Source: an uncultured Gemmatimonadota bacterium (GTDB taxonomy: Bacteria > GCA-2686955 > CAYMWF01). Taken from it: a stretch of 64,000 bases of DNA. The DNA is taken from NCBI GenBank assembly GCA_964394085.1, contig CAYMWF010000002.1, positions 48,051-112,050 of the forward strand, given 5' to 3'. The translations under genes were made by a program, and so were the position numbers. How positions within the stretch are numbered: the first letter of the stretch is position 1; the number at the start of each line of letters is the position of its first letter. Of the stretch, positions 1-64,000 are shown piece after piece. Under the pieces are notes generated by a model, which was not told the origin of the DNA, made no database searches, and saw only the letters and a list, made by a program, of their open reading frames with translations.

Positions 1-720
1 GGCCAAGAGCAGGACATGGGGGCAGCCGGTTTCGTCCTTTAGAATTTCGAACGCTCTGATCAGGGTCGTTATATTTTTCCATGGAGCGAGCAATCCTACA
101 TAAAGTATGTAGGGTCTGGAATCGGGGATGTACTTTTTAACGATAACTGACGCATCGTCCTGGGAAACAGGTATGAAACGCTCATGATCGATAGCGGCGC
201 CGACATTTACTACTTTATCTTCATGGACATTCAGGTAATTGACAATATCAGATTTCGAAGCTTCGGAGATGGTAACGATTTTGTCAGCTCTGTGAGCTAC
301 GCGCTTAAGATGATGGTCAAGAAAATACTGCCAATCAGGGTGAAGAGCATGCGGAAACCTGACGTGGTACATATCGTAGATGTTCAGAACGGTTTTTGCT
401 TTTATCGCAGCAGGTACAAAATATCGAACACCATGAAATATATCATGTTTCCCTAGCAGCAGCTCAATCGGAATATTCATATCGACGAGTAACCTGTCCA
501 CCAGTCGGGTTGGAATGCGTAATACTTTTTTCTCTACACCTGGAACTGTAGCCTTATTGATTCTTTCAGAGTATCTGGATCTTGTGACGTTGAAAAATTG
601 GACCAACCGATGAGATTTCAAATGCTTCGATAGCACTTCAATGAAATTATAAGTCCAGTTGTTGATTCCCGTACCTTCCGGATTCAGAAATAACCACCTG
701 GAATCTATTATGATTTTCAT
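1..720 (-). CDS. Glycosyltransferase family 4 (GT-B), 5' portion; 3' end lies beyond window start
   Basis: Manual minus-strand translation from ATG (718-720) to position 1 has no stop: MKIIIDSRWLFLNPEGTGINNWTYNFIEVL...YVGLLAPWKNITTLIRAFEILKDETGCPHVLLLA. This is a typical GT4 N-domain plus the start of the C-domain. It is absent from the ORF track because it has no stop inside the window. Confidence 0.6.
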   Translation of the reverse strand, partial: MKIIIDSRWLFLNPEGTGINNWTYNFIEVLSKHLKSHRLVQFFNVTRSRYSERINKATVPGVEKKVLRIPTRLVDRLLVDMNIPIELLLGKHDIFHGVRYFVPAAIKAKTVLNIYDMYHVRFPHALHPDWQYFLDHHLKRVAHRADKIVTISEASKSDIVNYLNVHEDKVVNVGAAIDHERFIPVSQDDASVIVKKYIPDSRPYILYVGLLAPWKNITTLIRAFEILKDETGCPHVLLLA

Positions 721-790
721 GATATTTTCAGGCGCCGTTTCAATATGGTGATTTTCGGGTAATCCTGCGGCTGGTTGCTCTTCTTCTATC

Positions 791-2140
791 TCAGCAAGAA
801 TTAAAAACCACCTCTTCCCCGATTGAGAAGATGCGCTCAACGAGCTCCATGCCCTGCATGACAGAATGATCCATGTTCCCTATTTCGTATTTCCAGGACC
901 CGAACCGACCTCTTGAAAACAACTGATTCTTTTCTAATAATTCGTGGATTCTCCCGATGTCACGGTTTCGACCCATGAAAGGGACTGGTAGAGAATATGG
1001 AATATCCGCTACCCAGGTCGACACGATACGCTCTCTGTCATCAGATTCTAGAAATGCCGCATCAATCAAACCTTCAACAGTTTCATCAAGGATACTACCA
1101 ACATTGTAGGATGTCCGTTCGCTGGTTGAAATCTCGCAAAGCAAAGAAAAATAGCGATCACCCGGGGTGTTGTTAGGTGAGTAATTGGATAGGTATGTTA
1201 CCCTGTAGAAAGGGTGTTTATTTTGCGGAAAATATGTCCAGTTCTTATTACTTGGACACGGTCTTTTTATCCCAATCCCTGTCATAATCCCCTGATTGGT
1301 CAGAAAATTTTTTCCGCGTTTAACCAGCGATTCAGGGGGACGGTCGATAATCTTTATCAGTTCCGGTAACGGAATTGTCGAAATTAGAATATCATAATTA
1401 TATTTAGCTCTGTCAGCCAGAACCAGTTCCTTTTTTCTTATATCGATCTTTTCAATGGCTCTCCCATATTCGATATTCGAATCTAAAACTGAAGCCATCT
1501 TAGTGAAAAGACCTCCGGTTCCGCCGTTTAATGGATAGCTGAATTCTCTGTTCGGCCCCCAATTAGAGTCTTCCTTTCTGTAAATAATATTTTCAATTAC
1601 CTTTCGGATATCAACAGTGGTGACGCGTTCCGCAATCCATCCCGCATCCATTCCCTTGAGATCCACCGCCCAGACCTTTTCATTGTATGGAATCATAAAA
1701 TGCTCAGCGATTCCTTTACCAAATACCGTATTCACCCATGTCAAGAAATTAGTACGATCAGGTTCGACATCCTGAATGCCCAAGAGGCCCTCGACGCATT
1801 CCAAGACAACCTGTTCTTGGAGAAAATGAAAGTTGCTTTGAAAAGGATACTTTATGAATCTATCATAGATCCTTACCCAGCTTTCTCTTGCATGCTTGAC
1901 AATCTCGTCTCCCAGAAGCTCGGAAACCAGCGAATTGAATCTATCAATCGATGAAAAGATAATATGACCGCCATAATCCCAAACGAATCCGGATGAATCC
2001 ACGACACTGGCGGAGAGACCTCCCGGCTGGTTTTCTTTCTCAAAGAGCCGCCAGTTTCTGTACCCAAGCTTTTCGAGTCTCCAGGCCGCACCGAGTCCCG
2101 TCGGACCGGCGCCCAGGATGAGGATTTTCTTATCCATCAT
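791..2140 (-). CDS. FAD/NAD(P)-binding oxidoreductase (amine-oxidase / UDP-galactopyranose-mutase-like Rossmann fold)
   Basis: N-terminal dinucleotide-binding motif ILILGAGPTGLGAAWRL...FEKENQPGGL...DYGGHIIFS. It sits inside the glycan cluster and is co-oriented with the flippase (ATGA-type overlap at 2137-2140). Confidence 0.55.
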   Translation of the reverse strand: MMDKKILILGAGPTGLGAAWRLEKLGYRNWRLFEKENQPGGLSASVVDSSGFVWDYGGHIIFSSIDRFNSLVSELLGDEIVKHARESWVRIYDRFIKYPFQSNFHFLQEQVVLECVEGLLGIQDVEPDRTNFLTWVNTVFGKGIAEHFMIPYNEKVWAVDLKGMDAGWIAERVTTVDIRKVIENIIYRKEDSNWGPNREFSYPLNGGTGGLFTKMASVLDSNIEYGRAIEKIDIRKKELVLADRAKYNYDILISTIPLPELIKIIDRPPESLVKRGKNFLTNQGIMTGIGIKRPCPSNKNWTYFPQNKHPFYRVTYLSNYSPNNTPGDRYFSLLCEISTSERTSYNVGSILDETVEGLIDAAFLESDDRERIVSTWVADIPYSLPVPFMGRNRDIGRIHELLEKNQLFSRGRFGSWKYEIGNMDHSVMQGMELVERIFSIGEEVVFNSC

Positions 2141-3702
2141 CTCCCTCCAAATCCAAAAACCCGTTGAAGAACAGTTTTTATCTGTTCCTTCTCGGCTTCA
2201 GTGACTACTCCAAGTACAAACAAGGAAATATAATAGACTAGGATAGATAATATTATTGATACAATCCCCAGTATACCTGCCTCGGTCAGTCTCAAAACAG
2301 ACAGAATATGACTGATCAGATGATAGAATGCCAGCATGATCAGTGCCGACACGATCAGGAATGGGTTCACAGGCGGAAAAAGTCTGCCTTCCCGGTTGAA
2401 TGTTCGTTTCACTAACAGCAATTTCACTAACATGAGAAAAGACACGGAGGCCAGTGTTGCCCAGGCTGCACCGATGAATGAGTACGAGGGGATCAATACT
2501 GAATTTAAAATCGCGTTGAGCGCAATCGCCATGAAGCTTAATATTATCAGTATCGACGCCCCACCAGCCCTCGTCACGTACTTGCTGTTAAATAGAACAG
2601 GGAGAATAACTACATTTAAACTGTTTATGGCATAAGTTCCCGCCTGAATCTTCATCGCAAAAGACGAGGGCGCATATTTCTCCGTAAAGAAAAGTACCAG
2701 GATCTTTTCGGCTCCAAAAAAGACTGCAAAAAAAAGCGGTATTGCATAAAAAGTAATAACCAATCTGAACAGCTGGTGGAAAGTACGTATAACCAAGCCG
2801 AAGTTTTTTTCAAAGTTACGCGATATTACAGGATAAATAACCGTTCTGACGCTTTCGAGCATCATCGCAATCGAATCGAACAGTCTAAAAGGAATTGTGT
2901 AGTATGCCACTGCGCTCATTGAGAGGGGGATTTCAGAAAGTCCGACAAGGTCGAGGTCTAGACGCCTACCCCCCGGGATTAAGGAAAGCATGAACTGGTC
3001 AATACGGGAATTGATGACAATCAGGAAAGCCAGAATTCCAAAAGGCAACGTGCGCTTTATTAGCCCTATTGCAAATTCTTTCTCGACAAAGGGTCGTATC
3101 GGGAAAAAATGGCGTTTAAACAATTGGTAATAAACTGTTATCGCGACAACTGCCGAAACCACCTGGAGGAGAAAAATGAATGGAAGTCCGTTATCTCCTT
3201 CTGCCACCAGAAGCAAAATGGCAAATAAATTGAAAAAGAATGATAAAAAAGTACCAAGGAGAGCAGGCCCCCACATTTTCTCATGTGCGATAAACATGGC
3301 GCTCATCGTGTCAATCAATGGGTTTAAAATGATTGTTGCGGCCACGATGAACAAGAACCTGGTCACATCGGGTTCATAGTTCAGAACATTGCCGACCATA
3401 ATCAGATAAATTATCAAACCAATTAAAGCAAAACTCAACCGGATGGTGAGGATGTTTAAGAATATAAATCTGGCTCTCTCCTTGTTTTTCGAGATTTCCT
3501 TGATGCTCATCGGTTGGAATCCCAAGTTCGCCAGCAATGTAAAGATGAAAGCAACGGTATTCACCGTACCGAACTTTCCAAAGCTCGCTTCGGACAGCTT
3601 CTGAGCAGCTATTAGCAGAAACGCGAAATTCAGCAGTTTAATCAGAATATTCGAAATCAGAATATATAATGTATTTCTGACGATTCGCTGAGCAAGGCTC
3701 AT
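2137..3702 (-). CDS. Wzx-like oligosaccharide flippase (polysaccharide biosynthesis protein, MOP superfamily)
   Basis: The track ORF extends to 4044, but the real start is the ATG at 3700-3702 with a GGAGG RBS. That start overlaps the GT2 stop (ATGA). The protein is polytopic: MSLAQRIVRNTLYILISNILIKLLNFAFLLIAAQKLSEASFGKFG..., typical of Wzx/RfbX. Confidence 0.65.
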   Translation of the reverse strand: MSLAQRIVRNTLYILISNILIKLLNFAFLLIAAQKLSEASFGKFGTVNTVAFIFTLLANLGFQPMSIKEISKNKERARFIFLNILTIRLSFALIGLIIYLIMVGNVLNYEPDVTRFLFIVAATIILNPLIDTMSAMFIAHEKMWGPALLGTFLSFFFNLFAILLLVAEGDNGLPFIFLLQVVSAVVAITVYYQLFKRHFFPIRPFVEKEFAIGLIKRTLPFGILAFLIVINSRIDQFMLSLIPGGRRLDLDLVGLSEIPLSMSAVAYYTIPFRLFDSIAMMLESVRTVIYPVISRNFEKNFGLVIRTFHQLFRLVITFYAIPLFFAVFFGAEKILVLFFTEKYAPSSFAMKIQAGTYAINSLNVVILPVLFNSKYVTRAGGASILIILSFMAIALNAILNSVLIPSYSFIGAAWATLASVSFLMLVKLLLVKRTFNREGRLFPPVNPFLIVSALIMLAFYHLISHILSVLRLTEAGILGIVSIILSILVYYISLFVLGVVTEAEKEQIKTVLQRVFGFGGR

Positions 3703-4649
3703 TCGATTCCGCCTCCGAAAATCATAAGCTGTTCCAACACGTGGAGGGAGCAGGTTCTGTTCCGCTGTATTTCTTTTCGTTTTCGGAGGAGGGCAGGTAG
3801 TTTCTTGAGGGCATCTAATCGTCCCAGAAGGGCGGATAAAGGGTGGTCGGTCAAGAATAATGAAAGGAAAAATGTAGAAACCAGTTCCGGAAGGTGACGT
3901 TTCATTATTCCTCCGGGATAGTCCTTGATAAATGTAAAGATCGCGTTTCTGTTTGTCCTCCTGATGAAGTCTTTGCTCCCTGGTTCTGAAGAGGCTGATC
4001 CGATATGATATGAAACTGCGGGAGGCACATAAGCACCGCGCCAATCAGCAAGCCTCAGTCTGAGGCAAAGGTCCGTGTCTTCCCCATGCGCGAAATACTG
4101 TTCATCATAAGATCCAACTTCATCTAAAGCTGCTTTCCTGAAGAGGGACGCGGCTGTGCAGATTGCCAGAACCTCTCTCGGCTCCTCGTATTGGCCGATA
4201 TCTTCTTCATCTTTTCCGATGTTATATGGTAGAGCGTCTATGCCATAATGATCGCCGACCGCATATATGATTTTGGTATCCTCTGACCAGATTATCTTGC
4301 CTCCAGCAAAACCGAGAGAAGGGTTCGCATCCATAACTTCAACAAGATTACCAAGCCATGACGGATCGGCGATGACGTCATTTGAATAAAAAGCGATGTA
4401 TTCCGAGTCCGCTGCTTTCAGCCCGATATTCGCCGCTGGTGCATAACCCGTGTTTTCAGGCAGAAGTAAAGTATCCACCGAAGGATAATTCTCATTCAAC
4501 CAAACCATGCTGTCATCTTGAGAGCCGTTGTCTACAACGAGTATCCTGAACGATGTATAATCCTGGTTCAGAAGCGATGGGATAGACTTCTCAAGCAAGT
4601 ATCGCCTGTTCCAGTGCGGAATGACAAATGTAACGCGTGGTTTACCCAT
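3699..4649 (-). CDS. Glycosyltransferase family 2
   Basis: VTFVIPHWNRRYLLEKSIPSLLNQDYTSFRILVVDNGSQDDS... is a GT-A fold with a DxD-type GT2 N-terminus. Confidence 0.75.
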   Translation of the reverse strand: MGKPRVTFVIPHWNRRYLLEKSIPSLLNQDYTSFRILVVDNGSQDDSMVWLNENYPSVDTLLLPENTGYAPAANIGLKAADSEYIAFYSNDVIADPSWLGNLVEVMDANPSLGFAGGKIIWSEDTKIIYAVGDHYGIDALPYNIGKDEEDIGQYEEPREVLAICTAASLFRKAALDEVGSYDEQYFAHGEDTDLCLRLRLADWRGAYVPPAVSYHIGSASSEPGSKDFIRRTNRNAIFTFIKDYPGGIMKRHLPELVSTFFLSLFLTDHPLSALLGRLDALKKLPALLRKRKEIQRNRTCSLHVLEQLMIFGGGIE

Positions 4650-4670
4650 GTTTTCAGGTTACCCGGATGA

Positions 4671-6281
4671 CTATTCTATGTAACCCAATCCTTTCAACCG
4701 TTTCTTGATTTCCTTATCATCTTCATCGTTTAAAATCATTTCGGAACTACCGGATTCTACACACTTTGCGGTCTCGGTTTTCATATAATCAGGAGGAAAT
4801 TTTTTACGGAACCACGGTTCAATGATCTCCTCCCTTAAAAAGCCATCGAGTTTCGCTGGAATCGGGCGTCTCATCAGATAAAATGCAAGTGGTAAAATGT
4901 CTTCCAGCCCTGCACCGTCAACCTGGTTGTCCTTTGCTATGCCGTCTCCATGCACATAAAGTATTCCGTGATCCCGATGTTGCCCGGATTCTCCTTCCTG
5001 TCTCCCGGAAAACGCCGGATCTGATGTGGACGAGAATAATTGCTGCGCCTGCAGGTTCGGGGAGGGCATAAAACTGTGGTCCTGCATTATCATAACCAGA
5101 TCAGGTGCTGAATCTGTATATGGACCTTCGTATATTTCATCCCTGGTGTATACAATATCGACCAGTTTTTCTCCATTGTCGGGATTCCTTAAGGACTCCA
5201 GATCCGTTTTGATCTGTTCAACCAGACCGTCATAGTCAGCGGGATCCACAATCCCCTCCGGTTCTCTTCCCCGCAGATTGATGTATATCCCTTCCTGGGA
5301 TCCTATCCAATTGGAATACGCCGTTGTTCTCCGCCAATCAATAATCTCTTCGAGTTTTTTACGGGCAAGCCGCAGAGACCTCCCATGACGCGACAGTCCG
5401 TACCTCTGAAACGGTCGTTTGAGTTTTAAATAATTGCACTGTTCAAGCCACTTATTCAAAAAAAAGTTCTTTGTCTTGGGACCAAACCCATGATCTGACA
5501 TAACAATCAAAGATGTGTCTTCAAGCTTCTCGAGGAGACGACCAATTAGCCGGTCAAGCCGGATATAACAGTGCCTTATTGCTTCTCCGTAACTATCTGC
5601 AGAAGCCTGACTATATCCGGGATGGGATCGATCCATTGCGTGCCAGAAAAAATGCTGAATCCTGTCGGATATTGTAAAAACGGCCATGAAACAATCCCAG
5701 GGTTTTGTACTCATGAGGTAGTGCATTATTTCTTCACGTCGGGAAAGGTTTTCATATAATCTTTCCAGGACGGGCACTCCCGGTGGTTGCCCCGTCATTC
5801 CCAGGAGTTCCATTTCGACGGGTGGACGCAATCCGCGGGCGATAAGTTCAACAAGCAGCGACGCAGGCTTTGTAATCCCCGCCTCTATCGACGGTGAAAG
5901 CAGTCCGGTTACTATTATTGCGGGATTGTCTCTTGGCGGAAAACTGACAGGAACATTGAATGAAACTCCGGAACCTCCCTGCTCTGCCAGGTGATCAAAT
6001 AAAGTGGGTGCCCTCAGGACGCTGGAATTGATCAGCGGTCGTTCCCAGCGGCCTTTTAATTGCTGCCAGAACGCGAAGATACCTGTCCTGCCCGGGTTTA
6101 CGCCTGTCAGGGCAACCGGCCAGGCAACGGAACTCTGAGGAGGGATTGATGAGCGGAGCTTTCCCCAGGAACCTTCTTGCGCAAGTTTACGGAAGGACGG
6201 TAATCGACCCTCCTTGACAAGGGGATCGATAATATCAAATGTCGCGCCATCCAAACCAAGGATGAAAAGGCGTTTATTCAT
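4671..6281 (-). CDS. Alkaline-phosphatase-superfamily protein (type I phosphodiesterase/nucleotide pyrophosphatase family), paralog 1
   Basis: N-terminus LFILGLDGATFDIIDPL...SSIPPQSSVAWPVALTGVNPGRTG. No signal peptide. The C-terminus ends ...KGLGYIE, as in paralog 2. Confidence 0.6.
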   Translation of the reverse strand: MNKRLFILGLDGATFDIIDPLVKEGRLPSFRKLAQEGSWGKLRSSIPPQSSVAWPVALTGVNPGRTGIFAFWQQLKGRWERPLINSSVLRAPTLFDHLAEQGGSGVSFNVPVSFPPRDNPAIIVTGLLSPSIEAGITKPASLLVELIARGLRPPVEMELLGMTGQPPGVPVLERLYENLSRREEIMHYLMSTKPWDCFMAVFTISDRIQHFFWHAMDRSHPGYSQASADSYGEAIRHCYIRLDRLIGRLLEKLEDTSLIVMSDHGFGPKTKNFFLNKWLEQCNYLKLKRPFQRYGLSRHGRSLRLARKKLEEIIDWRRTTAYSNWIGSQEGIYINLRGREPEGIVDPADYDGLVEQIKTDLESLRNPDNGEKLVDIVYTRDEIYEGPYTDSAPDLVMIMQDHSFMPSPNLQAQQLFSSTSDPAFSGRQEGESGQHRDHGILYVHGDGIAKDNQVDGAGLEDILPLAFYLMRRPIPAKLDGFLREEIIEPWFRKKFPPDYMKTETAKCVESGSSEMILNDEDDKEIKKRLKGLGYIE

Positions 6282-6297
6282 TGAACCATCTCGATAT

Positions 6298-6975
6298 TTA
6301 TCTATCCCCGATCTCGCTATCTTCTGAAAGAAACTTGACTTTGCTTACCGCTACACCGCTGGAATCGTTGTTGGTCTGTACCGGGTGTTTAGACGAATCT
6401 TGACCCGTATCTCGGATGTCATTGGCCAGGAAAACACCGAAAAGAAGCAGAATAATAACCGGAAGAAGGACCAGGTACATTTCACGCAACGGGGGTCTTG
6501 GGTACAAGGAATCCAGAAAATTTCTGGCAACAAGATTAACGAAAATTGATACCAGGGCACTTACACCACAACAGTTTATTACCAGGATTGTTGAAAGGAT
6601 GAGGCGTGACCATATAGACAGAAGGAAATGCGGAAAAACGACTCTCGAAAAAAACTCCAGAACTATCAACGATGCCGTGGTTGATGTGAAAAGAAAAAAT
6701 ACGGTGGTAATTATACCAGTATCCGTTCTGGGGAATCTATTTGGTTGAACCAACCTGAAAAGGTAAAGAATTCCTGCTGTCAGGATTCCCATGCTTGGTA
6801 TTAACAGAAGAGTCAGCGTTACAAAATCATAATTGAACTGGAAAAAATCTCTAAAACCTAGATAAATGTTGTCATGGACAATAAGATCGAAGGCGGCTAA
6901 AAGAAGGGTCAGAATGATCGATACGGGCAATCCTATTGCTAGTGCACGTTCGAAATCAGACTTATACCTGCTCAT
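6298..6975 (-). CDS. Polytopic membrane protein, unknown function
   Basis: Hydrophobic helices throughout. It lies between the two AlkP-family paralogs on the same strand. Confidence 0.4.
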   Translation of the reverse strand: MSRYKSDFERALAIGLPVSIILTLLLAAFDLIVHDNIYLGFRDFFQFNYDFVTLTLLLIPSMGILTAGILYLFRLVQPNRFPRTDTGIITTVFFLFTSTTASLIVLEFFSRVVFPHFLLSIWSRLILSTILVINCCGVSALVSIFVNLVARNFLDSLYPRPPLREMYLVLLPVIILLLFGVFLANDIRDTGQDSSKHPVQTNNDSSGVAVSKVKFLSEDSEIGDR

Positions 6976-6989
6976 GCATCCTCCACAGG

Positions 6990-8588
6990 TTACTCGATAT
7001 AACCCAGCCCTTTTAACTGTCGATGGATTATCTCCGAGTCTTCGTTACTGTACTCTTCAGTAAAACGCCCATATCCCTTTGCGGTTTCTGTCCGGTCTAC
7101 TCTCGCAGCATTGTAGGAATCAGTAAATGCTTCTTTTATGGGTGTTCCATCCATATCATCAGGTGTAGGAATATCAAAATGTCTGAGAATAGTAGGGGCA
7201 ATATCCATAATACTCGCATCATCGATGCAGACGCCGGTTTTAACAGCTGAAGATGGTCCATGTATTACAAGAACGCCATCCTCCCTGTGGAGAGCAGGGG
7301 TCAAGGTCTCGGGTTTTTCAAGCAGTGGCCCTTTATCTATTTGCCCAAGTGTATGATATGCGTGCCCATCCGTCTTATATTGAATATCGGGTGCACAACC
7401 GATCTGGTCGCCGGAAAATATTTCTTGAGCGGTCCACGCATCGCTGATAACTCTTCGCCCTGAATCCGGATCTGTGATCTGCAGCAATCTATCAATAACT
7501 TCCCGCTTAAGAGATTCCTCTTGCTCTCCAGGCTCAACTATACCCTTCGGCTCACGTCCCCTTAGATTAAGCATAATTATTTCCTCTCCCCCCGCCCATG
7601 CCGGATAAGCCACCGAAGCAGACCAATCAATCGATTCCCAGGGTTCCGGTTGTCGCAATCCGATGAATCGCTTCCGGCGTCGTAGTTCAATTCTATTCAG
7701 AATCGGTTGAATTCGGAAGGAAGGTGCAATCCGCAAATATCCCTTCCGGATTAACCAGCGCCCCACGAAAAAGTTCTTTTTTATCGGACCGAACCCGTGA
7801 TCGGAGATAACTATCGTCACGGTTTCCTCTGGAAGGCCTTCCAATAACCGTCCAAGGATTCTGTCGGTTGCTGTGTAGGCTTCTTCGATGAGTCCCTCGA
7901 ACATCGCAGTTTCACGCGGGTGGTTTGAACGATACTCTTCATCTCGGAACCGCCAGGCCACATGCTGCACCCTGTCCGTAATTGTAAATACTGCAGCGAA
8001 GACATCCCATTCCCTTGATAGCATCAGGTATTCTACTGCTCTTGCCCGCTGACTCTGCTCTGCAAAGAGCTGCTCCAGAAGACGAAGACGATCCGGCGAG
8101 GAAGCACCGCCAGGTTCAGAATGATCCAGAGGGTATGTACCAAGATTGGAGAGTAGCTCCATATGGAGGGATGAAGGCCAGGTAAACAGGTGTTCTTTTG
8201 ACGGGGTCAGCATCCCGGCGACCAGGATTCCGTTGACTTTTTCCGGTGGGTAAGTCATCGGCATATTAACGACTCCGACACGCCGAGCGTGACGAGAAAG
8301 AATCGACCAGATTGTCTCTGATTTAATGGCGGTAGCATTGACGTATCTTCTGCGATACGACTCAGGTAATTGCTGAAGAAAATAATAGACTCCGTGTTTT
8401 CCGGGGTTTTTCCCCGTCATTAACGAAGCCCATGCTACTGAAGAATTCGGCGGGATAGTTGACACCAGGTTAGCGCGAACGCCGTTCTGCAAAAGCCGTT
8501 TAATAGTCGGTAATTTATCCTGATCAATGAGCGGATCAATAATATCGAAAGTAGCCCCGTCTATACCGAATAGAAAAATCCGTTCCAT
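6990..8588 (-). CDS. Alkaline-phosphatase-superfamily protein (type I phosphodiesterase family), paralog 2
   Basis: MERIFLFGIDGATFDIIDPL...STIPPNSSVAWASLMTGKNPGKHG. Same architecture and same C-terminal ...KGLGYIE as 4671-6281. Confidence 0.6.
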   Translation of the reverse strand: MERIFLFGIDGATFDIIDPLIDQDKLPTIKRLLQNGVRANLVSTIPPNSSVAWASLMTGKNPGKHGVYYFLQQLPESYRRRYVNATAIKSETIWSILSRHARRVGVVNMPMTYPPEKVNGILVAGMLTPSKEHLFTWPSSLHMELLSNLGTYPLDHSEPGGASSPDRLRLLEQLFAEQSQRARAVEYLMLSREWDVFAAVFTITDRVQHVAWRFRDEEYRSNHPRETAMFEGLIEEAYTATDRILGRLLEGLPEETVTIVISDHGFGPIKKNFFVGRWLIRKGYLRIAPSFRIQPILNRIELRRRKRFIGLRQPEPWESIDWSASVAYPAWAGGEEIIMLNLRGREPKGIVEPGEQEESLKREVIDRLLQITDPDSGRRVISDAWTAQEIFSGDQIGCAPDIQYKTDGHAYHTLGQIDKGPLLEKPETLTPALHREDGVLVIHGPSSAVKTGVCIDDASIMDIAPTILRHFDIPTPDDMDGTPIKEAFTDSYNAARVDRTETAKGYGRFTEEYSNEDSEIIHRQLKGLGYIE

Positions 8589-8771
8589 CTAATCGCATTT
8601 CCGGGTAGTTACCCGATTTTCACAGTTTCTGAATCATTTTCGGCATTGTCGGATTCAGGTCGCTCCTCCGGGCAGGGAGAATATATTATCCTGTATCTTT
8701 GGATGCCGTCATTTTTTTCGGGTTCCCTGCAGATAGCGAGGATGGACTTTGGGCTTTACGAGTGTTTGGGA

Positions 8772-9656
8772 TCAAGCATCCCTGCTTAGAAGATACTTGG
8801 CCAGCAGTCGGAGTTTTTCCGCCCTGCTTCCAAACCGTTCAAGGTGATCGATCGATTCTTTATAAAGTCTTGAAGCAGTTTCCCTCGCCGAGGAAATATC
8901 AACAAAATTCACAAGTGACACCCGGTTACGATCCTTGTTCCCCTCTTTCCCAGTCCTGCTTGCTACACCTTCTACATCCAGGATATCATCAATAATCTGG
9001 TAAGCCAGTCCGAGTTTTTCTGTAAACCCGGTAACAGCCTCGATAGCTCCCCTGTCACCATCACCAACCATGACCCCAAGTTGAGCTGATGCTGAGAATA
9101 AACGACCGGTCTTCCTGTCATGGATCGACTGCAGCATATCAAATGTTAAATCAGCGGCGGAGGTTTGCAGGTCATCAATCTGTCCTCCAACAAGACCTTT
9201 CGATCCTACCGTACGGGAGATCAAACTCACCATTCTGGCTACAGTTGTTTCCGGAAGATCCTTGTTCAGCGCATACTCACCAATGATTTCATAAGCGCGA
9301 ACCAGCAAAGCAATACTGGACAAAACGGCAATATCTTCGCTGAAGGCCAGATGTGTGGTCTCTACACCCCTCCTTAAACCCGAGTTATCCATGGCCGGCA
9401 GATCGTCCAGGATGAGAGAACTGGAATGAATCAGCTCAACAGCTGCACCGACATCAATCACCTCCGAAATTTTCACGTCAAATATTTCCGCACAGAGAAT
9501 TGTCACTGCAGGTCTGATTCTCTTGCCGCCACTAAGGACCGCATACCTCATCGCTTCGTGAATGGGCTCGGGATGAACATTAGCAGGAACTAGCACGACT
9601 TCCAGATGTCGATTAATTGCCTTTTGAAGAGAGGGCAGGAAGGTAGGAGGTTTCAT
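8772..9656 (-). CDS. Polyprenyl diphosphate synthase (GGPP/FPP synthase family)
   Basis: First Asp-rich motif LILDDLPAMDNSGLRRG and second motif YQIIDDILD. Confidence 0.8.
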   Translation of the reverse strand: MKPPTFLPSLQKAINRHLEVVLVPANVHPEPIHEAMRYAVLSGGKRIRPAVTILCAEIFDVKISEVIDVGAAVELIHSSSLILDDLPAMDNSGLRRGVETTHLAFSEDIAVLSSIALLVRAYEIIGEYALNKDLPETTVARMVSLISRTVGSKGLVGGQIDDLQTSAADLTFDMLQSIHDRKTGRLFSASAQLGVMVGDGDRGAIEAVTGFTEKLGLAYQIIDDILDVEGVASRTGKEGNKDRNRVSLVNFVDISSARETASRLYKESIDHLERFGSRAEKLRLLAKYLLSRDA

Positions 9657-10004
9657 AAAGTAACAAATTCCTATCTGGTTGCTTGATAACGTTTCAAGAT
9701 GGTAATCGGTTAATCAGCCGGGTTTTCCAGAAGAACCTATTTCAGGCTGCTGTCTAATATATTTGTTTTACCTTTTATGAAGGTTACGGAGCATCAGCGT
9801 TGAGATTTCTGTGAACCCCGAATACTGGGTTTCATTAAAGACTCAATCTAATATGGTTACCCGGCTTTGTCAAGATGGCGCATCAGCTAACAACGGTCGT
9901 GCGTTTTCGGTGTCTTTTGGGTTTCCTTCTTCAGGAGATTCAATCCCGAGGGCAGATCGTGAAATTTAGAGGTTCTTCGGATCTGGAACCAGTAAGCTCC
10001 GTCA

Positions 10005-10913
10005 TTACTGAATAATATAGGCCAGGGCAAATAACACCTGTGCAATAATCAACATAAAATACATGCTCCACCAAGAGGGATGATTTCCATCTCCAGCTAA
10101 TCCGGAAGGGTTCTTAAGAAGAATTAAAGCTGTTATACATCCCCAGAAACTGAGAAAAAACCCCGAAAATGTGAGGATTAGCTTATTCCCTGTGAGAAGT
10201 GGCTCAGCAGGCAGTAGGACAATAATAGGCACCAGGACAAACGGGAAAACTAAAAAGGGGGTGATAACCAGGACGCTGCGCCTGATGCCAAGTACTGCAG
10301 GTATGGTCCTGCAGCCAAATCGACGATCTCCCTCGATATCTGCGATATCTTTTGTAGAAGCAGCACCCAGGACAAAAAGACCGAGCACAATCCCCAACAG
10401 CCATGGTTCCGGATCCATAAATGGGAGAACACCTTGCCATCCGTCAGCGAGTTCGAACCTTGCTGATGCCCAGCCTGCAACCAGAAGCAGGCATCCACGT
10501 GGTAAGGCTATTGCAAAATTTGAAACTATAAAGAGTCTTTTCAGCCTTAACGGCGGCATTGAATATGCAGCGGTGATCAACGCGGTGACAATTACAATTG
10601 CGAAGAAGTAAACATTCACTACCGCTGCCAACAGGATGCTGGCAAGATACAAAATAACCGAAAATACTATAGCTTTGGAAATAGAAATCTTTCCGGCAGG
10701 AATCGGTCGATCAGGTTTATTGATCAGGTCGATTTGCCTATCGAATACTTGGTTGATTACATTTGATGCCGCATTAAGAAGTGATGCAGCCAAAGTGCCG
10801 AGGAAAGAAACCGCTGGAGGAATTCCGCCAGCACCGATAGCCGCTCCTGCCAGGAAACCGACAAGCGGTGCTATAAGTGTAAAGGGTCTTGTGAGTTGAA
10901 TGTACTCCTTCAC
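10005..10913 (-). CDS. UbiA-family aromatic/polyprenyl prenyltransferase, DGGGPS/ChlG-like subfamily
   Basis: NQVFDRQIDLINKPDRPIPAGKIS (NxxxDxxxD...INxPxRPIPxG) and a second Asp motif KDIADIEGDRRFG. Nine-TM style hydrophobicity. It overlaps the upstream membrane-protein gene by 4 nt. Confidence 0.7.
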   Translation of the reverse strand: MKEYIQLTRPFTLIAPLVGFLAGAAIGAGGIPPAVSFLGTLAASLLNAASNVINQVFDRQIDLINKPDRPIPAGKISISKAIVFSVILYLASILLAAVVNVYFFAIVIVTALITAAYSMPPLRLKRLFIVSNFAIALPRGCLLLVAGWASARFELADGWQGVLPFMDPEPWLLGIVLGLFVLGAASTKDIADIEGDRRFGCRTIPAVLGIRRSVLVITPFLVFPFVLVPIIVLLPAEPLLTGNKLILTFSGFFLSFWGCITALILLKNPSGLAGDGNHPSWWSMYFMLIIAQVLFALAYIIQ

Positions 10914-12370
10914 GGAAATGCCATCCTGATCACGATTCCAAGGATTATGATTCCTAGTGTTTCGACAAGTGTTTCCCTGGTTGCCGGAAGAGGTGCGATG
11001 ATATTAAAGTATCTCATTGCAAGCCTTAGGAACAAAATCGAAGATGGAATCAATATGAATTCACTGAATCCGGAGATTAAGCCGAGGATGGCAGCAACGG
11101 TTGTAATCACGAGAGCCCCGGCTAATGAACCCCCTTGTTCCTCCAATACGATTATACCTTGGTCGGATCCGACAGCCTGGGAGTCGACAATCTTCAAATC
11201 AGATAACGAGAAATTTGAATGACCTAGGAATCCGGCGACAAGATCTCCCGATATCCTGCTGGCACCAACGGCAATGGCAAGTACCGATGCAAACTGAAAT
11301 AGGACACGCCCGGCGGGAAGGGTGGTGTTTTGATTGTCAATTCCTGCGGCAAGAGCAAGAAAGGCGCAAATTACAGCGACTACACTGGATGTCCGCAGAT
11401 TGTTCTCCATTTTTTTGCTATCATAAAACCTGTATCTACCTGGAACATTTTCCTTTATATCTTCGTCATTCTCCGAACGAGATATAGCAGCCTTCGGATC
11501 CAGTCGGTATTTCTCCTGTCTCTTAATCGAGAAAATCGATACTATACTGAAAGATAGAAACAGGACGAACAACCTCCAAGACCCGAAATATCCAGCACAT
11601 CCCGAACAGACCACCCAAAACGATATACTTTTCCCGGCCAACCGCCACTTGTGACCAAGTGGCCACCATAGAGCAGTCGAAAACATGAACCATCCGATCC
11701 AGGTCTTCCCTTTTTCGTAAAGGTTTTCAGCAAGAACTGAATATTCCATAAGATAGAGAGCATAGAGGAAAAGTCCTATCAATAGAGGGCGGATATAATC
11801 TTCTTCGATCCTGACATTTTCGCGACAACTCGCATAAGTATATGCAATAGCTGCAGGTACGACAACCAAGAGATGCTCAGCCGAAGGGATGCTTCCCCTT
11901 GAAATCCAATAAGCGGCAATAACCGATGAGGTTGCACCGAGGGTAAAATGGAACCCCATCATAAGGCGGCTGAAGTTTGCTTCATCCAATTGGAGTGTGT
12001 TTGTTTTTTCCGCAAGCAGGCGAACCAACAATGCTCCACCATCCGCAACTGCAAGCATACACCAGACGGCACCTGCCACATGCAGCATCCCCCCAAGTTT
12101 TCCGAATAACGCGATACTGAACAGAACCGTCATCGGATAAGAAACCAGACTACGGAATCTTGGACCATCAGAAGAAACTCCGGGTATGGCGGGAACTACA
12201 ATTAGTACAAATAAAGTAAGTGATGTCGCAATGACAATAGCCATGTATAAACTGGTCCAGCGAAGAAACAAAACAGGCAGAACTGTAGCAATACGAATCA
12301 ATGCGAGATAGATGTCGCCGTCCATTTTGAGACTGTCTGCTGGTCTTATAGTTTCCGGGCTTCTCTTCAT
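10910..12370 (-). CDS. Large polytopic membrane protein (two membrane domains separated by a charged linker), unknown function
   Basis: 486 aa. Translationally coupled to the UbiA-family gene (4-nt overlap). The start codon is uncertain. Confidence 0.4.
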   Translation of the reverse strand: MKRSPETIRPADSLKMDGDIYLALIRIATVLPVLFLRWTSLYMAIVIATSLTLFVLIVVPAIPGVSSDGPRFRSLVSYPMTVLFSIALFGKLGGMLHVAGAVWCMLAVADGGALLVRLLAEKTNTLQLDEANFSRLMMGFHFTLGATSSVIAAYWISRGSIPSAEHLLVVVPAAIAYTYASCRENVRIEEDYIRPLLIGLFLYALYLMEYSVLAENLYEKGKTWIGWFMFSTALWWPLGHKWRLAGKSISFWVVCSGCAGYFGSWRLFVLFLSFSIVSIFSIKRQEKYRLDPKAAISRSENDEDIKENVPGRYRFYDSKKMENNLRTSSVVAVICAFLALAAGIDNQNTTLPAGRVLFQFASVLAIAVGASRISGDLVAGFLGHSNFSLSDLKIVDSQAVGSDQGIIVLEEQGGSLAGALVITTVAAILGLISGFSEFILIPSSILFLRLAMRYFNIIAPLPATRETLVETLGIIILGIVIRMAFP

Positions 12371-12492
12371 TATCCAGAATTCCCTTACAGCCCTCAGGAT
12401 TCAATATGATATAAAAATCTTAACACGACGACGGATTCTGATGCTCCCGTCACGAAATAATGCACTTATGTCCCAAAACTTTGAAAAAACCA

Positions 12493-13161
12493 TTAAATGC
12501 CGGGATCATAGAAGAGCGAGCAGGACAAGATACTTGTCAGGAACCCCGTCCTATCCATTAATCTTGCGTAAACGGGGTAATAACCGGTCGTGGAACAAGG
12601 AAGCGCATAATCCACCGAATCATGAAACGGAATCCAGTCGGTTGAATCCACAAGCGATTCAATCGATGTCAATCTTATAAATTCCATTTCTTCAGGACCA
12701 TCCAAAGCAAACTCGACCTGAGGTGTTGAAACAATCGTATCACCATCGGCAGGATACAGCACATAACGGCCAGGTATCATTTTCTGCCCCTGTATGGGAG
12801 TCGTGGTCGAGCTTTCAATACCCGCTTCGCTTACAGAAGAAACGGCAGTATAACAAACGATCCCGGGCGAGAGGTTATTGAAGGTGAAGCTGTCAGCGCT
12901 TGTTGTGTCGGAATAAATCTGTGTTCGCTCATGATCCGCAAGAGCAACCAGGTAATGGCTGACAGGAGAAGCGGGAGGGCTCCAGGTGAGTTCCGCATTT
13001 TTTTCGCCCACAACAACAGTGAGGTCGACCGGAGGTTCTGGCGCATCGAACCTGTTCAACGGATCCGGCTCGGTGAAGCAACCGTAGAAAATCCCGCCGA
13101 ATACTGCGGAAAGAACGAAACCCGATATCACCTTGCTGAAGTTCACGTATCTATGCTTCAT
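12493..13161 (-). CDS. Secreted/lipoprotein with fibronectin-III-like domain
   Basis: N-terminal hydrophobic segment then ...FYGC. PPVDLTVVVGEKNAELTWSPP... is FN3-like. 4-nt overlap with the upstream gene. Confidence 0.4.
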   Translation of the reverse strand: MKHRYVNFSKVISGFVLSAVFGGIFYGCFTEPDPLNRFDAPEPPVDLTVVVGEKNAELTWSPPASPVSHYLVALADHERTQIYSDTTSADSFTFNNLSPGIVCYTAVSSVSEAGIESSTTTPIQGQKMIPGRYVLYPADGDTIVSTPQVEFALDGPEEMEFIRLTSIESLVDSTDWIPFHDSVDYALPCSTTGYYPVYARLMDRTGFLTSILSCSLFYDPGI

Positions 13162-13862
13162 TTCATGCTCACTTTGTAGCTGAGAATTAAACCATCACAG
13201 GTACTGACGGGCGCCAGGGATAGTTCTTCCTCCCCGGGGAAAAGAGCTGTTTCATATGCAGGGAATTGAATCAATGCATCCAGCACATTAAAGACCCAGC
13301 ACACCCCAAGAGTCCAACCCGTGGCAACATAGATATCATACGCGTTATTCGCTCGATTCCACGCATCCTCCGTGTCATCAACAGCATCTTCGAGATCCTC
13401 CCGGGCGGAAAGATATTGCCATGCTGACAATCCGTGACCGGCAGCCGCAGCAACATTTGTCCAGAATACAAAGGTACCCCAAGTTGGCTGGTCGTTATAC
13501 TTCTGTCCCCATCCCGGAATGATAAGCGAACGGGCGGCAGCTCCTATTCGGTGCTTCGGCCGAGGATCCAGTGTAATCGATTCCGCGCCGTTACTTTGCA
13601 GATAGATACTTTTGCGAGCTGACGTATATCCCGATTGGAGAACTTTTATTTTATATTTCCCGACAGGAAGGCCGTTGCCGGTGAATGGCGTTATTCCCGA
13701 GACACGTACCGGGCCTTCAAGCAGAACTTTGAATCCGGGATGATCGGTTTGCACCTGAATACTTCCCGATCGGTTCTCATTGCAATTTGTCGCCGAGACT
13801 TCTGCATGAGCGGCGACAGCAACAAGCCAAGCCGAAAGAACCATGCTGATTACAAATTTCAT
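13158..13862 (-). CDS. Secreted protein with PEGA-like beta domain
   Basis: Start moved to the ATG at 13860-13862 with an AAAGGAG RBS, giving signal peptide MKFVISMVLSAWLVAVAAHA. GITPFTGNGLPVGKYKIKVLQSGYTS is PEGA-like. Confidence 0.45.
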   Translation of the reverse strand: MKFVISMVLSAWLVAVAAHAEVSATNCNENRSGSIQVQTDHPGFKVLLEGPVRVSGITPFTGNGLPVGKYKIKVLQSGYTSARKSIYLQSNGAESITLDPRPKHRIGAAARSLIIPGWGQKYNDQPTWGTFVFWTNVAAAAGHGLSAWQYLSAREDLEDAVDDTEDAWNRANNAYDIYVATGWTLGVCWVFNVLDALIQFPAYETALFPGEEELSLAPVSTCDGLILSYKVSMK

Positions 13863-14069
13863 ACAGGCTCCTTTATGCCCCGTTCCCGATGTGCTTCGAG
13901 CTGGAAAAGCATTCGACATCAATGTATAGCTTACTGTAAAGACTGATACTATCCCCCGTCCCTTTTGCTATTAACCGCCGCGATAAACCTCGCATCCGAA
14001 TTCATCTTAAAGTTTAGTTCAGTATCGATATTTGTCAAGTTGCATTTAAATCAGCGTCAACCAACCTAT

Positions 14070-14663
14070 TTACCCTATTCCCCGGGTATCCCCGCTACTC
14101 CCTGAAAGCCAATTGATCATTTTATACCGTTCTTTGAATAAGATAACCGCCGCCGCGGTCGTTTGCGGGAAAACTACTGATAGAGGGATATCATAGTTCC
14201 ACAATGCAGTCCAGCACATCCCGGCAATTGCAAATACCACCGCCGCGAGTATACGCAGCACGACATGATCGACTTTTATCTTGAAACCGATCGCATAGAC
14301 AATAATACCTGAGGCTACCCCAACGGGCGCGAACGGAAGAAAAGCTCCTGCCCCAAAGGCAAGTCTGGTCCGAGGATTTCCAGAAAAGGATCCAATCGTA
14401 GTTATTAAACATCCTATCCAGGATCCCAATACTGGTAACTCCCAGGTTATCACCAACCAGCGATAGAGTAATTGCGAAACGAAAGCTCCTGCAATAAGAC
14501 AGAATATGGATCGAGCCAGCGCATGTCGCAAAATCAGACGCTTTTGCAGGTTTTCGGAAACCTTATTTGAAAAATCTGCTCCTGATACTCTGCGCAAGCC
14601 GATTTTCAGTACATTCTGCCGAATCACTTCTGACAAATTCGACCCTCCAATTATTGTCTTCAC
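14070..14663 (-). CDS. Membrane protein, unknown function
   Basis: Hydrophobic helices. Its start overlaps the der stop by 4 nt. Confidence 0.4.
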   Translation of the reverse strand: MKTIIGGSNLSEVIRQNVLKIGLRRVSGADFSNKVSENLQKRLILRHALARSIFCLIAGAFVSQLLYRWLVITWELPVLGSWIGCLITTIGSFSGNPRTRLAFGAGAFLPFAPVGVASGIIVYAIGFKIKVDHVVLRILAAVVFAIAGMCWTALWNYDIPLSVVFPQTTAAAVILFKERYKMINWLSGSSGDTRGIG

Positions 14664-15976
14664 TTCGCCCGTTTGCGAAAAAGGAGAACTATTGGGTTAC
14701 CTTCAAAACCATACTCTGAGCGGATCCTGTTTGATAAATATCTCCGATAGTGTGTCGGCAGGGACTGCTTCGAGTTCGTAAACAAAGTAAAACATGGCGG
14801 TGATTGCCCCGTTTGCGCACAGTATAATATTCTGGTCTCCCTTCCTTTCTGGAACGGAGGAGGTCTTTCTTCAGAGATACGTTTCACAAACTTGTTTATT
14901 TCTCCTGTTGGAACTCGTTTTACGCCCGCTTCAAAAACGTCTTGTGCTGTATCCAGGAGCTTTACGACTCTCTGACCCGTCTTCGCTGATATGAATATAA
15001 TCGGAGCAAATTTCAAAAACCGTAATTTCGCATAAATCGTGTTCTGGTATCTATCCAGAGTCCTTTCATCCTTGGTGACGAGATCCCATTTGTTTGCAGC
15101 AATTATTACTCCCTTTCCGGCATCCAGAGCGAGTCGGCCAATCCACAGATCATGCGTCGAGATTTCGCTGGAAACATCAATAACCAAAATAGCAATATCG
15201 CACCTGTCCAAAGCTCTTAGACTCCGCAGGTGAGAGTAGAAACCAACTCCATCTTCGGTTCTATCCTTCCGTCGCAACCCCGCAGTGTCCACCAGAGTGA
15301 ACACTTTCCCTTGCCGTTTCACCAAGGTATCTATGGCATCCCTGGTTGTACCCGCCTTGGGTGAAGTAAGAACGACATCTTTTCCGACAAGGAGATTCAC
15401 AATAGAAGATTTCCCGACATTCGTTTTCCCGACGACTGCTAACCGCAATCCGGCGGTTCTCTCGCGACCGGAAGTTCTCTCAGGCAATTTATCAACTAAT
15501 ACATCAAGGAAATCACCTATGTTCCTTCCGAACATAGCGGATACAGGAAATGGCTCTCCGAAACCCAGTTTGAAAAAATTGAAAACCTCATGATCAAAAC
15601 CGGCGTGGTCAGCCTTATTGAGAATGGGAACAATAGTAAAATTCGTTTTCCTCAGATTCGATGCAATCATGAGATCGAGATCTGTTATTCCGGTTTTTGC
15701 ATCGACGACAAAAAGCAGGATGTCTGATTCAGTTATTGCATACTCGACCTGCAGGTTTACTAGGGTATCAATGCCTTCTGCTTCTACCGGCTTATACCCT
15801 CCGGTATCTACCAGGATAAAAGACTTCCCCTCCCATTCGGCTATTTTACAGTTCCTGTCGCGGGTCGATCCAGGCTTCTCATCCGTTATTGCATCTTTTG
15901 TACGAAGCAACCGATTGAACAGCGAGGATTTCCCAACGTTCGGCCTGCCAACTATCGAAACTACCGGAAGGGGCAT
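14660..15976 (-). CDS. der: Ribosome-biogenesis GTPase Der (EngA), tandem GTPase domains
   Basis: Two P-loops, VVSIVGRPNVGKSSLFN and RLAVVGKTNVGKSSIVN. Start chosen at the ATG at 15976 with an AAGGAG RBS; the track ORF begins 36 nt upstream. Confidence 0.85.
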   Translation of the reverse strand: MPLPVVSIVGRPNVGKSSLFNRLLRTKDAITDEKPGSTRDRNCKIAEWEGKSFILVDTGGYKPVEAEGIDTLVNLQVEYAITESDILLFVVDAKTGITDLDLMIASNLRKTNFTIVPILNKADHAGFDHEVFNFFKLGFGEPFPVSAMFGRNIGDFLDVLVDKLPERTSGRERTAGLRLAVVGKTNVGKSSIVNLLVGKDVVLTSPKAGTTRDAIDTLVKRQGKVFTLVDTAGLRRKDRTEDGVGFYSHLRSLRALDRCDIAILVIDVSSEISTHDLWIGRLALDAGKGVIIAANKWDLVTKDERTLDRYQNTIYAKLRFLKFAPIIFISAKTGQRVVKLLDTAQDVFEAGVKRVPTGEINKFVKRISEERPPPFQKGRETRILYCAQTGQSPPCFTLFTNSKQSLPTHYRRYLSNRIRSEYGFEGNPIVLLFRKRAK

Positions 15977-15977
15977 C

Positions 15978-17387
15978 TTATTCTCCTTCGATGAAATGAT
16001 CGAATCCACCATCCAGAAGTAAAGAACTTAAAATGCGGGCTAATTCCGCCGGATGCTGCGGAGCGATGACACAAGGCGTTCCCGTTGCATTTATTATATC
16101 AATGAGGGTCAGGCCGTCCAATGTTTCACCATCGTCATTCAGTAAATCCGGCGGTAGAACCGCAAAGCGGGACCTTATCGTCTCATCGCTTTTCCCGCCA
16201 CTCTCCGGCCTTGAATCCTCTTCAATGCTTTTATTAATTTCTCGGATTACGTCGCCCCCTCCAAGGAGAGATGCGACACTGATCGATGAACCTAGAAATT
16301 CATTCTCTGCGGCAATTGTTTCTACTTTCATCCTGTTGCTAAGGCGAGAAATGCTTTCCCCGAAGGCAGCAATAAAGGGAGCGGCTAGTTTGCCCGTCAG
16401 AAGGAACAAGAGAACTGAAGGATTCTTGCTTGTTTCACGACCGTATCCTAATTCACGTGAAGATCCGATCGCTTCACTCATTATAGCTTCAGCTTCCAGG
16501 AATATGCGTTCCCACCATCTGATCAGGCCAAGCCCGTTACCAAGCTGAGGATAATCACCATAATAGCTCTCTCGAGGTAACTCCCTCTCTGCGTGAATGT
16601 AAAATTCATCAGACGCCGCAACTCTTCGCTCCAAGGAAGGATTATTTCTATTGTGAGCGTCTATAACATCCAAAACTTCCCCGGAGATTTTCTTATCAAC
16701 AGGTTCAATGTGAAACAGCTTCTTCCTGAATTTGGTCAAACCTACCGGTACGACGCCGACGCTGGCTATCGAATTTCCCAGGCCTGCGAGCTCGTGAAGA
16801 GTTTTGTTTAATGCGGATCCGTCATTCAGACCCGGACAGATAACAGTCTGCAGGTGCAATGTTATGCCGTTAGAAGCGAATCGAGTGAGCAGCGGAAGTA
16901 TTGGGGCTGGGCTTTTTTTCCCGAACAACCTTCCCCGTACTGCCGGATCTGTTGAATGAACGGAGATATAGAGAGGCGATAACCTGAGCTGCAGGATCCG
17001 CTCAATGTCGATTTCGGAGAGATTTTCACCGGTAATGAAACACCCATCGAGAAATGAAAGTCGAAAATCATCATCCTTGATATAGAGATCTTTCCTCAGA
17101 CCTTTCGGCAACTGGCTTACGAAACAAAAAATACAATTCGAAGTGCACCTTCTGATTTCCATGGGTACAAAATCGATTCCCAGTGAGTCCCGGCTGGCTG
17201 TTTGTGCGAATACTTCCTTCAACTCACCAGAAGTGAATTCCAGGTAATTATCGCCTTGCTCGACATGGAACAGGAAATCAAGATGATCCGTAACCCGTTC
17301 ACCGTTTAATCTTATCAGCCTGTCTCCGCGTTTAATATCAGCTTTATAAGCCGGAGAATTCTTGATTACGTGAGAAATTTTCAACAT
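15978..17387 (-). CDS. PDZ-domain radical-SAM-like protein (DUF512 family)
   Basis: CTSNCIFCFVS is CxxxCxxC. A PDZ-like segment lies at the N-terminus. The track ORF N-terminus overlaps tRNA-Gly, so the start is set at the ATG at 17385-17387. Confidence 0.55.
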   Translation of the reverse strand: MLKISHVIKNSPAYKADIKRGDRLIRLNGERVTDHLDFLFHVEQGDNYLEFTSGELKEVFAQTASRDSLGIDFVPMEIRRCTSNCIFCFVSQLPKGLRKDLYIKDDDFRLSFLDGCFITGENLSEIDIERILQLRLSPLYISVHSTDPAVRGRLFGKKSPAPILPLLTRFASNGITLHLQTVICPGLNDGSALNKTLHELAGLGNSIASVGVVPVGLTKFRKKLFHIEPVDKKISGEVLDVIDAHNRNNPSLERRVAASDEFYIHAERELPRESYYGDYPQLGNGLGLIRWWERIFLEAEAIMSEAIGSSRELGYGRETSKNPSVLLFLLTGKLAAPFIAAFGESISRLSNRMKVETIAAENEFLGSSISVASLLGGGDVIREINKSIEEDSRPESGGKSDETIRSRFAVLPPDLLNDDGETLDGLTLIDIINATGTPCVIAPQHPAELARILSSLLLDGGFDHFIEGE

Positions 17388-17402
17388 GGTGGGTATATTC
17401 TC

Positions 17403-17479
17403 TGGAGCGGGCAACGGGACTCGAACCCGCGACAACTAGCTTGGGAAGCTAGAACTCTACCAACTGAGTTATGCCCGCC
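17403..17479 (-). tRNA. tRNA-Gly (anticodon CCC), CCA encoded
   Basis: Minus-strand read: GCGGGCA acceptor, D-arm ACTCAGTTGGTAGAGT, anticodon stem-loop CTAGC-TTCCCAA-GCTAG, T-arm GCGGGTTCGAGTCCCGT, 3' TGCCCGC-T-CCA. The acceptor stem is a perfect 7 bp. Confidence 0.85.
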
Positions 17480-17564
17480 CGAAACTTGAGATCCTATCCT
17501 AAACTCGAAGGGTAGTCAAGTGATTAAAGGTGTTCAGCCGCCCCGTACTATTCAAAAATTCAGA

Positions 17565-18515
17565 CTATTCAGATAGCTCAGAAGAAGAAGGTTCATTCTG
17601 GTTCAATTCAGCCTTATGATACATCTCGATGATCCGTTCAGCAGTGAGCCCGGGGGATTCCTGCTCAGGTACGTCTATCGGGACGCCACCATATTTTCTA
17701 AACCAGGTGAGTTGCCGCTTCGAGTATTGCTTCGTATGCAATTTTATTCTTGATATCGCTTCTTCCAGGGAAAGCCCGCCATTTATTTGCTGCAGCATTT
17801 CTTTATACCCGATCGTTTCCTTGACGATTCTCACCTGTCCGAACCCCCTCTTGATCAAATCAAGTGTTTCATCTCTCAGCCCATTTGAGATCATAATATC
17901 GACACGCTCATTGATTCGGTTGTTGAGATCATCTCGATCCCTCATAACTACTACATCGAAAATCTCGAATCGCCGAGGAAGAGCTTCGAGTCCCGGCAAC
18001 TTCTGGTCTTTTTCTGATTCTGCGACTTCAAGTAGCCGAGACAGTCTTCTGGTGTCTGCTTCATCTATTCTCGACAAGGCCCCCGGATATTTTTGAAGCA
18101 GGTGTTTACGAATCTCCTCCGGTTTCTGCGTCTCAAGCTTTCGTCGGATCTGGCCTCGTTTAACGCTGTTCGGCGCTTGAGCTGTTGTGAACTGATAAGT
18201 TAATCCATGTAAGTATAAACCGGAACCGCCTGTGACCAACACCGGTGTTCCTGCATTTTTCAGCTTATCGATGACTTTCACGGCCCTGCGGGCGAAGCTG
18301 CCTGCAGAAAGAGGTTGATCCGGATCTGCACAATCAATGAAGTGATGCTGTATGCTTTCCTGAACTGACAGTGATGGTTTAGCTGTTCCGATGTCCATGA
18401 AACGATAGAACTGGCGAGAATCGGCCGATATGATCTCAGCACCTAATCTGCTGGCGGCTTCTACGGCAATATCCGTTTTCCCGGAGGCTGTCGGGCCAGT
18501 TATCGCCAGGATCAT
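17565..18515 (-). CDS. miaA: tRNA dimethylallyltransferase
   Basis: ILAITGPTASGKTDIAVEAASRLGAEIISADSRQFYRFMDIGTAKP. Confidence 0.85.
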   Translation of the reverse strand: MILAITGPTASGKTDIAVEAASRLGAEIISADSRQFYRFMDIGTAKPSLSVQESIQHHFIDCADPDQPLSAGSFARRAVKVIDKLKNAGTPVLVTGGSGLYLHGLTYQFTTAQAPNSVKRGQIRRKLETQKPEEIRKHLLQKYPGALSRIDEADTRRLSRLLEVAESEKDQKLPGLEALPRRFEIFDVVVMRDRDDLNNRINERVDIMISNGLRDETLDLIKRGFGQVRIVKETIGYKEMLQQINGGLSLEEAISRIKLHTKQYSKRQLTWFRKYGGVPIDVPEQESPGLTAERIIEMYHKAELNQNEPSSSELSE

Positions 18516-20317
18516 GTCCTTCCGAATCTCCTGTGAAGTTCGTCAAGTGTTATCTGTAAAATAACAGGGCGCCCGTGAGGACAGATAAAAGGTTGCTCAG
18601 TAGCAAAAAGAGAATCCACGAGCCAGGCTATCTCCCTGTCCGATAGATTTCTGCCGGCTTTGATAGCCGCTTTGCAGGAATAAACGGTGGCAATTTTTTC
18701 AAGTGTCGGTGTTCCGGATCCATCCGACAACTCCGCGAAAAACTCCCTTAGAACTTCGATCGGATCAGCACCCAGCAAGCCGGTAGGCTCCCCATCCAAC
18801 ACAAGTGTTCGATCACTGAACAACCTCAGTGAGTATCCTACATTCCTCAGAAAGTGGCTGTTCTCCTCATATATAGGCAGTTCCTCGAGTGTTAGTTGAA
18901 GTGTTCGAGGAAACAGGCACGGTTGGACAGGTGTTGATTCTTCCTTCAGCATCGTTTTGACCCGTTCGAAAATTACTCTTTCATGGGCCACATGCTGGTC
19001 TATTATCAGCAATTCACCTTTTATCTGACAGAAAATATAGGTTTGCTGGAATTGCCAATACCTGACCGGTTGCTGTCTATCCTGTTCAGATACAATCGGA
19101 TCCGACGGAGCATCGTTCAGATCAAGGGCAGCCTGAACCAGTAACTTGTCCTCAGTGCCGGTACTTTGATACGGATTTATTCCTTCGGACACCCCCCCTC
19201 TACTATCCGGAGAACTCTTCTGCAGCCTCGTCTGGAATGGAGAGCCAGCATTTCCGGATTCCTTCACGGCAACCAAATCCCTGCGGTCGAAGGGAACCCC
19301 GCTCTCCTGCACTCCAACAGATTCTTTCATGCGGGTTTGAAGGAGACGTCGTAAACCTTCTCTAATCACCTGTTCATCCTGGAACCTCACTTCTTCTTTC
19401 GCAGGATGAATGTTTACATCAATCTCTGAAGGATCAATATTTAAGAAAAGAATATAAACGGGAAATCTACCGCGGGGTATGAGATCACGGTAGACGCTGA
19501 ATATAGCCGTCGACAGAAGCCGGTCTTTCACGATTCTCCCATTGACATATAGAAACTGGCAGTTACGGGAAGCCCGGGCTGTCTCCGGTTTTCCGATAAA
19601 ACCATGTATTCGAGTTCCTCCCGCTTCGCCTTCCAATTCCAGCAGCTTTTCGGCGACATCCTTTCCAAGAAGAGCATAAATACGCTCATATACGGACGAT
19701 TCTTGCTGCAAGCTCAATATTTGTTTTGAATTCGATACGAATCGGAAGGCTATTTCAGGTCGGCCGATTGCATAACCTGTTATAAGATTGGATATATGGC
19801 GTTGTTCGACCGCTGTTGATTTTAGGAATTTCCTGCGGGCTGGAATATTGAAAAACAACTTCTGAACTTTGATGATTGTGCCCGGTGGTAAGCCCGTTTC
19901 CCTGACGTCCTTCAACTCTCCTCCCTCCACCTTCACTTCTGTTCCTGAGATATCCGTTCGAATACGTGATGAGACCGACATCTTAGAAATGGAGGCTATG
20001 GAGGGAATTGCCTCACCTCTGAATCCGAGCGTCCGGATTGAAGCAAGATCTTCCTCGTCGACTATTTTACTGGTAGCATGCCTGTCAAGGCTGGAGATAA
20101 CCTCATCCCGGGACATTCCACACCCATCATCGCGGACCTGAACGAGGGTCTTCCCTCCATTGTTGACAACAATTTCGAGTCTTTTTGCACCGGCATCGAG
20201 AGAGTTTTCGATCAGCTCCTTAAGAACGGAAGCCGGTCTCTCAATGATCTCTCCGGCGGCAATCTTGTTGACAAGTTCTTCCGGAAGAATTCTTATCCTG
20301 TTGGTCGTACGGCTCAC
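18512..20317 (-). CDS. mutL: DNA mismatch repair protein MutL (GTG start)
   Basis: IRILPEELVNKIAAGEIIERPASVLKELIENSLDAGA is a GHKL ATPase N-terminus; a C-terminal dimerisation domain follows. Confidence 0.9.
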   Translation of the reverse strand: MSRTTNRIRILPEELVNKIAAGEIIERPASVLKELIENSLDAGAKRLEIVVNNGGKTLVQVRDDGCGMSRDEVISSLDRHATSKIVDEEDLASIRTLGFRGEAIPSIASISKMSVSSRIRTDISGTEVKVEGGELKDVRETGLPPGTIIKVQKLFFNIPARRKFLKSTAVEQRHISNLITGYAIGRPEIAFRFVSNSKQILSLQQESSVYERIYALLGKDVAEKLLELEGEAGGTRIHGFIGKPETARASRNCQFLYVNGRIVKDRLLSTAIFSVYRDLIPRGRFPVYILFLNIDPSEIDVNIHPAKEEVRFQDEQVIREGLRRLLQTRMKESVGVQESGVPFDRRDLVAVKESGNAGSPFQTRLQKSSPDSRGGVSEGINPYQSTGTEDKLLVQAALDLNDAPSDPIVSEQDRQQPVRYWQFQQTYIFCQIKGELLIIDQHVAHERVIFERVKTMLKEESTPVQPCLFPRTLQLTLEELPIYEENSHFLRNVGYSLRLFSDRTLVLDGEPTGLLGADPIEVLREFFAELSDGSGTPTLEKIATVYSCKAAIKAGRNLSDREIAWLVDSLFATEQPFICPHGRPVILQITLDELHRRFGRT

Positions 20318-20491
20318 TTATCCTCCTTATCGGAGTTCGATAATGGCATATTCGAATTGTGAAAACAATCGATATCGGGATTGTCCGAGTAAAGGTGATC
20401 CAGCAAAACCTGTCGAGATATAACAGTCGATAAATGGTGGAAATTCTGATATAATAAAACTGGAGCGCAGGATGGATCATGGGAGTACGTT

Positions 20492-21070
20492 ATGAAGATA
20501 TCTACGATTGTACTGGCCGGTGCACTCCTCATCATCACAACAATCTTATCCGGATGTTACACTTCCTTCACCCACCCCGGATCGACAGGAAGGTATTCCG
20601 ATTATTCGAATGAGCCTGGAGTGAACCGGGATGCATCGTGCATTTCATGCCATGTGCACCGCCATCCCACTTCCCTTTTCTGGCATGACTACTGTTATCA
20701 CACCGCTTACCCTTGGTACAGAACCTTTTACGGCTATCCCTGGTGGTGGTGGTGGTATGATGAAGAAAATGGCGATGAAGACCCACCCCCCTCGCTACCG
20801 TCTATCAGCGGAACCTCGGACCGTGAACCGTTCGACTGGGAAAAAAAAGAACCTCCGGGTCAAACAGGATTGGATTCAGCAAAACAAGGTCAAGAAACCC
20901 CTATACACCTGAAACGGCCAGCAAAGTATAAATCGAAAAAACACAAAATCGACAACTTACCCGACAAGAATCCGACAAAGGTAAAAACACATCGTCCGAT
21001 CCGCCAACCAGAAACCGATGACGAGGGGGATTCGGATAAAAAATTCCGGACTCAGCAAGAAAGCGATTGA
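20492..21070 (+). CDS. Small lipoprotein with a CxxCH motif, a Trp-rich patch and a Lys-rich disordered tail
   Basis: Lipobox ILSGC. CISCHVHRH is CxxCH. YPWWWWWYDEE is followed by a K/P/D-rich C-terminal half. Confidence 0.5.
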   Translation: MKISTIVLAGALLIITTILSGCYTSFTHPGSTGRYSDYSNEPGVNRDASCISCHVHRHPTSLFWHDYCYHTAYPWYRTFYGYPWWWWWYDEENGDEDPPPSLPSISGTSDREPFDWEKKEPPGQTGLDSAKQGQETPIHLKRPAKYKSKKHKIDNLPDKNPTKVKTHRPIRQPETDDEGDSDKKFRTQQESD

Positions 21071-21183
21071 GCCGTTCCGGCAGCTTGTTACAGCACTCTC
21101 ACCTCAGGGATCATTAAGAAGAGGAAAAGGACCGGTACAATCTACTCTTCCGGGTATATACTCGAATCGATATCTATGAGGGA

Positions 21184-22461
21184 ATGCAGATGATCCGTTT
21201 TTCTTTGATTCTTGTTTTACTGTTATCGAGTCTGTTTTCAATGTCGGAATGCACAGCCGGCAGTACGAATGTAAGAACCGACGAGTTCTCATTTATATAT
21301 CCGCTCTTTCCTAACGCTCGATCCGCAGGATCAGCAGGTGCTTTGGCTGTAGTTCAGGATGATCTGTACAGCTTCAAAACAAATCCCGCATCTGCCGCTC
21401 TCTTGACCAGACCCGAGCTCTCCGGTTCTCTTCTACATAGAGCCTGGAGAAACACTACATCTTTTTATGGATCGGAAACTCTCGTAGATGACAGCAGATC
21501 TGCAATGACCTCAATCGGGATCGGATATCCATTCCCTGTTTATCGCGGCAGTTTCGTCATAGGCGGCGGATTTTTCGCACGAAATCTTTTCACAAGAGAC
21601 CTGCTGTATGCGGGTATAGATGAAGCCGATGATTATGAACCGCGAATTCAGGAATCGATCCTCGAAGACGGGAAGTTGGGAACGTACACCTTAGGGTTCG
21701 GCACCGCAGTCTCACCTGCCGTTACCGTAGGAGCATCGGTGCACTTCTGGAGGGGCGATTTTTCTGAGGATTATTGGCAAAAAAATGTTCCAAACTCCCC
21801 AGTCGGTGGCATCGATTCGCTCCGAATCGATCATTATCTCGATGCAAATTTCGATGGTATGAATATGACAATAGGAGCCTGTCTCTCCGGTCGAAGCGGC
21901 TTTAGAGCGGGGATCGCCCTGGACACACCGTTCACTCTGAAGAGATCCGGATATTTCTGGGCCGATACTACATGGTATTCCGCTGATTCACTTTGTATAA
22001 CCGAAATGGAGTATTTAACTGAAGCCCAGTTTCAAATACCTTTTATTATAAGATTCGGCCTCGCGATCCCTATAAAACAACTTACGCTTGCGACTTCCTT
22101 TGAATTTTCGGATCTTTCTTCGATGGACTGGAGCGGTCGGAGCGAAGACAGCTTTGGTGACCCAAGAACCGGTCTCTATGACGAACTCTTCATTGCTGCA
22201 GCGGGAGTAGAATATGCTGCCAAGAGGATTCCGCTCTTTCTTAGAAGCGGTTGCAGGTGGGAATCGAGTGTCTTTTCACCGTATGACGGGGGAAGAGGGC
22301 GGTTCGGTTACTTTTTCGGTACCGGAGTGGTGCTGCAATCCATCGTCTCTCTCGATCTGGCATTAGGAAGTATGGAATCGGACCTCACGCAGTCCGACGC
22401 CCGGTTCTCAAATAAGAAGTGGAATTATCAGCTTCATCTTACAACTTCAATCAGGTTCTGA
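21184..22461 (+). CDS. Outer membrane beta-barrel protein (FadL/porin-like), unknown substrate
   Basis: Signal peptide, alternating amphipathic beta-strand pattern, and a C-terminal ...HLTTSIRF with terminal Phe. Confidence 0.5.
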   Translation: MQMIRFSLILVLLLSSLFSMSECTAGSTNVRTDEFSFIYPLFPNARSAGSAGALAVVQDDLYSFKTNPASAALLTRPELSGSLLHRAWRNTTSFYGSETLVDDSRSAMTSIGIGYPFPVYRGSFVIGGGFFARNLFTRDLLYAGIDEADDYEPRIQESILEDGKLGTYTLGFGTAVSPAVTVGASVHFWRGDFSEDYWQKNVPNSPVGGIDSLRIDHYLDANFDGMNMTIGACLSGRSGFRAGIALDTPFTLKRSGYFWADTTWYSADSLCITEMEYLTEAQFQIPFIIRFGLAIPIKQLTLATSFEFSDLSSMDWSGRSEDSFGDPRTGLYDELFIAAAGVEYAAKRIPLFLRSGCRWESSVFSPYDGGRGRFGYFFGTGVVLQSIVSLDLALGSMESDLTQSDARFSNKKWNYQLHLTTSIRF

Positions 22462-22498
22462 AACTTAATACGTCGTTTCTGAATATCACCTTGCCGGA

Positions 22499-23398
22499 CT
22501 ATTCGACTTCAATGATCCGGGTCACCATTTTTTCAACGCATTCTCTAAAGAAACGCTCCTGGAGAAATCTGAAACCATCACGATAAAAACGATTCATCAC
22601 GTTGTTCACAGCATTCTCGACATTACCACGACTCTCGTTCGCGATATCGATGAGTTTTCCGGTCGCATCGTCGAAATCTTTGAAAAACCCCTCCACATCC
22701 ATTCCCGTCAGCATACCGAAATGACCGAATCCGATAGTTGTCGGATCAAGTTGTTTAAACAGCTGCACATCTTTAAGCTGCTGATAAAAATCGTTGAGAG
22801 AGAACGGGAAAACTCTCCCAGGTCCTCCGAAAAAGCCGCAGGCGTCCCCTACGAAAAGCAGTCTACGCTCAGGGATCCAGATGCTTACAGAGCACCGACT
22901 GTGCCCCGGTGTGGACAATATCTCAAGTGTCCCTATATCGGTCCAGTTGTCGAAAAAAGCACCGTCATGTAGTTCCGGTACTACCGCAAATCGTGTAAAT
23001 TCACCCTTATGACCGGCTACTTCGTTCTCCCTGCCGAAAAAACTCACCATCCTCGCATTCTCAGTACGAATAAACTGTATCACCTTTGGTTTCGAAAGGA
23101 GTTCGGCGGCTTCAGGGGAAGCTGTTATTTCCAGAGATGGAATATTCGCCTGGAGGTATGCAACAGCTCCGCAATGATCAAAATGGGAATGGGTAAGAAG
23201 CAGCCTTCTAAGACTTCCGCCACCTCCTTCCTTTATCAAATCATATGCAATTATCTGATCGGCGAGTTCGGGCACGATTGCGGACACACCACCCTCGATT
23301 AAAATCTGTTCTTTATTTCCTACCAGGTAAACAGGAACAGCACTCGTACCGAGCAATCTTACTCCGGATATTTCCGAACCCGGATTATTCAACCACAT
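22499..23398 (-). CDS. MBL-fold metallo-hydrolase
   Basis: The LLTHSHFDHCG motif. Start set at ATG 23396-23398 with a GGAGAGAG RBS. Confidence 0.7.
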   Translation of the reverse strand: MWLNNPGSEISGVRLLGTSAVPVYLVGNKEQILIEGGVSAIVPELADQIIAYDLIKEGGGGSLRRLLLTHSHFDHCGAVAYLQANIPSLEITASPEAAELLSKPKVIQFIRTENARMVSFFGRENEVAGHKGEFTRFAVVPELHDGAFFDNWTDIGTLEILSTPGHSRCSVSIWIPERRLLFVGDACGFFGGPGRVFPFSLNDFYQQLKDVQLFKQLDPTTIGFGHFGMLTGMDVEGFFKDFDDATGKLIDIANESRGNVENAVNNVMNRFYRDGFRFLQERFFRECVEKMVTRIIEVE

Positions 23399-24368
23399 CT
23401 TCTCTCTCCTGCTCCCTCTTCTTCTTTTTTTCCCGCTCCGAATCTTGAGAACATTGTTTTCCCTCAGGTTCTGTATCATCACTTACCGAAATATCTTCTT
23501 TTGAAAACAATTCACCGCCGGGTTCTTCTGGAACTGCCTGCATAGCTCTCGGTTCGCCAACCGTATCCAAATCATCCGATTCGGACAAATGGACCAAATC
23601 GCCATCTTCTTCATTTTTTTCTTTCACGTTCGACAACCAGGCGGGAGTAGTTGGTAAATCTCCCTCTAATTGCCGGAGCTTATCGAACATTCTTCTGGCA
23701 TCCTCTGAACGGTTCCTTGATTTGTAAAGCACCCCCAGATATGAATATGCACGTTTGTTTTCAGGATAGTATTCGGTTGTTTTCTCGAACGCCTTGATCG
23801 CGGAGTCAAACATCTCCAGGTGGTTGTAAGCTTGTCCGAGATAGAAATAGACTTGCTTCCTAGAGGAATCTTGCTTGAGCACGTTGAGAAAAAACTCCAC
23901 CGCTTCTTTATAGAGCCCCATCTGCAGCTTGATCAATCCCAGGTTGTAATAAACGTCCGGATTATTCCCGGCAAGACTCCGGGCTTTTTTCAGCAGCTTT
24001 ACAGCCCGGTTATATTGACCGATTTCGGCGAGAGTCGCACCGAGATTCAATAGAAGATTAATATTATCCGGTTCTACCTGTAATCCGTCCTGGAAATGTG
24101 AAACGGCAAGATGAGGATTGTGCATCTCACATTGTACGAATCCCAGGTTTGCCAGAGCTTTTACATGGTCCGGCTTCAACCGGAGGATCTCCTGATATTT
24201 TCCGGATGCTTCCGAGTATCTTCCTTCACCGGTAAGAGTTTTTGCTTCACTGAATAGTTCACTGATTCGGGCTGAATCGTCTTCTCCGAGTTTACTACCG
24301 GGCATTTCGTCGACCCCAGGATCGAGCATGGACCTTATTCTATTGATGATTCTATCAATCAGCATCAT
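23385..24368 (-). CDS. TPR-repeat protein with acidic/basic low-complexity C-terminus
   Basis: Multiple 34-aa TPR units, e.g. ALANLGFVQCEM..., NLGATLAEIG..., YNLGLIKLQMG.... Confidence 0.55.
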   Translation of the reverse strand: MMLIDRIINRIRSMLDPGVDEMPGSKLGEDDSARISELFSEAKTLTGEGRYSEASGKYQEILRLKPDHVKALANLGFVQCEMHNPHLAVSHFQDGLQVEPDNINLLLNLGATLAEIGQYNRAVKLLKKARSLAGNNPDVYYNLGLIKLQMGLYKEAVEFFLNVLKQDSSRKQVYFYLGQAYNHLEMFDSAIKAFEKTTEYYPENKRAYSYLGVLYKSRNRSEDARRMFDKLRQLEGDLPTTPAWLSNVKEKNEEDGDLVHLSESDDLDTVGEPRAMQAVPEEPGGELFSKEDISVSDDTEPEGKQCSQDSEREKKKKREQEREDVVE

Positions 24369-26975
24369 TCAGCTCCATTCGGATATCTGCTCCTTCCACC
24401 TGTGAATCAGTGTCAATGCATCCAAAGGTGTGCAATTATTTGGATCCAGTATTTTTAGCTCGTCAATTACGGGATGGTCTTCATTTGCCGAAAACAGATC
24501 CATTTGATGAATACCATTCCCGGCACCAATAATCTCACGGTGAATAAAAGACTCCTTTTCAAGATCTGCCAAGATCTCTTTTGCGCGCTGCAGCACTACA
24601 GGGGGGATCCCGGCCAGACGCGCCACCTGTATTCCGTAACTGCGATCAGCGGAGCCGGGTTCTACCTTTCGCAGGAAGATCACTTCATCACCCCATTCTT
24701 TTGCTGATACATTCATGTTCAGTATTGAATCATGTCTACTTGCTAAAGTCGTCAGTTCGTGATAGTGAGTCGCAAACAGCGATAGCGGAGTAAGCGGCTC
24801 CCGAGACAGCAGATATTCCGTGATCGACCAGGCAAGACTCAGCCCATCGAACGTACTTGTGCCTCGTCCAATCTCATCAAGCAGCAATAGACTGCGCGAT
24901 GTGGCATTATTAAGGATATTCGCCATTTCGATCATTTCGGAAAGGAACGTACTCTGTCCTCTCATGATATTGTCCGAAGAGCCGACTCTTGTAAAGATCC
25001 GGTCTATAATGCCCACTTCAGCAGAAGCTGCGGGTACGAAGGATCCGGTTTGAGCGAGCAGGACGATGAGCCCGATTTGTCGCAGGTATGTTGATTTTCC
25101 GGACATATTCGGTCCGGTAAGCAACCCGAACCTCTTCTCTTGATCCAGCTCCAGATCATTAGGTACGAAAACCTCATCCACCAGAACAGATTCCAGCACC
25201 GGATGCCTTCCCTCCGAAATTTTCAGAATATCGGCATCGCATATTTTTGGTCTTGCATATCCTAGCTCGGCCGCGTTTTCCGCAAACGAGCCAAGAACGT
25301 CAAGCTGAGCTATACTTGAAGAAATCCGTTTAAATGTTTCAATATAGCTCCCCAGCCAAGTACAGAGCTCCCGGAAAAGTATTTCTTCTCGCTCTTGAGC
25401 CTTCTCCTCCGCACCCAGCACTTTGACTTCGTACTCTTTCAGTTCGGGAGTAAAATACCGTTCAGCATTAGTGAGGGTCTGTTTCCTTATATAGTTGTCG
25501 GGAACAGAGTTCAGATGTGTTTTAGTGACTTCTAGATAGTAACCGAAAACTCTGTTGTAACCTACTTTCAGACTCGGTATTCCTGTCCTCTCGCGTTCGG
25601 CACCCTGGAGACCCGCGATCCACTTCTTTCCGTGGCTCGCACCGTCTCTAATCTGATCTAGTTCAGGATCGTATCCCGACCTGATAACCCCACCATCCTT
25701 TAATGTGGCGGGTGGGTTCTCGACAAGAGCGGCCGAAAGTCTCTCAACCACTTCTTCAGGTACAGCCAAGCCGGTTCTGATCTGCTGAATATAAGGATCC
25801 TCGATACCTGAAACTGCATCTTCCAGTTCAGGAACCAGCTTCAGGGTTTCCAGGAGGCTGGTTATCTCCCGGGGCCTGGCCTTACTTGCTCCTAATCGAC
25901 CCGTTATTCGTTCCAGATCGCAAAAATTGCCGAGGATCAAGCGGCACTCATCACGAGTCAACTGGTCCTGGTAAAGACTTTCTACAGTATCCAGCCTGCA
26001 ATTGATTTCCCCCTTATCAAGAAGTGGATGCAACAGCCAGTGCCGGAGTAATCGCCCCCCCATCGATGTTTTCGTAGTATCGATAACACTGAACAAAGTT
26101 CCCTCGGCTCTCGCGCCGGTCATTGAAATCATCAATTCGAGATTTCGTTGCGTAGCTGGATCGAGGTACATAAATTCATCAGGATTAAACGTTGCCAGAC
26201 TGGTAACGTGCAGCAGATTACCTTTCAAGTTCGAACCGACATAATCAAGTATCGCACCCGCCGATGAAATTGCCAGAGGATCGGATTCACACCCATATCC
26301 TTCAAGTGAGGACACTCCGAAATGATCCAGGATCCGCTCACGGGAGAGCTCCCAGTCGAAAGCAGCGGCCCCAATCGAAGCAATTACGATGTTTAGTTCG
26401 AGAGAATCTACCCATCGAGCCTTGAATTCATCTGCAGCACCCTCCTGGATAACAATCTCACTCGGGGGTTTCCGTTCAAGTTCGGCGGCAAGCCGGTCAA
26501 CGGGGAAACTGCCTGTAACAAAATTTCCCGTAGACAGATCCATACGGGCATATCCAGCTCTTCCTCCCTGGATGACGATAGCGGCGAGGTGGTTTTCAGT
26601 CTTAGCGTCAAGCAACTCGGAATCGATGACAGTTCCCGGAGTAATTATCTCGATTACTTCACGCTTGACTACACCCTTGGCTTTTGCCGGATCCTCGACC
26701 TGCTCGCAAACTGCGACCCTGAAACCTTTTCTGATCAGTTTTGCAATATAATTCTGTGATGCGTGATGGGGGAAACCCGCAAGAGGCACTCTTCCAGCTT
26801 TGCCTGAATTACGTGAGGTCAGCGTTATGTTCAGTGCATCAGCCGCCACAACTGCATCATCTTCGAACATTTCATAGAAATCACCCATCCGGAAAAGCAG
26901 GATTTTATCCAGATGATCCCGCTTTATACGGTAATATTGTTTCATTAGCGGGGTTACGCTGTTCTTTTCAGTCAT
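24369..26975 (-). CDS. mutS: DNA mismatch repair protein MutS
   Basis: PLMKQYYRIKRDHLDKILLFRMGDFYEMFEDDA at the N-terminus and the Walker A GPNMSGKST. Confidence 0.9.
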   Translation of the reverse strand: MTEKNSVTPLMKQYYRIKRDHLDKILLFRMGDFYEMFEDDAVVAADALNITLTSRNSGKAGRVPLAGFPHHASQNYIAKLIRKGFRVAVCEQVEDPAKAKGVVKREVIEIITPGTVIDSELLDAKTENHLAAIVIQGGRAGYARMDLSTGNFVTGSFPVDRLAAELERKPPSEIVIQEGAADEFKARWVDSLELNIVIASIGAAAFDWELSRERILDHFGVSSLEGYGCESDPLAISSAGAILDYVGSNLKGNLLHVTSLATFNPDEFMYLDPATQRNLELMISMTGARAEGTLFSVIDTTKTSMGGRLLRHWLLHPLLDKGEINCRLDTVESLYQDQLTRDECRLILGNFCDLERITGRLGASKARPREITSLLETLKLVPELEDAVSGIEDPYIQQIRTGLAVPEEVVERLSAALVENPPATLKDGGVIRSGYDPELDQIRDGASHGKKWIAGLQGAERERTGIPSLKVGYNRVFGYYLEVTKTHLNSVPDNYIRKQTLTNAERYFTPELKEYEVKVLGAEEKAQEREEILFRELCTWLGSYIETFKRISSSIAQLDVLGSFAENAAELGYARPKICDADILKISEGRHPVLESVLVDEVFVPNDLELDQEKRFGLLTGPNMSGKSTYLRQIGLIVLLAQTGSFVPAASAEVGIIDRIFTRVGSSDNIMRGQSTFLSEMIEMANILNNATSRSLLLLDEIGRGTSTFDGLSLAWSITEYLLSREPLTPLSLFATHYHELTTLASRHDSILNMNVSAKEWGDEVIFLRKVEPGSADRSYGIQVARLAGIPPVVLQRAKEILADLEKESFIHREIIGAGNGIHQMDLFSANEDHPVIDELKILDPNNCTPLDALTLIHRWKEQISEWS

Positions 26976-28051
26976 TACTCGTCAAGGGGAACCAAACGGT
27001 ATTTAACCCCCTCCTCGTGGTATAATCGCCGTCCGACCTCATCAAGTTCTGATTCGGCAATATCATCATGGAGCCAGATTTGATACAAAGTGCGATCGCC
27101 GATATTCTTCTTTATCATATCCACCACCCATCCCCGATCTTCCAGGCCGGCCCTGAAAGCGTCAGCCCGGTCTAAATCCAGAAACGAACCGAGATGGATC
27201 CGAAAGAGCGCAACCGAACTATCCGAGCTTGTCGAAGTACCTATACCTATGCCTGATTTCTTGCTCAATGCCGCCTCAGTACTGATGGTGAACATCGTTT
27301 CATCCGCTTTCGAAGATAATTGTTTCAGAAATGCATCCAACTCCTCTTTATCAGGGAATCTGCTTCGACAACGAAGCAGGATGGAGATCATACCTGACGG
27401 GTATAAATCCTTGTTTTCAATATCCACGGCTTTCCAGCAAAGATCAAAAGCTCTCTCGGCATCGCCCTTCATGAGAGCAAGTTCAGCCTGTAATTCCATG
27501 GTCGCCGCTCTAATAGAATCAGACGAGGATGCCGAACTAAGGGCTGAAAGCACGCGACCCGCTTCGTTATACTCACCCATCATTATAAAGGAACGTGCAG
27601 CCATTAAAGAAGCATCCGCGCGATTCGGTGCTGCCGCGGATGCAATTTCAAGAAATAGCTGAGCGGCATTATGGTAATCTGCCTGCGCCAGCAGAAGATA
27701 GGCGCGCATGTATTGTGCCTCGATGTAAAACGCACTTCGTGGAGAGATCTCGTCCAACTGTTTTACTATCTCATCCGGCTCAGTTTCACTCCTCGCGGTG
27801 TAATAATGCAGTAATCCGGTTCGAGAACCTTTTCCATTATCCTTGATACCATTTTTCAAAAAAGCTGCGGTTTCTTCGAATGTCCCCTCTTTGAACACCG
27901 CCTCGATGGATTCATCAATTCCGGTAGCGAAGATTCCAGGAACTATGGCGAGTGTAAATAAAACTCCCCCAATACCCGCTATCAATAATGATACCGCCTT
28001 CAGTCTAGCCGTCTCCATTGATCTGCTCACATTCGATCCGCGGTTTTTCAT
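26975..28051 (-). CDS. Membrane-anchored TPR protein with C-terminal SPOR (peptidoglycan-binding) domain
   Basis: N-terminal TM, TPR-like repeats, and a C-terminal LFRIHLGSFLDLDRADAFRAGLEDRGWVVDMIKK...YQIWLH that is SPOR-like. Confidence 0.5.
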   Translation of the reverse strand: MKNRGSNVSRSMETARLKAVSLLIAGIGGVLFTLAIVPGIFATGIDESIEAVFKEGTFEETAAFLKNGIKDNGKGSRTGLLHYYTARSETEPDEIVKQLDEISPRSAFYIEAQYMRAYLLLAQADYHNAAQLFLEIASAAAPNRADASLMAARSFIMMGEYNEAGRVLSALSSASSSDSIRAATMELQAELALMKGDAERAFDLCWKAVDIENKDLYPSGMISILLRCRSRFPDKEELDAFLKQLSSKADETMFTISTEAALSKKSGIGIGTSTSSDSSVALFRIHLGSFLDLDRADAFRAGLEDRGWVVDMIKKNIGDRTLYQIWLHDDIAESELDEVGRRLYHEEGVKYRLVPLDE

Positions 28052-28069
28052 TCGGACGATCCTCTCAGA

Positions 28070-29200
28070 TCAAATTCTCTCATGTTCGATCCGTCCTTCC
28101 TGCTTCAGAGTCTCCCACCTCAGGCAGGATGAGCAGCGCCAGAGGTATTCTTCGAATTCGGTTCGACACCATGGACACCTGTATCGCTTTGTTCCGGTTC
28201 CAAAAAACTCGAGTGACTCTCTGACTGCTTCTCCCAACCGGTCTTCTTCCGAAAGAAATTCTATCTTCATCCTCCGAGCTTCGGGCGAGAAAGGATCTAC
28301 TTCTAAGGCTCGATCGAGTAAATCCAGAGCTTCGTTCTTGCGACCTTTTCTATTATACAAACGTGCAACCGCAATCATCAAATCTATCTGGGAAGGCACT
28401 CGATCCAATTGTTTTTCAAGGAATCCCAGGAGTTTTTCATATTTACCCGACTCGTAATAGGCCTGCTCGAGTTTTAACAGGACGATTCCGATTGAATCAG
28501 GAGACAATTCGATTGCCTTTTTCCAAAGAGAAATAGCCTTGTTCCATTTTTTTGCAGAAGCTAGGAGATCTCCGTAATGATACAATACAGCGAGGTTTGT
28601 TGAATCCAGACGTATACCCTTTTTGAATTGCGATTCCGCTTTGGGAATCTGTTTTGCATCGAGATAAGTCTTACCGATAAAAGCCCTGTACTTGGCCAGC
28701 ATAACGGAATCCGGCATTTTACGCTTTTTCTGAAGTTCCACGAGGGTTTCGAACGCTTCTTCCCAACGCTCCTCGTCCTCGTAGATCTGGAAAAGAAGCT
28801 TATAGATTCTCACATCACCGCGATCAAACCCCAGAATTCCCTGAAGCGTCTCTTCCGCTTCTTTGTTTCGACCTGCTGCTTTGTAGTCGAGCGCCAGCTC
28901 ATAGAGGAGCTGTTTCCTTTCGTTTCTCCCCAGACGGGGGCGCACTGTCTGTTCAAGATGCACTTGAATCGCTCGATTGTAACTTCCCCTTTTTCTCAGC
29001 AGGATTCCCAGTCTGAGGTAAGCATGGAAATTTCTCGGTTCCCTGTGTACTTCCTCACGCAACAGTTGAATTGCGGATTCTTCATCCCCTTCAATAATGG
29101 CATGTAAAGCATTCAAATAAGCCGTAGTGAATTTTATTTCTCCTGTTTTTCGTTTGAACACCGTAAGACCCCCGGGAGTTTGGAAAGTCCTCCCTTTCAT
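28070..29200 (-). CDS. lapB: Lipopolysaccharide assembly protein B (TPR + C-terminal rubredoxin-like zinc ribbon)
   Basis: The C-terminal RYRCPWCRTEFEEYLWRCSSCLRWETLK matches the E. coli LapB RYRCQKCGF..YWHCPSCRAWST. TPR repeats sit upstream. Start set at ATG 29198-29200 (AGGAG RBS). Confidence 0.75.
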   Translation of the reverse strand: MKGRTFQTPGGLTVFKRKTGEIKFTTAYLNALHAIIEGDEESAIQLLREEVHREPRNFHAYLRLGILLRKRGSYNRAIQVHLEQTVRPRLGRNERKQLLYELALDYKAAGRNKEAEETLQGILGFDRGDVRIYKLLFQIYEDEERWEEAFETLVELQKKRKMPDSVMLAKYRAFIGKTYLDAKQIPKAESQFKKGIRLDSTNLAVLYHYGDLLASAKKWNKAISLWKKAIELSPDSIGIVLLKLEQAYYESGKYEKLLGFLEKQLDRVPSQIDLMIAVARLYNRKGRKNEALDLLDRALEVDPFSPEARRMKIEFLSEEDRLGEAVRESLEFFGTGTKRYRCPWCRTEFEEYLWRCSSCLRWETLKQEGRIEHERI

Positions 29201-29207
29201 TCTACTC

Positions 29208-29522
29208 CTACGTCGCATCGCGGGAGATATCATGCTCCAGCGGAAGATTTCTGATATCTCTGAGTTCAGTGGCAAGCTCCTCGTTCTTTTTCTTGACGCG
29301 TCTGATCTCTCTCATCAATTTGAATTCCCGTTTCACAGCAAAAAGCAATACGAATATCCCGCCCAAAAAGAAAGAGATCAGAAGAACCAGCGGCAAGGGA
29401 ACGGCATTCTCTGTTTGCCAGTTCAGAAATTGGATTTCCACTGTTTCAGCAATGTTCTGATAACCGAATACGAAAAGAAGAAGAAACATTGCGAATAGCA
29501 GTATGCTTTTTAGAAGAATCAC
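29208..29522 (-). CDS. lapA: Lipopolysaccharide assembly protein A (LapA/YciS-like small membrane protein)
   Basis: 104 aa with two TM helices and a basic coiled tail. It lies immediately upstream of lapB. Confidence 0.6.
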   Translation of the reverse strand: MILLKSILLFAMFLLLFVFGYQNIAETVEIQFLNWQTENAVPLPLVLLISFFLGGIFVLLFAVKREFKLMREIRRVKKKNEELATELRDIRNLPLEHDISRDAT

Positions 29523-29563
29523 GGTGTTCTCCTCAGCTTGACCCCGCCATCAAGAGTCATTTT

Positions 29564-30943
29564 TTATCCTGCTCCAGACTGGTTGTCAGTCGGAATTTCC
29601 AGACGGTCAGCGACAGGTCCGGACGGTGCGTCACTCAAAGCCGAAGCGGAACGCCCCAGCGGTTCACCGATCAAAGTATGAGTGCGAACTTCGGTAATAA
29701 TCACCTGTAAAATGTCTCCGGGGCTCCCATCAATTCCTTTTGTGATAACTACCGGCGAATTGGTTCTGGTCCGTCCGAACCATTCAAGACGATTCCGCCG
29801 GCTTGGCTTTTCCAGCATAACCTCCTGAGTGCTCCCCAAGCGATCCGAATTCATATCTATTGTGTTTTCTTTTTGAACCTTGATAAGCTCAGCCAAACGA
29901 TCGAGTCTTTCCTGCAACGGGGGATCATCCGGAAGAGTTGCAGCCTTGGTTCCCTCTCGCTTAGAATAAGCGAACATATAAGCAGAATCGAACATGGCGC
30001 TTTTTACAAGGTCAATCGTTGCACGAAAATCAGCCTCAGTCTCACCGGGAAAACCGACCATCAGATCTGAAGTAATTCCCGCCCCCGGCATCACTTTTCT
30101 GAATCTGGCGACCAAATCGAGAAAACCGTCCGCAGTATAACCTCGCTGCATAAGTTGCAGAATCCGGTCTGAGCCTGATTGTACCGGTATATGAAACCAC
30201 TCGCATACCTTCGGTAGAGTTGCCACCACATCCTCGAAGCCATCCTCGAAGAATGATGGATGTGATGTAGTGAACCTGATACGATCGACTTCACTCTCCA
30301 TGGAGTCAAGATGAACCAGTAAATCAGTAAACCCGGTTCCGGATGATGGATCTCTGAATGCATTAACCTTCTGGCCAATCAGTGTAATCTGCTTTACGCC
30401 TTTATGTTCAAGCTCACGAAATTCGTTGACGATATCCTCCGTCTTCTTATTGCGCTCCCCCCCCCGGACGTAGGGCACCACGCAATAAGAACAGAAGCTG
30501 TTGCAGCCGCGCATTATGGCGAGATGTGAAAAAACTGATGAAGTGGAGAATGGCAATCCGGCGTAATCGGTATCAGGATCTGTTTCGATGTCTACAATCG
30601 GAACCTCGGCTGATTCGTTCAGAAGCGTCGGAAGCCGGCTATATGTATCAGTCCCGGCAACCAGATCTATTTCCAGTCCCGACCGGCGCAGGTCTTCTCC
30701 GAGTCGTTGAGCCATGCAACCCAGGATACCGATTTTGCGACCCTTCCCTTTTAGAGCACGAAGCCGTGAAAGTACTCGGGATTCGGCTTTTGCTCTGATG
30801 CTGCATGTATTGAAAAGGATCCAATCCGCGGATTCGGGAGCCGAATATATGTCGTGCCCCTCGGATTCCAGAATTCCGGCAACCATTTCGGTATCACGCT
30901 CGTTCATCTGACAACCGAAGGTTTCTATGTAGATGCCGGCCAT
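29564..30943 (-). CDS. miaB: tRNA-i6A37 methylthiotransferase MiaB (radical SAM, MTTase family)
   Basis: IYIETFGCQMNERDTE carries the MiaB-type GCQMN. A radical SAM core and a TRAM C-terminus follow. Confidence 0.8.
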   Translation of the reverse strand: MAGIYIETFGCQMNERDTEMVAGILESEGHDIYSAPESADWILFNTCSIRAKAESRVLSRLRALKGKGRKIGILGCMAQRLGEDLRRSGLEIDLVAGTDTYSRLPTLLNESAEVPIVDIETDPDTDYAGLPFSTSSVFSHLAIMRGCNSFCSYCVVPYVRGGERNKKTEDIVNEFRELEHKGVKQITLIGQKVNAFRDPSSGTGFTDLLVHLDSMESEVDRIRFTTSHPSFFEDGFEDVVATLPKVCEWFHIPVQSGSDRILQLMQRGYTADGFLDLVARFRKVMPGAGITSDLMVGFPGETEADFRATIDLVKSAMFDSAYMFAYSKREGTKAATLPDDPPLQERLDRLAELIKVQKENTIDMNSDRLGSTQEVMLEKPSRRNRLEWFGRTRTNSPVVITKGIDGSPGDILQVIITEVRTHTLIGEPLGRSASALSDAPSGPVADRLEIPTDNQSGAG

Positions 30944-30968
30944 TACCGGGTTTCCCTGTTGACAGCCA

Positions 30969-32216
30969 TCAGCAACAAATTCTGCCGTTATTCACAACCT
31001 GTTCACCGTTTTTCAAGACAGACCGAACATGGTTTATACCAAAATTATACGGAACCTGATCGATGTTGGGAGTATCGAGAATCAGGATATCCGCTTTCTT
31101 CCCCGGGGCGATCATGCCCCTGTCTTCTTTATCGAGAGCTAACGCGCCGTGTCTTGTAACAGCTCTGAAAGCCTCGTAGGGCGTCATCTTCAGATTTATG
31201 CATGCAAGACTGATTATCATCTGTATCGATTCGGTCATCGAACTGCCCGGGTTGAAATCTGTCGAGAGAGCAATGGGAAGCCCCTTTTGGATCATAAGGC
31301 GTGCAGGGGCGTGATGATCGAGGGCCAGGAAAAAAGATGTTCCGGGGAGAAGGACTGGAATGACTCCCGTTTCTTTCATCCGGAGAATGCCTTCTTTCGA
31401 AACAGCCACCAGATGATCAGCTGAGACCGCCCCTAGTTCTGCAGCGAGTTCCGCACCACCGGTGCTCGATAATTCATCTGCGTGCATTTTGAGTTTTAAG
31501 CCCATTCTTCCAGCAGCCTCGAGGATCAGCCGGGACTCTTCATTGGTAAAAGCCGCTTCATCACAGAATACATCACAGAACTCGGCCAGGTCTTCGGCTT
31601 TGACCGCCGGGAGCATTTCTTCGATTACTTGATCTACATAGACCGAACGATCATCCTTGTATTCAGCAGGTATCTGATGTGCGCCTAAGAATGTTGGAAC
31701 CACGTCGGCAGGATGCTTTGACCCGACCCGTTTGAGAACACGAAGCGACAGCAATTCCGATTCGGTAGATAAACCGTATCCGCTCTTGGCTTCGAGTGTG
31801 GTGGTTCCGTAAAGAAGCATCCTGTCAAGGTGTTTTTCGACAAGCGCTTCGAGAGTTTCCGGGAGGATATCGCGCAGAGCCGCCGCACTTGTCAGTATTC
31901 CTCCGCCAGCTTCGGCAATCTCCAGGTATGTCGCACCCTTGACGCGCATTACGAATTCCGATTCACGTGTTCTGGCAAAGACGGGATGCGTATGCGGATC
32001 TACGAATCCCGGCGTCACGGCACATCCAGACGCATCTATGGTTTCGATGTTACCGGCACGTGGAATATTACCGACATCCGCGATAATGCCGTCTTCGATA
32101 AGGATGGAACTACCTGCCGGGAGAACATCGTTCTCACACCAGTATCCATGGTCGTCAAGTCGCGTCTCGGCCGAGAAGGTCCATATTCCGGATACGTTGA
32201 TTATCTGAAGTTTCAT
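30969..32216 (-). CDS. hutI: Imidazolonepropionase (amidohydrolase)
   Basis: GFVDPHTHPVFA metal-binding motif, about 415 aa, adjacent to hutU. Confidence 0.75.
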   Translation of the reverse strand: MKLQIINVSGIWTFSAETRLDDHGYWCENDVLPAGSSILIEDGIIADVGNIPRAGNIETIDASGCAVTPGFVDPHTHPVFARTRESEFVMRVKGATYLEIAEAGGGILTSAAALRDILPETLEALVEKHLDRMLLYGTTTLEAKSGYGLSTESELLSLRVLKRVGSKHPADVVPTFLGAHQIPAEYKDDRSVYVDQVIEEMLPAVKAEDLAEFCDVFCDEAAFTNEESRLILEAAGRMGLKLKMHADELSSTGGAELAAELGAVSADHLVAVSKEGILRMKETGVIPVLLPGTSFFLALDHHAPARLMIQKGLPIALSTDFNPGSSMTESIQMIISLACINLKMTPYEAFRAVTRHGALALDKEDRGMIAPGKKADILILDTPNIDQVPYNFGINHVRSVLKNGEQVVNNGRICC

Positions 32217-33883
32217 CAGAGTCCACCACTTCCCGCCATCGGTATCTTGATTCCATGCTTCCGGGCATTCCGGGCGGCATCCGAATATCCCGCGTCAACA
32301 TGCCGTATAATCCCGGTGCCGGGATCATTGTCCAGTACCCGTTTCAATCTTCGCGCGGCTTCGGGCGAACCATCAGCCACAATGACCTGACCGGCATGAA
32401 TGGAATACCCGATACCCACTCCGCCACCATGATGTATGGACACCCAGCTTGCGCCCGAGGCGGTGTTGACTAAAGCGTTCAGCAGCGGCCAGTCGGCAAT
32501 GGCATCGGAACCGTCCTTCATATCCTCGGTTTCCCTGTAAGGAGAGGCGACGGAACCGCAGTCCAGGTGATCCCTGCCGATGACAATAGGCGCTTTAATC
32601 TCACCGCTCGCCACAAGTTCATTGATGCGAAGACCCAACTTCGCTCGCTCTCCGAAGCCGAGCCAGCAGATCCTGGAAGGGAGCCCCTGAAATGTGACTC
32701 TCTCACCGGCGATCCGAATCCACCTTTCCAGGCCTTCATCACCTTTGAAGCATTCAAGAACCAGCTCATCCGTGCGTCGAATATCCGCAGGATCCCCTGA
32801 GAGGGCCGCCCATCGGAACGGGCCTTTACCCTCGCAGAAAAGCGGACGGATGAAAGCAGGCACGAAACCGGGAAAGGCGAAAGCATCCTTATATCCTCCT
32901 TCGTATGCCTGGGCTCTGATGTTGTTTCCGTAGTCGAAAACCACCGCTCCCCGTCTCTGCATTTCCACCATTGCATCCACCTGGACAACTATCGACGCTA
33001 CCGCACGCTTCACATACTCCTCGGGCTGAGCGGAACGAAGCATCTCCGCTTCGGATAATGTCAGTCCTTCGGGTATGTAACCGTTCAACGGATCATGGGC
33101 CGATGTCTGATCCGTAACTATATCAGGGGTTATGTTCCGCTTGACAAGCTCGGCAAAAACCGTTGCCGCATTTCCGACGAGACCGATCGACTTGGGTTTA
33201 CGGGTTTCGACGTTCAACTTGACCTCTTCGAGGGCTGAATCGAGGTTGTCCGTCATCATGTCGCAATAGCCGGTTTCGACACGGCGGCGTATTCGCTCAG
33301 GGTCGATTTCCACATCCAGTACGATACCGTCATTCATCGTTACGGATAAAGGCTGGGCACCGCCCATTCCGCCCATTCCGCCAGTCAAGACAAACTTACC
33401 GGTAAGTGAACCGTTGCAATGCTGACGCGCGCATTCTGCAAACGTTTCGTAAGTTCCCTGTAGAATCCCCTGGGTACCTATATATATCCAGCTTCCTGCC
33501 GTCATCTGGCCGAACATAATCAATCCGCGATCTTCGAGCTCCCAGAACTTCTCCCATGTAGCCCAGCGAGGAACAAGATTCGCATTCGCAATAAGAATAC
33601 GGGGAGAATCAGGAGTGGTTTTCAAAATTCCGACAGGCTTGCCCGACTGCACCAGAAGTGTTTCATCGTTATCCAGAGATCTTAGCGCGTCGATAATCGC
33701 GTGATATGCAGCCCAACTCCGGGCGGCACGCCCGGAACCCCCGTAAACCACAAGTGCTTCCGGATTTTCAGCGACTTCGGGATCGAGATTGTTCATGAGC
33801 ATCCGCATTGCCGCTTCCTGAATCCAGCCTTTGCAGGAGATATCTGTGCCGCGAGGCGCCCTGACAGGTTTATATTCAAACAT
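32216..33883 (-). CDS. hutU: Urocanate hydratase
   Basis: ...[19 protein letters not shown]...GMGGAQPL. Start set at ATG 33881-33883 (GGAGG RBS). Confidence 0.85.
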
Positions 33884-34098
33884 TTTCAACCTCCGTGCCG
33901 GGGATGTTCTGATTGATCCGATTCCCGATCCGGTTGGCCGGTCTATGGTGCAAACGGAGAGAATCTTCTGAAACGAAATCAATTGGTATCATAGCGGGAA
34001 AAGTTGCGTCAACCGTTTTGCATGACACAACGCTTGGATTTTACTTCCATCCTGATACAACTTATGTTATCGAATATGAGGTTACAGAAAGGCTGGTC

Positions 34099-34344
34099 AT
34101 GCTCGTTCTCGGGAGAAGAAAGAATCAATCGATCGTAATCGGCGACGAAATTGAAGTTCTGATCGTAGAGATCGACGGTGAAAATGTTAAAGTCGGCGTA
34201 CAGGCGCCGAGGCATATCCAGATATATCGAAAAGAACTCCTAAAGGAAATAGAGCTGGCCAATATTAAAGCCGCCGTCACGAAAAAACCGGAGTTTCCTC
34301 TGCGTAATCTGAAAAATCTCAATAATTCCCCAAAAGATTCGTGA
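34099..34344 (+). CDS. csrA: Carbon storage regulator CsrA (81 aa, extended C-terminus)
   Basis: Internal ATG at 34099 of the track ORF with a GAAAGG RBS. MLVLGRRKNQSIVIGDEIEVLIVEIDGENVKVGVQAPRHIQIYRKELLKEI compares with E. coli [48 protein letters not shown]. Confidence 0.8.
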   Translation: MLVLGRRKNQSIVIGDEIEVLIVEIDGENVKVGVQAPRHIQIYRKELLKEIELANIKAAVTKKPEFPLRNLKNLNNSPKDS

Positions 34345-34503
34345 ACCGGACGAATTCCGCATACCCTTCTATTCTTTAAATAAGATACAATATGGATTAT
34401 TAATCCGCATGTCCGGATATTCACCCCAGTTTCTCAAGTAAAAATAATTCAGTGCCGATAGTACGATAGTAAGCATGGGCCTTGGTTTTTCCGGAGGTAT
34501 ATC

Positions 34504-36204
34504 TTGAGCAAAAAGAAAAATAAAAAGAAGAATCGTTCCCGACCAAGAAGGGATGCCCAGCCCCTGCTTTCGCTATGTATGATAGTAAAAAATGAGGAAA
34601 AAAACCTGGAAAGATGCCTTTCTTCCGCTGCTCCATTCTTCGACCAGATTGTAGTTGTAGATACTGGATCGACCGATCGAACAGTCGATATAGCCGAAAA
34701 ATATGGCGCGGAAGTTCATTTTTTCGAGTGGATCGATGATTTTTCCGCTGCCCGCAACGTTTCGCTCGAGCACGCACACGGGAAATTTATCGTCTGGCTC
34801 GATGCTGATGATTATCTTCCGGAAGAAAGCGGTAAGCTGATAAGGCAAGCTGCCGTTTCGGGGAAACGTGTTGCATATTTCCTGCTTCTAAAGAATATAA
34901 AATCGGACCTCTCCTGTACGAAAATGTACCAGATGCGCATGTTCCCAAATACACCGGGCGTCAGGTTCGAACACCCGATCCATGAGCAAGTTACTTTCTC
35001 GCTAAAGGAATTGAATATCCCTTTCGACAGCATCGATGCTGAAATTCACCACTGGGGCTACCACGACGATGAAGCGATGCATGGGAAGCACAGCCGTGCT
35101 CTTGAAATTCTGGAAAGTCAATTAAGAAAAGAACCGGAAAACTTTTCATACAATTACTATTACGGTCTCTCTTCCCTCGGGACAAAAAGTTACGAAAACG
35201 CTATTACCGGATTTGATAGGGTGGCAGCCTCGCCAGAAGCTCTAAAAAAGAGACCGGATATGTACTTCCATGCCAGGATACTCAAGGGAAAGGCGCTGGA
35301 AGATACCGGTAATATAGATGGTGCTGAAAAGGTGTATCGCGAGATTCTAAAGGAAGCACCGCAGTATTTTCTTGCTCTTTATACACTCGGAGAGATTCTT
35401 TACAACTCGGGGCGAACAAACGAAGCGAAGGAAAACTTCGAAGGCGTTATCAACCGGGAAATTCCCATACCTATTATATCGATCCCGGTTGATTCCGTGC
35501 GTTTCGTATCATATTACCGGCTGGCAACGATTGCAGGGAACGACGAGAATTACGACGAGGCAATACAGTTATTGCAAAGAGCAAGCAGTATATATCCGGA
35601 GGAACCGAAACCGTTAATTTCCCTAGCAAATATCTTCAGAAAAATCGGAAGAGTAAGAGACGCTGTCAGCGAGTATGAGCGGTTGATCCGTCTGGAACCC
35701 GATTCACCCGCCTGGCCACTGGAAATCGGCAACTGCATGATGGTATCAAAAAAAATGGCTGAAGCTGCGGAAGCTTACAGGGACGTCGCAGACAAGTTTC
35801 CTGAATATTTCCCTGCCTCGGCCAACCTCGCTAAAACATTGTATTCGATGAAACGTTTCGACGAAGCTCTGCCATACGCGGAAAATGCGAACAGATTGAA
35901 TCCCGAAGATTCATTCATTCACAAACTTCTCGGCGATTTATATTCGAATTCGGGTCGTTTCGCAGATTCGGTAAAGTATTATGAAGTTTATCTGACAAAG
36001 AATCCTGCCGACTACGCGGTATTCACGCGGCTCGCCTTCAATTATCTGGAGCAGAAAGCCATCCGAAGCGCTCTCCTCGGGTTCCGCCAGGCTCTCGCGC
36101 TCAACCCATCTTATCCACCCGCGCAATACGGGCTATCTACTATAAACAAACAGCATGGCGATCTTGTTGAAGCGATGGCTGAATCCTCATCGACAGGCAA
36201 ATGA
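34504..36204 (+). CDS. GT2 glycosyltransferase fused to C-terminal TPR repeats (GmaR-like; candidate flagellin O-glycosyltransferase)
   Basis: TTG start with a GGAGG RBS. SLCMIVKNEEKNLERCL...VVVDTGSTDRT...WLDADD is a GT-A fold. Residues 230-560 are TPR-like repeats. It lies between csrA and flagellin 1. Confidence 0.7.
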   Translation: MSKKKNKKKNRSRPRRDAQPLLSLCMIVKNEEKNLERCLSSAAPFFDQIVVVDTGSTDRTVDIAEKYGAEVHFFEWIDDFSAARNVSLEHAHGKFIVWLDADDYLPEESGKLIRQAAVSGKRVAYFLLLKNIKSDLSCTKMYQMRMFPNTPGVRFEHPIHEQVTFSLKELNIPFDSIDAEIHHWGYHDDEAMHGKHSRALEILESQLRKEPENFSYNYYYGLSSLGTKSYENAITGFDRVAASPEALKKRPDMYFHARILKGKALEDTGNIDGAEKVYREILKEAPQYFLALYTLGEILYNSGRTNEAKENFEGVINREIPIPIISIPVDSVRFVSYYRLATIAGNDENYDEAIQLLQRASSIYPEEPKPLISLANIFRKIGRVRDAVSEYERLIRLEPDSPAWPLEIGNCMMVSKKMAEAAEAYRDVADKFPEYFPASANLAKTLYSMKRFDEALPYAENANRLNPEDSFIHKLLGDLYSNSGRFADSVKYYEVYLTKNPADYAVFTRLAFNYLEQKAIRSALLGFRQALALNPSYPPAQYGLSTINKQHGDLVEAMAESSSTGK

Positions 36205-36340
36205 CGGGCCCTCCCGCTCCTGACGAATCCAATCAACCCAGTCTAACATCCATCAACACCTAGATACCGCCCTTCAATCATGAATTCAAACTCCAACATT
36301 GTGCCATGTAAAAGGTTGCGCCCTTTTTGTAAACTTTATT

Positions 36341-36368
36341 TAAAGAATTGCGTCGAGCTCTCCGATAT
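36341..36368 (+). promoter_or_regulatory. Putative sigma-28 (FliA/SigD)-type promoter upstream of flagellin 1
   Basis: TAAAG-N17-CCGATAT versus the consensus TAAA-N15-GCCGATAT. The roughly 120-nt leader is rich in GGA motifs, including the SD AAGGAGGAUGGA. Confidence 0.35.
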
Positions 36369-36491
36369 GGATTGAGAAGTTGGACGACTGCAAGGAAAAA
36401 ATGCAGATAAAGGGGGTGAAGAACCAATAGTTTTTGATAGGGCAAGGACGCCCGAAGCGACTTACACGCAACCCATCAAGGAGGATGGACG

Positions 36492-38210
36492 ATGTCACTG
36501 AAAATAATGCATAACATCTCGTCGATTAACGCGTACGGGAACCTTCTGAAAACGGAATCCCGTCTATCGACGAACCTCCAGAGGTTATCCTCTGGTTTGA
36601 GAATCAACAGCGCCGCCGACGATCCGGCGGGTCTGTCGATCTCACAGCGTTTCCGCGCACAGATCGCAGGTCTCGGCCAGGCGGTTGAAAATGCGGAAAA
36701 CGCGATTTCCATGGTTCAGACGGCAGAGGGTGCCCTGAACGAGGTTCACAATCTTCTGACGACAATGAGAGAGCTGGCGGTTCATGCTGCCAATGAAGGC
36801 TTGAATGACTCAGTTATGCTCGCTGCGGATCAGCAGCAGATCGAATCGGCTCTCGAGTCGATCGACCGGATCGCCGATACGACCCAATTCGGCACCAAGG
36901 TGCTGCTCAACGGAGCCAACGACAATCTCGTGGCGATAACCACGAACAGCTCCGATATCGAAGCATTCGGCGCAAGCGAGCTTTCAGCCGGCTACCATTA
37001 TATTACCGTAGACAGCGTGGTGGATGCGGACCAGTGGATCAACAATCAGGATCTTGGGTTGATGGATCCGGCCAGTGTGTCCGGACTTGCAGCAGGAGAT
37101 CACGTAATCACCGTAATTCAAGAATCGGACAGCGCTGAGTACTACAGTGATGACATCACGGGTTCGGTTCAGATTATAGCCGGTAACAACGATGATTTCA
37201 TCGTACAGCTCGACGGCGGTTCGGCCATGACCGTGACCATCGCCACCGGTACCTACGCAACCGTCGCGGCTCTTGCAGCGGCTGTTGAAACCGCGGTAGA
37301 CACCGCTCTCGCAGCCGGCGGTTACTCGACAAGCGAAATAACCGTTTCCGCCAGCGATAACAAACTGCTATTCACCTCCGCCGATCATGGATCGGAAAGC
37401 TCGATCTTAATCGGCGATTCCGGGGTGACAACCACTTCAGCCTTAGAAGATCTTATGCTGGGCTCGGGAGTGGAGGTCGGTCAGGATGCGATAGTGACCC
37501 TTGACAACTTCGAAAACCGCCTTTCTGTGGTAGACAATGCTACTGACTCTTCCGCGACCCTCTATGACTCGGACGGCAACTCGGTCTGGTTCAGCATTGG
37601 GGACACTTCGGAAGGAATCGATCTCGGCACTACAATCCTCACCGTTCAGGCCAAACAGTTCCTGGCCAGTATCGATGGAGGTCCGAAATCCCGATTCTCC
37701 GCAGACGTTCAGGGCACCATCCAGAACGGTTCGGACAAGCTGGAGGTCACCTTCGGCTCCGATGTGACAGCGGGAACTTCCAATGTAAAAGTTTCGGATA
37801 ACTCGCTTCTGTTCCAGATCGGGGGTAATGAAGATCAAACGGTTTCACTTTCGCTTGCCAGTATGGCATCTTCCCAGCTGGGGCAGATAAACAACAAGCT
37901 TTCGACTATCGATGTGACAAGCACATCCGGAGCGAATACGGCGATAATGATTATCGATGCCGCCACATCCCAGGTCTCGACCGAACGTTCCAAGCTTGGA
38001 GCTTTCCAGATCAACGTTCTAGAAAGCACGCTGAATTCTCTGAGGGTATCCGAAGAGAACCTCCAGGCAGCGGAAGCGACTTTGAGGGATACGGACTTCG
38101 CGGTGGAGATGGCGGAATTCACCAAGAACCAGATCCTGCAGCAGTCAGGTATCGCGATTCTCGCGCAGGCGAATGCGAACCCACAGGTAGTGCTCTCCCT
38201 CATCGGGTAG
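36492..38210 (+). CDS. fliC: Flagellin (572 aa, large variable central domain)
   Basis: AAGGAGGA RBS. Conserved N-terminus LQRLSSGLRINSAADDPAGLSISQRF and C-terminus QNQILQQSGIAILAQANANPQVVLSLIG. Confidence 0.9.
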   Translation: MSLKIMHNISSINAYGNLLKTESRLSTNLQRLSSGLRINSAADDPAGLSISQRFRAQIAGLGQAVENAENAISMVQTAEGALNEVHNLLTTMRELAVHAANEGLNDSVMLAADQQQIESALESIDRIADTTQFGTKVLLNGANDNLVAITTNSSDIEAFGASELSAGYHYITVDSVVDADQWINNQDLGLMDPASVSGLAAGDHVITVIQESDSAEYYSDDITGSVQIIAGNNDDFIVQLDGGSAMTVTIATGTYATVAALAAAVETAVDTALAAGGYSTSEITVSASDNKLLFTSADHGSESSILIGDSGVTTTSALEDLMLGSGVEVGQDAIVTLDNFENRLSVVDNATDSSATLYDSDGNSVWFSIGDTSEGIDLGTTILTVQAKQFLASIDGGPKSRFSADVQGTIQNGSDKLEVTFGSDVTAGTSNVKVSDNSLLFQIGGNEDQTVSLSLASMASSQLGQINNKLSTIDVTSTSGANTAIMIIDAATSQVSTERSKLGAFQINVLESTLNSLRVSEENLQAAEATLRDTDFAVEMAEFTKNQILQQSGIAILAQANANPQVVLSLIG

Positions 38211-38230
38211 TAATAGATACCTGCCGGTTA

Positions 38231-38252
38231 CCCCGGGAGATGACTCCCGGGG
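38231..38252 (+). terminator. GC-rich perfect hairpin (9-bp stem, 4-nt loop) just downstream of flagellin 1; no U-tract
   Basis: CCCCGGGAG-ATGA-CTCCCGGGG. Confidence 0.35.
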
Positions 38253-38285
38253 CCCGGCCGGAGAGCGCAACACGAGGTTAGCGAA

Positions 38286-38669
38286 ATGATTACAGGCGGA
38301 AAAATACCAGACTCAACTGCAGGCGCAGCCGCCTTGCCGGCAGTCGAGTGGACGCATCCGAAAAGGGCGAAAGCTCCTCCGGTGCAAAAACCGACCACCG
38401 ACAAGCCTGTAGTCGAGAATGAAGCAAAACAAAAAAACCTGATCGATAAGGCGGAGAATCTACAATTATCGGATCAAGTGAAAAGGTATCTCGGGGCAGT
38501 CGGAAGAAAACTCAGTTTCTCACTTCACGAACCAACGGGTCAGATGATTGTAAGGATCATCAACCGTGAAACCGATGAAGTAATCAGGGAAATACCGATG
38601 GAGGAATTTCTCGAAATCGAAGCGCAAATCAAAGAGTCGATTAAGAATTTCCTCGATGTGCTCGCGTGA
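38286..38669 (+). CDS. flaG: Flagellar protein FlaG
   Basis: The C-terminal half MIVRIINRETDEVIREIPMEEFLEIEAQIKE matches the FlaG family core. Position is between flagellin and fliS. Confidence 0.6.
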   Translation: MITGGKIPDSTAGAAALPAVEWTHPKRAKAPPVQKPTTDKPVVENEAKQKNLIDKAENLQLSDQVKRYLGAVGRKLSFSLHEPTGQMIVRIINRETDEVIREIPMEEFLEIEAQIKESIKNFLDVLA

Positions 38670-38683
38670 TACAGGAGTATGAC

Positions 38684-39127
38684 ATGTCGCCCCAGAATGG
38701 TTACGGCGTCTACAAGTTGACCAAAGTAAATACAGCGTCCAGAAATGACCTGGTGCTGATGCTCTTCGATGGTCTGCTCGTTTTCCTGGAAAATGTTTTG
38801 GACGCCTTAACCGATGGGGACGCCGCCGGGGTGGAGGAATACTGCACCAGGAGCAGAAGAATCCTGGTTGAGCTTCTTTCTTCGCTCCATCCTGAATCAG
38901 GAGGTGAAATAGCGAACAACCTTCAGACCCTTTATCTCTTCTGCCTTCGTCAGTTGATAGAGGTGTCGCTCAAGAAAGATCACCAGCAGGTGAAAGATGT
39001 AATCTCTATAATTTCCCAATTAAGGGATGGCTGGATCGGGATGGAGGAATCGGATGATCAAGAAGAGGAATCGCTCGAACCAGTCGAATCACCTGCATTA
39101 GCCGATATAGTTGAAGCTGTAGGATAA
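38684..39127 (+). CDS. fliS: Flagellar export chaperone FliS
   Basis: DLVLMLFDGLLVFLENV matches the FliS LVxMLYDGAIxxL motif. ATG at 38684 has an AGGAG RBS; the track ORF begins with GTG at 38666, overlapping the flaG stop. Confidence 0.75.
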   Translation: MSPQNGYGVYKLTKVNTASRNDLVLMLFDGLLVFLENVLDALTDGDAAGVEEYCTRSRRILVELLSSLHPESGGEIANNLQTLYLFCLRQLIEVSLKKDHQQVKDVISIISQLRDGWIGMEESDDQEEESLEPVESPALADIVEAVG

Positions 39128-39150
39128 TTAGCAAGCTGAAAAGCGGAAAA

Positions 39151-39179
39151 CCGGCAGTCGGATGAAAACCGCCTGCCGG
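39151..39179 (+). terminator. Hairpin between fliS and flgM (11-bp stem with 1 mismatch, 7-nt loop); no U-tract
   Basis: CCGGCAGTCGG-ATGAAAA-CCGCCTGCCGG. Confidence 0.3.
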
Positions 39180-39199
39180 GCAATCACCAGGAGATTGGT

Positions 39200-39508
39200 G
39201 TGGGTATCAACGAAATTGCCGGGTTTCCCCCGGCGGGAAAATCGGAAAAGCCCGGCCGAATAGAGGATGGCGCAAAACCGGACACCGGTAAAAAATGCGC
39301 TGCCGGCGGCAGCATCGAGGCCGCGGCTGATTCATCCTTCGAGGGGCGCAAACAGGTTGAGGAGCTTTTGTCCAAGCTCCCTGATCAGGACATGGTGCGC
39401 CAGGAGAAGGTTGAAGAAATCCGTGAAAAAATCAGGGATGGTTTTTATGACGATCCGACTATCGTTGAGAGAGTCGCCGAATTTCTGACTTCCATTCTTG
39501 GACGATAG
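39200..39508 (+). CDS. flgM: Anti-sigma-28 factor FlgM-like (GTG start)
   Basis: The C-terminus VRQEKVEEIREKIRDGFYDDPTIVERVAEFL resembles the FlgM sigma-28-binding helices. AGGAG RBS 7 nt upstream of GTG. Confidence 0.6.
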   Translation: MGINEIAGFPPAGKSEKPGRIEDGAKPDTGKKCAAGGSIEAAADSSFEGRKQVEELLSKLPDQDMVRQEKVEEIREKIRDGFYDDPTIVERVAEFLTSILGR

Positions 39509-39699
39509 GCAAGTTTTTCCCTCCGCCTGCAGGGTTGCAGGTATTATTTTCCTTTCACACCACCCCTCCCATCGCCCCATCTTGCTGTATAATAACGACT
39601 TAGGAACTTGCCGCAAATGGTACGCCCCTTGCAAAACTATCTCCACAACTCGGTGTTTCTTAAAAGGAAACTCAAAACCGAACGGCAGGAGTGTGCGAA

Positions 39700-41415
39700 A
39701 TGGCGGTAACTATCAGGCAGAACCTTGCAGCAAGGTTCACATTAAAACATTTGGCGGATACCCAGCGGAAACTGGCGACATCCTTCGAGCGTCTTTCTTC
39801 CGGATATAAGATAAACAGAGCGTCAGATGATGCTGCGGGACTTGCACTCTCACAGAGAATCCGCGGGAGGATTTCAGGACTCAATCAGGCAGCTGACAAT
39901 TCCGAACTAGGAATCTCCATGCTTCGGGCGGCGGAATCCTCGCTGGCCGAAATTAATGCAATCCTGTTGCGAATGAGAGAGCTTGCGCTCCATGCCATGA
40001 ATGCCGGACCGAATGATGAATCGATGCTGGCCGCCGATCAGGCAGAAATATCCGCCTGCCTGGAAGGGATCGACAGGATAACGGCTGAAACCAGATTCGG
40101 TGACAAGCATCTGCTGGACGGAAGCAAGGCAAATATCATTTCAGTCAAAGAAAATGTGTCCGGCATCGTCGGCTCGACGAACAGCACGCTCTCAGAAGGA
40201 ACTCACGAGATCGATGTTTCGAACTGGATTGCTGCAAACCAGAGCATCAACAATCTCGATCTTGGATTGTCACAACCGATATTCCCGCATGGGCTTGCTG
40301 CCGGAGACCACACCATTTCAGTAATCCAGGAATCAGATTCAACGTATTTCGAGAGTGGCGTTCTTTACTTTGATGAACCCCTCGTTCTTACGGACGGAAT
40401 CAATGATCGATTCTATTTCTCTCTGGACGCCGCAGATCCTGTTACCGTGGATCTGGTCGCCGGAGGAGCAGTCACTTTCTCAGATCTGGATTCGCTGGCA
40501 ACGGTTGTGGAAGCGGCGGTGAAATCAGCTCTCGGGGGCGACCCGGATGATGAAATCCGTGTGACGGCGACGGAAGAGGGTGCTCTCCAATTTAAAACAA
40601 CGGATCACGGCACTGAGAGTTCTATCACGATTTCCGACTCCGACCTAGACGATTCAGCCTTAGCGGATCTGCATCTGGATTCGGGGACCGAATATGGGAA
40701 AAATGCGATAATAACACTGGATAATTTCGAAAATATCGTCAGCAACGTCGACAATCTTACTCCTTCTGAGATCGAGCTCAGGGACAAAGATAATAACGAT
40801 ATCACCTTCCAGATAGGAGACAGCTCAACCGGCATCAAGGCCGGTACTGCGGTGCTTACTATCAATCCTGAACGATTTCTTGTCAGTTTAGATGGTGGAC
40901 CGAAATTCGAATTCGAATCAGGAGAATGGAGTACTGTGTCGAACGGAAGTGAATCGATTCGACTGCTGTTCGGGGAATATGTTGCTGAAGGAACCAACAC
41001 TCTCGATGCGAGTGAAAACGCTCTCACTTTCAATATCAATGGCGAAACGGATTTTGCATTCGAGGGTGTAAGCCCTGCCCATCTCGGCCTCAGAGAAGGC
41101 AGGCTTTCAACCATCGATCTTTCTACGGCTGAAGGTGCAGCGAGTGCGCTGGAAGCCATTGACGAAGCTAACACCCTGGTTTCATCGGAACGAGCCAGGA
41201 TGGGCGCTTTTCAAAAAAATGTGCTCGAAGTGACCTTGAATCAGCTGCTTGTCGAAATTGAAAACCTGACAGCGGCGGAATCGGTTATTCGGGATGCCGA
41301 TTTTGCATTCGAGATTGCGGAGATGACTAAGCTGCAGATCATGCAGGAGGCCGGCACGGCTGTTCTCGCACAGGCGAATATCTCGCCGCAGACAGTGCTC
41401 AGGCTCCTTTCATAA
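39700..41415 (+). CDS. fliC: Flagellin paralog 2 (about 571 aa)
   Basis: AGGAG RBS before ATG at 39700. N-terminus LSSGYKINRASDDAAGLALSQRIRG and C-terminus LQIMQEAGTAVLAQANISPQTVLRLLS. Confidence 0.9.
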   Translation: MAVTIRQNLAARFTLKHLADTQRKLATSFERLSSGYKINRASDDAAGLALSQRIRGRISGLNQAADNSELGISMLRAAESSLAEINAILLRMRELALHAMNAGPNDESMLAADQAEISACLEGIDRITAETRFGDKHLLDGSKANIISVKENVSGIVGSTNSTLSEGTHEIDVSNWIAANQSINNLDLGLSQPIFPHGLAAGDHTISVIQESDSTYFESGVLYFDEPLVLTDGINDRFYFSLDAADPVTVDLVAGGAVTFSDLDSLATVVEAAVKSALGGDPDDEIRVTATEEGALQFKTTDHGTESSITISDSDLDDSALADLHLDSGTEYGKNAIITLDNFENIVSNVDNLTPSEIELRDKDNNDITFQIGDSSTGIKAGTAVLTINPERFLVSLDGGPKFEFESGEWSTVSNGSESIRLLFGEYVAEGTNTLDASENALTFNINGETDFAFEGVSPAHLGLREGRLSTIDLSTAEGAASALEAIDEANTLVSSERARMGAFQKNVLEVTLNQLLVEIENLTAAESVIRDADFAFEIAEMTKLQIMQEAGTAVLAQANISPQTVLRLLS

Positions 41416-41436
41416 GTTTCAGGAGGTGCAGAAAAT

Positions 41437-43791
41437 ATGTGCGCACTGATGAACATCGGAGGTATCATTTCAGGGTTCGATTCGCTCAGCCTTATTGATG
41501 CCACCATCGAGATCGGACGGGCACCGATCTACCGCATGCAGGAACGACAAACCGAGATCACTGATCAGATCTCGGCGTGGCAATCCCTGAATACAAAAAT
41601 GCTCGCATTCAAAATTTCCTGCGACAGCCTCAAATCCTCTTCCTCCTGGGACGTGTTCTCCTGCACCTCTTCAGACGATGATATCCTGACCGCAGATGCG
41701 GATTCTTCAGCACCCGCGGGTCTCTATACTTTTACAGTAAACGAGCTTGCAGCCAATCATCAAATCGCATCGAATGGGTTCGCCGACTCGGATGAAACGA
41801 CAATCGGCACCGGAACATTCACGCTTGAATACGGAGAGAACCTCTCCACCGAAATCGATATTGATGAAACCAACAATACTCTGGAAGGGCTTCGCGACGC
41901 CATCAACGATACGAGTCTCAATGTCACGGCTTCAATTATTAATACCGGCAGCGGCGACACTCCCTACCAGCTGATGATTTCCAGCGATGAAACGGGCACC
42001 GAAAACCTTCTCGATTACGAAATCGATTTGGAAGGCGGCACATCTCTCTACTTTACACAGATAGGTACGGTCAACGCAGCCAGTGCATGGTTGCCCGACC
42101 CTCCTTCGTCCACCTCGAGTGTCACTTCCGGAGGTTCCTATATAGGAACAGAGGATAAAACATATACCATTACCGCCACGTCGGGCGGGACGGTCGGGAC
42201 GGACGCAATAACCCTGAGCTGGGATGATGGAACCGGCAATACCGGCACGATTACCATACCTGCGGATTACGACACGGGAGATCCCGACGAAATCACGGTT
42301 GGAGACGAAGGCCTCACCTTGACATTCGGTGCGGGCGACATCGTCGTCGATGAAAACTTCACCGTTGCCGTGGAAACCGGCGGCTTGAACACGATTCAGG
42401 AAGGCTCTGACGCAGAGATTGTTTTCGGCGGTTCCGGAGTTGGCGACAACCCGATAACGATTACGAGTTCTTCGAACACCGTAACGGATTTGATCGAGGG
42501 AGTGACCATCAATCTGCAGTCAGCAGACTCGGACAGTCCTGTTACACTTACCATAGGCCGGGACACCGAACAACTGGTAACCAACATAGAGACGATGGTA
42601 TCGAATTACAACGAGGTCATGAGCTACCTCAATGCTCAAATGTCCTACGATGAATATTATGAAACCGGTGGTGTTCTCATGGGGGACCTCACCCTTCTGA
42701 CGATACAAAATGACATGCGAAACACCATAGGTCAGAAACTTACGGGGCAAGCGGACGGATACCAGCTGCTCTCTGAAATAGGAATCACATCAACGAATAC
42801 CGGTACACTCTCAGTAGACTCTTCCACGCTGAATGAGAAGATCGGATCCGACTTCGAAAGTTTCGCCGCCATGTTCAACGAGAGCGGAAGCGCTACTGAT
42901 AACAACATCAGGTTCCTTAGCGCGGGTGCAGATACGGTCGAATCAGGTGACGGTTATTTCATCAATATTACCCGGGCCGCATCCCAGGCTTCGACCACCG
43001 GTTCCTACTTTCAACTCGATGGAAGCAACCCGGTTACAATCAACGACACCAACAACAGGATCAAAATTAAAATCGACGGCGAGTCATCAGGGGTTGTTAC
43101 TCTCTCGAACGGAACTTATACGAGCGGGGAATCCCTGGCCGCAATGATAGAAGAACAAATAGATAACAGCGGGTTGGATGACAGTGGGTTTTCCGTAGAA
43201 TGGGAAGTTGATCCAGGGGATTCTTCCCGAGGAGGCATTGAGATCAAATCGGCCAGCTATGGAAGTACATCCACCGTTGAAATAGTCAGCACTGCTTCAT
43301 CGATATACAGTGATATCGGACTGACTGCCGGCGCTTCGGCAACAGGTCAAGACGTGGCAGGCACCATAAACGGCGAATCTGCCACGGGGACCGGTAAAAT
43401 TCTGACGGGCCTGTCGGGGAACGCCACGACTGATGGGTTGTCAATCGAAGTCAACCTGACCGCCGATCAACTCACACTACAGGGCGGTTCACAGGGAAGG
43501 GTTTCTTTCACCCGGGGAATCGCGTCAGATTTTTCTGCCGACATCGACAGATTTACCGATTCGTCGACCGGTATCATCGCTTCGAAAACAGGGGGGTTAG
43601 AGAGGCAGATTGAAGTCTTCGATGAACATATCGCTCGTATCGAAGACCAGCTTGAAATAAAGAGGGATCGCCTTATAGCAAAGTATACGGCAATGGAGGA
43701 AACGATTTCAATTTTGGAATCCCAGGGTCAGATCATGTCGATGCAGCTGCTCCAGCTCACAGGGAACTCCAGCAGCTCGGGATCTTCCTAG
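41437..43791 (+). CDS. fliD: Flagellar filament cap protein FliD (hook-associated protein 2)
   Basis: AGGAGG RBS. N-terminus GFDSLSLIDATIEI...QISAWQSLNTKM and a C-terminal coiled coil ...DRLIAKYTAMEETISILESQ. 784 aa. Confidence 0.8.
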   Translation: MCALMNIGGIISGFDSLSLIDATIEIGRAPIYRMQERQTEITDQISAWQSLNTKMLAFKISCDSLKSSSSWDVFSCTSSDDDILTADADSSAPAGLYTFTVNELAANHQIASNGFADSDETTIGTGTFTLEYGENLSTEIDIDETNNTLEGLRDAINDTSLNVTASIINTGSGDTPYQLMISSDETGTENLLDYEIDLEGGTSLYFTQIGTVNAASAWLPDPPSSTSSVTSGGSYIGTEDKTYTITATSGGTVGTDAITLSWDDGTGNTGTITIPADYDTGDPDEITVGDEGLTLTFGAGDIVVDENFTVAVETGGLNTIQEGSDAEIVFGGSGVGDNPITITSSSNTVTDLIEGVTINLQSADSDSPVTLTIGRDTEQLVTNIETMVSNYNEVMSYLNAQMSYDEYYETGGVLMGDLTLLTIQNDMRNTIGQKLTGQADGYQLLSEIGITSTNTGTLSVDSSTLNEKIGSDFESFAAMFNESGSATDNNIRFLSAGADTVESGDGYFINITRAASQASTTGSYFQLDGSNPVTINDTNNRIKIKIDGESSGVVTLSNGTYTSGESLAAMIEEQIDNSGLDDSGFSVEWEVDPGDSSRGGIEIKSASYGSTSTVEIVSTASSIYSDIGLTAGASATGQDVAGTINGESATGTGKILTGLSGNATTDGLSIEVNLTADQLTLQGGSQGRVSFTRGIASDFSADIDRFTDSSTGIIASKTGGLERQIEVFDEHIARIEDQLEIKRDRLIAKYTAMEETISILESQGQIMSMQLLQLTGNSSSSGSS

Positions 43792-43845
43792 TAAGGTGGT
43801 CAGAGGAGCAGTATATATGACTCTACATTATGCCAGGAGGGCTAA

Positions 43846-44232
43846 ATGAAAGCACAGAACAACGAGGGCGAAAAGGTTCTCGAAACCTACAAGCAGATTT
43901 TCGAGAACACGAAAGCGCAGGCGGATGCGCTGGAAAACAATGAGGAAGGCACGGATGAATTTGTGAAACTTCTCGAAAAACGAGGTAATCTCTTATCATC
44001 CCTCCCGTTCAACCGTCTCGACAGGAAAAACATGCCACCTGAACAGGTGACGGAGATTATCGCTCTTATCAGGGAGATTCTTCGTTTGGATATTCAGAAC
44101 AATATCTCGCTGGGAAAGTATATGAACACTTTAAAGGACGATACGAGCAGCTTCAATAAAAGCATAGATATGCTCGGGAGGTTTAAGGCGTTTCGGTCCG
44201 AGCCGCCGCGGTATTTCGACAGAAGAGAATAG
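43846..44232 (+). CDS. Small helical protein in flagellar locus (possible FliT/FlgN-like export chaperone)
   Basis: AGGAGG RBS. 128 aa. The position after fliD mirrors fliT in Bacillus-type operons. No diagnostic motif was recognised. Confidence 0.3.
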   Translation: MKAQNNEGEKVLETYKQIFENTKAQADALENNEEGTDEFVKLLEKRGNLLSSLPFNRLDRKNMPPEQVTEIIALIREILRLDIQNNISLGKYMNTLKDDTSSFNKSIDMLGRFKAFRSEPPRYFDRRE

Positions 44233-44242
44233 AATATAAAAA

Positions 44243-44767
44243 TTAATAACTTTCATCTGTATTAAGTTCTTTGTGCTTCCATCGAATTTTCCAAGCTTCT
44301 TTTTCTGGCCCTTCCGGGAGCAACTTCAGCCCTTCCGCAACCGCACATTCAGCCCTTTCACGATCCCCCAAACCGTGTCGAGCGACAGCCGCACCAAGAA
44401 AAGCCTCCTTTGAATCCGGATATCTCTCGATAAACGCGGAGAAAAGACTATCCGCTTCTCCAAACCGATGCGATCTGATTAAGCAGTAGCCTAGCGGAAG
44501 AGCGGCATCACGATTCGCAGGTTCTGTTTGCAGAACTGTTCTGAATAATTCTTCCGCGTCGCGAAACCTGTCTTCGCTCAACAGCTTGACACCTTCTCTA
44601 ACCATCTCATTTGTTTCGATTTCGGGTGATTGCTCGGTCAAACCTGCTTCCGAATCAATATCCTCTTCGTTGATTTCCACAACAGTACACCCATGTAAGA
44701 GAGCCGAGACAAAGAAGATTATTGACAGTAAGATAAATTCCCTGGGATTACGTTTTGTGTTCAACAT
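44243..44767 (-). CDS. TPR-like lipoprotein
   Basis: Lipobox LLHGC followed by TPR-like helical repeats. Confidence 0.45.
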   Translation of the reverse strand: MLNTKRNPREFILLSIIFFVSALLHGCTVVEINEEDIDSEAGLTEQSPEIETNEMVREGVKLLSEDRFRDAEELFRTVLQTEPANRDAALPLGYCLIRSHRFGEADSLFSAFIERYPDSKEAFLGAAVARHGLGDRERAECAVAEGLKLLPEGPEKEAWKIRWKHKELNTDESY

Positions 44768-46090
44768 TTAAACTTCGTCCAAAAGTTTACCGTACAGGTC
44801 GTAATCTGTACTATCGATAATCCGGACTTGGTTGAATTCTCCCGGTCGCATATCCCCCGCGTCGACGTGGACAGTTTGATCGATTTCGGGGGCATCCAAC
44901 TCAGTACGTCCCGTCCATTCATCCGTCGCCAGCACCTGAAGCGAACACCCGATTTTACCTTGGTTGAGCTCCCGCGAGATTTGTTTTTGGAGTAGCATCA
45001 GCTCGTTGAATCTACGCGATACTTCTCCAGCCGGCACCTGTTTCGGCAGGCCGGCTGCATGGGTTCCCTCTTCAGGTGAAAACCGGAATGCGCCAAGGCG
45101 TTCAAAACGAAACTCCCGCATAAAATCAAGCAGCTCTTCGAAATCACTTTCCGTTTCACCCGGAAAACCGACAATCATACTGGATCGCAGCGCCCAATCA
45201 GGCAACTCACGGCGTAGCCTTTCAGCAATCCTCTCTGGTCTTATTCTACCGTGTCCTCGTCTCATACTGGCTAGAATTCTTGGCGACGCGTGCTGGAACG
45301 GTACATCGAGACATCTGCAAATCTTTCGACTTTCCGCCAGTATCTCGATTAAATCGGTTGTAATGCCGGCGGGATGAAGATACAGGATTCGTATCCAGTA
45401 TTCGGCTTGTATCGTTTCAAGTTTCCTTAACAATTCGGGCAGTGCTCCGGCTTTAAAGCCGAGGTCCCGTCCAAATGTCGATGTATCCTGAGCAACAAGA
45501 ATAATTTCTTTGGCTCCCCCCTCTTCGATCAACATGCGGATTTCGGAAAACACGCTTATAATCGATCTGCTCTTCATGCGGCCGCGAATCGCCGGTATAG
45601 TGCAGAAAGAGCATCGTCTGTTACATCCTTCAGCCAGTTTGACGTAAACACTTGTACCGGGAAATGTAAAACGTTCGCTGGGTTGGTAAAGAGTCGCCGC
45701 CTTATTGCTTACGAAACGGCGTCTGCGACTATTCTTCTCAATCCTTGATAGTATTGTCGGAAGTTTCTTGTGATCATGCCCTTCAATAAAAAGATCCACT
45801 TCTGGAAGAGCATCGAACAGCTCTTTTCTATATCTAGCAGTCAGGCATCCATAAACCACGATGAAAGCATCGGTATCCCTGGCAAGTTCAAGAATCGTTT
45901 CGATCGACTCGCTCACAGCATCTTGGATAAAGCCGCAAGTATTGATCACAATGATTTCAGCGGATTCCGGGTCAGTTACAAGTTTCCATCCGTCACGGAC
46001 GATTGACGCAACTGCGAGTTCCGAATCAATTTCGTTCTTGGGGCATCCCAGTGTAATAAAAGCCACCCTGCGTCCAGGATTCCCTCTCAT
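44768..46090 (-). CDS. rimO: Ribosomal protein S12 methylthiotransferase RimO (radical SAM MTTase)
   Basis: VAFITLGCPKNEIDSE has the RimO-type GCPKN. Radical SAM core and TRAM domain follow. Start set at ATG 46088-46090 (AGGAGA RBS). Confidence 0.8.
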   Translation of the reverse strand: MRGNPGRRVAFITLGCPKNEIDSELAVASIVRDGWKLVTDPESAEIIVINTCGFIQDAVSESIETILELARDTDAFIVVYGCLTARYRKELFDALPEVDLFIEGHDHKKLPTILSRIEKNSRRRRFVSNKAATLYQPSERFTFPGTSVYVKLAEGCNRRCSFCTIPAIRGRMKSRSIISVFSEIRMLIEEGGAKEIILVAQDTSTFGRDLGFKAGALPELLRKLETIQAEYWIRILYLHPAGITTDLIEILAESRKICRCLDVPFQHASPRILASMRRGHGRIRPERIAERLRRELPDWALRSSMIVGFPGETESDFEELLDFMREFRFERLGAFRFSPEEGTHAAGLPKQVPAGEVSRRFNELMLLQKQISRELNQGKIGCSLQVLATDEWTGRTELDAPEIDQTVHVDAGDMRPGEFNQVRIIDSTDYDLYGKLLDEV

Positions 46091-46740
46091 TGCTTCATCT
46101 CCTGGAGAATCTCCCCGCTGCAATCGACCAGATCTGCTCCCCCCGGCAAAATCACATCGAAAAGATCGGGAGGATATGCAAGCCCGATCTCGAAGTCTTT
46201 GAATTCGTAAATTGTTTCCAGTCCCGATGCATCGCCAAGGACAATCCTTCGCAGGAGAAAATCGTTTTTCGTAAAAGCAAATGACATGGATGTATACTGC
46301 GCTGCCGTGCTCGGATCCAACACTTTAATGACAAGTTCATCCTGTAATTCTTCTATCTCATTAGAGGGGGATTCTATATACCGCCTGACCAGTTCGATGA
46401 AATCGAGAGATTCAGCACCGCGGCATCGCATCATCTGCTGGTTCTCGGGCGTGTAGAACCAAAAAGTATCCGCATGGGCGATTATAAATTGTCCGGACGG
46501 TTTTAAATACTCAATCCGGAACCGGTCCGGTTGAAGAAAACTGACCACACCTGAGTATGTCTCCATGCTATCTACCAGCGGGTGCCGGGTATGCTGATCG
46601 AACGAAGATCTCATCGATTCTATATTTTCATACCTGGCTTTGATTTTCGCGACGTGACTACTCAAAAAATCATCCACATTGTCCGCCACAGTATGATTCG
46701 TTAAGAATAGAAACAAAAAAAAAACGACCCGGTATTTCAT
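46087..46740 (-). CDS. lolA: Outer-membrane lipoprotein carrier LolA-like
   Basis: Signal peptide. ...FRIEYLKPSGQFIIAHADTFWFYTPENQQ matches the LolA core pattern. The conserved ftsK-lolA synteny is present. Confidence 0.6.
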   Translation of the reverse strand: MKYRVVFFLFLFLTNHTVADNVDDFLSSHVAKIKARYENIESMRSSFDQHTRHPLVDSMETYSGVVSFLQPDRFRIEYLKPSGQFIIAHADTFWFYTPENQQMMRCRGAESLDFIELVRRYIESPSNEIEELQDELVIKVLDPSTAAQYTSMSFAFTKNDFLLRRIVLGDASGLETIYEFKDFEIGLAYPPDLFDVILPGGADLVDCSGEILQEMKQ

Positions 46741-46762
46741 ATCATTTTCCTTTCAAGCTCGA

Positions 46763-49225
46763 TCAATCCTCATCTATTTCAAGATAAGCCTCCGGCGCGT
46801 TATCGCCTGATCCAATTTGGTCGAGATAGTCCTGGTCGACCAGAACCTCCCTGGCTTTACTGCCATCGAATTCACCCACGATTCCGGCTGCTTCGAGTTG
46901 ATCGATAAGCCTGGCCGCCCTGCTGTAACCTACCTTCAAACGACGCTGCAGCAACGAAATCGATCCCTGCTGGTGGATTACCACCAGCTCGAGTGCTTTG
47001 TTGAAAAGCGTATCCTGATCTGATAAATCCCGGTAGCCTTCACTTTGAGGTTCGCCGTTCTCCCCCTGCTCATCAGGTTCATGAAGTGAGACGAATTCCG
47101 CATCCAAGTTCTGGTTTAGTACAAATCCCACGATCCTCTTCACCTCATCCCCGGAGATCAAGGGTCCATGCAATCTGAGAAGTTCCGGACGGCCCGCTTC
47201 CATAAAAAGCATATCACCTTTACCAAGGAGTTTATCCGCTCCCATCCCATCGATTATTGTTCGTGAATCGATCTTCGATGCAACCTGGAATGCGATTCTC
47301 GACGGGAAATTCGCCTTAATCGTGCCGGTGATTACATTTACCGAAGGTCTTTGAGTTGCTAGAATAAGATGTATTCCCACCGCTCTCGCCTTTTGCGCCA
47401 ACCTTGCAATCGGAATGTCGATTTCATGACCGATGGTGACTACCAGGTCGGCCAACTCGTCTACAACCATGATGATAAATGGCAGCGTACTTCCATCTGC
47501 TTTTTCGAGTTCTTCACCATGTTCTCTCAGTTCAATAAGGCGCCTGTTATAATCCTCTATGTTCCGTACTCCGAACCTTGCCAGTTTCTTGTACCTGATC
47601 TCCATTTCGTGAACAGTCCACTGCAACGCGCCCATAACATCCTCATGAGATGTTATGACCGGACTCAACAGGTGAGGGATATTGTTGTAAAGAGTAAGCT
47701 CCAGTATTTTTGGATCTATCATGATGAATCGGACTTGATCCGGTCCGAACTTGAGAAGGATGCTGGATATGATTGTATTTATGCATACACTTTTTCCAGA
47801 TCCGGTTGCTCCTGCAATTAGTAGATGTGGCATATCCGCCAGGTCTGCAACAAAAGGCTCTCCAGTCGTTGTTTTTCCCATCGCAATTGGCAACCGATAA
47901 CCAGAATGCTGGAAAGATCTGTGGGAGAGAACATCTCTGAGGAAAACGGTCTCGGGTCTCCTGTTCGGAACTTCCACTCCGACAACCGATTTACCCGGAA
48001 CAGGAGCGACAATGCGGATTCTCTGAGCCTTCATCGTCATTGCCAGATCGTCAGCAAGAGCAACGATCTTGTTGATCTTCACACCCGCGGCTGGTTTAAT
48101 CTCAAAGCAAGTAATTATGGGACCAGGATTGATTTTTTCGACTCTTGATTCGATACCATACGATGCAAGCGTTTTTTCAAGTATTTTTGCCTGTTCATTC
48201 AGCTCGCGGCGTTCAGGCAGGCCGGTAGATGAATCGTTTTTGACGAGCAATGATAACGGAGGTTTACGATATACACCCGCCCGGCTTCCGCCAGATCTTT
48301 TCTTTGAGGTCGTTTTTCCGGCAACCTTTGCAATTGTCGCAGGTTTATTCAGAAGGTCCGGTGCAGTGATAATCGGAATTTGCCGGGAATCCCCATCTTC
48401 TTCCGAATCTTTGCGGTCCCGGCGGTTCCGATGAATCAGCTGCGCTTCTTCTTCATCTTGCCCTTGCTTTTTGATGCTCAGGATATAATTCAGTAGCTGT
48501 GATCCTGCTACGCGTAACCATCGAAATATTTTCACCATTGCTGAACTGAAACTATCCCACCCCCTCAACAGGTTCTCCAGGATTTTCCGGAATTTTATAT
48601 CCGTTTGAATCATCATTATTATCAACAGGAGCAGGACGGGCAACAGCACCGCTCCGATGTTTCCCAGGTAACTTTCAAGAATATCATTCAAGCGGTACCC
48701 TGCTTCACCACCCAAGTGGTGACCAAACCTGCTTGTCTGCTCCTGACCCGTCGAATCGAAACTCAAACCAAGCTTCGTCACTTTCTCAATAATCGAAACA
48801 ACGGCCAATACTCCGATCATCAGAACATAAACAAAAACCAACCTTCCTGTACGGATAAAGGGTTTTACCAGATCAGCGCCCAGAAGCAGAAGCACACCCG
48901 GTACTAAAAACGCACCCACTCCCAGTAAGCGGAAAAAAAAGCCGGCTGAATAATGTCCGGCAAGCCCCATCCAGTTTCCGAGTTTCAAATTAGTTAGATA
49001 TTTTGTCTCCGACTCAAGCAGGTGGGAATCATTAACCGAAAAGCTGAGGAGACCCGCGATAAGAAGAAAGGAGAAAGCTACTATAACTAATCCTGTTACA
49101 GCATTTTTTCGTCTAGGGGAAAGAACCGGATAATAGTTCCAAGCGATGATCAAGACACTCGTTGCAAGGAGCATCGATATCACAGAAATTATGACGAAAC
49201 CCGAAGTAAAAGCATACAGGAACAT
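46763..49225 (-). CDS. ftsK: DNA translocase FtsK
   Basis: N-terminal TM domain, motor-domain Walker A LLIAGATGSGKSV, and a C-terminal gamma winged-helix domain. Confidence 0.9.
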   Translation of the reverse strand: MFLYAFTSGFVIISVISMLLATSVLIIAWNYYPVLSPRRKNAVTGLVIVAFSFLLIAGLLSFSVNDSHLLESETKYLTNLKLGNWMGLAGHYSAGFFFRLLGVGAFLVPGVLLLLGADLVKPFIRTGRLVFVYVLMIGVLAVVSIIEKVTKLGLSFDSTGQEQTSRFGHHLGGEAGYRLNDILESYLGNIGAVLLPVLLLLIIMMIQTDIKFRKILENLLRGWDSFSSAMVKIFRWLRVAGSQLLNYILSIKKQGQDEEEAQLIHRNRRDRKDSEEDGDSRQIPIITAPDLLNKPATIAKVAGKTTSKKRSGGSRAGVYRKPPLSLLVKNDSSTGLPERRELNEQAKILEKTLASYGIESRVEKINPGPIITCFEIKPAAGVKINKIVALADDLAMTMKAQRIRIVAPVPGKSVVGVEVPNRRPETVFLRDVLSHRSFQHSGYRLPIAMGKTTTGEPFVADLADMPHLLIAGATGSGKSVCINTIISSILLKFGPDQVRFIMIDPKILELTLYNNIPHLLSPVITSHEDVMGALQWTVHEMEIRYKKLARFGVRNIEDYNRRLIELREHGEELEKADGSTLPFIIMVVDELADLVVTIGHEIDIPIARLAQKARAVGIHLILATQRPSVNVITGTIKANFPSRIAFQVASKIDSRTIIDGMGADKLLGKGDMLFMEAGRPELLRLHGPLISGDEVKRIVGFVLNQNLDAEFVSLHEPDEQGENGEPQSEGYRDLSDQDTLFNKALELVVIHQQGSISLLQRRLKVGYSRAARLIDQLEAAGIVGEFDGSKAREVLVDQDYLDQIGSGDNAPEAYLEIDED

Positions 49226-49243
49226 AAAGGCCGGTTCTCCGAT

Positions 49244-49900
49244 TCAGTTTCCCAATAGTCGTATCAACCTGTTCGAAATCTTCGAAATCCTTGCCGTTAA
49301 AAGCCCGAAATCTTCTGTGGCTTCCTTTGGGTGGAGAGCTGCACATACTGCAACACCAATCCAACCTGTAGGCATGATCTCATATAGGTTTTCTAGAGTG
49401 ATTCCACCGATCAGCATGCAGGGATGGTGTATCGTTCTAATAATCGAGGTCGCCAGGGATATACTCATAACCTCAACGGAAGGTTTAGTTGAACTCGGGA
49501 ATATTGCCCCCAGAGATAAAAAATCGGCACCTTCGCTTTTAGCTGAAAAAGCCTCCTCTTCGGAATGTACGGTTGCACCAACGAGTAAATCAGGGAAATG
49601 CCGTTTTACGGCTGATATCGGTATATCTGTAGATCCCAGATGTACTCCTTCTGCTCCTAACGTCTGAGCGATATCTGGACGATTGTTTACGAATAGCGGT
49701 ACCCCAGCTCGGGCAAGCACCGGTTTAAGTCGTAAACCCGCACCAAGCAAACTGATATCATCGATATCCGGAGCGCGCAGCTGAAAGGAAGTGATCCCGA
49801 ATGGAAGAATTGATTTGATGTATAAAGGGTATCGAACATCCGTCAGGTGTGACGGATCAGATAACATCTGAAGTTTTAGGATTTCAGGAAGGTGACCCAT
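49244..49900 (-). CDS. thiE: Thiamine-phosphate synthase
   Basis: FQLRAPDIDD...GAEGVHLGSTD...GADFLSLGAIFPSSTKP. Confidence 0.8.
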   Translation of the reverse strand: MGHLPEILKLQMLSDPSHLTDVRYPLYIKSILPFGITSFQLRAPDIDDISLLGAGLRLKPVLARAGVPLFVNNRPDIAQTLGAEGVHLGSTDIPISAVKRHFPDLLVGATVHSEEEAFSAKSEGADFLSLGAIFPSSTKPSVEVMSISLATSIIRTIHHPCMLIGGITLENLYEIMPTGWIGVAVCAALHPKEATEDFGLLTARISKISNRLIRLLGN

Positions 49901-50277
49901 TCCTTCTCCAGCTCATAGACATCGAACCTCAGCTTCTGGAACACCTTGACCGGCACATTGGCATCCGGTAATTTCGAATATTCTTCCAGAACCCGTAATG
50001 CTTCTTCAATTCTACGAAAATTCCCGCGGACCAGCTGTTCCGGATCCTGCCAGGAATCGTTCCCGCACCGATCGCGTCCGGGGTCATTGGCAATATCCCG
50101 AGAAGTGATATTTTCCACTTCCGCAGTAAGAGCTGCTATTTTATGTCGGATACTGGTCGTTTTTTCTGTAAGAGAAGAGTTTTCCAGAAACATACGGAAA
50201 TATTCTTCCACAACGCGGAGCCCTTCGCAAGCTCGATTTCCGTTTGCATCGATGACACGTCGGACATTGTTTTTCAC
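49876..50277 (-). CDS. Small conserved protein upstream of and overlapping thiE (function unknown; possibly thiamine-related)
   Basis: 133 aa with no TM segment. RVIDANGNRACEGLRVVEEYFRM. 25-nt overlap with thiE and 12 nt after the accC stop. Confidence 0.3.
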   Translation of the reverse strand: MKNNVRRVIDANGNRACEGLRVVEEYFRMFLENSSLTEKTTSIRHKIAALTAEVENITSRDIANDPGRDRCGNDSWQDPEQLVRGNFRRIEEALRVLEEYSKLPDANVPVKVFQKLRFDVYELEKEWVTFLKS

Positions 50278-50289
50278 AATCCAAATGCC

Positions 50290-51636
50290 TTACTTGAAAA
50301 ACCGTTTGTTTTCGAGGAATGCAGTGTTAAAGTTTCCGGAAAGAAAGTCTCGATCTTTAAGTAGTTCCAGATGGAATGGAGCAGTATGTGTCACCCCTTC
50401 GATTACCAGCTCGCTTAAAGCTCTTTTCATTCTGGAAACAGCTTCATTCCTGTCATTACCGAATGAAATAATTTTCGCAAGCAGAGAGTCATAATATGGA
50501 GAAATATAGCAATCTTCATGCAAATGAGTATCAACCCTTAATCCTGGTCCACCTGGAATGTGAAAGCCGGTAACCCTACCAGGGCAAGGTAAAAAACCGT
50601 TAAAAGGATCTTCAGCATTTATCCTGCATTCTATGGCATGCCCTCTTGGTGCAATTTCAGACTGGGTGATTTTTAGCGGTTTTCCGGCAGCGATAAGGAT
50701 CTGTTCCTTAAGGAGATCCACCCCTGTTCGCATTTCCGTAACCGGATGTTCAACCTGTATACGCGTGTTCATTTCAATGAAATAAAAATCCTGGTTCTCA
50801 TCAAGAAGAAATTCGACCGTTCCCGCTGATTGATATTCCACGGTCCTGCAGGCTAAAATGGCGGTTTCGCCCATCACCCGCCTGACATCCTCGTTCAAGG
50901 TCGGACAAGGTGATTCTTCAACAAGTTTTTGATGTTTCCGCTGTATCGAGCAGTCTCTTTCACCCAGCTGAACGACCGAGCCGAAACTATCCCCAAGAAC
51001 CTGAATTTCGACATGTTTCGGTTTGTCAATATACTTCTCAAGATACAATTCCGAATTGCCAAAGGCTACCTCGGCCTCCGCCTGAGCAAGAATAAAGTTA
51101 TTCTCGAGGCTCAAATCGTTATCCACGAACCTTATACCTTTGCCTCCGCCACCTGCGGCAGCCTTCAGAAGCACTGGATAGCCGATCGTTCCTGCAAGGT
51201 TGACGGCCTCCTCCGCATCGATAAGCGGTCCGGTGCTGCCGGGAATCACCGGAACTTCCGCTTCCTGCATTTTTTTTCTTGCTTCAATCTTGTTACCCAT
51301 GGATTCAAGAGTATCGGGGAGCGGCCCAATAAAACATATGCCTGAATCTTGACAGGCCCGTGCAAATGTCACATCTTCAGCGAGGAAGCCGTAACCCGGA
51401 TGAATAGCCTCGGCTGAGGTGATCAAAGCCGAGCTTATTATTCGGGATTTGTTTAAATAGCTTTCGCTGCTCTCCGCTTTTCCGACACAGACACTCTCAT
51501 CTGCAAAACGGACATGCAGAGAATCTCTGTCAGCTTCTGAGTGGATAGCTACAGTTTCTATTCCAAGTTCACCGCACGCCCGGATTATCCGGAGAGCGAT
51601 TTCACCGCGGTTGGCAACAAGAATCTTTTTAAACAA
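50290..51636 (-). CDS. accC: Acetyl-CoA carboxylase biotin carboxylase subunit
   Basis: MFKKILVANRGEIALRIIRACGELGIETVAIHSEADRDSLHV with an ATP-grasp core. Confidence 0.9.
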   Translation of the reverse strand: MFKKILVANRGEIALRIIRACGELGIETVAIHSEADRDSLHVRFADESVCVGKAESSESYLNKSRIISSALITSAEAIHPGYGFLAEDVTFARACQDSGICFIGPLPDTLESMGNKIEARKKMQEAEVPVIPGSTGPLIDAEEAVNLAGTIGYPVLLKAAAGGGGKGIRFVDNDLSLENNFILAQAEAEVAFGNSELYLEKYIDKPKHVEIQVLGDSFGSVVQLGERDCSIQRKHQKLVEESPCPTLNEDVRRVMGETAILACRTVEYQSAGTVEFLLDENQDFYFIEMNTRIQVEHPVTEMRTGVDLLKEQILIAAGKPLKITQSEIAPRGHAIECRINAEDPFNGFLPCPGRVTGFHIPGGPGLRVDTHLHEDCYISPYYDSLLAKIISFGNDRNEAVSRMKRALSELVIEGVTHTAPFHLELLKDRDFLSGNFNTAFLENKRFFK

Positions 51637-51642
51637 GCCGGG

Positions 51643-52098
51643 CTACTCCGCTTCTATACGAAAAATTACTTGCCCGAACTCTACCGGGTCTTCGTTATTA
51701 ACGCAGACTTCCGCAATCTTACCTGTATGCTCGGAAGGTATCTCATTCAGAATTTTCATGGCTTCAACAATGCACAGAATCTGTCCTGCCCGAACCCTGT
51801 CACCGGTGATAACGAATGGTGGTTTATCCGGTGCAGGTGCGGCATAGAATGTACCGACTGTGGGCGACGTGACCTCTAATAGTTTTCGATCTTCAACAAC
51901 CGGTGATTTATCCGCAAGGTTCTTGGTTGGTTCAAGCTCCGGCGCGGACAGAGGAGCCGGAGTATACATAACATTTTGATGATGCCCCGCATTCCTTACA
52001 ATTCTTATTTTCGTGAAAAATTTCCCTATTTCGATTTCGGATAGATCATTTGCCTGCATCAATTCAACAATTTGCTCAAGATTCTTATTCCACCTCAC
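51643..52098 (-). CDS. accB: Biotin carboxyl carrier protein
   Basis: C-terminal biotinyl domain ...GQILCIVEAMKILNEIPSEHTGKIAEV. Confidence 0.8.
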   Translation of the reverse strand: MRWNKNLEQIVELMQANDLSEIEIGKFFTKIRIVRNAGHHQNVMYTPAPLSAPELEPTKNLADKSPVVEDRKLLEVTSPTVGTFYAAPAPDKPPFVITGDRVRAGQILCIVEAMKILNEIPSEHTGKIAEVCVNNEDPVEFGQVIFRIEAE

Positions 52099-52131
52099 GA
52101 TATACCTCGCTATCGTTAGATCGACTATCTA

Positions 52132-52887
52132 CTATTCCTTATTCCAAGACGAATCATCATTTTCCCGATTCTTCAGCTCTTCACGAAGCTGCTCTAAATC
52201 AGGATCTCCGGATTTCGTGGCATCCAGGCGCGCCAGTATTTCCCGAGCTTTTACATAATATCCCTGTTTAAGGTAGATTCGCGCAAGAGTTACGGTATTG
52301 TTATTTCTTGTCTCATCGTCTCTATTCTCCAGATTGTCTTGATGGTTATCCAAAACAGGGTCGGCATCCGGACCACGATTTCTTCCTCTGGTTTGAGAAT
52401 CCTCAAAATTATCCGGCCTTCCAGACGCAGAAGTCTCGAATGAACGGATCTCTTCGAGAATCCCGGAATCGATCTCAGTTGCTGGATATTCCAGTTCGGT
52501 AAGATCCAGAAGAAGGTCGTTAAGTTCAAGATTGTCTGGTGATGTCCTTTGAGCTTTTTCGAAACACCTTCTGGCATTTTCCGGTTCATCCAGCCTGAGA
52601 TAGAGTTCTCCGAGCAGTTTCAAGGCAGGTCCGTGAACAGGTTCAGCCTGGAGGAGTGATACCAGCACTTGTTCAGCTTCTGGAAATTCTCCCTTTTCAA
52701 TGAGGAGATGGCTGAGAATCATCTTCCCCGGCGCGTACCAGGGATAATGCTCAACACACATTCTAATCCTGCGTTCAGCAATGGGGGACTTGTCTGTTTT
52801 CCGGAAACCCTCTGCTTCTGCAGCTATTTCCGATGGTTGATTGGTTACAGTGTCTGTATCTTTACTTTCACTCATTTCCCGCTTCAC
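52132..52887 (-). CDS. TPR-repeat protein
   Basis: TPR-like repeats (e.g. ALKLLGELYLRLDEPENARRCFEKA) and an acidic N-terminus. Confidence 0.5.
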   Translation of the reverse strand: MKREMSESKDTDTVTNQPSEIAAEAEGFRKTDKSPIAERRIRMCVEHYPWYAPGKMILSHLLIEKGEFPEAEQVLVSLLQAEPVHGPALKLLGELYLRLDEPENARRCFEKAQRTSPDNLELNDLLLDLTELEYPATEIDSGILEEIRSFETSASGRPDNFEDSQTRGRNRGPDADPVLDNHQDNLENRDDETRNNNTVTLARIYLKQGYYVKAREILARLDATKSGDPDLEQLREELKNRENDDSSWNKE

Positions 52888-52971
52888 TTCTTATTATGGG
52901 AAGGAAGATAGTTACAACACAACTGAGCGTCAACCTGAATTCACATCTCAATGTTGATATTCAATTGTTGA

Positions 52972-53649
52972 TCAAGAATTCTTAAGCTTCAAATCGAGTA
53001 TTGTGTTCTTGATTTCTCGAACAACCGCCTCGGCAGTGGTGCAAGCCGTCAAATCAGGTGAGGGTGCAAACCGGATTTTTACAGGCGAAGGCCTAGGAAA
53101 ACGATGCATTTTACCTAATGCTGACGCAGTACCGTGTATATAAGCTGGTATTACCGTAGGTTTGAAACGAAGATAATAATATCCTGCACCCGGATGGAAT
53201 GGAAGGAAATCCCCGCCCTCGTTCCGTGTTCCTTCCGGGAACAATCCCAGGACTTCGCCCCCTTCGAAAACCGATTTTACCTTCCGATAAGCAGAGATAT
53301 CGAACGGTTTGTTCAAGTCGATACCGAAAGCGCCGGTCCACGCCGCCAATCTGCCTGTAACCGGATATTTCATAACCTGTGTCATCGCTAAAAAACGCAC
53401 AGGCCGGGATGTTGCCAATCCGAGAATAGGGGGATCAAGAAAACTGGAGTGATTCGCCGCGATAAGAACGGAGCCCGATCGTGGAATAAATTCTGCGCCG
53501 GTCACCTCGAGCTTGAAGTAGATTCGAACAATACGGCGAAGTAGTTTCTTCCAACTTTCGTAGGAAGCCGGTAGAGGTTTGATTCGATGCTGATGGTTCA
53601 CCGGTGAATACGTCCTATCCAGCTTGATCCTGTTAAAGCGATCCCCCAC
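52972..53649 (-). CDS. plsC: 1-acyl-sn-glycerol-3-phosphate acyltransferase
   Basis: HX4D-type LIAANHSSFLDPPIL and FPEGTRNEGG. Confidence 0.75.
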   Translation of the reverse strand: MGDRFNRIKLDRTYSPVNHQHRIKPLPASYESWKKLLRRIVRIYFKLEVTGAEFIPRSGSVLIAANHSSFLDPPILGLATSRPVRFLAMTQVMKYPVTGRLAAWTGAFGIDLNKPFDISAYRKVKSVFEGGEVLGLFPEGTRNEGGDFLPFHPGAGYYYLRFKPTVIPAYIHGTASALGKMHRFPRPSPVKIRFAPSPDLTACTTAEAVVREIKNTILDLKLKNS

Positions 53650-54706
53650 AGAAATCGGTTACCAGACGGAATGAATCAGTAATTTTCATGAGCTGTCTCA
53701 TCAGAGGATCCTTGGATTCTCCGGGGGCAAAAACCGCCATATCGATCAAGTATCGTCGCGATGGCTTGTTTGAAACATCATACAGTACGATTGATTTAAA
53801 ACATCCTCCAACCATGTATTTTCGATTTTCCCATGCTCCAGCAATAGAAAAAACGTCAATTCCATTGTGTTCTTCTTCTGTAAGACGAACGGACTCTGCA
53901 ATGATAAAATCCTCGTCATAATACTTGGAAGCGATTGAATCACGGAGCGCGATCAATTCCAGGACGGATTGATGCTTTCTGGGATATTCTTCCGAATATA
54001 TGAATATCTGTAAATCCGGATCTCTTTTCCACCATCCGACAATATCCCCATCAACCGTCTTTTCCTCAAACCTCAACCTGTATCCAGCAGGTAAAGTCAA
54101 TTGCCATGGATACTTTCTGGCTATTCTTCTATTCTCCCTGATATTCATCCCCCCGAGGTAAATCCTGTCGAACATCCGCTTTTCCAGCCTATGCTCGAAA
54201 AGAGAAAATGCTTCAATTCCTTTCTCAAGGATGATTTCGGTTAACAGCGGTAGATTACGTGCAGCAAAGAAATAGACTGTTTGTCCTTGCGACCAGTAGT
54301 CTTCGATAAAGAAAGCTACTCGCCCTTTCTCGGAATAACGTTCTGCCACTTTACCGTCAAGGAATTCATCCCAAAGAGGTGACATCGATTCACTGTGTCC
54401 AGGGATGCCTGCAATTACAATATTCTTTCGCATCCGGAAGAGATCGAAGTTTCGGGCTGAGACCGGCTTCAGTATGAAGATTTTTTCTTCAATAACCCAA
54501 TTGACTTTCCGTTCTAAACTCTTTTTCAGTATCTTAATTGAACCTGCATCTAGAACATCCGCTCCAATCAGTATTATTTCTTGAAGCTTACCGGTAGCTT
54601 GAATCTTCCTTTCATCGACACACGAAACCGAGCTAAAAAGAAAAACCGTCACGGGGATAATGACGGTGAATCGAAAAAATCTAAACATTATTATACTTAA
54701 GTACAA
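53633..54706 (-). CDS. Lipoprotein of unknown function
   Basis: Signal/lipobox ...FSSVSC. About 357 aa. It sits between the HtrA-like gene and plsC. Confidence 0.4.
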   Translation of the reverse strand: MYLSIIMFRFFRFTVIIPVTVFLFSSVSCVDERKIQATGKLQEIILIGADVLDAGSIKILKKSLERKVNWVIEEKIFILKPVSARNFDLFRMRKNIVIAGIPGHSESMSPLWDEFLDGKVAERYSEKGRVAFFIEDYWSQGQTVYFFAARNLPLLTEIILEKGIEAFSLFEHRLEKRMFDRIYLGGMNIRENRRIARKYPWQLTLPAGYRLRFEEKTVDGDIVGWWKRDPDLQIFIYSEEYPRKHQSVLELIALRDSIASKYYDEDFIIAESVRLTEEEHNGIDVFSIAGAWENRKYMVGGCFKSIVLYDVSNKPSRRYLIDMAVFAPGESKDPLMRQLMKITDSFRLVTDFCGGSL

Positions 54707-54717
54707 AGTCTGAAAGA

Positions 54718-55839
54718 TTATTCATCTACAGGTTCTGCCGTGTGGGATACAGCTTGTTTCTCCTGGAGTCGTTCAATCGCATTTTCCGCCTTCCGAAGCC
54801 GGTCGCATAATTCCTGTAATTCCATGGACGGGAACCGGAATCGTTCAATATCTTGCTGCCTTACAGGTTTTACCGGTATTTCTGTAAGCTCAACTGATGT
54901 ATCAAGTTGTTTACCTTTTCTAACAATTGAGATACTTGATATACTTCCAACTTTCGAAAAAGCGACCAGATCACGGAGCTGTTTGGAGGAAGATACTTTG
55001 GCTTCTCCATAGCCTGTAATGATGTCTCCGGGTTCGAGTTCGGCTTTCTCTGCCGGGGAATTATGATCTACTGTTACTATTTCGACACCATGACCGGGAA
55101 ATGTATCAGGAATATCACGAATCACAACACCTAAGTATGCATACTTTGGGTTACGTTCATTTTTCATCCTACTGATGGAGCGCTGGAGCCTTTCACCAGG
55201 TATTGCGAAACTTATCCCCAAATTCGGCGCTGACGCTACAAGCATCCCAATTGCTTTACCTTTAATATCAAAGATAGTTGCTCCGATGGTTCCAGGCGCC
55301 ACCGGTGTGTTGATCTGTACGAGACCATCATGCTGACGGTTTCCGGACTGGATGGAAATATCAAATCCGGATACGAGCCCAAGAGAAGCGGATGTCTGAA
55401 ATCCGAACGTATTTCCGACGACAAGGACCAAATCACCTTTCTGGATATCCTCAATTGAATTCACCTTCAAGGAGGAGGAGATCTTTTTCTCGGGCTTAAG
55501 GAGAGCAAGATGAACGAATTGATCTTTTCCGAACAGAGTTGCTTTAAAACGCGTATCTCCCGAGGGGATAATGAATATGCTGTCCGCATCTTGAATTCCG
55601 TCAATGGCTGTGAGGATGAATTCTGCATTCTCTATAGAAAAACCGGTGCTTACTCGTCTCCTGATTTCTCCATTCCCAGGTAGAGTGATGTATGAGACTA
55701 TAGATACGATCGACTTTTCGTTGCCAAGAACGATCCTGTTGATTTCCGCATTCAGGCATCCCAGGCTTCCTTCCTGGCTTTGTGCTTCAGATACTCCCGA
55801 AAAAATCAGGCAAAAAAGAATAAAACAAGTCGTCATCAT
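54718..55839 (-). CDS. HtrA/DegP-family trypsin-like protein with PDZ domain; catalytic triad apparently substituted (pseudo-protease)
   Basis: S1C fold: GNTFGFQTSASLGLVSGF and VQINTPVAPGTIGATIFDIKGKAIGM. The expected YVVTNNHVV, DIALI and GNSGG positions read FILTAIDGI, VHLALL and GTIGA. The PDZ GVEIVTVDHNSPAEKAELEPGDII is retained. Confidence 0.65.
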   Translation of the reverse strand: MMTTCFILFCLIFSGVSEAQSQEGSLGCLNAEINRIVLGNEKSIVSIVSYITLPGNGEIRRRVSTGFSIENAEFILTAIDGIQDADSIFIIPSGDTRFKATLFGKDQFVHLALLKPEKKISSSLKVNSIEDIQKGDLVLVVGNTFGFQTSASLGLVSGFDISIQSGNRQHDGLVQINTPVAPGTIGATIFDIKGKAIGMLVASAPNLGISFAIPGERLQRSISRMKNERNPKYAYLGVVIRDIPDTFPGHGVEIVTVDHNSPAEKAELEPGDIITGYGEAKVSSSKQLRDLVAFSKVGSISSISIVRKGKQLDTSVELTEIPVKPVRQQDIERFRFPSMELQELCDRLRKAENAIERLQEKQAVSHTAEPVDE

Positions 55840-55875
55840 TAACAGGTACTCCGATTCGATAAGTCCCAGGAAACC

Positions 55876-56427
55876 TTAGAAGCCATAACTGGTCTGTAAA
55901 ATTTGGACTTCATTGTTGGTGACATCCCACCTTCCCTGATTCGTCTGGTCTAGAATCCGAGCGTTTCCGACCATCCACTCGATATCTGAATCTCTCTCAG
56001 AGCTTATAGTATTCCAAACACGTTCTGGACGAGGAAGCATATATTCACTTACCTTGCGGACATGCTCAGGAATTCCTGTTAGTAAATACTGGAATCCATT
56101 TTCCGGTATTCCTATCGGTTGAACGAAAAGAAGTAACAGGGTTACAGTTGCAGCCGCATATGCAATACGAGGAAGAGGAATTAACAGTGGTGATCGGTCA
56201 GGCTTCTCCTGGATACGCTGCATCAGTTTTGCTGCAAAGAATGGCGGTGCTTTGATTTCAGGCATTGCCTGCACCATTTTTATGGTTTTAGTGAATTTTT
56301 CGTATTCAGAGTGACACTCACGACAATCTGAAAAATGCTTTCGTGAAAAAACGTCATCGGAACCGTCGATCATTGCACTGAATGATTCTCGAACGCGGCG
56401 GCACTCCTCTTTAATTTCTCGCCTCAT
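55876..56427 (-). CDS. Membrane-anchored anti-sigma factor (zinc-binding ZAS-type)
   Basis: HFSDCRECH fits HxxxCxxC. A single TM segment IAYAAATVTLLLLFV. Lies 4 nt downstream of the ECF sigma gene. Confidence 0.6.
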   Translation of the reverse strand: MRREIKEECRRVRESFSAMIDGSDDVFSRKHFSDCRECHSEYEKFTKTIKMVQAMPEIKAPPFFAAKLMQRIQEKPDRSPLLIPLPRIAYAAATVTLLLLFVQPIGIPENGFQYLLTGIPEHVRKVSEYMLPRPERVWNTISSERDSDIEWMVGNARILDQTNQGRWDVTNNEVQILQTSYGF

Positions 56428-56431
56428 CCCG

Positions 56432-57043
56432 TTATTGCTCCAAGTACGGGCTGAACAACCCTTTGAATTTGTTTCTCGCCCTATTGACTCGCGACTTTAC
56501 CGTTCCTTCAGGTTTATCGAGGATTCGCGCTATTTCTTCATATGACAAACCCTGGATGTCTCTCATAACTAATACCAGCTTGAATTTGGGCGGAAGTATA
56601 TCAATGGTAGCCTGGATTCTTTCTCTCATTTCTCTTCGTAGTAGATCTTCATCGGGCCCGGGGTTTGAATCTGGGAATTCAATCTTGATATCATCGCCTT
56701 TATCGGTTGTATAGGGTTTGTCCAATTGTAGAAAGGATACAATTTTTTTTCTGCGCAACTGGTTTATCGAGAGGTTTGTCGCAATTCTGTACAACCACGT
56801 TGAGAAAACCGAACCTCTTTTAAAAGTATGGGCTTTCGAAAAAACTCTGAGAAAAGTTTCTTGAGCGATATCCTCGGCTAACTCCCTGTTCCCCAGCATT
56901 CTAGAGATATAATGCATTATTTTGTGTTGATACCTGTGTACCAATTCCTCGTATGCATCAACATCCCCATTCTTCGTCCGCTCGATCAGGGACTCATCAC
57001 TTTCAACAACCCCGTTTTCCCCGTCTTGATCAAGCCTGTTCAT
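56432..57043 (-). CDS. ECF-subfamily RNA polymerase sigma factor (sigma-24-like)
   Basis: Region 2 ETFLRVFSKAHTFKRGSVFSTWLYRIATNLSINQLR and region 4 LSYEEIARILDKPEGTVKSRVNRAR. Start chosen at ATG 57041-57043 (GGTGGTG RBS); the track ORF starts at 57112. Confidence 0.8.
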   Translation of the reverse strand: MNRLDQDGENGVVESDESLIERTKNGDVDAYEELVHRYQHKIMHYISRMLGNRELAEDIAQETFLRVFSKAHTFKRGSVFSTWLYRIATNLSINQLRRKKIVSFLQLDKPYTTDKGDDIKIEFPDSNPGPDEDLLRREMRERIQATIDILPPKFKLVLVMRDIQGLSYEEIARILDKPEGTVKSRVNRARNKFKGLFSPYLEQ

Positions 57044-57244
57044 TACACCACCATACATACAGATAACCGCCAGCCCGGTTCCACCTTTCTCCAAAATAAT
57101 CAACTGCAGCATTCCGTGTCAAGCAGTCACACGTCATACAAGTGTCGAAGGTTTACTGGTTAATAAAGTTAGTACTATTCAATTCCAGCCAAACTGCGAA
57201 AAATTAGGATTCGATGCACTAACTACTCTAAACAAATCAAAGGA

Positions 57245-57286
57245 ATGAAAAAAGAACCGGCTCTTCGATTTAGTCAAGAGCCGGCT
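57245..57286 (-). terminator. Rho-independent terminator downstream of lipoprotein gene 57307-58131
   Basis: Minus-strand read: AGCCGGCUCUU-GACUAAAUCG-AAGAGCCGG, a 9-bp stem, followed by UUCUUUUUUCAUUC. Confidence 0.55.
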
Positions 57287-57306
57287 CGCTGGAATGGTGA
57301 TTCAAT

Positions 57307-58131
57307 CTATTCGATCCAATAAGGCATACCCCAAGCGGAGGCTGAATAGGGTGCATCCCTTTCAATCACAGTATCCTCGTCGATTACATCCAGGAATGTG
57401 TGGTATACGCCCGGAGTTGTAGGGGCTGAGTAAGTGTTGCTGAAAACAAGGTCCTCCGACGTCGGCTCCAGTATTTTGTGTTCTTTTTCATTATTCGCTG
57501 TCAAGCGATGAATAATGGGGATGATTGTAGGATCGCTGACCGTGACTGTTACCGTAACTTCCTCTCCTGGAGCAAAGGTAAGAACTTGACGTTCCCAATA
57601 CCTTTCTGGATCGTTAAAATTGACTGTTCCGATACTCGCAGCAGATACGCTGATTTCGTTGATCGACAACCGTTCATCGAGCGAGGACCCGGCAAGTACC
57701 GTTATTTCAACCACTTCCCATCCGCCAAACCTCCCGAATCTACCATTTTTAGCGAGAAGTATTTTTCGAGTTCCAAAATCGTTGTTTATTGTTTTCTCAA
57801 CAACCGTGGAATCATTGTACATAACATAAAAACTGCCGTCGAATTCATACTCCACTATAGCATCCGCGGAATTACCCATGACGGTCAGATCAAGCCTGGT
57901 TATTTTCGAATTCTCATCGTAATCGCGCTTGAAAGACAGGTAATCTTCTTCTCCTGAAATACCTTCATCCATGCTCATCAAGGATAAACCGGCAATAAAG
58001 CCTTTTTCATTCAACATGTTCCAGATTTGCTCTTCATCCCTCTGAGCTGATGGTGAGATAATACAACCTGATGCACATAGAATCGCCAGACATGTAGTCA
58101 GGGAAGTAATCTTTTTCAGTTTGTTCTCCAT
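57307..58131 (-). CDS. Lipoprotein of unknown function
   Basis: Start at ATG 58129-58131 with a GGAGGAG RBS. Signal and lipobox LCASGC. Confidence 0.4.
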   Translation of the reverse strand: MENKLKKITSLTTCLAILCASGCIISPSAQRDEEQIWNMLNEKGFIAGLSLMSMDEGISGEEDYLSFKRDYDENSKITRLDLTVMGNSADAIVEYEFDGSFYVMYNDSTVVEKTINNDFGTRKILLAKNGRFGRFGGWEVVEITVLAGSSLDERLSINEISVSAASIGTVNFNDPERYWERQVLTFAPGEEVTVTVTVSDPTIIPIIHRLTANNEKEHKILEPTSEDLVFSNTYSAPTTPGVYHTFLDVIDEDTVIERDAPYSASAWGMPYWIE

Positions 58132-58255
58132 AAAACTCCTCCGAGCTTCCCGAGATCCCGAAAGGATTTTATGCAACTTCTATGCCATATGCTTATATAT
58201 ATATTGGGGGGATTTTTACCGGCAAATGTCCATTTCTAGGGACAATTTTCGGGGA

Positions 58256-58870
58256 TTAGTGTTTATATCTGACCACACCGGTCCCACTGGTTGCATTTGC
58301 AAAAGCTTCCTTGAATAAATCTTTGGCACCTGTAGGTATCCGGATCCTGATAGAATAAGTTGAACCATATCCAGTTTCAATCCGCTCAATTTCGAATTTT
58401 TCGATCAGGGTATTCACTTCCCCGAATACTGAGGGATGAAACATCAACAATGCCTCACATTTACGAATATATGTCTCAACACCTGCCTTCTCAATTGCGA
58501 GTGCGGCAGTGCCCCCGTACGCGCGCATCAAACCACCGATACCGAGCTTAATGCCACCAAAATATCGTACGACAACAACACCTACATCTATCAACTTCCG
58601 ACCCTTAAGGATTCTTAGAATCGACAATCCGGCTGAACCCGCTGGTTCACCGTCGTCTCCCGTTGATTCTATGACCCTAGTTCCGTTGAAGATTCTGTAT
58701 GCGTAACAATGATGAGAAGCAGCACTATATTCTGCTCTCATTCGATTCACGAATAATGGAAATTCATCCGTGTGTCGGAGTTTCCCTGCAATACCGATGA
58801 ATCGGGAATTCTTGATTCGTTGTTCTATTTCCGCCGCCCGCGAAATAGTTCGATAAGACGAGTCGGACAT
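58256..58870 (-). CDS. yigZ: IMPACT/YigZ family protein
   Basis: ...SRFIGIAGKL...AASHHCYAYRIF... is the UPF0029 N-domain signature. Confidence 0.7.
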   Translation of the reverse strand: MSDSSYRTISRAAEIEQRIKNSRFIGIAGKLRHTDEFPLFVNRMRAEYSAASHHCYAYRIFNGTRVIESTGDDGEPAGSAGLSILRILKGRKLIDVGVVVVRYFGGIKLGIGGLMRAYGGTAALAIEKAGVETYIRKCEALLMFHPSVFGEVNTLIEKFEIERIETGYGSTYSIRIRIPTGAKDLFKEAFANATSGTGVVRYKH

Positions 58871-58913
58871 ATGCTATTGCCTTAATTTATTTCTTTAAAC
58901 CGATTATTTTCTT

Positions 58914-59735
58914 CTATTTTTTCCTGCCTGGTAGCAATAAGGTGATGGTATCCCCGAGGCTTAGACCGGTTTCTACTGCTGCATTTCCACCATTGACAGC
59001 AATTTCAATTCTGCCATTACTATCTCGCAGAACCAGTAACTGGCCGGGTTCAACCTCCGAGTAAGTTTTGGAAATCTTGCTCAGGCTGACACCGGCGATT
59101 TTGAACGTGAACGAATTTGATTCGGTGAGCACCCTCTCAAGGACTGTCTCACTCAAGGATGTGATCAGGTTTCCGAAAATATCTTTATGGATTATGGGGA
59201 TTTCTATTATTGTTCCCTTGTCGTGGACTCCTACACGATCAAGGTAAATCAGTTCTGTCAATTTTGCCCCGAGAAGTTCAGGTGGATTACCAGAAGCTAG
59301 ATATGCCGCAACCGGAGAAAACAGATCTCGTCCGTGGAATGTGTTGCTGATTGTACTTCTAACTTCAGGGGTTGAGCCGCTCAGTTGCCAAGCAGCTTCC
59401 AGCCCAACCCTTTCAAGATGATATGAAAATACGCCATTGTCTGGACCAACAAAAAAATCACCTCTACCGCTTTTGGCGGCAATTCCCAGCCGGGAGCTGC
59501 CAACCCCTGGATCCACGACAACCAAATGAACGGTGCCATGTGGGAAAAAATCCGGAATGTACTCAAGCAGAAGCGCCGCTGCCGTTATATCTTGAGGTGC
59601 TATATTGTGGGATATATCAACAAGCACCGCCTTATCAAAAACCGAAAGAATCGCTCCTTTCATCATTCCGACATAAGGATCGGAATAGCCGAAATCGGAT
59701 GTAAGGGTGATAATCGGTCCTTGCAATTGAGTCAT
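58914..59735 (-). CDS. S-adenosylmethionine hydroxide adenosyltransferase (DUF62 / SAM hydrolase family)
   Basis: IITLTSDFGYSDPYVGMMKGAILSV...ISHNIAPQDI is the DUF62 N-terminus. 273 aa. Confidence 0.7.
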   Translation of the reverse strand: MTQLQGPIITLTSDFGYSDPYVGMMKGAILSVFDKAVLVDISHNIAPQDITAAALLLEYIPDFFPHGTVHLVVVDPGVGSSRLGIAAKSGRGDFFVGPDNGVFSYHLERVGLEAAWQLSGSTPEVRSTISNTFHGRDLFSPVAAYLASGNPPELLGAKLTELIYLDRVGVHDKGTIIEIPIIHKDIFGNLITSLSETVLERVLTESNSFTFKIAGVSLSKISKTYSEVEPGQLLVLRDSNGRIEIAVNGGNAAVETGLSLGDTITLLLPGRKK

Positions 59736-60139
59736 TCCATTATGTTGTAATGCCTGGGATTTGAGAGTATCCCGATCAAATCCCTGAGATCTTTGAATTC
59801 TTCAATACTGTCTTCATCACGCTTTACAAGAACGTTTTCTTGGATCAATTGTGATACAATTTCACCAATATCGGAAGAGGTAGATATTCCCCAACGTTCG
59901 ATGACCAGCCCAGCCATCAATCCGAAGCGCTCGAATGCCAATCCAATGAAGCCGTCAATGAGTTCACCGGCGTTTAAATGTCTGGTTTCCGGTAAACGCG
60001 CTACCGTTAATGTCAAAGCTTCCGCCAGAAAAAGATATGCCTCCGGAGAATATCGATCTTCTTTCATCCGGATACGTCTGATTACTGCTTTCCATTCGTC
60101 CAGCATATCTGCCATTTCAATCCTTCTCGATGTTTTCAA
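59732..60139 (-). CDS. Small soluble helical protein, unknown function
   Basis: 135 aa with no TM segment. 4-nt overlap with the DUF62 gene. Confidence 0.3.
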   Translation of the reverse strand: MKTSRRIEMADMLDEWKAVIRRIRMKEDRYSPEAYLFLAEALTLTVARLPETRHLNAGELIDGFIGLAFERFGLMAGLVIERWGISTSSDIGEIVSQLIQENVLVKRDEDSIEEFKDLRDLIGILSNPRHYNIME

Positions 60140-61715
60140 AATACCTGAGCCCCGGCCAGTTAAAAACGAAACTCCTTATTGGAGAAAAATAGTGTGCTGT
60201 ACCAATCGATATCGCCGGGGTTGATTCCGCACCAAACGGGAAGACCAGATCGATCCTGAGCGTTGTCACACCCAAATTTTCCATGTCTCCCAGTCTCAGC
60301 CCCAATCCGAGGGCAGTTCCAAACCGCGCGATGTCCCCTGACCAGGAGGTGCCCATATCAAAGAACGGAACGAAAAGCACTCTAGATAGCTTTCCTTTCC
60401 GGAAAATCAGCAGCCTTTCTTCAATATTAACACGGATCATTGAATCGCCATTGAAAAAATGTGGCGGATATCCTCTCAACCCATTCAATCCGCCCAATGA
60501 AAATTCTCCAGGTCCCCGAAGGTTATCGGATCGATAATATTCTGCTTTAAAAACCAGAGTATTGACATTTTTGTGCTTAATGAAACCTGCAATTTCAGCC
60601 GAATCCAGGAGCTCTCGTGACGAGTTATCCTTGAATGAAAAGAAACCGGATTTTTCATATGACAATGTCAGATAATGCCGGCTCCCCTGAAAGGCGGTAA
60701 AAAAAGAACCTGCAGCATATCCTACCTTATGATTGTGTTCCAGAAAATCCGAGCCAGCACCAATCGTCAGTCCTAGATTCCATCCCGTCGCCACCTCCTC
60801 AATGGCACCGAGTTTGTCTATGAGCTTTCGTTTCGAATAAACATAATCATTAAACGTTGTATTGAAGAAAAAAATACAGGTATTGGCTTCCAATGCGACT
60901 TCTTCATCTTCCCATGTTGTGTGATTAAAGTCGCATCCCGCAGTCAATCGAAATAACGGGTCGGGAACACCGGAAATATAAAAACACGATGCATCACTTT
61001 CACGGATCCATTCTTCCTGGATCACGTTTTCCAGGTAGTTGAAACAGGGTGAAATACTCTTTGAAGATCTTAATCCCAGGGAAAACCGATCTTCGTCGAA
61101 CAGGTAGGGTCGCCACAACTGGAGGTACCATGTTCCGATATGATCACCAGAAAAACCTACCCCTGCAGCTATAGCGCCTCTAGTTCCCAGCACACGGGGT
61201 TCAGCAATTTCTGACAGTCCGGAAAAAACTCCATCCTTCCTGGCTATTCCTGCACCTAGTGTTACCCTTCGCCCTAAAAGATTGATTTCGCGGAACCCCA
61301 CTGAAAAATCCAGTTGTTCCTTAGTGTAATTGAAATAAACAGGGATAAAAGTGGACCACTTGTCAACAGTCGTCAATGATATATTCATACCATCTGTAGA
61401 GATTCTGCAAGTGTCGATTCTGACTTCTGAAAATATTCCCAACCTGCGAAGGTGAGATTCTCTTTCTCTCATCTTATCGACAGTAAAAAGATCTCCGGGT
61501 TTGAATCCGAATTCTCTGCGGACGATATCTTCATCAGTCACGGAATGAAGTTCATTGATGAAGTCGAGAACCGGATCATAATTATACTTCAATTTATAAT
61601 CGAAAATGTTCGATCGCTCGATCTCTATACTGTCAATGATGGTTGTTGAGGCGGTACCCGCTGAAAAAACGACCACTGCAGGAAGAACCGATAAAAGCAG
61701 AGCAAACTTTAGCAT
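60117..61715 (-). CDS. Omp85-family outer membrane protein (POTRA + beta-barrel; BamA/TamA/ShlB-like)
   Basis: Signal peptide MLKFALLLSVLPAVVVFSAG. The POTRA-like segment is IVRREFGFKPGDLFTVDKMRERESHLRRLGIFSEVRI. The C-terminal region has a beta-strand pattern. Confidence 0.5.
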   Translation of the reverse strand: MLKFALLLSVLPAVVVFSAGTASTTIIDSIEIERSNIFDYKLKYNYDPVLDFINELHSVTDEDIVRREFGFKPGDLFTVDKMRERESHLRRLGIFSEVRIDTCRISTDGMNISLTTVDKWSTFIPVYFNYTKEQLDFSVGFREINLLGRRVTLGAGIARKDGVFSGLSEIAEPRVLGTRGAIAAGVGFSGDHIGTWYLQLWRPYLFDEDRFSLGLRSSKSISPCFNYLENVIQEEWIRESDASCFYISGVPDPLFRLTAGCDFNHTTWEDEEVALEANTCIFFFNTTFNDYVYSKRKLIDKLGAIEEVATGWNLGLTIGAGSDFLEHNHKVGYAAGSFFTAFQGSRHYLTLSYEKSGFFSFKDNSSRELLDSAEIAGFIKHKNVNTLVFKAEYYRSDNLRGPGEFSLGGLNGLRGYPPHFFNGDSMIRVNIEERLLIFRKGKLSRVLFVPFFDMGTSWSGDIARFGTALGLGLRLGDMENLGVTTLRIDLVFPFGAESTPAISIGTAHYFSPIRSFVFNWPGLRYFENIEKD

Positions 61716-61734
61716 AATACAGCTTTCCGCTGTT

Positions 61735-62205
61735 TTACCGGGAATAGGGAAGCCCCTTGGTGATGGTGAGCGCGCGATATAGTTGTTCAAGTAAAATAAT
61801 CCTGGCCAACTCATGGGGAAATGTCAATAAAGATAACGATAATACAGTGTCTGAATCTTCGATTACAGCGGTTGACAGTCCCTCTTTACCCCCGAGTAAG
61901 AACTGAAGAGGGTGATTTCCTGAATCCAATCGTCTATCGAGCCATCTACTGAATTCCATGCTGTTATACGTCTTGCCGGAACAATCCAGAGAGATCCTGT
62001 GACCTGCCTTGCGACGGTAATAATCGGCAAGCCGCTCCCCTTCAATCAGACGGATTGCATTATGCGACTTCTTTTGTCCTCCGCCAGCCTTAATCTCAAC
62101 AAGATCGAACGAAATAAAACCAGATATCATCCGGAGATATTTCTCCTGGGGGATTCTCCATATTGGAGAAATTCTTCCAACGGCTATTAGCTCGATTAAT
62201 GCCAT
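61735..62205 (-). CDS. rlmH: 23S rRNA (pseudouridine1915-N3)-methyltransferase RlmH (SPOUT)
   Basis: MALIELIAVGRISPIW...LLGGKEGLS...LSLSLLTFPHELARIILLEQLYRA. ATG at 62203-62205; the track ORF starts at an upstream TTG. Confidence 0.8.
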   Translation of the reverse strand: MALIELIAVGRISPIWRIPQEKYLRMISGFISFDLVEIKAGGGQKKSHNAIRLIEGERLADYYRRKAGHRISLDCSGKTYNSMEFSRWLDRRLDSGNHPLQFLLGGKEGLSTAVIEDSDTVLSLSLLTFPHELARIILLEQLYRALTITKGLPYSR

Positions 62206-62271
62206 GACATAAACAAACCCCGGCGGCAATGCCGCCGGGGTGAGTATTTAGGATTACTCCGGATTCAAATC

Positions 62272-63498
62272 CTACTGAATACCTGGGTCATTAAGAGTTA
62301 CTGAGAAGTCATCAGAAGCATCAGGTACAGAACCCGGGCTGTCTGCGACGACCAGCAGGAGATCGTAGGTGCCGGAAGGTATGCTTATCATATTAACCGG
62401 AATGCAACCATACCACGTATTGTTTCCAACAGCGAAGCTTGCCGTATCGAGAACGAGCTTGCCAGAAGGAGGATCGGTGGTTACGTAGATAATCTTCGTT
62501 TCGGCGCCGGCAGTGTTGTTTTTGACAGTAGCGGCTACAGGTACGCCACAACCGTTCACAGCCTCGTCACAGAATGCCGAGTAGGTGATTCTCCATGGAG
62601 GAGGTTCGACACCGCATTTGCCTTCTACAGGAGCTTCTACATCGTAAACCGGGAACGGAGGATAGAATGTTGCGATATCAGCAATTTTCGCCACTTCATC
62701 CGTAGTTCCTAAACCCCAGCCGAAGCTGATGCCGGAAAGGTAACAGCAACCTTCAGATACGAGAACTCCACCGCTCAGGGAGAACCACTCGAGCGCGTTG
62801 AAGCCCTGGTTGATGCAGAAGAAATAACCGCTTGCATCGTCATAGCTCAGAGAAGCCATGTCGTAGCCATCGGATCCACAAGCCCACGGAACATCCCAAG
62901 CAGCGACATAATTTACAGTGTAGTCAGGATTAATAGTGTATTGGACGATTTGATCGGGAGAGGAGTTGGTGGACTGATAGAGGTAGCCATTTTCTTCATC
63001 AACGGCATTACCGGCACCTGCCATATTATCAACAGTGGTAGCAATTACATTGAATCCACTGTCCATGGCGTACGTGGTGTACCAGTTCCAGCTCGAAGTA
63101 AAGTAAACATCCTCTTCCTGATGATAACCAAGACCACGTCCGGAAGCGTAAAGTACAGGGTCATGATAGCCGAAACCTGTTTCTACACAATCTTCAGACA
63201 TTGTGAAAAAGTTATCACCACTCGTTCCACCTACCTCAGTCACTGCGAACTCGTAGGTGTTGCAATTGAACGCGAAATCGCCGAGAAATACGCAATCGCC
63301 CGCAGGACCGACAACATTCCCGCAGAGACCTAGATTGTCGCACGGTGCATCCATATCGCCAGTGTGACGCTGAACCAATTCAGGCGGGGCGACAGGATTG
63401 TAAGTCGTGGTTGTGGGAAGGCTTTTCACGTTTACGGCGAAAGCCATCGAAGCAATAAATAGGATGCATAAAGATGCAATCAATGTTCTCATCACCAT
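62272..63498 (-). CDS. Secreted protein with possible C-terminal sorting/Ig-like domain
   Basis: Start at ATG 63496-63498 (AGGAGA RBS). Signal peptide MVMRTLIASLCILFIASMAFA. The C-terminal roughly 85 aa beta-rich segment ends ...SGTYDLLLVVADSPG.... Confidence 0.45.
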   Translation of the reverse strand: MVMRTLIASLCILFIASMAFAVNVKSLPTTTTYNPVAPPELVQRHTGDMDAPCDNLGLCGNVVGPAGDCVFLGDFAFNCNTYEFAVTEVGGTSGDNFFTMSEDCVETGFGYHDPVLYASGRGLGYHQEEDVYFTSSWNWYTTYAMDSGFNVIATTVDNMAGAGNAVDEENGYLYQSTNSSPDQIVQYTINPDYTVNYVAAWDVPWACGSDGYDMASLSYDDASGYFFCINQGFNALEWFSLSGGVLVSEGCCYLSGISFGWGLGTTDEVAKIADIATFYPPFPVYDVEAPVEGKCGVEPPPWRITYSAFCDEAVNGCGVPVAATVKNNTAGAETKIIYVTTDPPSGKLVLDTASFAVGNNTWYGCIPVNMISIPSGTYDLLLVVADSPGSVPDASDDFSVTLNDPGIQ

Positions 63499-63798
63499 TC
63501 TCCTGTAATTCTTCGTACATTTTCTGTGTTTTGGAGTAGTGTCTTGCTTAAGCGAAGAAACCTCCTTTCCCCATCTCACCTATGTTTGACGAATACCTGC
63601 ATCTAACTATTTGCCCATCATGGAAGGGCATTCAACACATTGGATCGCTAACATTGGATCAGGAAAAAACATAAAGTTACACATAGCTATTTTATACCCT
63701 ATCCATTACGCGATTGTCAACTAAAAACGCAAGAAAATCAGCTTTTTACTTGAGAAAACTGTAGCTGGGGGTATATTGAGTCGAGTGATTCGATCGGT

Positions 63799-64000
63799 AT
63801 GTCCACCGGAGTTATCGATATCAATCAATCAGGGGACAATTTCGATTTTGCCAGCTGTAACTCGTGTGGAAAGTGCATGAGGGTTTGTCCACCTGCGCAG
63901 CTCTCCGGCATAGAGCCGGTGGCTCAAATTGAAGAACTGAAGCAGACCGACTATTTAAATAATCCCATTGTTTCAAAGTGTATTGGTTGCTTCCTGTGTG
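63799..64000 (+). CDS. 4Fe-4S ferredoxin-type iron-sulfur protein, 5' fragment (continues past window end)
   Basis: ATG at 63799. Manual translation: MSTGVIDINQSGDNFDFASCNSCGKCMRVCPPAQLSGIEPVAQIEELKQTDYLNNPIVSKCIGCFLC. It carries CxxCxxCxxxCP plus the start of a second cluster motif. Not in the ORF track because it has no stop within the window. Confidence 0.55.
   Translation, partial: MSTGVIDINQSGDNFDFASCNSCGKCMRVCPPAQLSGIEPVAQIEELKQTDYLNNPIVSKCIGCFLC

Follow-up and report, generated by a model that had tools for sequence, protein, structure and literature searches.

The phytol salvage pathway of plants and cyanobacteria runs from the phytol kinase VTE5 through the phytyl-phosphate kinase VTE6 (COG1836/DUF92) to the UbiA-family enzymes ChlG, HPT/VTE2 and MenA. 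VTE6 itself was first predicted from the genome context of COG1836 (PMC9782597). The same component logic, a prenol-kinase-like domain, a DUF92 domain and a UbiA prenyltransferase of the ChlG/DGGGPS branch, is found in the canonical relatives of the gene pair described here, except that in these relatives the two kinase domains are fused and lie adjacent to the UbiA gene. The pair in the 64-kb stretch of DNA that we analyzed (the window) differs further from phytol salvage: the host is apparently non-photosynthetic, its fusion lacks the conserved residues of the family, and the prenyl donor is probably made by the neighboring GGPP-type synthase instead of being salvaged.

Three other systems share the UbiA component. 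The window UbiA protein has equivalents of N62/D66/D70 of MjDGGGPS (PDB 6M31), of its motif 2 tyrosine and of its third Asp-rich motif (PMC9385802). In contrast to MjDGGGPS and to the GGGPS and DGGGPS pair of Cloacimonadota, the window protein scores far under the equivalog cut-offs, no GGGPS or G1PDH is encoded nearby, and the conserved partners are a kinase-like fusion and PF01663 enzymes. The ebo operon, recently tied to thallusin (bioRxiv 10.64898/2026.05.21.724671), clusters the UbiA enzyme EboC with EboF, a cytosolic PF01663 protein of the alkaline phosphatase family, as is the case here (PMC5133447; bioRxiv 10.64898/2026.05.21.724671), but EboC C-prenylates an aromatic acceptor using FPP. 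Mycobacterial DPPR synthase (Rv3806c, PDB 8J8J) likewise places a UbiA enzyme in the context of a cell envelope glycoconjugate; its substrates, polyprenyl phosphate and PRPP, set it apart.

The reading that we favor, with a probability of about 0.5, is that the operon builds an isoprenoid-anchored membrane lipid and that the fused partner is a kinase-derived, most likely non-catalytic subunit of the transferase.

Gene order and the prenyl-transfer enzymes

Three adjacent open reading frames on the minus strand encode a 486-aa polytopic membrane protein with two domains (10910..12370), a 302-aa UbiA-superfamily prenyltransferase (10005..10913) and a 294-aa short-chain trans-prenyl diphosphate synthase (8772..9656), at the positions given in the initial annotation. 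The first two genes overlap by 4 nt, as had been noted: the stop codon in TTT CCG TGA shares GTGA with the start in GTG AAG GAG. A start/stop overlap between partner and UbiA genes is present in both relatives as well (TAATG in L001, 4 nt in L094). Two further lineages (L001/L002 and L094) show the same gene order; thus, the arrangement is not due to chance.

The 302-aa protein belongs to the UbiA superfamily, since it matched PF01040 with 139.9 bits (cut-off of 34.2; E of 1.1e-40). The sequence string first singled out in it, NQVFDRQIDLINKPDRPIPAGKIS, corresponds to residues 54-77. Both Asp-rich motifs are intact, N54/D58/D62 (NxxxDxxxD) and D189/D192/D196 (DxxDxxxD), and their residues are invariant in 24 clade members and align to the motifs of MjDGGGPS. 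The nearest UbiA protein of a GTDB representative is 52% identical. When the clade profile was searched against the PDB, MjDGGGPS was the closest solved relative (2e-34), followed by chlorophyll a synthase (4e-28), ApUbiA (2e-11) and UBIAD1 (2e-9), with DPPR synthase the most distant (9e-5). The top NCBIfam models were PRK12884, ChlG and DGGGPS, all under cut-off. This ranking and the lead of MjDGGGPS in the PDB search agree with the earlier placement of the enzyme in the DGGGPS/ChlG branch, and no photosynthesis genes were seen among the open reading frames of the 64-kb window, again as first stated.

No curated UbiA subfamily cut-off in NCBIfam was reached. The scores were 105.5, 89.2 and 42.6 bits for the DGGGPS equivalogs NF009521, NF009522 and NF009512 (cut-offs of 296, 353 and 278), 105.5, 69.6 and 117 bits for the ChlG/BchG models TIGR01476, TIGR02056 and PRK07566 (cut-offs of 212, 436 and 313), and 36.1 bits for the DPPR synthase model NF008977 (cut-off of 234). 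We also considered, and rejected, an ebo cluster: the EboC model gave 62 bits against 250, and EboA, B, D and E are absent among the operon genes.

The 294-aa synthase matched PF00348 with 163.9 bits (5e-48) and carries a first Asp-rich motif, DDLPAMD, and a second, DDILD. Small versus aromatic residues before the first Asp-rich motif form the chain-length rule of prenyl synthases. Here positions -5/-4, where FPP synthases have the aromatic residue, are occupied by Ser-Ser, as expected for the GGPP-type enzyme that had been proposed downstream of UbiA, and we predict a C20 product. In NCBIfam the protein scored 246 bits with FPPsyn (cut-off of 275) and 216 bits with CrtE (cut-off of 460). The 348-bp spacer between the UbiA and GGPPS genes contains a candidate sigma-70-like promoter, TTGACA-17-TAGATT (9845..9873, minus strand), a match to consensus only, in a block conserved with L002; the total of promoter-like matches in the region was not above that of shuffled sequences. 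An Rfam scan of the window returned one tRNA and nothing else.

Family and residue losses of the 486-aa partner

The two-domain build attributed to the 486-aa protein was borne out by AlphaFold, which placed helical bundles at residues ~10-287 and 318-484 around a low-confidence linker (290-315), from alignments of 8 rows. No Pfam or NCBIfam model matched the protein even at an E of 0.1, and Foldseek against the PDB gave nothing significant. A word-indexed homologue search returned 2 proteins with the 486-aa query and 4 with a 7-sequence alignment as the query. In an exhaustive HMMER search, the only distant relatives were two-domain DUF92 proteins, and the profile match to one of them, P0131, covers both domains. 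Alignment by hhalign to this fusion family (99.7%, E of 1.1e-26, 368 columns) was collinear over both domains. As judged from these profiles, the 486-aa protein is a very divergent member of a two-domain family that joins a prenol-kinase-like domain to DUF92. In an hhalign duplication test of the N-domain against the DUF92 domain, the match was confined to residues common to two overlapping query segments.

In the canonical fusions, the C-terminal domain is PF01940 (DUF92)/TIGR00297, the family of the phytyl-phosphate kinase VTE6, with 86-189 bits on PF01940. Neither PF01940 nor TIGR00297 matched the 486-aa protein or its relative P0128 at E<=0.1. For the canonical N-terminal domain the sole Pfam match was PF01148, CTP_transf_1, in 2 of 23 members, with a best E of 0.0012; PDB sequence searches with the family profile or the N-domain profile yielded nothing useful. 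Its motif presumably resembles that of VTE5 and dolichol kinase. These weak Pfam matches, the fold match and this motif, rather than a curated model, tentatively point to a CTP-type prenol kinase-like domain.

The fold of the partner was compared with the CTP_transf_1 superfamily, CDP-archaeol synthase CarS (5GUF) and CDP-DAG synthase CdsA (4Q2E). The N-domain appears to be CarS/CdsA-like, and CarS was the top natural fold match. The proposed check for CarS thus found an echo in this fold match, but not in sequence, where PF01864 was absent and the PDB gave no match. The suggested PF01066 (CDP-alcohol transferase) and GT-C identities did not hold up either. These two and a transporter were discarded, since no such family matched and the protein is homologous to the DUF92 fusions instead.

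The CarS fold match bears on the possibility of an archaeal-type ether phospholipid as in Cloacimonadota, in which the UbiA enzyme would be a true DGGGP synthase, GGGPS would be encoded elsewhere and the partner would stand in for CDP-archaeol synthase. MjDGGGPS is the best solved relative, with motifs 1-3 aligned (PMC9385802); FCB bacteria carry DGGGPS homologues, and the Cloacimonetes pair yields archaeol in E. coli (PMC7852524, PMC6431249). DUF5683 and PEGA neighbors hint at FCB affinity. However, neither GGGPS nor G1PDH was found in the 64-kb window, where a PlsC-type acyltransferase is present, and the two Cloacimonetes synthases are co-localized, which is the case neither here nor in the annotated recurrent neighbor families. 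The shortfall of the UbiA enzyme in the DGGGPS equivalog models (105 and 89 bits, where 296 and 353 are required) and a partner that lacks PF01864 and has DUF92 fusions rather than CarS as relatives also argue against it. The archaeal ether-lipid step of the initial annotation consequently lacks support in its original form, in view of the absence of GGGPS and G1PDH from the 64 kb, the acyltransferase and the missed cut-offs, and we regard the modified version as improbable.

Directly upstream of the UbiA clade gene, the fusion (24 loci) or DUF92 alone (5 loci) was found in 29 of 68 non-redundant loci from several phyla, counting partners that end <=200 bp before the UbiA gene on the same strand. 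In the UbiA tree, the 29 loci are spread over several distinct branches. The clade spans Acidobacteriota, Omnitrophota, Eisenbacteria, Latescibacterota, Planctomycetota and the window lineage. Across phyla, its neighborhood repeatedly includes GGPPS, PF01663 enzymes, GT2s and a variant radical SAM enzyme, and no GGGPS-like family was found among its annotated recurrent neighbor families. No published description of the fusion and UbiA gene pair was found in the literature searched.

The family-invariant residues comprise GDGxAxxxG, PWNxxK and E...DDN..P in the N-domain, and K, RR, N, DTxxSExG, GTxGA, E, E, N and N in DUF92. Nearly all of the polar ones are replaced in the 486-aa protein and in P0002 and P0128, the only two relatives that make up the degenerate clade with it; what remains is D110 and a few hydrophobic or Gly/Pro positions. 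The first motif reads ADGGALLVR: of the invariant G-D pair, only D110 survives, G109 having been lost, and R has taken the place of the invariant G117. Further replacements in the clade affect two invariant residues, W128 and K133, three nearly invariant ones (P127, N129 and G137), E181, D190 and N191 of the DDN motif, and all DUF92 motifs (~372-379, 398-402, 411, 451, 459, 466 and 470). When matched for UbiA divergence, the partners are 17% identical, as opposed to 35% for canonical pairs, which suggests that the degenerate partners diverge about twice as fast as expected. Nevertheless, the partner reading frame is intact in three lineages, with relatives 57% and 33% identical. Conserved polar residues of the clade's own (R372, E/D411, E466 and E470) mark a possible new site, and the genome may carry a copy of the canonical kinase outside the window.

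Because the family-invariant polar residues are lost, the partner most likely phosphorylates nothing any more, and its retention, with the gene overlap, despite these losses suggests a complex with the UbiA enzyme. We infer the loss of kinase activity and the subunit role from the replaced residues, which suggest rather than demonstrate them; the partner is most likely a non-catalytic or re-purposed subunit. Alternatively, it could still be an enzyme with a remodeled site, acting as a cytidylyltransferase or as a kinase of prenols or prenyl phosphates, either to supply the donor or to activate the UbiA product. One acidic residue survives in each N-domain motif, D110 (D/E) and E189 (D to E), the charged residues R372, E/D411, E466 and E470 are conserved in the clade at former DUF92 motif positions, the fold appears to be retained in the model, and purifying selection is evident from the intact orthologues. 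Against this, the invariant K133, E181, R69, G117, D372/T373, E377 and G379 are replaced, several by variable residues (K133 by F, R or Q); divergence is accelerated, family models find no match at E 0.1, and the adjacent GGPP-type synthase makes salvage dispensable. We consider a remodeled enzyme rather unlikely.

Downstream genes and the proposed lipid

Past the GGPPS gene, the minus-strand operon continues with two PF01663 phosphodiesterases, a small membrane protein, a GT2, a Wzx-like flippase and a flavoprotein. PDE1 (6990..8588), a 532-aa type I phosphodiesterase of the alkaline phosphatase superfamily (2.6e-37), has no apparent signal peptide and is conserved in L002 and L094; a PDB sequence search found no solved relatives at E<0.01. 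Its paralogue PDE2 (4671..6281; 536 aa, 1.6e-36) is 35% identical to it. The 225-aa polytopic membrane protein between them (6298..6975) has no significant family and is 40% identical to a 245-aa protein in the equivalent position of L094. The 316-aa GT2 (3699..4649; PF00535, 1e-23) and the Wzx/MOP-type polysaccharide flippase-like protein (2137..4044; PF01943, 1.6e-23, from residue 121 on) occupy the same positions in L094. The mechanical reading frame of the latter overlaps the GT2 gene, so its true start is probably near 3700; the NCBIfam Wzx_EPS model scored far below cut-off (38.8 versus 800 bits). The last gene encodes a 449-aa FAD/NAD-binding oxidoreductase of the amine-oxidase fold (791..2140; PF13450 and PF01593), PRK07208-like, with 161 bits for PRK07208.1-4, below cut-off. 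Whether it is part of the pathway is uncertain. It could also be that the last three genes (GT2, Wzx and flavoprotein) form a polysaccharide cluster of no relation to the lipid, as their synteny is shown within one lineage only, where flanking housekeeping genes are also syntenic.

Since GT2 and Wzx genes come next in the operon, the pathway may have a glycoconjugate role. In one such role, the UbiA enzyme would join a phospho-sugar to polyprenyl phosphate, as DPPR synthase does, making a lipid-linked sugar donor for glycosylation of the envelope by GT2, Wzx and, in Omnitrophota, GT-C proteins. An Omnitrophota locus (L008) has a PMT_2 (GT-C) gene and many glycosyltransferase genes around the UbiA orthologue, the locus L004 has inositol-monophosphatase-like and SDR epimerase genes beside the pair, and a prenol kinase domain would give polyprenyl phosphate. 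However, DPPR synthase gave the poorest of the UbiA matches (9e-5 versus 2e-34 for DGGGPS; 36 bits versus 234 for NF008977), UbiA enzymes reportedly cluster according to the type of acceptor (PMC9385802), a second kinase of the DUF92/VTE6 type together with a GGPP-type synthase suggests that the donor is a diphosphate, and C20 is short for a glycan carrier. We therefore find this role very improbable, and the DPPR-like pathway with a GT-C partner that was first proposed is not borne out, given the distance to DPPR synthase and a partner that is not GT-C.

According to the favored reading, that of an isoprenoid-anchored membrane lipid, the 294-aa synthase would make geranylgeranyl diphosphate, and the UbiA enzyme, which has all the Mg/diphosphate-binding Asp motifs of DGGGPS, would transfer the prenyl chain to an oxygen of a phosphate-bearing or polar acceptor. 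The cytoplasmic PF01663 phosphodiesterases, the GT2 and the Wzx-like flippase might then trim, glycosylate and flip the product, probably an uncharacterized geranylgeranyl-based envelope lipid. The ancestral partner, a CTP-type prenol kinase-like domain plus a DUF92/VTE6-type kinase, would in other phyla supply the transferase with prenyl diphosphate recycled from free prenols; that of the window lineage would persist as a non-catalytic lipid-binding or stabilizing subunit, co-produced with the transferase. A bolder extension, which we hold to be doubtful, is that the UbiA clade and kinase fusion provide isoprenoid ether or ester membrane lipids in a wide range of bacteria, bypassing the archaeal GGGPS step. 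The transferase might, for instance, O-geranylgeranylate a lyso-lipid or the phosphate of a polyol or sugar, and the window-lineage fusion would be its obligate pseudo-enzyme subunit.

Bacterial DGGGPS-like genes, most of which have no assigned function, play a key part in the debate about the "lipid divide." The UbiA clade described here gains a concrete context, a recurrent fused prenol-kinase-like/DUF92 partner, which points to salvage supply of prenyl diphosphate. Two reviews name no gene for the bacterial and archaeal geranylgeraniol and geranylgeranyl-phosphate kinase activities (PMC9782597, PMC9385802), and the fusions are candidates for them. The window lineage is a natural experiment, in which the partner was retained, its gene overlapping that of the transferase, after losing its conserved residues.

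Prenyltransferase branch and candidate pathways

The isoprenoid module was borne out at the positions reported in the initial annotation, as three minus-strand ORFs. These encode a 486-aa polytopic membrane protein, here called the partner (12370..10910), a 302-aa UbiA-superfamily prenyltransferase (10913..10005; PF01040, 1.1e-40), which carries NQVFDRQIDLINKPDRPIPAGKIS at residues 54-77, and a 294-aa polyprenyl diphosphate synthase (9656..8772; polyprenyl_synt PF00348, 5e-48). The 4-nt overlap between the first two genes was likewise present, with CCG TGA of the partner sharing GTGA with GTG AAG of the UbiA gene.

Among the NCBIfam models, UbiA scored highest against PRK12884 (128.6 bits), ChlG (117), DGGGPS and BchG (105.5 each) and homogentisate phytyltransferase (96), as opposed to about 34-50 bits for the MenA, UbiA, CtaB and DPPR synthase models. 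When PDB sequences were searched with a profile of 24 UbiA-clade members, M. jannaschii DGGGPS (E = 2.2e-34) and chlorophyll a synthase (3.7e-28) ranked ahead of AfUbiA (7e-16), ApUbiA (2e-11), UBIAD1 (2e-9) and DPPR synthase (9e-5). Residues N54, D58, D62, Y117, D189, D192 and D196 are invariant in the clade and match key residues of the M. jannaschii enzyme, where they correspond to N62/D66/D70, to the Tyr-Lys motif and to the third Asp-rich motif (PMC9385802). Thus, the earlier assignment of UbiA to the DGGGPS/ChlG branch holds. The curated cut-off was reached in none of the NCBIfam models matched, and the protein is outside every curated DGGGPS or ChlG equivalog. Homologues that share 40-58% identity with it occur commonly among metagenome-assembled genomes of Omnitrophota, Eisenbacteria, Acidobacteriota (Vicinamibacterales, Thermoanaerobaculia), Latescibacterota, Planctomycetota (including Ca. 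Uabimicrobium amorphum) and others. The GTDB representatives do not include the species of the window.

Two pathways had been suggested for this module, and neither is supported by the genes of the window in the form proposed. For archaeal-type ether lipids, we looked for GGGPS and G1PDH across the 64-kb window, scanning each ORF of at least 170 aa with Pfam or reading it by eye, and found neither; a PlsC-type acyltransferase is encoded there. The only bacterial example so far proven has GGGPS and DGGGPS encoded side by side (PMC7852524), an arrangement not seen in the window. The other proposal, a DPPR-like pathway feeding a GT-C glycosyltransferase, is made unlikely by the rank of DPPR synthase as the most distant UbiA relative and by the identity of the partner, for which a GT-C assignment was rejected in favor of homology to DUF92 fusions. 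A glycolipid outcome is plausible for the operon, since it contains glycosyltransferase and flippase genes.

A degenerate relative of DUF92 fusion proteins

The partner had no match in Pfam or NCBIfam and is very rare. A word-indexed search of 5.8 billion clusters returned only the protein itself and P0002 (57% identical), and HMMER, run exhaustively against 1.84 billion representatives, returned five proteins in total. One of these, P0001, is the window protein in a 471-aa form, and another, P0128, matched at 5e-62 with 33% identity. The remaining three were two-domain proteins (1e-7 to 3e-4) whose C-terminal halves are PF01940 DUF92. Independent evidence came from locus L004, where the gene immediately before a UbiA orthologue of 52% identity encodes a 444-aa protein whose DUF92 domain spans residues 217-431; the N-terminal half of this protein aligned with the window protein in BLASTP. 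Proteins of this kind, with a prenol-kinase-like N-domain and a DUF92 C-domain, are the usual partners of the UbiA clade (canonical fusions). Profile-profile comparison of the three-member window clade (the window protein, P0002 and P0128) with 27 canonical fusions gave a probability of 99.7% (E = 1.1e-26) over 368 columns covering both domains. Homology of the partner to the canonical fusion family is therefore secure.

The sole Pfam signal of the canonical N-domain was to PF01148 CTP_transf_1, with a best E of 0.0012 and matches in 2 of 23 members. The domain's GDGxAxxxG...PWNxxKS and E...DDN..VP motifs resemble the VTE5/dolichol-kinase signature, which we treat as a lead towards a kinase rather than a cytidylyltransferase. 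The C-domain is PF01940 DUF92/TIGR00297, which we take to correspond to COG1836, the family of the plant phytyl-phosphate kinase VTE6. The link between COG1836 and VTE6 has been stated previously (PMC9782597). Structure models built from shallow alignments suggest the fold of a CTP-type intramembrane lipid-phosphotransferase for the family.

Of the alignment columns with a conservation of at least 85% among 29 canonical fusions, most carry non-consensus residues in the window clade. At family positions in window numbering, the window protein has A for G109 of the invariant G-D pair (D110 is retained), R for the invariant G117, S for E181, and E and D for D190 and N191 of the DDN motif. The stretch equivalent to PWNxxKSWxG, in which W128 and K133 are invariant and P127, N129 and G137 nearly so, reads LQLDEANFSRLMM. 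Within DUF92, the replaced residues are K289, R319, R320, N328, D372, T373, S376, E377, G379, G398, T399, G411, E451, E459, N466 and N470. Some of the replacements are themselves conserved inside the clade (R372, E/D411, E466 and E470). Identical substitutions appear in the hhalign alignment, so misalignment does not account for the motif losses. Between canonical partners at matched UbiA divergence (44-54% identity), identity is 26-49% (mean, 35%), whereas between these partners and the window clade it is only 14.5-19.8% (mean, 17%). Despite this degeneracy, the partner ORF is intact in three lineages, all of which keep a start/stop overlap with UbiA: GTGA in the window, TAATG in L001 and 4 nt in L094.

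Gene order in the window and across the UbiA clade

Downstream of the synthase, the minus strand encodes a PF01663 phosphodiesterase, PDE1 (8588..6990), a 225-aa membrane protein (6975..6298), a second phosphodiesterase 35% identical to the first, PDE2 (6281..4671), a GT2 glycosyltransferase (4649..3699), a Wzx-like flippase ending at 2137 and an FAD oxidoreductase (2140..791). The mechanical Wzx-like ORF (2137-4044) overlaps GT2 (3699-4649) by about 345 nt. Its Pfam domain begins only at residue 121, so translation probably starts at an internal codon close to 3700.

The spacer between UbiA and the synthase is 348 bp long (9657-10004) and contains a sigma-70-like TTGACA-17-TAGATT (9845-9873, minus strand). 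This element lies within a block, GCGCCATCTTGACAAA...CCATATTAGATT, conserved with the 57%/77%-identity relative L002. The synthase and the genes that follow it may therefore be transcribed from a separate promoter. The synthase itself, with motifs DDLPAMD and DDILD, falls between the NCBIfam FPP-synthase (246 bits; cut-off, 275) and CrtE (216; cut-off, 460) models. Ser-Ser occupies -5/-4 ahead of the first Asp-rich motif, which under the established rule for chain length predicts a C20 rather than a C15 product.

The TARA-derived relative L094 has the identical order of Der, PEGA, fn3, partner, UbiA, synthase, PDE, membrane protein, PDE, GT2 and Wzx. Because the flanking housekeeping genes are syntenic as well, the shared order demonstrates conservation within the lineage but does not prove a functional link. 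The UbiA gene is uncalled in the L094 scaffold because a run of N interrupts it at about 6700-6900; both ORF halves are present. Between der and the partner gene, the window (12493-13922 and 14070-14663) encodes an fn3-domain protein (222 aa), a PEGA/DUF5683 protein (254 aa) and a 197-aa membrane protein that matched no family. Synteny of the fn3 and PEGA genes extends to L001/L002. The DUF5683 match, which is below the Pfam cut-off, hints at an affinity with the FCB group.

Across 68 non-redundant UbiA loci with enough upstream sequence, a partner gene ended no more than 200 bp from the UbiA start on the same strand in 29 (24 fusions and 5 DUF92-only proteins), and these loci are spread over several separate branches of a rough UbiA tree. 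In Omnitrophota and Planctomycetota loci, a polyprenyl synthase is found immediately upstream instead. PF01663 phosphodiesterases occur within about 5 kb of UbiA in several phyla (L089, L031, L027, L019/L043 and L061), and further recurrent neighbours are GT2 glycosyltransferases and SDR epimerases, with a GT-C (PMT_2) in L008. A variant radical SAM protein of about 400 aa (NF045502, 220-244 bits; MSMEG_0568-like) adjoins the clade in three unrelated loci (L008, 8899-10119; L019, 4150-5355, minus; L061, 6490-7692). The L061 set of PDE, radical SAM, fusion, UbiA and GGPPS nearly equals that of the window but with a canonical fusion.

Sulfatase-family (PF00884) proteins are encoded near UbiA in L019 and L061. 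L008 also contains two B12-binding radical SAM genes, a second UbiA, a PP-loop-like protein and many GT2/GT4 genes. In L004 (4797-9625), the closest canonical locus, inositol-monophosphatase-family and SDR epimerase genes precede the fusion and UbiA, and a 229-aa membrane protein without a family follows; its L006 counterpart has a weak MatE match.

Elsewhere in the window, 34504-43791 encodes a GT2 + TPR protein, two unusually long flagellins (572 and 574 aa) and a 784-aa FliD-like cap protein. This stretch is a possible flagellin glycosylation island and is part of a segment, from about 30 to 44 kb in the window, whose GC content is mostly 0.50-0.54, compared with 0.43-0.48 in the rest. The TTG at which a DUF512-type radical SAM ORF (15978..17435) mechanically starts falls inside a tRNA gene (17406-17478, minus strand; Rfam, 67.9 bits), and the true start of the radical SAM gene must therefore be further downstream.

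Proposed pathway and fate of the partner

In the pathway we propose, the synthase would supply GGPP, with which UbiA would O-prenylate a polar, probably phosphorylated, acceptor. O-prenylation is suggested because UbiA enzymes reportedly cluster according to the type of acceptor (PMC9385802) and the nearest relatives form C-O bonds. The PF01663 enzymes would process a phosphate or phosphodiester head group, and GT2 and Wzx might then glycosylate and flip the product. Clustering of UbiA with PF01663 in the ebo operon provides a precedent for this arrangement (PMC5133447).

The literature searched contained no description of non-photosynthetic bacteria in which a DGGGPS-branch UbiA is paired with a prenol-kinase-like/DUF92 fusion. 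The logic is already known from plant phytol salvage, in which VTE5 and VTE6 recycle prenols for ChlG, HPT and MenA. By analogy, the fused predicted kinases of the canonical relatives would convert free prenols back into the diphosphate donor. Salvage may have become dispensable in the window lineage because of the adjacent de novo synthase, and the partner would then persist as a non-catalytic or re-purposed subunit.

Follow-up and report, generated by a model that had tools for sequence, protein, structure and literature searches.

A GT2-TPR fusion gene directly upstream of flagellin in an uncultivated bacterium encodes a candidate flagellin O-glycosyltransferase

A gene that fuses a GT2 domain to TPR repeats stands between csrA and the first flagellin gene of an uncultivated bacterium, which raises the question of whether its product glycosylates flagellin. 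The gene lies within a stretch of 64,000 nucleotides, hereafter the window, for which a sequence-only reading had proposed a GmaR-like flagellin O-glycosyltransferase at the head of the flagellin locus. We find that sequence, structure prediction and comparative genomics, as far as they reach, support the flagellin glycosyltransferase reading.

The open reading frame occupies positions 34504-36204 of the + strand and encodes 566 aa, exactly as first read. Its start codon is TTG, which we consider credible because the aligned codon in a single close relative, the L003 locus, is ATG and because a CCGGAGGTATA Shine-Dalgarno block precedes the start in both sequences. The public gene call for the L003 protein (P0002; L003 10001-11614, 537 aa) begins at an internal ATG that corresponds to residue 26 of the window protein and would drop the first beta-strand; the real L003 start is the ATG aligned with the TTG at 34504. 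The gene and its parts are as follows:

34493..34497, + strand: Shine-Dalgarno GGAGG of the GT gene, kept in L003, 6 nt 5' of the start codon
34504..36204, + strand: GT2-TPR gene, candidate flagellin O-glycosyltransferase, 566 aa (ORF, Pfam and NCBIfam matches, AlphaFold2 model)
34504..34554, + strand: Lys/Arg-rich N-terminal tail, aa 1-17, predicted disordered (sequence; pLDDT <50 at residues 1-16)
34558..35067, + strand: GT-A (GT2) catalytic domain, aa 19-188
34801..34809, + strand: DxD motif D100-A101-D102, which binds metal and nucleotide sugar (column invariant; aligns with DADE in the GmaR GT domain)
35068..36195, + strand: TPR solenoid of about 21 helices, aa 189-564, presumed to bind the acceptor (flagellin)

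Using a Pfam search, we detected Glycos_transf_2 (PF00535) at residues 23-148, with 75.6 bits against a cutoff of 23.3, and more than 15 TPR families that span about residues 193-560. An AlphaFold2 model built from a 13-sequence alignment reached a mean pLDDT of 91.5 and a pTM of 0.82, and it features a GT-A alpha/beta domain at residues 22-183 that is followed by an unbroken array of about 21 helices at residues 189-564. Profile search and structure prediction, which the sequence-only reading had suggested as checks, therefore both returned the GT2 and TPR parts that it described. The TPR part is present but slightly longer than claimed, at about 375 aa rather than 330, and it directly follows the GT domain in both Pfam and the model, which is the domain order of GmaR (PMC9638930). 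Loss of the DxD residues had been named as one observation that would refute the proposal; the motif is present at D100-A-D102, and its column is invariant in both alignments (A1 and A2), one of which comprises 18 sequences. Across these 18 GT modules of the sub-family, 22 positions are invariant, and the window protein carries every one of them (I27, D53, T54, G55, S56, D58, A64, W76, D79, F80, A83, N85, D100, A101, D102, F147, H160, E161, H183, G185, Y186 and K195). The GT-A fold, the DxD motif and an above-threshold GT2 profile, by which membership of the GT2 family is judged, are thus all found in this protein. No signal peptide, hydrophobic signal or transmembrane segment was detected in it. 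The N-terminal tail reads MSKKKNKKKNRSRPRRD, and similar basic tails occur in L004, P0118, P0035 and P0055 and are absent from other relatives.

When we searched solved structures by sequence, the 204-aa GT domain of the PDB entry 22ao, a chain named GmaR, matched query residues 18-210 (E=5.3e-27), followed by SunS (about 1e-22) and ThuS (3e-19), and OGT and consensus TPR proteins matched the C-terminal half. With residues 140-340 as the query, GmaR was not found at E<=0.4, whereas SunS was still found. The best structural matches of the model were also SunS and ThuS (PDB 7msn, 7msp, 7msk), which makes SunS the closest solved fold to the predicted structure. The 22ao and 22ap entries are 100% identical to a 185-aa GT2 protein of Bacillus pacificus (P0128), which indicates that 22ao is a truncated-type GmaR from the B. 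cereus group rather than from Listeria; most B. anthracis strains carry a truncated gmaR (PMC7793685).

The surroundings of the gene are flagellar. As proposed, it lies downstream of csrA, 159 nt from the csrA stop at 34344, and upstream of flagellin 1, with a gap of 287 nt to the flagellin start at 36492 that is close to the 290 nt first given. The remaining genes of this island are as follows:

34099..34344, + strand: csrA, 81 aa (CsrA domain; L003 orthologue 81 aa)
36492..38210, + strand: flagellin 1, 572 aa, presumed substrate (Flagellin_N and Flagellin_C)
38286..38669, + strand: flaG (PF03646)
38666..39127, + strand: fliS, flagellin export chaperone (PF02561, TIGR00208; the public gene call, L001, begins at 38684)
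39200..39508, + strand: weakly matching flgM-like anti-sigma-28 factor (PF04316, 27.7 bits; cutoff 25)
39691..41415, + strand: flagellin 2, presumed second substrate, probable start 39700 (L003 orthologue 571 aa)
41437..43791, + strand: fliD filament cap, 784 aa (FliD_N and FliD_C)
43846..44232, + strand: fliT-like small ORF, end of the island (ORF; positional equivalent in L003 with a weak FliT match)

The csrA frame as listed (33913-34344, 143 aa, TTG start) is over-extended, because its CsrA domain begins at residue 63 and the L003 orthologue has 81 aa; csrA proper spans 34099-34344. The gene resembling flgM, which separates fliS from flagellin 2, scores under the NCBIfam cutoff, and its position is kept in L003. 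Identity between the two flagellins is 47%. The central domains of both had been described as long and Ser/Thr-rich, and the length (about 340 aa each) and the enrichment are both real, with Ser plus Thr at 23.4% in flagellin 1 and 19.2% in flagellin 2 against 13-17% in the conserved termini, but the enrichment is moderate and usual for flagellin variable domains. Flagellin 1 contains no Cys, which favours an O-linkage, and flagellin 2 contains Cys2, which precedes its probable start, and Cys123, which falls within the conserved N-terminal domain. FliD is unusually long and has a large central insertion rich in Ser, Thr, Gly and Asp; it could be a second glycosylation target.

Beyond the island, the ORFs that we scanned for about 20 kb on either side are mostly housekeeping genes (mutS, mutL, miaA, miaB, engA, ftsK, lolA, accBC), and they include no gene of a sugar-nucleotide pathway or of sugar biosynthesis and no further GT. 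Nor did these flanks, roughly 40 kb in all, contain nonulosonic-acid genes. Two + strand ORFs that lie amid - strand housekeeping genes, 20492-21070 and 21184-22461 (192 and 425 aa), showed no Pfam match at E<=1e-5. The G+C content of the GT-TPR region (34001-36000) is 0.445, below that of the genes next to it (hut genes, 0.538; flagellin 1, 0.527); because this value is near the window average (about 0.47), there is no clear sign of horizontal transfer.

We also considered whether the GT gene is likely to be expressed along with its presumed substrate. Three upstream elements bear on this question:

34434..34461, + strand: sigma-28 (FliA)-like promoter candidate of the GT gene, TCAAGT-N14-GCCGATAG (motif match; conservation between window and L003; function inferred)
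36341..36368, + strand: sigma-28-like promoter candidate of flagellin 1, TAAA-N16-TCCGATAT (motif match; perfectly conserved in L003)
36375..36491, + strand: flagellin 1 leader with three GGA-in-loop hairpins, candidate CsrA sites (conservation with L003; fold z=-1.6)

Both promoter candidates resemble FliA/sigma-28 promoters. The window contains five motifs of this kind where 1.4 are expected, a count reached in 2 of 100 shuffles and thus weakly above chance, so the evidence for the promoters is their position and conservation and not their number. In the gap between csrA and the GT gene, the only block conserved with L003 is CTCAAGT-N14-G(C/T)CGATAGTAC (34433-34464), followed by the Shine-Dalgarno sequence. 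Downstream of the GT gene, the first ~110 nt after the stop codon are not conserved with L003, whereas the sequence from about 36310 to the flagellin 1 ATG (36310-36491) is almost 100% identical, although the proteins of the two loci share about 75-78% identity. Based on these motif matches and this two-sequence footprint of window and L003, the GT gene appears to have a sigma-28-type promoter of its own, through which it would be expressed together with flagellin.

The flagellin 1 leader suggests a further layer of control. The last of its three hairpins overlaps the Shine-Dalgarno sequence in the predicted RNA fold (z=-1.6), and the hairpins are a candidate case of the pattern typical of CsrA-controlled flagellin leaders, for which the B. 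subtilis hag leader is the comparison case. For FliW, whose gene usually partners csrA, we found no similar sequence across the whole 64-kb window or in the 21.6-kb L003 locus. In L004 (Latescibacterota), the gene order is flgK, flgL, a putative 171-aa fliW-like ORF, csrA and the GT-TPR gene. Because csrA adjoins the GT gene, the window has no fliW and the flagellin leader is of the CsrA type, one could imagine that the TPR half is a flagellin-sensing partner that relieves CsrA repression in place of FliW, which would couple flagellin translation to glycosylation capacity; we regard this idea, which is drawn by analogy with GmaR, as very improbable.

We next compared the locus with its relatives. 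Several public metagenome assemblies contain the exact window protein (P0001), with its neighbours unchanged. In L003, the GT-TPR protein is 75% and MutS 78% identical to their window counterparts, and the gene order is identical: hutI-hutU, csrA, GT-TPR, flagellin, flaG, fliS, flgM, flagellin, fliD, fliT. Beyond L003, MutS identity falls to about 51%, and the best named matches come from Calditrichaeota, KSB1 and Latescibacterota, which places the window in a poorly sampled, uncultivated, FCB-like diderm lineage.

Searching one genome per species with a GT-domain alignment yielded 80 loci, with a best identity of 48%. Using the window flagellar proteins as queries (E<=1e-4), we found that 30 of the 80 loci have flagellin or another late flagellar gene no farther than 10 kb from the GT module, and a strict flagellin C-domain criterion (E<=1e-8) retained 22. 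Of the 40 loci flanked on each side by 5 kb or more, 14 (35%) have flagellin and 26 have none within 10 kb, which indicates that the GT module is not exclusive to flagellin. Linkage by chance would be 1-2% on our own rough estimate of a few flagellin genes per genome of a few megabases. Similarity to the window GT separates the loci, for flagellin is linked in 14 of the 21 most similar loci as against 8 of the other 59. In 17 loci, the last GT module is followed within 5 kb by flagellin in the same orientation.

The family is modular, and the window protein is its minimal form. Single GT-TPR proteins of 540-660 aa occur in L006, L008, L011 and L020, and other members, encoded directly upstream of flagellins, carry two or three GT modules in tandem and reach 1360-1430 aa in Latescibacterota and Gemmatimonadota. 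Three tandem modules with TPRs are found in L004 (7772-11917), L012, L013 and L014 (1360-1430 aa), each directly 5' of at least two flagellin genes, and most of the 120 database homologues among the matches listed have two. The number of GT modules might set glycan length. Overall, the arrangement of a GT module with TPRs, in one to three copies directly 5' of flagellin, was observed in several lineages, among them Latescibacterota, Gemmatimonadota, Desulfobacterota and a contig labelled Cytophagia; Planctomycetota and Paenibacillus have flagellin-linked copies in other arrangements.

Taken together, these results lead us to consider it likely that the GT-TPR protein is a protein glycosyltransferase, soluble and cytoplasmic, that is devoted to the flagellar filament and modifies flagellin at Ser and Thr before export. 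In the mechanism that we propose, the TPR solenoid would bind unfolded or chaperone-bound flagellin and present Ser and Thr residues of its variable central domain to the GT-A domain, which would transfer a sugar from a common UDP-sugar (UDP-GlcNAc or UDP-hexose) to the hydroxyl while D100 and D102 of the DxD motif hold the divalent metal and the diphosphate. Glycosylated flagellin would then pass through flagellar type III export and polymerise under FliD. Because the locus has one GT module and the scanned flanks have no accessory genes, a single sugar per site is expected, as for GmaR.

Several other roles for the protein deserve consideration. Its main acceptor might be a protein other than flagellin, either one of the flagellum or cell surface, for example the large FliD, or a broader set, in which case the position of the gene would reflect co-regulation only. 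TPR domains are generic protein binders, the long insert of FliD offers Ser, Thr and Gly in abundance, and relatives must have other acceptors given that only 35% of the well-flanked loci with a GT module are linked to flagellin. However, the flagellin-linked loci are those most similar to the window GT, the GT gene almost always lies immediately 5' of a flagellin gene and not of fliD, and the characterised homologue GmaR acts on flagellin, which argues that a different main acceptor is unlikely. An ordinary GT2 enzyme of cell-envelope polysaccharide synthesis is very unlikely: homologues do carry a generic GT2 annotation ('glycosyltransferase involved in cell wall biosynthesis') and there are weak matches to TuaG and other polysaccharide GT2 models, but the protein has no membrane anchor and no polysaccharide-cluster neighbours, every one of its closest characterised homologues has a protein or peptide as acceptor, and both the TPR fusion and the conserved flagellin linkage point elsewhere.

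The resemblance to SunS and ThuS could also be taken to mean that the protein is a glycocin-type peptide S/O-glycosyltransferase that acts on a small secreted bacteriocin, since these enzymes are its best structural matches and their family model, TIGR04195 (SunS family), is its best NCBIfam GT match. That match scores 96.9 bits, far under the cutoff of 350, and no glycocin genes (precursor peptide, C39-peptidase ABC transporter or thiol-disulfide oxidoreductase) occur among the scanned neighbours, which are flagellar and housekeeping genes; together with the conserved flagellin linkage and a canonical TPR array that makes the protein much longer than SunS-type enzymes of about 420 aa, this leaves the glycocin role extremely improbable. 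It is conceivable, finally, that the protein is a true GmaR equivalent, bifunctional and able to regulate flagellar genes, with the helical C-terminal half sequestering a repressor. The homologous GT domain, the shared order of GT then TPR, the proximity of the post-transcriptional regulator csrA and of the flgM-like gene, and the lack of fliW beside csrA in the window are consistent with such a role. The C-terminal linker (a four-helix bundle) and the MogR-binding anti-repressor domain of GmaR are absent from the window protein, the scanned window ORFs include no MogR domain, and mogR is known only from Listeria and the B. cereus group; we therefore hold a dual role to be highly doubtful and return to the dedicated flagellin glycosyltransferase as the preferred reading.

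Among known systems, the window protein is close in organization to GmaR (Listeria monocytogenes Lmo0688), which is both a flagellin O-GlcNAc transferase and a MogR anti-repressor and in which the TPR domain is proposed to recognise flagellin. The two proteins share a GT2 domain followed by TPRs, an association with flagellar genes and a soluble, cytoplasmic nature, and the DADE of the GmaR GT domain aligns with the window DxD. In contrast, GmaR has 637 aa against 566 aa in the window protein, the helical half of the latter resembles GmaR generically only, and the host of GmaR is a Firmicute whereas that of the window is a diderm of an FCB-like lineage. The likeness goes no further than the GT domain and the order of the domains, so that the original 'GmaR-like' label holds for the enzyme half and fails for the regulator half. 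If our reading is correct, GmaR-type flagellin glycosylation, with a GT2 enzyme and a UDP-sugar, reaches from Firmicutes to an uncultivated FCB-like diderm lineage, and does so in a minimal one-enzyme form that would be easy to reconstitute. SunS differs in its acceptor, a Cys of a small bacteriocin precursor encoded in a glycocin gene cluster, whereas flagellin 1 of the window is free of Cys.

Other enzymes share the logic of the proposed mechanism. In FlmG of Caulobacter, the TPR domain is necessary and sufficient for flagellin binding and the GT domain by itself fails to bind, and in Maf-1 of Shewanella a C-terminal TPR domain gives acceptor specificity; in both systems, cytoplasmic glycosylation of Ser and Thr is the task of a catalytic module, and flagellin binding that of a TPR module. 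In FlmG the TPR domain is N-terminal, the catalytic domain is a C-terminal GT-B and the sugar transferred is pseudaminic acid, whereas the window protein has the reversed order and a GT-A domain; Maf has an unrelated fold, and FlmG and Maf both depend on CMP-nonulosonic acid pathways, of which the ~40 kb of scanned flanks showed none. The likeness to FlmG and Maf is thus analogy and not homology. OGT of eukaryotes and bacteria and SPINDLY (GT41) have a structurally very similar TPR superhelix, and recruitment of the acceptor by TPRs is a shared concept, but their TPRs are N-terminal and their catalytic domain is GT-B, which is again the opposite order from the window protein with its GT-A domain.

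The predicted flagellin glycosyltransferases (FGTs) of Clostridium flagellar glycosylation islands combine GT2 and TPR (PMC13317340), and they share with the window the GT2 domain, the TPR repeats and a location beside flagellin genes. The window protein likewise joins GT2 and TPR in one polypeptide immediately 5' of flagellin 1, an adjacency that is kept in L003. In C. difficile, CD0240/GT1, which we compared with the window protein by description, adds the first GlcNAc/HexNAc to flagellin, and its gene adjoins fliC. Clostridium and C. difficile loci usually contain further modification or sugar-biosynthesis genes, whereas the window GT stands alone and belongs to another phylum. The window enzyme is therefore a further example of an already recognised kind of enzyme and introduces no new principle. 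Our survey points to a widespread flagellin glycosyltransferase family that has been little studied by experiment, and the value of the window protein lies in the phylogenetic reach that it gives to this enzyme kind and in the pattern that runs through the family, with one to three GT modules before flagellin genes.

Follow-up and report, generated by a model that had tools for sequence, protein, structure and literature searches.

A conserved HtrA homologue with a substituted catalytic triad, encoded beside an ECF sigma/anti-sigma pair in an uncultured marine bacterium

DegS–RseA and AlgW–MucA are the textbook systems for sensing outer-membrane damage, and in both the cascade is set off by the HtrA-family protein acting as an enzyme. 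The corresponding loci, rpoE-rseA-rseB-rseC with DegS in Escherichia coli and algU-mucA-mucB with AlgW and MucE in Pseudomonas aeruginosa, encode an ECF sigma factor, a single-pass anti-sigma factor controlled by regulated proteolysis, and then a periplasmic accessory protein. The HtrA-family PDZ domain in these systems reads aromatic-x-Phe tails, YxF on outer-membrane proteins (OMPs) being bound by DegS and WVF on MucE by AlgW (PMC8545111, PMC8103513). The sigE/rseA-htrA-tatB locus of Mycobacterium tuberculosis has the order sigma factor, HxxxCxxC anti-sigma factor and HtrA-family gene, its HtrA being an active, essential protease. Its RseA is a soluble cytoplasmic protein, and we know of no PDZ-ligand tail described for it. 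The rseA and htrA genes are co-transcribed, and RseA is controlled through its redox state and through degradation by ClpC1P2 that depends on phosphorylation (PMC10027907). In magnetotactic bacteria, MamO is a degenerate-triad HtrA/trypsin-2 scaffold kept for non-catalytic work, promoting proteolysis by its active partner MamE without needing its own triad (PMC4794232).

We analysed a 64-kb stretch of DNA from an uncultured marine bacterium (the window), in which an ECF sigma factor (203 aa, 56432..57043), a single-pass anti-sigma factor with an HxxxCxxC domain, a transmembrane (TM) segment and a C-terminal tail (183 aa, 55876..56427), and a secreted HtrA homologue, here called pseudo-HtrA (373 aa, 54718..55839), are encoded one after another on the minus strand. 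The original prediction had named these genes in this order and at these coordinates, all of which held, and had likened them to sigE-rseA-htrA modules. That likeness stands for the gene order and breaks down at the proteins, since in M. tuberculosis, which has the most similar module described (PMC10027907), HtrA is active and RseA is soluble. Compared with E. coli and P. aeruginosa, the locus differs in its third gene, which encodes a dead HtrA homologue here but a protein of the RseB/MucB fold there; the MucB_RseB family of Pfam was absent from pseudo-HtrA, which matched trypsin and PDZ families only. The resemblance to RseB and MucB is thus one of gene position and proposed role, not of ancestry. 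In addition, the YxF-type tail is on the anti-sigma factor itself, whereas in the two model species it is on OMPs or a separate protein, and the HxxxCxxC motif is lacking from E. coli RseA and from MucA. Control of the anti-sigma factor by regulated proteolysis is what we propose for this locus.

The sigma factor consists of sigma-2 and sigma-4 domains only (Sigma70_r2, E = 3e-19; Sigma70_r4_2, E = 4e-16), also matches Sigma70_ECF, and scores 109 bits against TIGR02937 (cut-off 42.9); its best NCBIfam matches are SigW/RpoE-like, under their equivalog cut-offs. A length of about 200 aa, two domains and an anti-sigma gene 4 nt downstream place it in ECF group 4. Orthologues in two related lineages, L001 and L003, are 82% and 68% identical, with a dN/dS of 0.05. 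We preferred the 203-aa start (57043) to that of a 226-aa open reading frame (57112), as the longer frame would enclose conserved promoter-like elements.

Pseudo-HtrA comprises a signal peptide, a chymotrypsin-fold domain (Trypsin_2, PF13365, E = 5.5e-12), one PDZ domain (PDZ_2, PF13180, E = 5e-14) and a C-terminal helix, and scores below the cut-offs of both the Do-family model TIGR02037 (156.5 against 416.2 bits) and the DegS model TIGR02038 (88 against 423 bits). Judged from sequence, the signal peptide looks cleavable, with a short h-region followed by SEA/QSQ, whereas DegS has an N-terminal membrane anchor; both proteins carry a single PDZ domain. A GGAG lies 10 nt 5' of the ATG. AlphaFold predicts an HtrA fold with confidence (pLDDT 88), and the best Foldseek matches of the model were DegQ, DegP, DegS, MucD and AlgW (probability 1.0, target-normalised TM-score up to 0.82). 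With DegP, DegQ and DegS (MEROPS S1C) pseudo-HtrA shares this fold, the protease-then-PDZ order and the PDZ carboxylate-binding loop, in which Y-L-G-V is intact and L236-G237-V238 is invariant even against active HtrAs. It differs from them in the replacement of His, Asp and Ser, in the QTD motif, which reads QIN (GLVQINT), in the lack of a long LA loop, and in an amphipathic helix (residues 341–367) standing where PDZ2 would be.

In phmmer alignments to solved HtrA structures, as well as in MAFFT/hmmalign alignments with homologues, the catalytic His site is D80 (ILTAIDGI versus IVTNNHVI), the Asp site is H110 (FVHLALL versus ESDLAVI) and the Ser site is I185 (PGTIGA versus PGNSGG), confirming the claim that all three positions are substituted. 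The register is unambiguous because the flanking anchors T77, G104, D106, LLK, P182-G183 and G186 are invariant. The H-D-S triad was present in 137 of the 150 best library matches. Alignment had been suggested as the way to reveal His, Asp and Ser at shifted positions: it revealed no shifted or alternative triad in the orthologues, in which residue 184 beside the Ser site is T, A and T, nor did it reveal any further combination of His, Asp and Ser that the wider clade conserves. The invariant anchors, the PDZ_2 match and the model likewise agree with the prediction that the structural motifs and PDZ domain are retained.

A decaying pseudogene or a sequencing artefact might also have lost all three catalytic residues and would be expected to score far under the family cut-off. 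However, the reading frame is intact in three lineages (the window, L001 and L003) at 46–100% identity, with the triad positions kept as D/E-H-I; despite 46% divergence, 137 of the 373 positions do not vary, and the dN/dS of about 0.11 is in the same range as that of adjoining genes. Assembly error is excluded, since at least four metagenome assemblies, independent of one another, carry the identical sequence. Together with the confident fold, these results refute decay or artefact, whose probability we consider negligible: pseudo-HtrA is under purifying selection. A scan of GTDB genomes with the pseudo-HtrA family alignment found no member. In a MutS scan aimed at phylum placement, the highest identity among the best 80 of more than 600 pattern matches was about 50%, and these matches came from many phyla.

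The anti-sigma factor has the motif H31-x3-C35-x2-C38 in its N-terminal cytoplasmic domain, one hydrophobic segment at about residues 88–106 (Kyte–Doolittle mean 1.81) and a periplasmic part of about 75 aa that ends in QTSYGF-COOH. Across three orthologues sharing just 30–57% identity, H31, C35, C38 and the tail Q-x-S-Y-x-F are invariant. The window protein had no Pfam match at E <= 0.01 and weak NCBIfam anti-sigma/RsrA matches (21 and 18 bits); zf-HC2 (PF13490) matched the L003 orthologue faintly and the more distant anti-sigma factors of loci L094, L175 and L176 clearly. A single-sequence AlphaFold model (pLDDT 37) was not usable. On its residues, the S-Y-x-F tail looks like the OMP tails bound by the DegS and AlgW PDZ domains, and a YxF-type tail on the anti-sigma factor itself makes this protein, beside misfolded OMPs, a candidate PDZ ligand.

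Since the three closest lineages share their gene order across the entire region, adjacency in the window/L001/L003 family on its own says little about a link between pseudo-HtrA and the sigma/anti-sigma pair. In a neighbour-joining tree, the window protein clustered with ten other degenerate-triad, QTD-less HtrAs, with weak bootstrap values (32–50%), and long-branch attraction could account for their monophyly. We defined the group by a degenerate triad, by replacement of FIQTD with G-x-x-Q-(I/M/T/V)-(T/N), and by a gene lying immediately 3' of those for an ECF sigma factor and an HxxxCxxC single-TM anti-sigma factor with a hydrophobic C-terminal residue; the window protein belongs to it, having D-H-I, GLVQINT and an anti-sigma factor that ends in SYGF. 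Such proteins are called 'serine protease Do' in named database entries (for example, P0271), although serine-protease function is not possible.

The acidic residue at the His site and the His at the Asp site, found in all three lineages of the family, raise the question of whether Asp80 and His110, with Ile185, form a new metal or catalytic centre. HtrA scaffolds can gain metal sites, as MamO shows (PMC4794232), but the metal site of MamO is elsewhere on the fold, and the swapped Asp/His pair may merely preserve a buried hydrogen bond. Moreover, the triad positions of the other group members read S-K-S, S-S-L, S-N-M, Q-D-T, A-G-T and V-Q-S, which leaves no common chemistry. As the swap is confined to the window/L001/L003 family and the other members differ, we regard a repurposed active site as very improbable.

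Eight QTD-less degenerate loci, from five independent groups, all lie 7–71 nt 3' of a gene for a single-TM anti-sigma factor, with the HxxxCxxC motif in 8/8, and an ECF sigma gene lies upstream wherever the contig extends far enough. Linkage to a sigma/anti-sigma pair was found in all five degenerate groups with readable upstream DNA and in 0 of 52 intact-triad HtrA loci (Fisher p = 2.4e-7), the controls coming from a metagenome scan with four degenerate members that returned almost only intact HtrAs, and the five groups not being a random sample because they were found through likeness to the query. Degenerate HtrAs that retain IQTDA were not sigma-linked. A further word-indexed homologue search added only two proteins, close relatives of P0238. 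The anti-sigma tails in the group are SYGF, SYDF, LVDF/LVSF, DFCY, SRSY and VLNL. Their last residue is hydrophobic in 5/5 tail groups (background 19%, p = 2.6e-4), and a hydrophobic-x-hydrophobic ending occurs in 4/5 (background 6%, p = 6e-5); SRSY has no hydrophobic residue at −2, and another group ends in Leu and not in an aromatic residue. The recurrence of this arrangement in other uncultured bacteria suggests that envelope-stress signalling has a non-catalytic partner not yet described.

With slightly less than even confidence, we favour the reading that pseudo-HtrA is a periplasmic pseudoprotease and a dedicated non-catalytic accessory of the adjoining ECF sigma/anti-sigma pair, its PDZ domain binding the anti-sigma tail to gate proteolysis. 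This reading draws on the lost triad, the preserved fold, purifying selection, the strict sigma/anti-sigma adjacency across a divergent group, and the tail motif with its enrichment. The non-catalytic sensor or adaptor role put forward originally is still the best reading, now of a conserved protein tied to a sigma/anti-sigma pair. In the mechanism that we propose, the PDZ domain, with its intact Y-L-G-V loop, would bind the S-Y-x-F-COOH tail on the periplasmic segment of the anti-sigma factor, and this contact would gate the regulated proteolysis of that factor. The effect could be protective, pseudo-HtrA shielding the tail and the cleavage site, much as RseB shields RseA, until the C-termini of unassembled OMPs displace it. 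Alternatively, pseudo-HtrA could present the anti-sigma factor to an HtrA-type site-1 protease that is catalytically active. In either case, the freed sigma factor would turn on its regulon, probably including its own operon.

A more specific version of the first option would be an envelope-stress switch of an undescribed type, shared by several lineages of uncultured bacteria, in which a tethered, OMP-mimicking tail on the anti-sigma factor is clamped by the PDZ domain of the dead HtrA, and competing tails of unassembled OMPs expose the anti-sigma factor to an active HtrA or a tail-specific protease. Such a decoy or competition sensor would invert the logic of DegS, the ligand freeing a clamp instead of activating an enzyme. 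We put this version forward as a speculation that is fairly unlikely to hold. In the literature searched, no dead HtrA beside a sigma/anti-sigma pair was described, although the supplements of the ECF reclassification paper may mention one. These proteins are a distinct set of HtrA homologues that have lost catalysis in several ways while keeping the fold, the PDZ domain and the place beside the sigma/anti-sigma pair. If the PDZ–tail contact is real, a protease scaffold can be converted into a signalling module that only binds or senses, the PDZ ligand can be part of the anti-sigma factor itself, and pseudoenzymes recur in bacterial stress signalling, with a second well-defined class of bacterial HtrA pseudoproteases besides MamO.

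Spacings of 4, 36 and 11 nt separate the sigma, anti-sigma, pseudo-HtrA and following DUF4837 genes. This operon-like layout fits a simple regulon member equally well: the dead HtrA could be a protease-free chaperone or holdase that acts on unfolded proteins of the envelope, stress-induced with the sigma factor and without a part in anti-sigma control. HtrAs such as DegP retain chaperone activity after mutation of the active-site Ser, and pseudo-HtrA has kept the substrate-binding fold as well as its PDZ domain. There is also a precedent in M. tuberculosis, whose htrA is co-transcribed with rseA and has no known regulatory role (PMC10027907). A pure effector, however, would leave unexplained the enrichment of PDZ-ligand-like tails on the anti-sigma factors, the sigma linkage of dead HtrAs in this sample when its intact ones show none (0 of 52), and, at loci L093 and L094, the intact HtrA encoded next after the dead one. 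We therefore consider an effector-only role possible but doubtful, and keep to a dedicated accessory of the anti-sigma factor as our preferred reading.

At L093 and L094 the gene directly 3' of the dead HtrA encodes an intact-triad HtrA anchored in the membrane, which bears on a further account: the dead HtrA may enter mixed assemblies with, or allosterically activate, an active HtrA paralogue acting as the actual site-1 protease, the tail being read by the PDZ domain of the active enzyme and not by that of the dead one. HtrAs function as trimers and higher oligomers. The pairing of MamO with active MamE, whose proteolysis it promotes, offers a parallel for these two lineages (PMC4794232). MamO differs from pseudo-HtrA in its TauE transporter fusion, its surface di-histidine metal site, its place in a magnetosome island and its lack of a sigma/anti-sigma link; pseudo-HtrA contains no TauE domain and scores 22 bits against the MamO model NF040961 (cut-off 800), and the window holds no magnetosome genes. 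Against activation of a partner, no active HtrA adjoins pseudo-HtrA in the window, L001, L003 or L176, and the dead protein has its own intact PDZ loop; an activator role is unlikely in our estimation. A check for intact HtrA paralogues, advised at the outset, found none within the 64-kb window, nor did the window contain RseP or Prc genes, which weighs against our preferred reading.

A candidate promoter for autoregulation of the operon, (T)GGAACC-N16-(C/T)GTAT (57057..57082, minus strand), resembles GGAAC/CGT-type ECF promoters, and in the window as well as in both L001 and L003 its GGAACC is invariant and lies exactly −39 from the sigma ATG; the very short distance to the start codon makes it uncertain. 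Scanning for GGAACC-N14-18-GTAT gave one extra site in the window, at 31051, which is chance level (expected 0.39), and no site in L001 and L003 except the sigma promoter; the GGAACC motif is not clearly common to the sigma genes of GC-rich loci. A sigma-70-like promoter candidate, TTGACA-N18-TATTTT (57093..57122, minus strand), was picked out by a consensus scan alone (10/12 matches), and its CTTGACA is invariant across all three lineages. Further upstream, a hairpin with a U-tract (57245..57287, minus strand) folds at −21.9 kcal/mol (z = −4.9; equally stable shuffles, 0/200) and is also kept in L001. This terminator-like element would end the upstream lipoprotein-like gene, with a new transcription unit beginning after it.

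The anti-sigma and pseudo-HtrA genes are in the same frame, with 588, 579 and 576 nt between starts in the three lineages; read-through from one into the other was considered and dismissed, as the genes are out of frame in L093 and the agreement of three related lineages is not significant. The DUF4837 gene (53633..54706, minus strand; PF16125, E = 2e-20) also comes after pseudo-HtrA in L001 and L003 and, in L091, after P0155, a related pseudo-HtrA; by its position and synteny it may belong to the same operon.

Residue-level alignment of the 373-aa HtrA-like protein encoded at 54718–55839 (minus strand; hereafter pseudo-HtrA) to solved HtrAs, including H. pylori HtrA, placed Asp80 at the catalytic His position, His110 at the Asp position and Ile185 at the Ser position. 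Multiple alignments agreed; invariant anchors flank each position on both sides, and the register at the triad is secure. The original prediction that all three catalytic positions are substituted was thus confirmed exactly: catalysis has been lost. The Do-family model sets its cut-off at 416 bits and gives the protein only 156. Among the 150 best matches in a library of 1.84 billion representatives, 137 carry H-D-S and 13 a degenerate triad. A homologue with a degenerate triad and no catalytic residues, P0271, is named ‘serine protease Do’ in its JGI source, a misannotation of a kind that will probably be met again.

The D/E-H-I state is kept in two proteins of the same family, P0002 (70% identical) and P0003 (46% identical), and the family conserves no other nucleophile, with T, A and T at position 184 in the three lineages. 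Asp80 and His110 are unlikely to form a new active site, because the triad positions vary across the sigma-linked group of HtrAs described below. Across the three lineages, 137 of 373 positions are invariant. The dN/dS of pseudo-HtrA against its 70% orthologue is 0.11 (neighbouring genes, 0.05–0.14), a ratio that is rough because dS is saturated, although far below 1, and the locus is identical in at least four independent assemblies. An AlphaFold model, also proposed originally, had a mean pLDDT of 88 and a pTM of 0.77, and Foldseek matched it to DegQ, DegP, DegS, MucD and AlgW at probability 1.0, with target-normalised TM-scores up to 0.82. Compared with DegP and DegQ, pseudo-HtrA lacks the long LA loop and has a single PDZ domain, the place of PDZ2 being taken by a conserved amphipathic helix (residues 341–367). 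Purifying selection, the triad state kept across lineages and the confident fold exclude a decaying pseudogene. Since its N-terminus resembles a cleavable signal peptide, the protein should be periplasmic.

Pseudo-HtrA lies in a tight gene series on the minus strand, preceded by a strong terminator-like hairpin (57245–57287, minus strand; −21.9 kcal/mol, z = −4.9). The series begins with an ECF sigma factor (56432–57043) with Sigma70_r2 and r4_2 domains, SigW/RpoE-like but scoring under the NCBIfam equivalog cut-offs. The anti-sigma gene (55876–56427) begins 4 nt past it and encodes 183 aa with H31-x3-C35-x2-C38, a single hydrophobic stretch around residues 88–106 and about 75 periplasmic residues. 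The pseudo-HtrA ORF (Trypsin_2 and PDZ_2 domains) follows after 36 nt, its ATG preceded by GGAG; a DUF4837 gene comes 11 nt later, and then genes for an acyltransferase, a TPR protein and accB/accC. Upstream of the sigma gene, all three lineages keep CTTGACA-N18-TAnnTT and, exactly 39 nt from the ATG, (T)GGAACC-N16-(C/T)GTAT, both called at consensus level. These elements fit a candidate housekeeping promoter and a candidate ECF-type autoregulatory promoter, and their conservation at these positions favours the 203-aa sigma start.

Beyond the hairpin lies a 289-aa ORF (57307–58176, minus strand) that begins like a lipoprotein (…ILCASGC…) and matches nothing in Pfam or NCBIfam; it is also found upstream of sigma in the loci of the two related lineages, L001 (74% identity) and L003 (49%). 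The same neighbourhood in all three holds an Omp85-like protein of 565 aa with a single weak POTRA match (60117–61814, minus strand), an outer-membrane biogenesis gene near an envelope-stress-type module. The anti-sigma and pseudo-HtrA ORFs share a frame in the window (54718–56427, minus strand), L001 (9422–11122) and L003 (9425–11101), separated by one stop codon and 8–12 further codons. This is probably coincidence, because the corresponding pair in a more distant locus, L093, is out of frame.

Genomic context was looked up for a subset of the degenerate-triad proteins. An ECF sigma and an HxxxCxxC anti-sigma lie directly upstream of P0238 (triad S-N-M; L093), P0127 (Q-D-T; L094) and P0134 (V-Q-S; L176), and a single-TM HxxxCxxC anti-sigma directly upstream of P0123 (S-S-L; L092). 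P0145 (A-G-T; L175) also follows an HxxxCxxC anti-sigma, before which a 50-residue gene fragment reaches the contig end. At these five loci the gap from anti-sigma to pseudo-HtrA is 7–71 nt. The contig of P0155 (S-K-S, serine kept; L091:66–2994; from a 56% GC organism) ends upstream; downstream are DUF4837 and acyltransferase genes exactly as in the window, and HtrA–DUF4837–acyltransferase may be an older conserved block. As a control we used 80 loci from a metagenome scan, almost all with intact HtrAs. Upstream sequence of 700 nt or more was available for 52, and none of these had an HxxxCxxC anti-sigma there, against five of five independent groups of degenerate HtrAs, the window family included (P = 2.4 × 10−7, Fisher), and only 2 of 82 intact-triad HtrA ORFs had any ECF sigma within 2 kb.

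All members, including the window family, have G-x-x-Q-(I/M/T/V)-(T/N) in place of FIQTD, and all except P0134 have G-x-VSG in place of GIVSA; both replacements are derived motifs and are absent from intact HtrAs. P0124 and P0265, which have degenerate triads and keep IQTDA, had no adjoining sigma/anti-sigma pair. In a neighbour-joining tree, the 11 sigma-linked proteins formed one group apart from intact and unlinked degenerate HtrAs, with weak bootstrap values (32% for all 11, 50% without P0134, 76% for the window family plus P0155). Long-branch attraction may underlie this grouping; the shared motifs and shared context argue independently for a common origin.

The anti-sigma orthologues are 30–57% identical overall, yet end in QTSYGF, QTSYGF and QASYDF. 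DegS and AlgW use their PDZ domains to recognise ligands of the aromatic-x-Phe-COOH class, YxF on OMPs for DegS and WVF on MucE for AlgW (PMC8103513, PMC8545111), and pseudo-HtrA retains the carboxylate-binding loop Y-L-G-V, with L236, G237 and V238 invariant even against active HtrAs. Across the wider group the anti-sigma factors end in SYGF, SYGF, SYDF, LVDF, LVSF, DFCY, SRSY and VLNL. Counting five independent groups against a background of 722 ORFs, the tail ends in a hydrophobic residue in 5/5 (background 19%, P = 2.6 × 10−4), in hydrophobic-x-hydrophobic in 4/5 (6%, P = 6 × 10−5) and in an aromatic residue in 4/5 (5%, P = 3 × 10−5).

The best-supported reading is that pseudo-HtrA is a non-catalytic periplasmic co-regulator whose PDZ domain would bind the anti-sigma C-terminal tail, a well-motivated proposal in which we infer the contact, its direction of effect and the inducing signal. 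Pseudo-HtrA might protect the anti-sigma against cleavage at site 1 in the manner of RseB, until competing OMP tails release it; or, in the way that MamO promotes MamE, it might hand the anti-sigma to an active HtrA. A serious rival is that it is purely a chaperone and a regulon member. In L093 (6668–8242) and L094 (6516–8057), the next gene downstream of the dead HtrA codes for another HtrA, which is anchored in the membrane by its N-terminus and has two PDZ domains and an intact triad (TNEH or TNAH, TDLA, GNSGG), a plausible DegS-like site-1 protease candidate paired with the pseudoprotease. The dead HtrA thus sits where rseB and mucB sit in rpoE and algU operons. The 64-kb window contains no further HtrA gene, nor one for RseP or Prc.

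The proposed co-regulation shares with DegS–RseA–RseB and AlgW–MucA–MucB–MucE the logic of an HtrA PDZ domain, aromatic tails and anti-sigma proteolysis, but in those systems the HtrA is active, and the RseB fold is unrelated. The originally noted resemblance to sigE-rseA-htrA modules holds for gene order, as in M. tuberculosis sigE/rseA-htrA-tatB, but not for activity, the M. tuberculosis HtrA being active (PMC10027907); the meaning of the rseA-htrA-tatB arrangement has been called unclear (PMC10027907). MamO, the one well-studied bacterial HtrA pseudoprotease, has an unrelated genomic context (PMC4794232). In the literature searched, neither a sigma/anti-sigma pair with a dead HtrA next to it nor a YxF-tailed anti-sigma was described, although absence there is not proof. 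The window locus is one branch of a recurrent and apparently undescribed module; the finding is real and extends beyond a single odd gene, without creating a new category, as ECF envelope-stress modules and HtrA pseudoproteases are already known.

The window family is rare: an exhaustive HMMER search returned only two 50%-identity clusters, the score of the next match dropping to 186 bits from 670. The GTDB species representatives yielded no member; the sequence is present in marine metagenomes, including TARA and JGI 3300009128. MutS from the window (24369–26975, minus strand) is at most about 50% identical to the best 80 of more than 600 GTDB species-representative pattern matches, and the best of those are scattered across Nitrospirota, Latescibacterota, Gemmatimonadota, Zixibacteria and further phyla; closer relatives may exist. 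The host seems to belong to a deep lineage that is poorly represented. It is a flagellated diderm, the window carrying LolA, an Omp85/POTRA protein, two flagellins and FliD. The flagellar filament cluster (34504–43791, plus strand) includes a glycosyltransferase–TPR fusion (34504–36204), two flagellins of unusual length (572 and 574 aa) and a FliD of 784 aa, and lies inside a stretch at about 30–44 kb with positive AT skew and a GC content of 0.50–0.54, against 0.43–0.48 elsewhere. Another PDZ domain stands N-terminally in a radical-SAM/DUF512 protein, whose longest ORF (15978–17478, minus strand) overlaps tRNA-Gly(CCC) (17403–17478), so that the protein probably begins at a later start codon.
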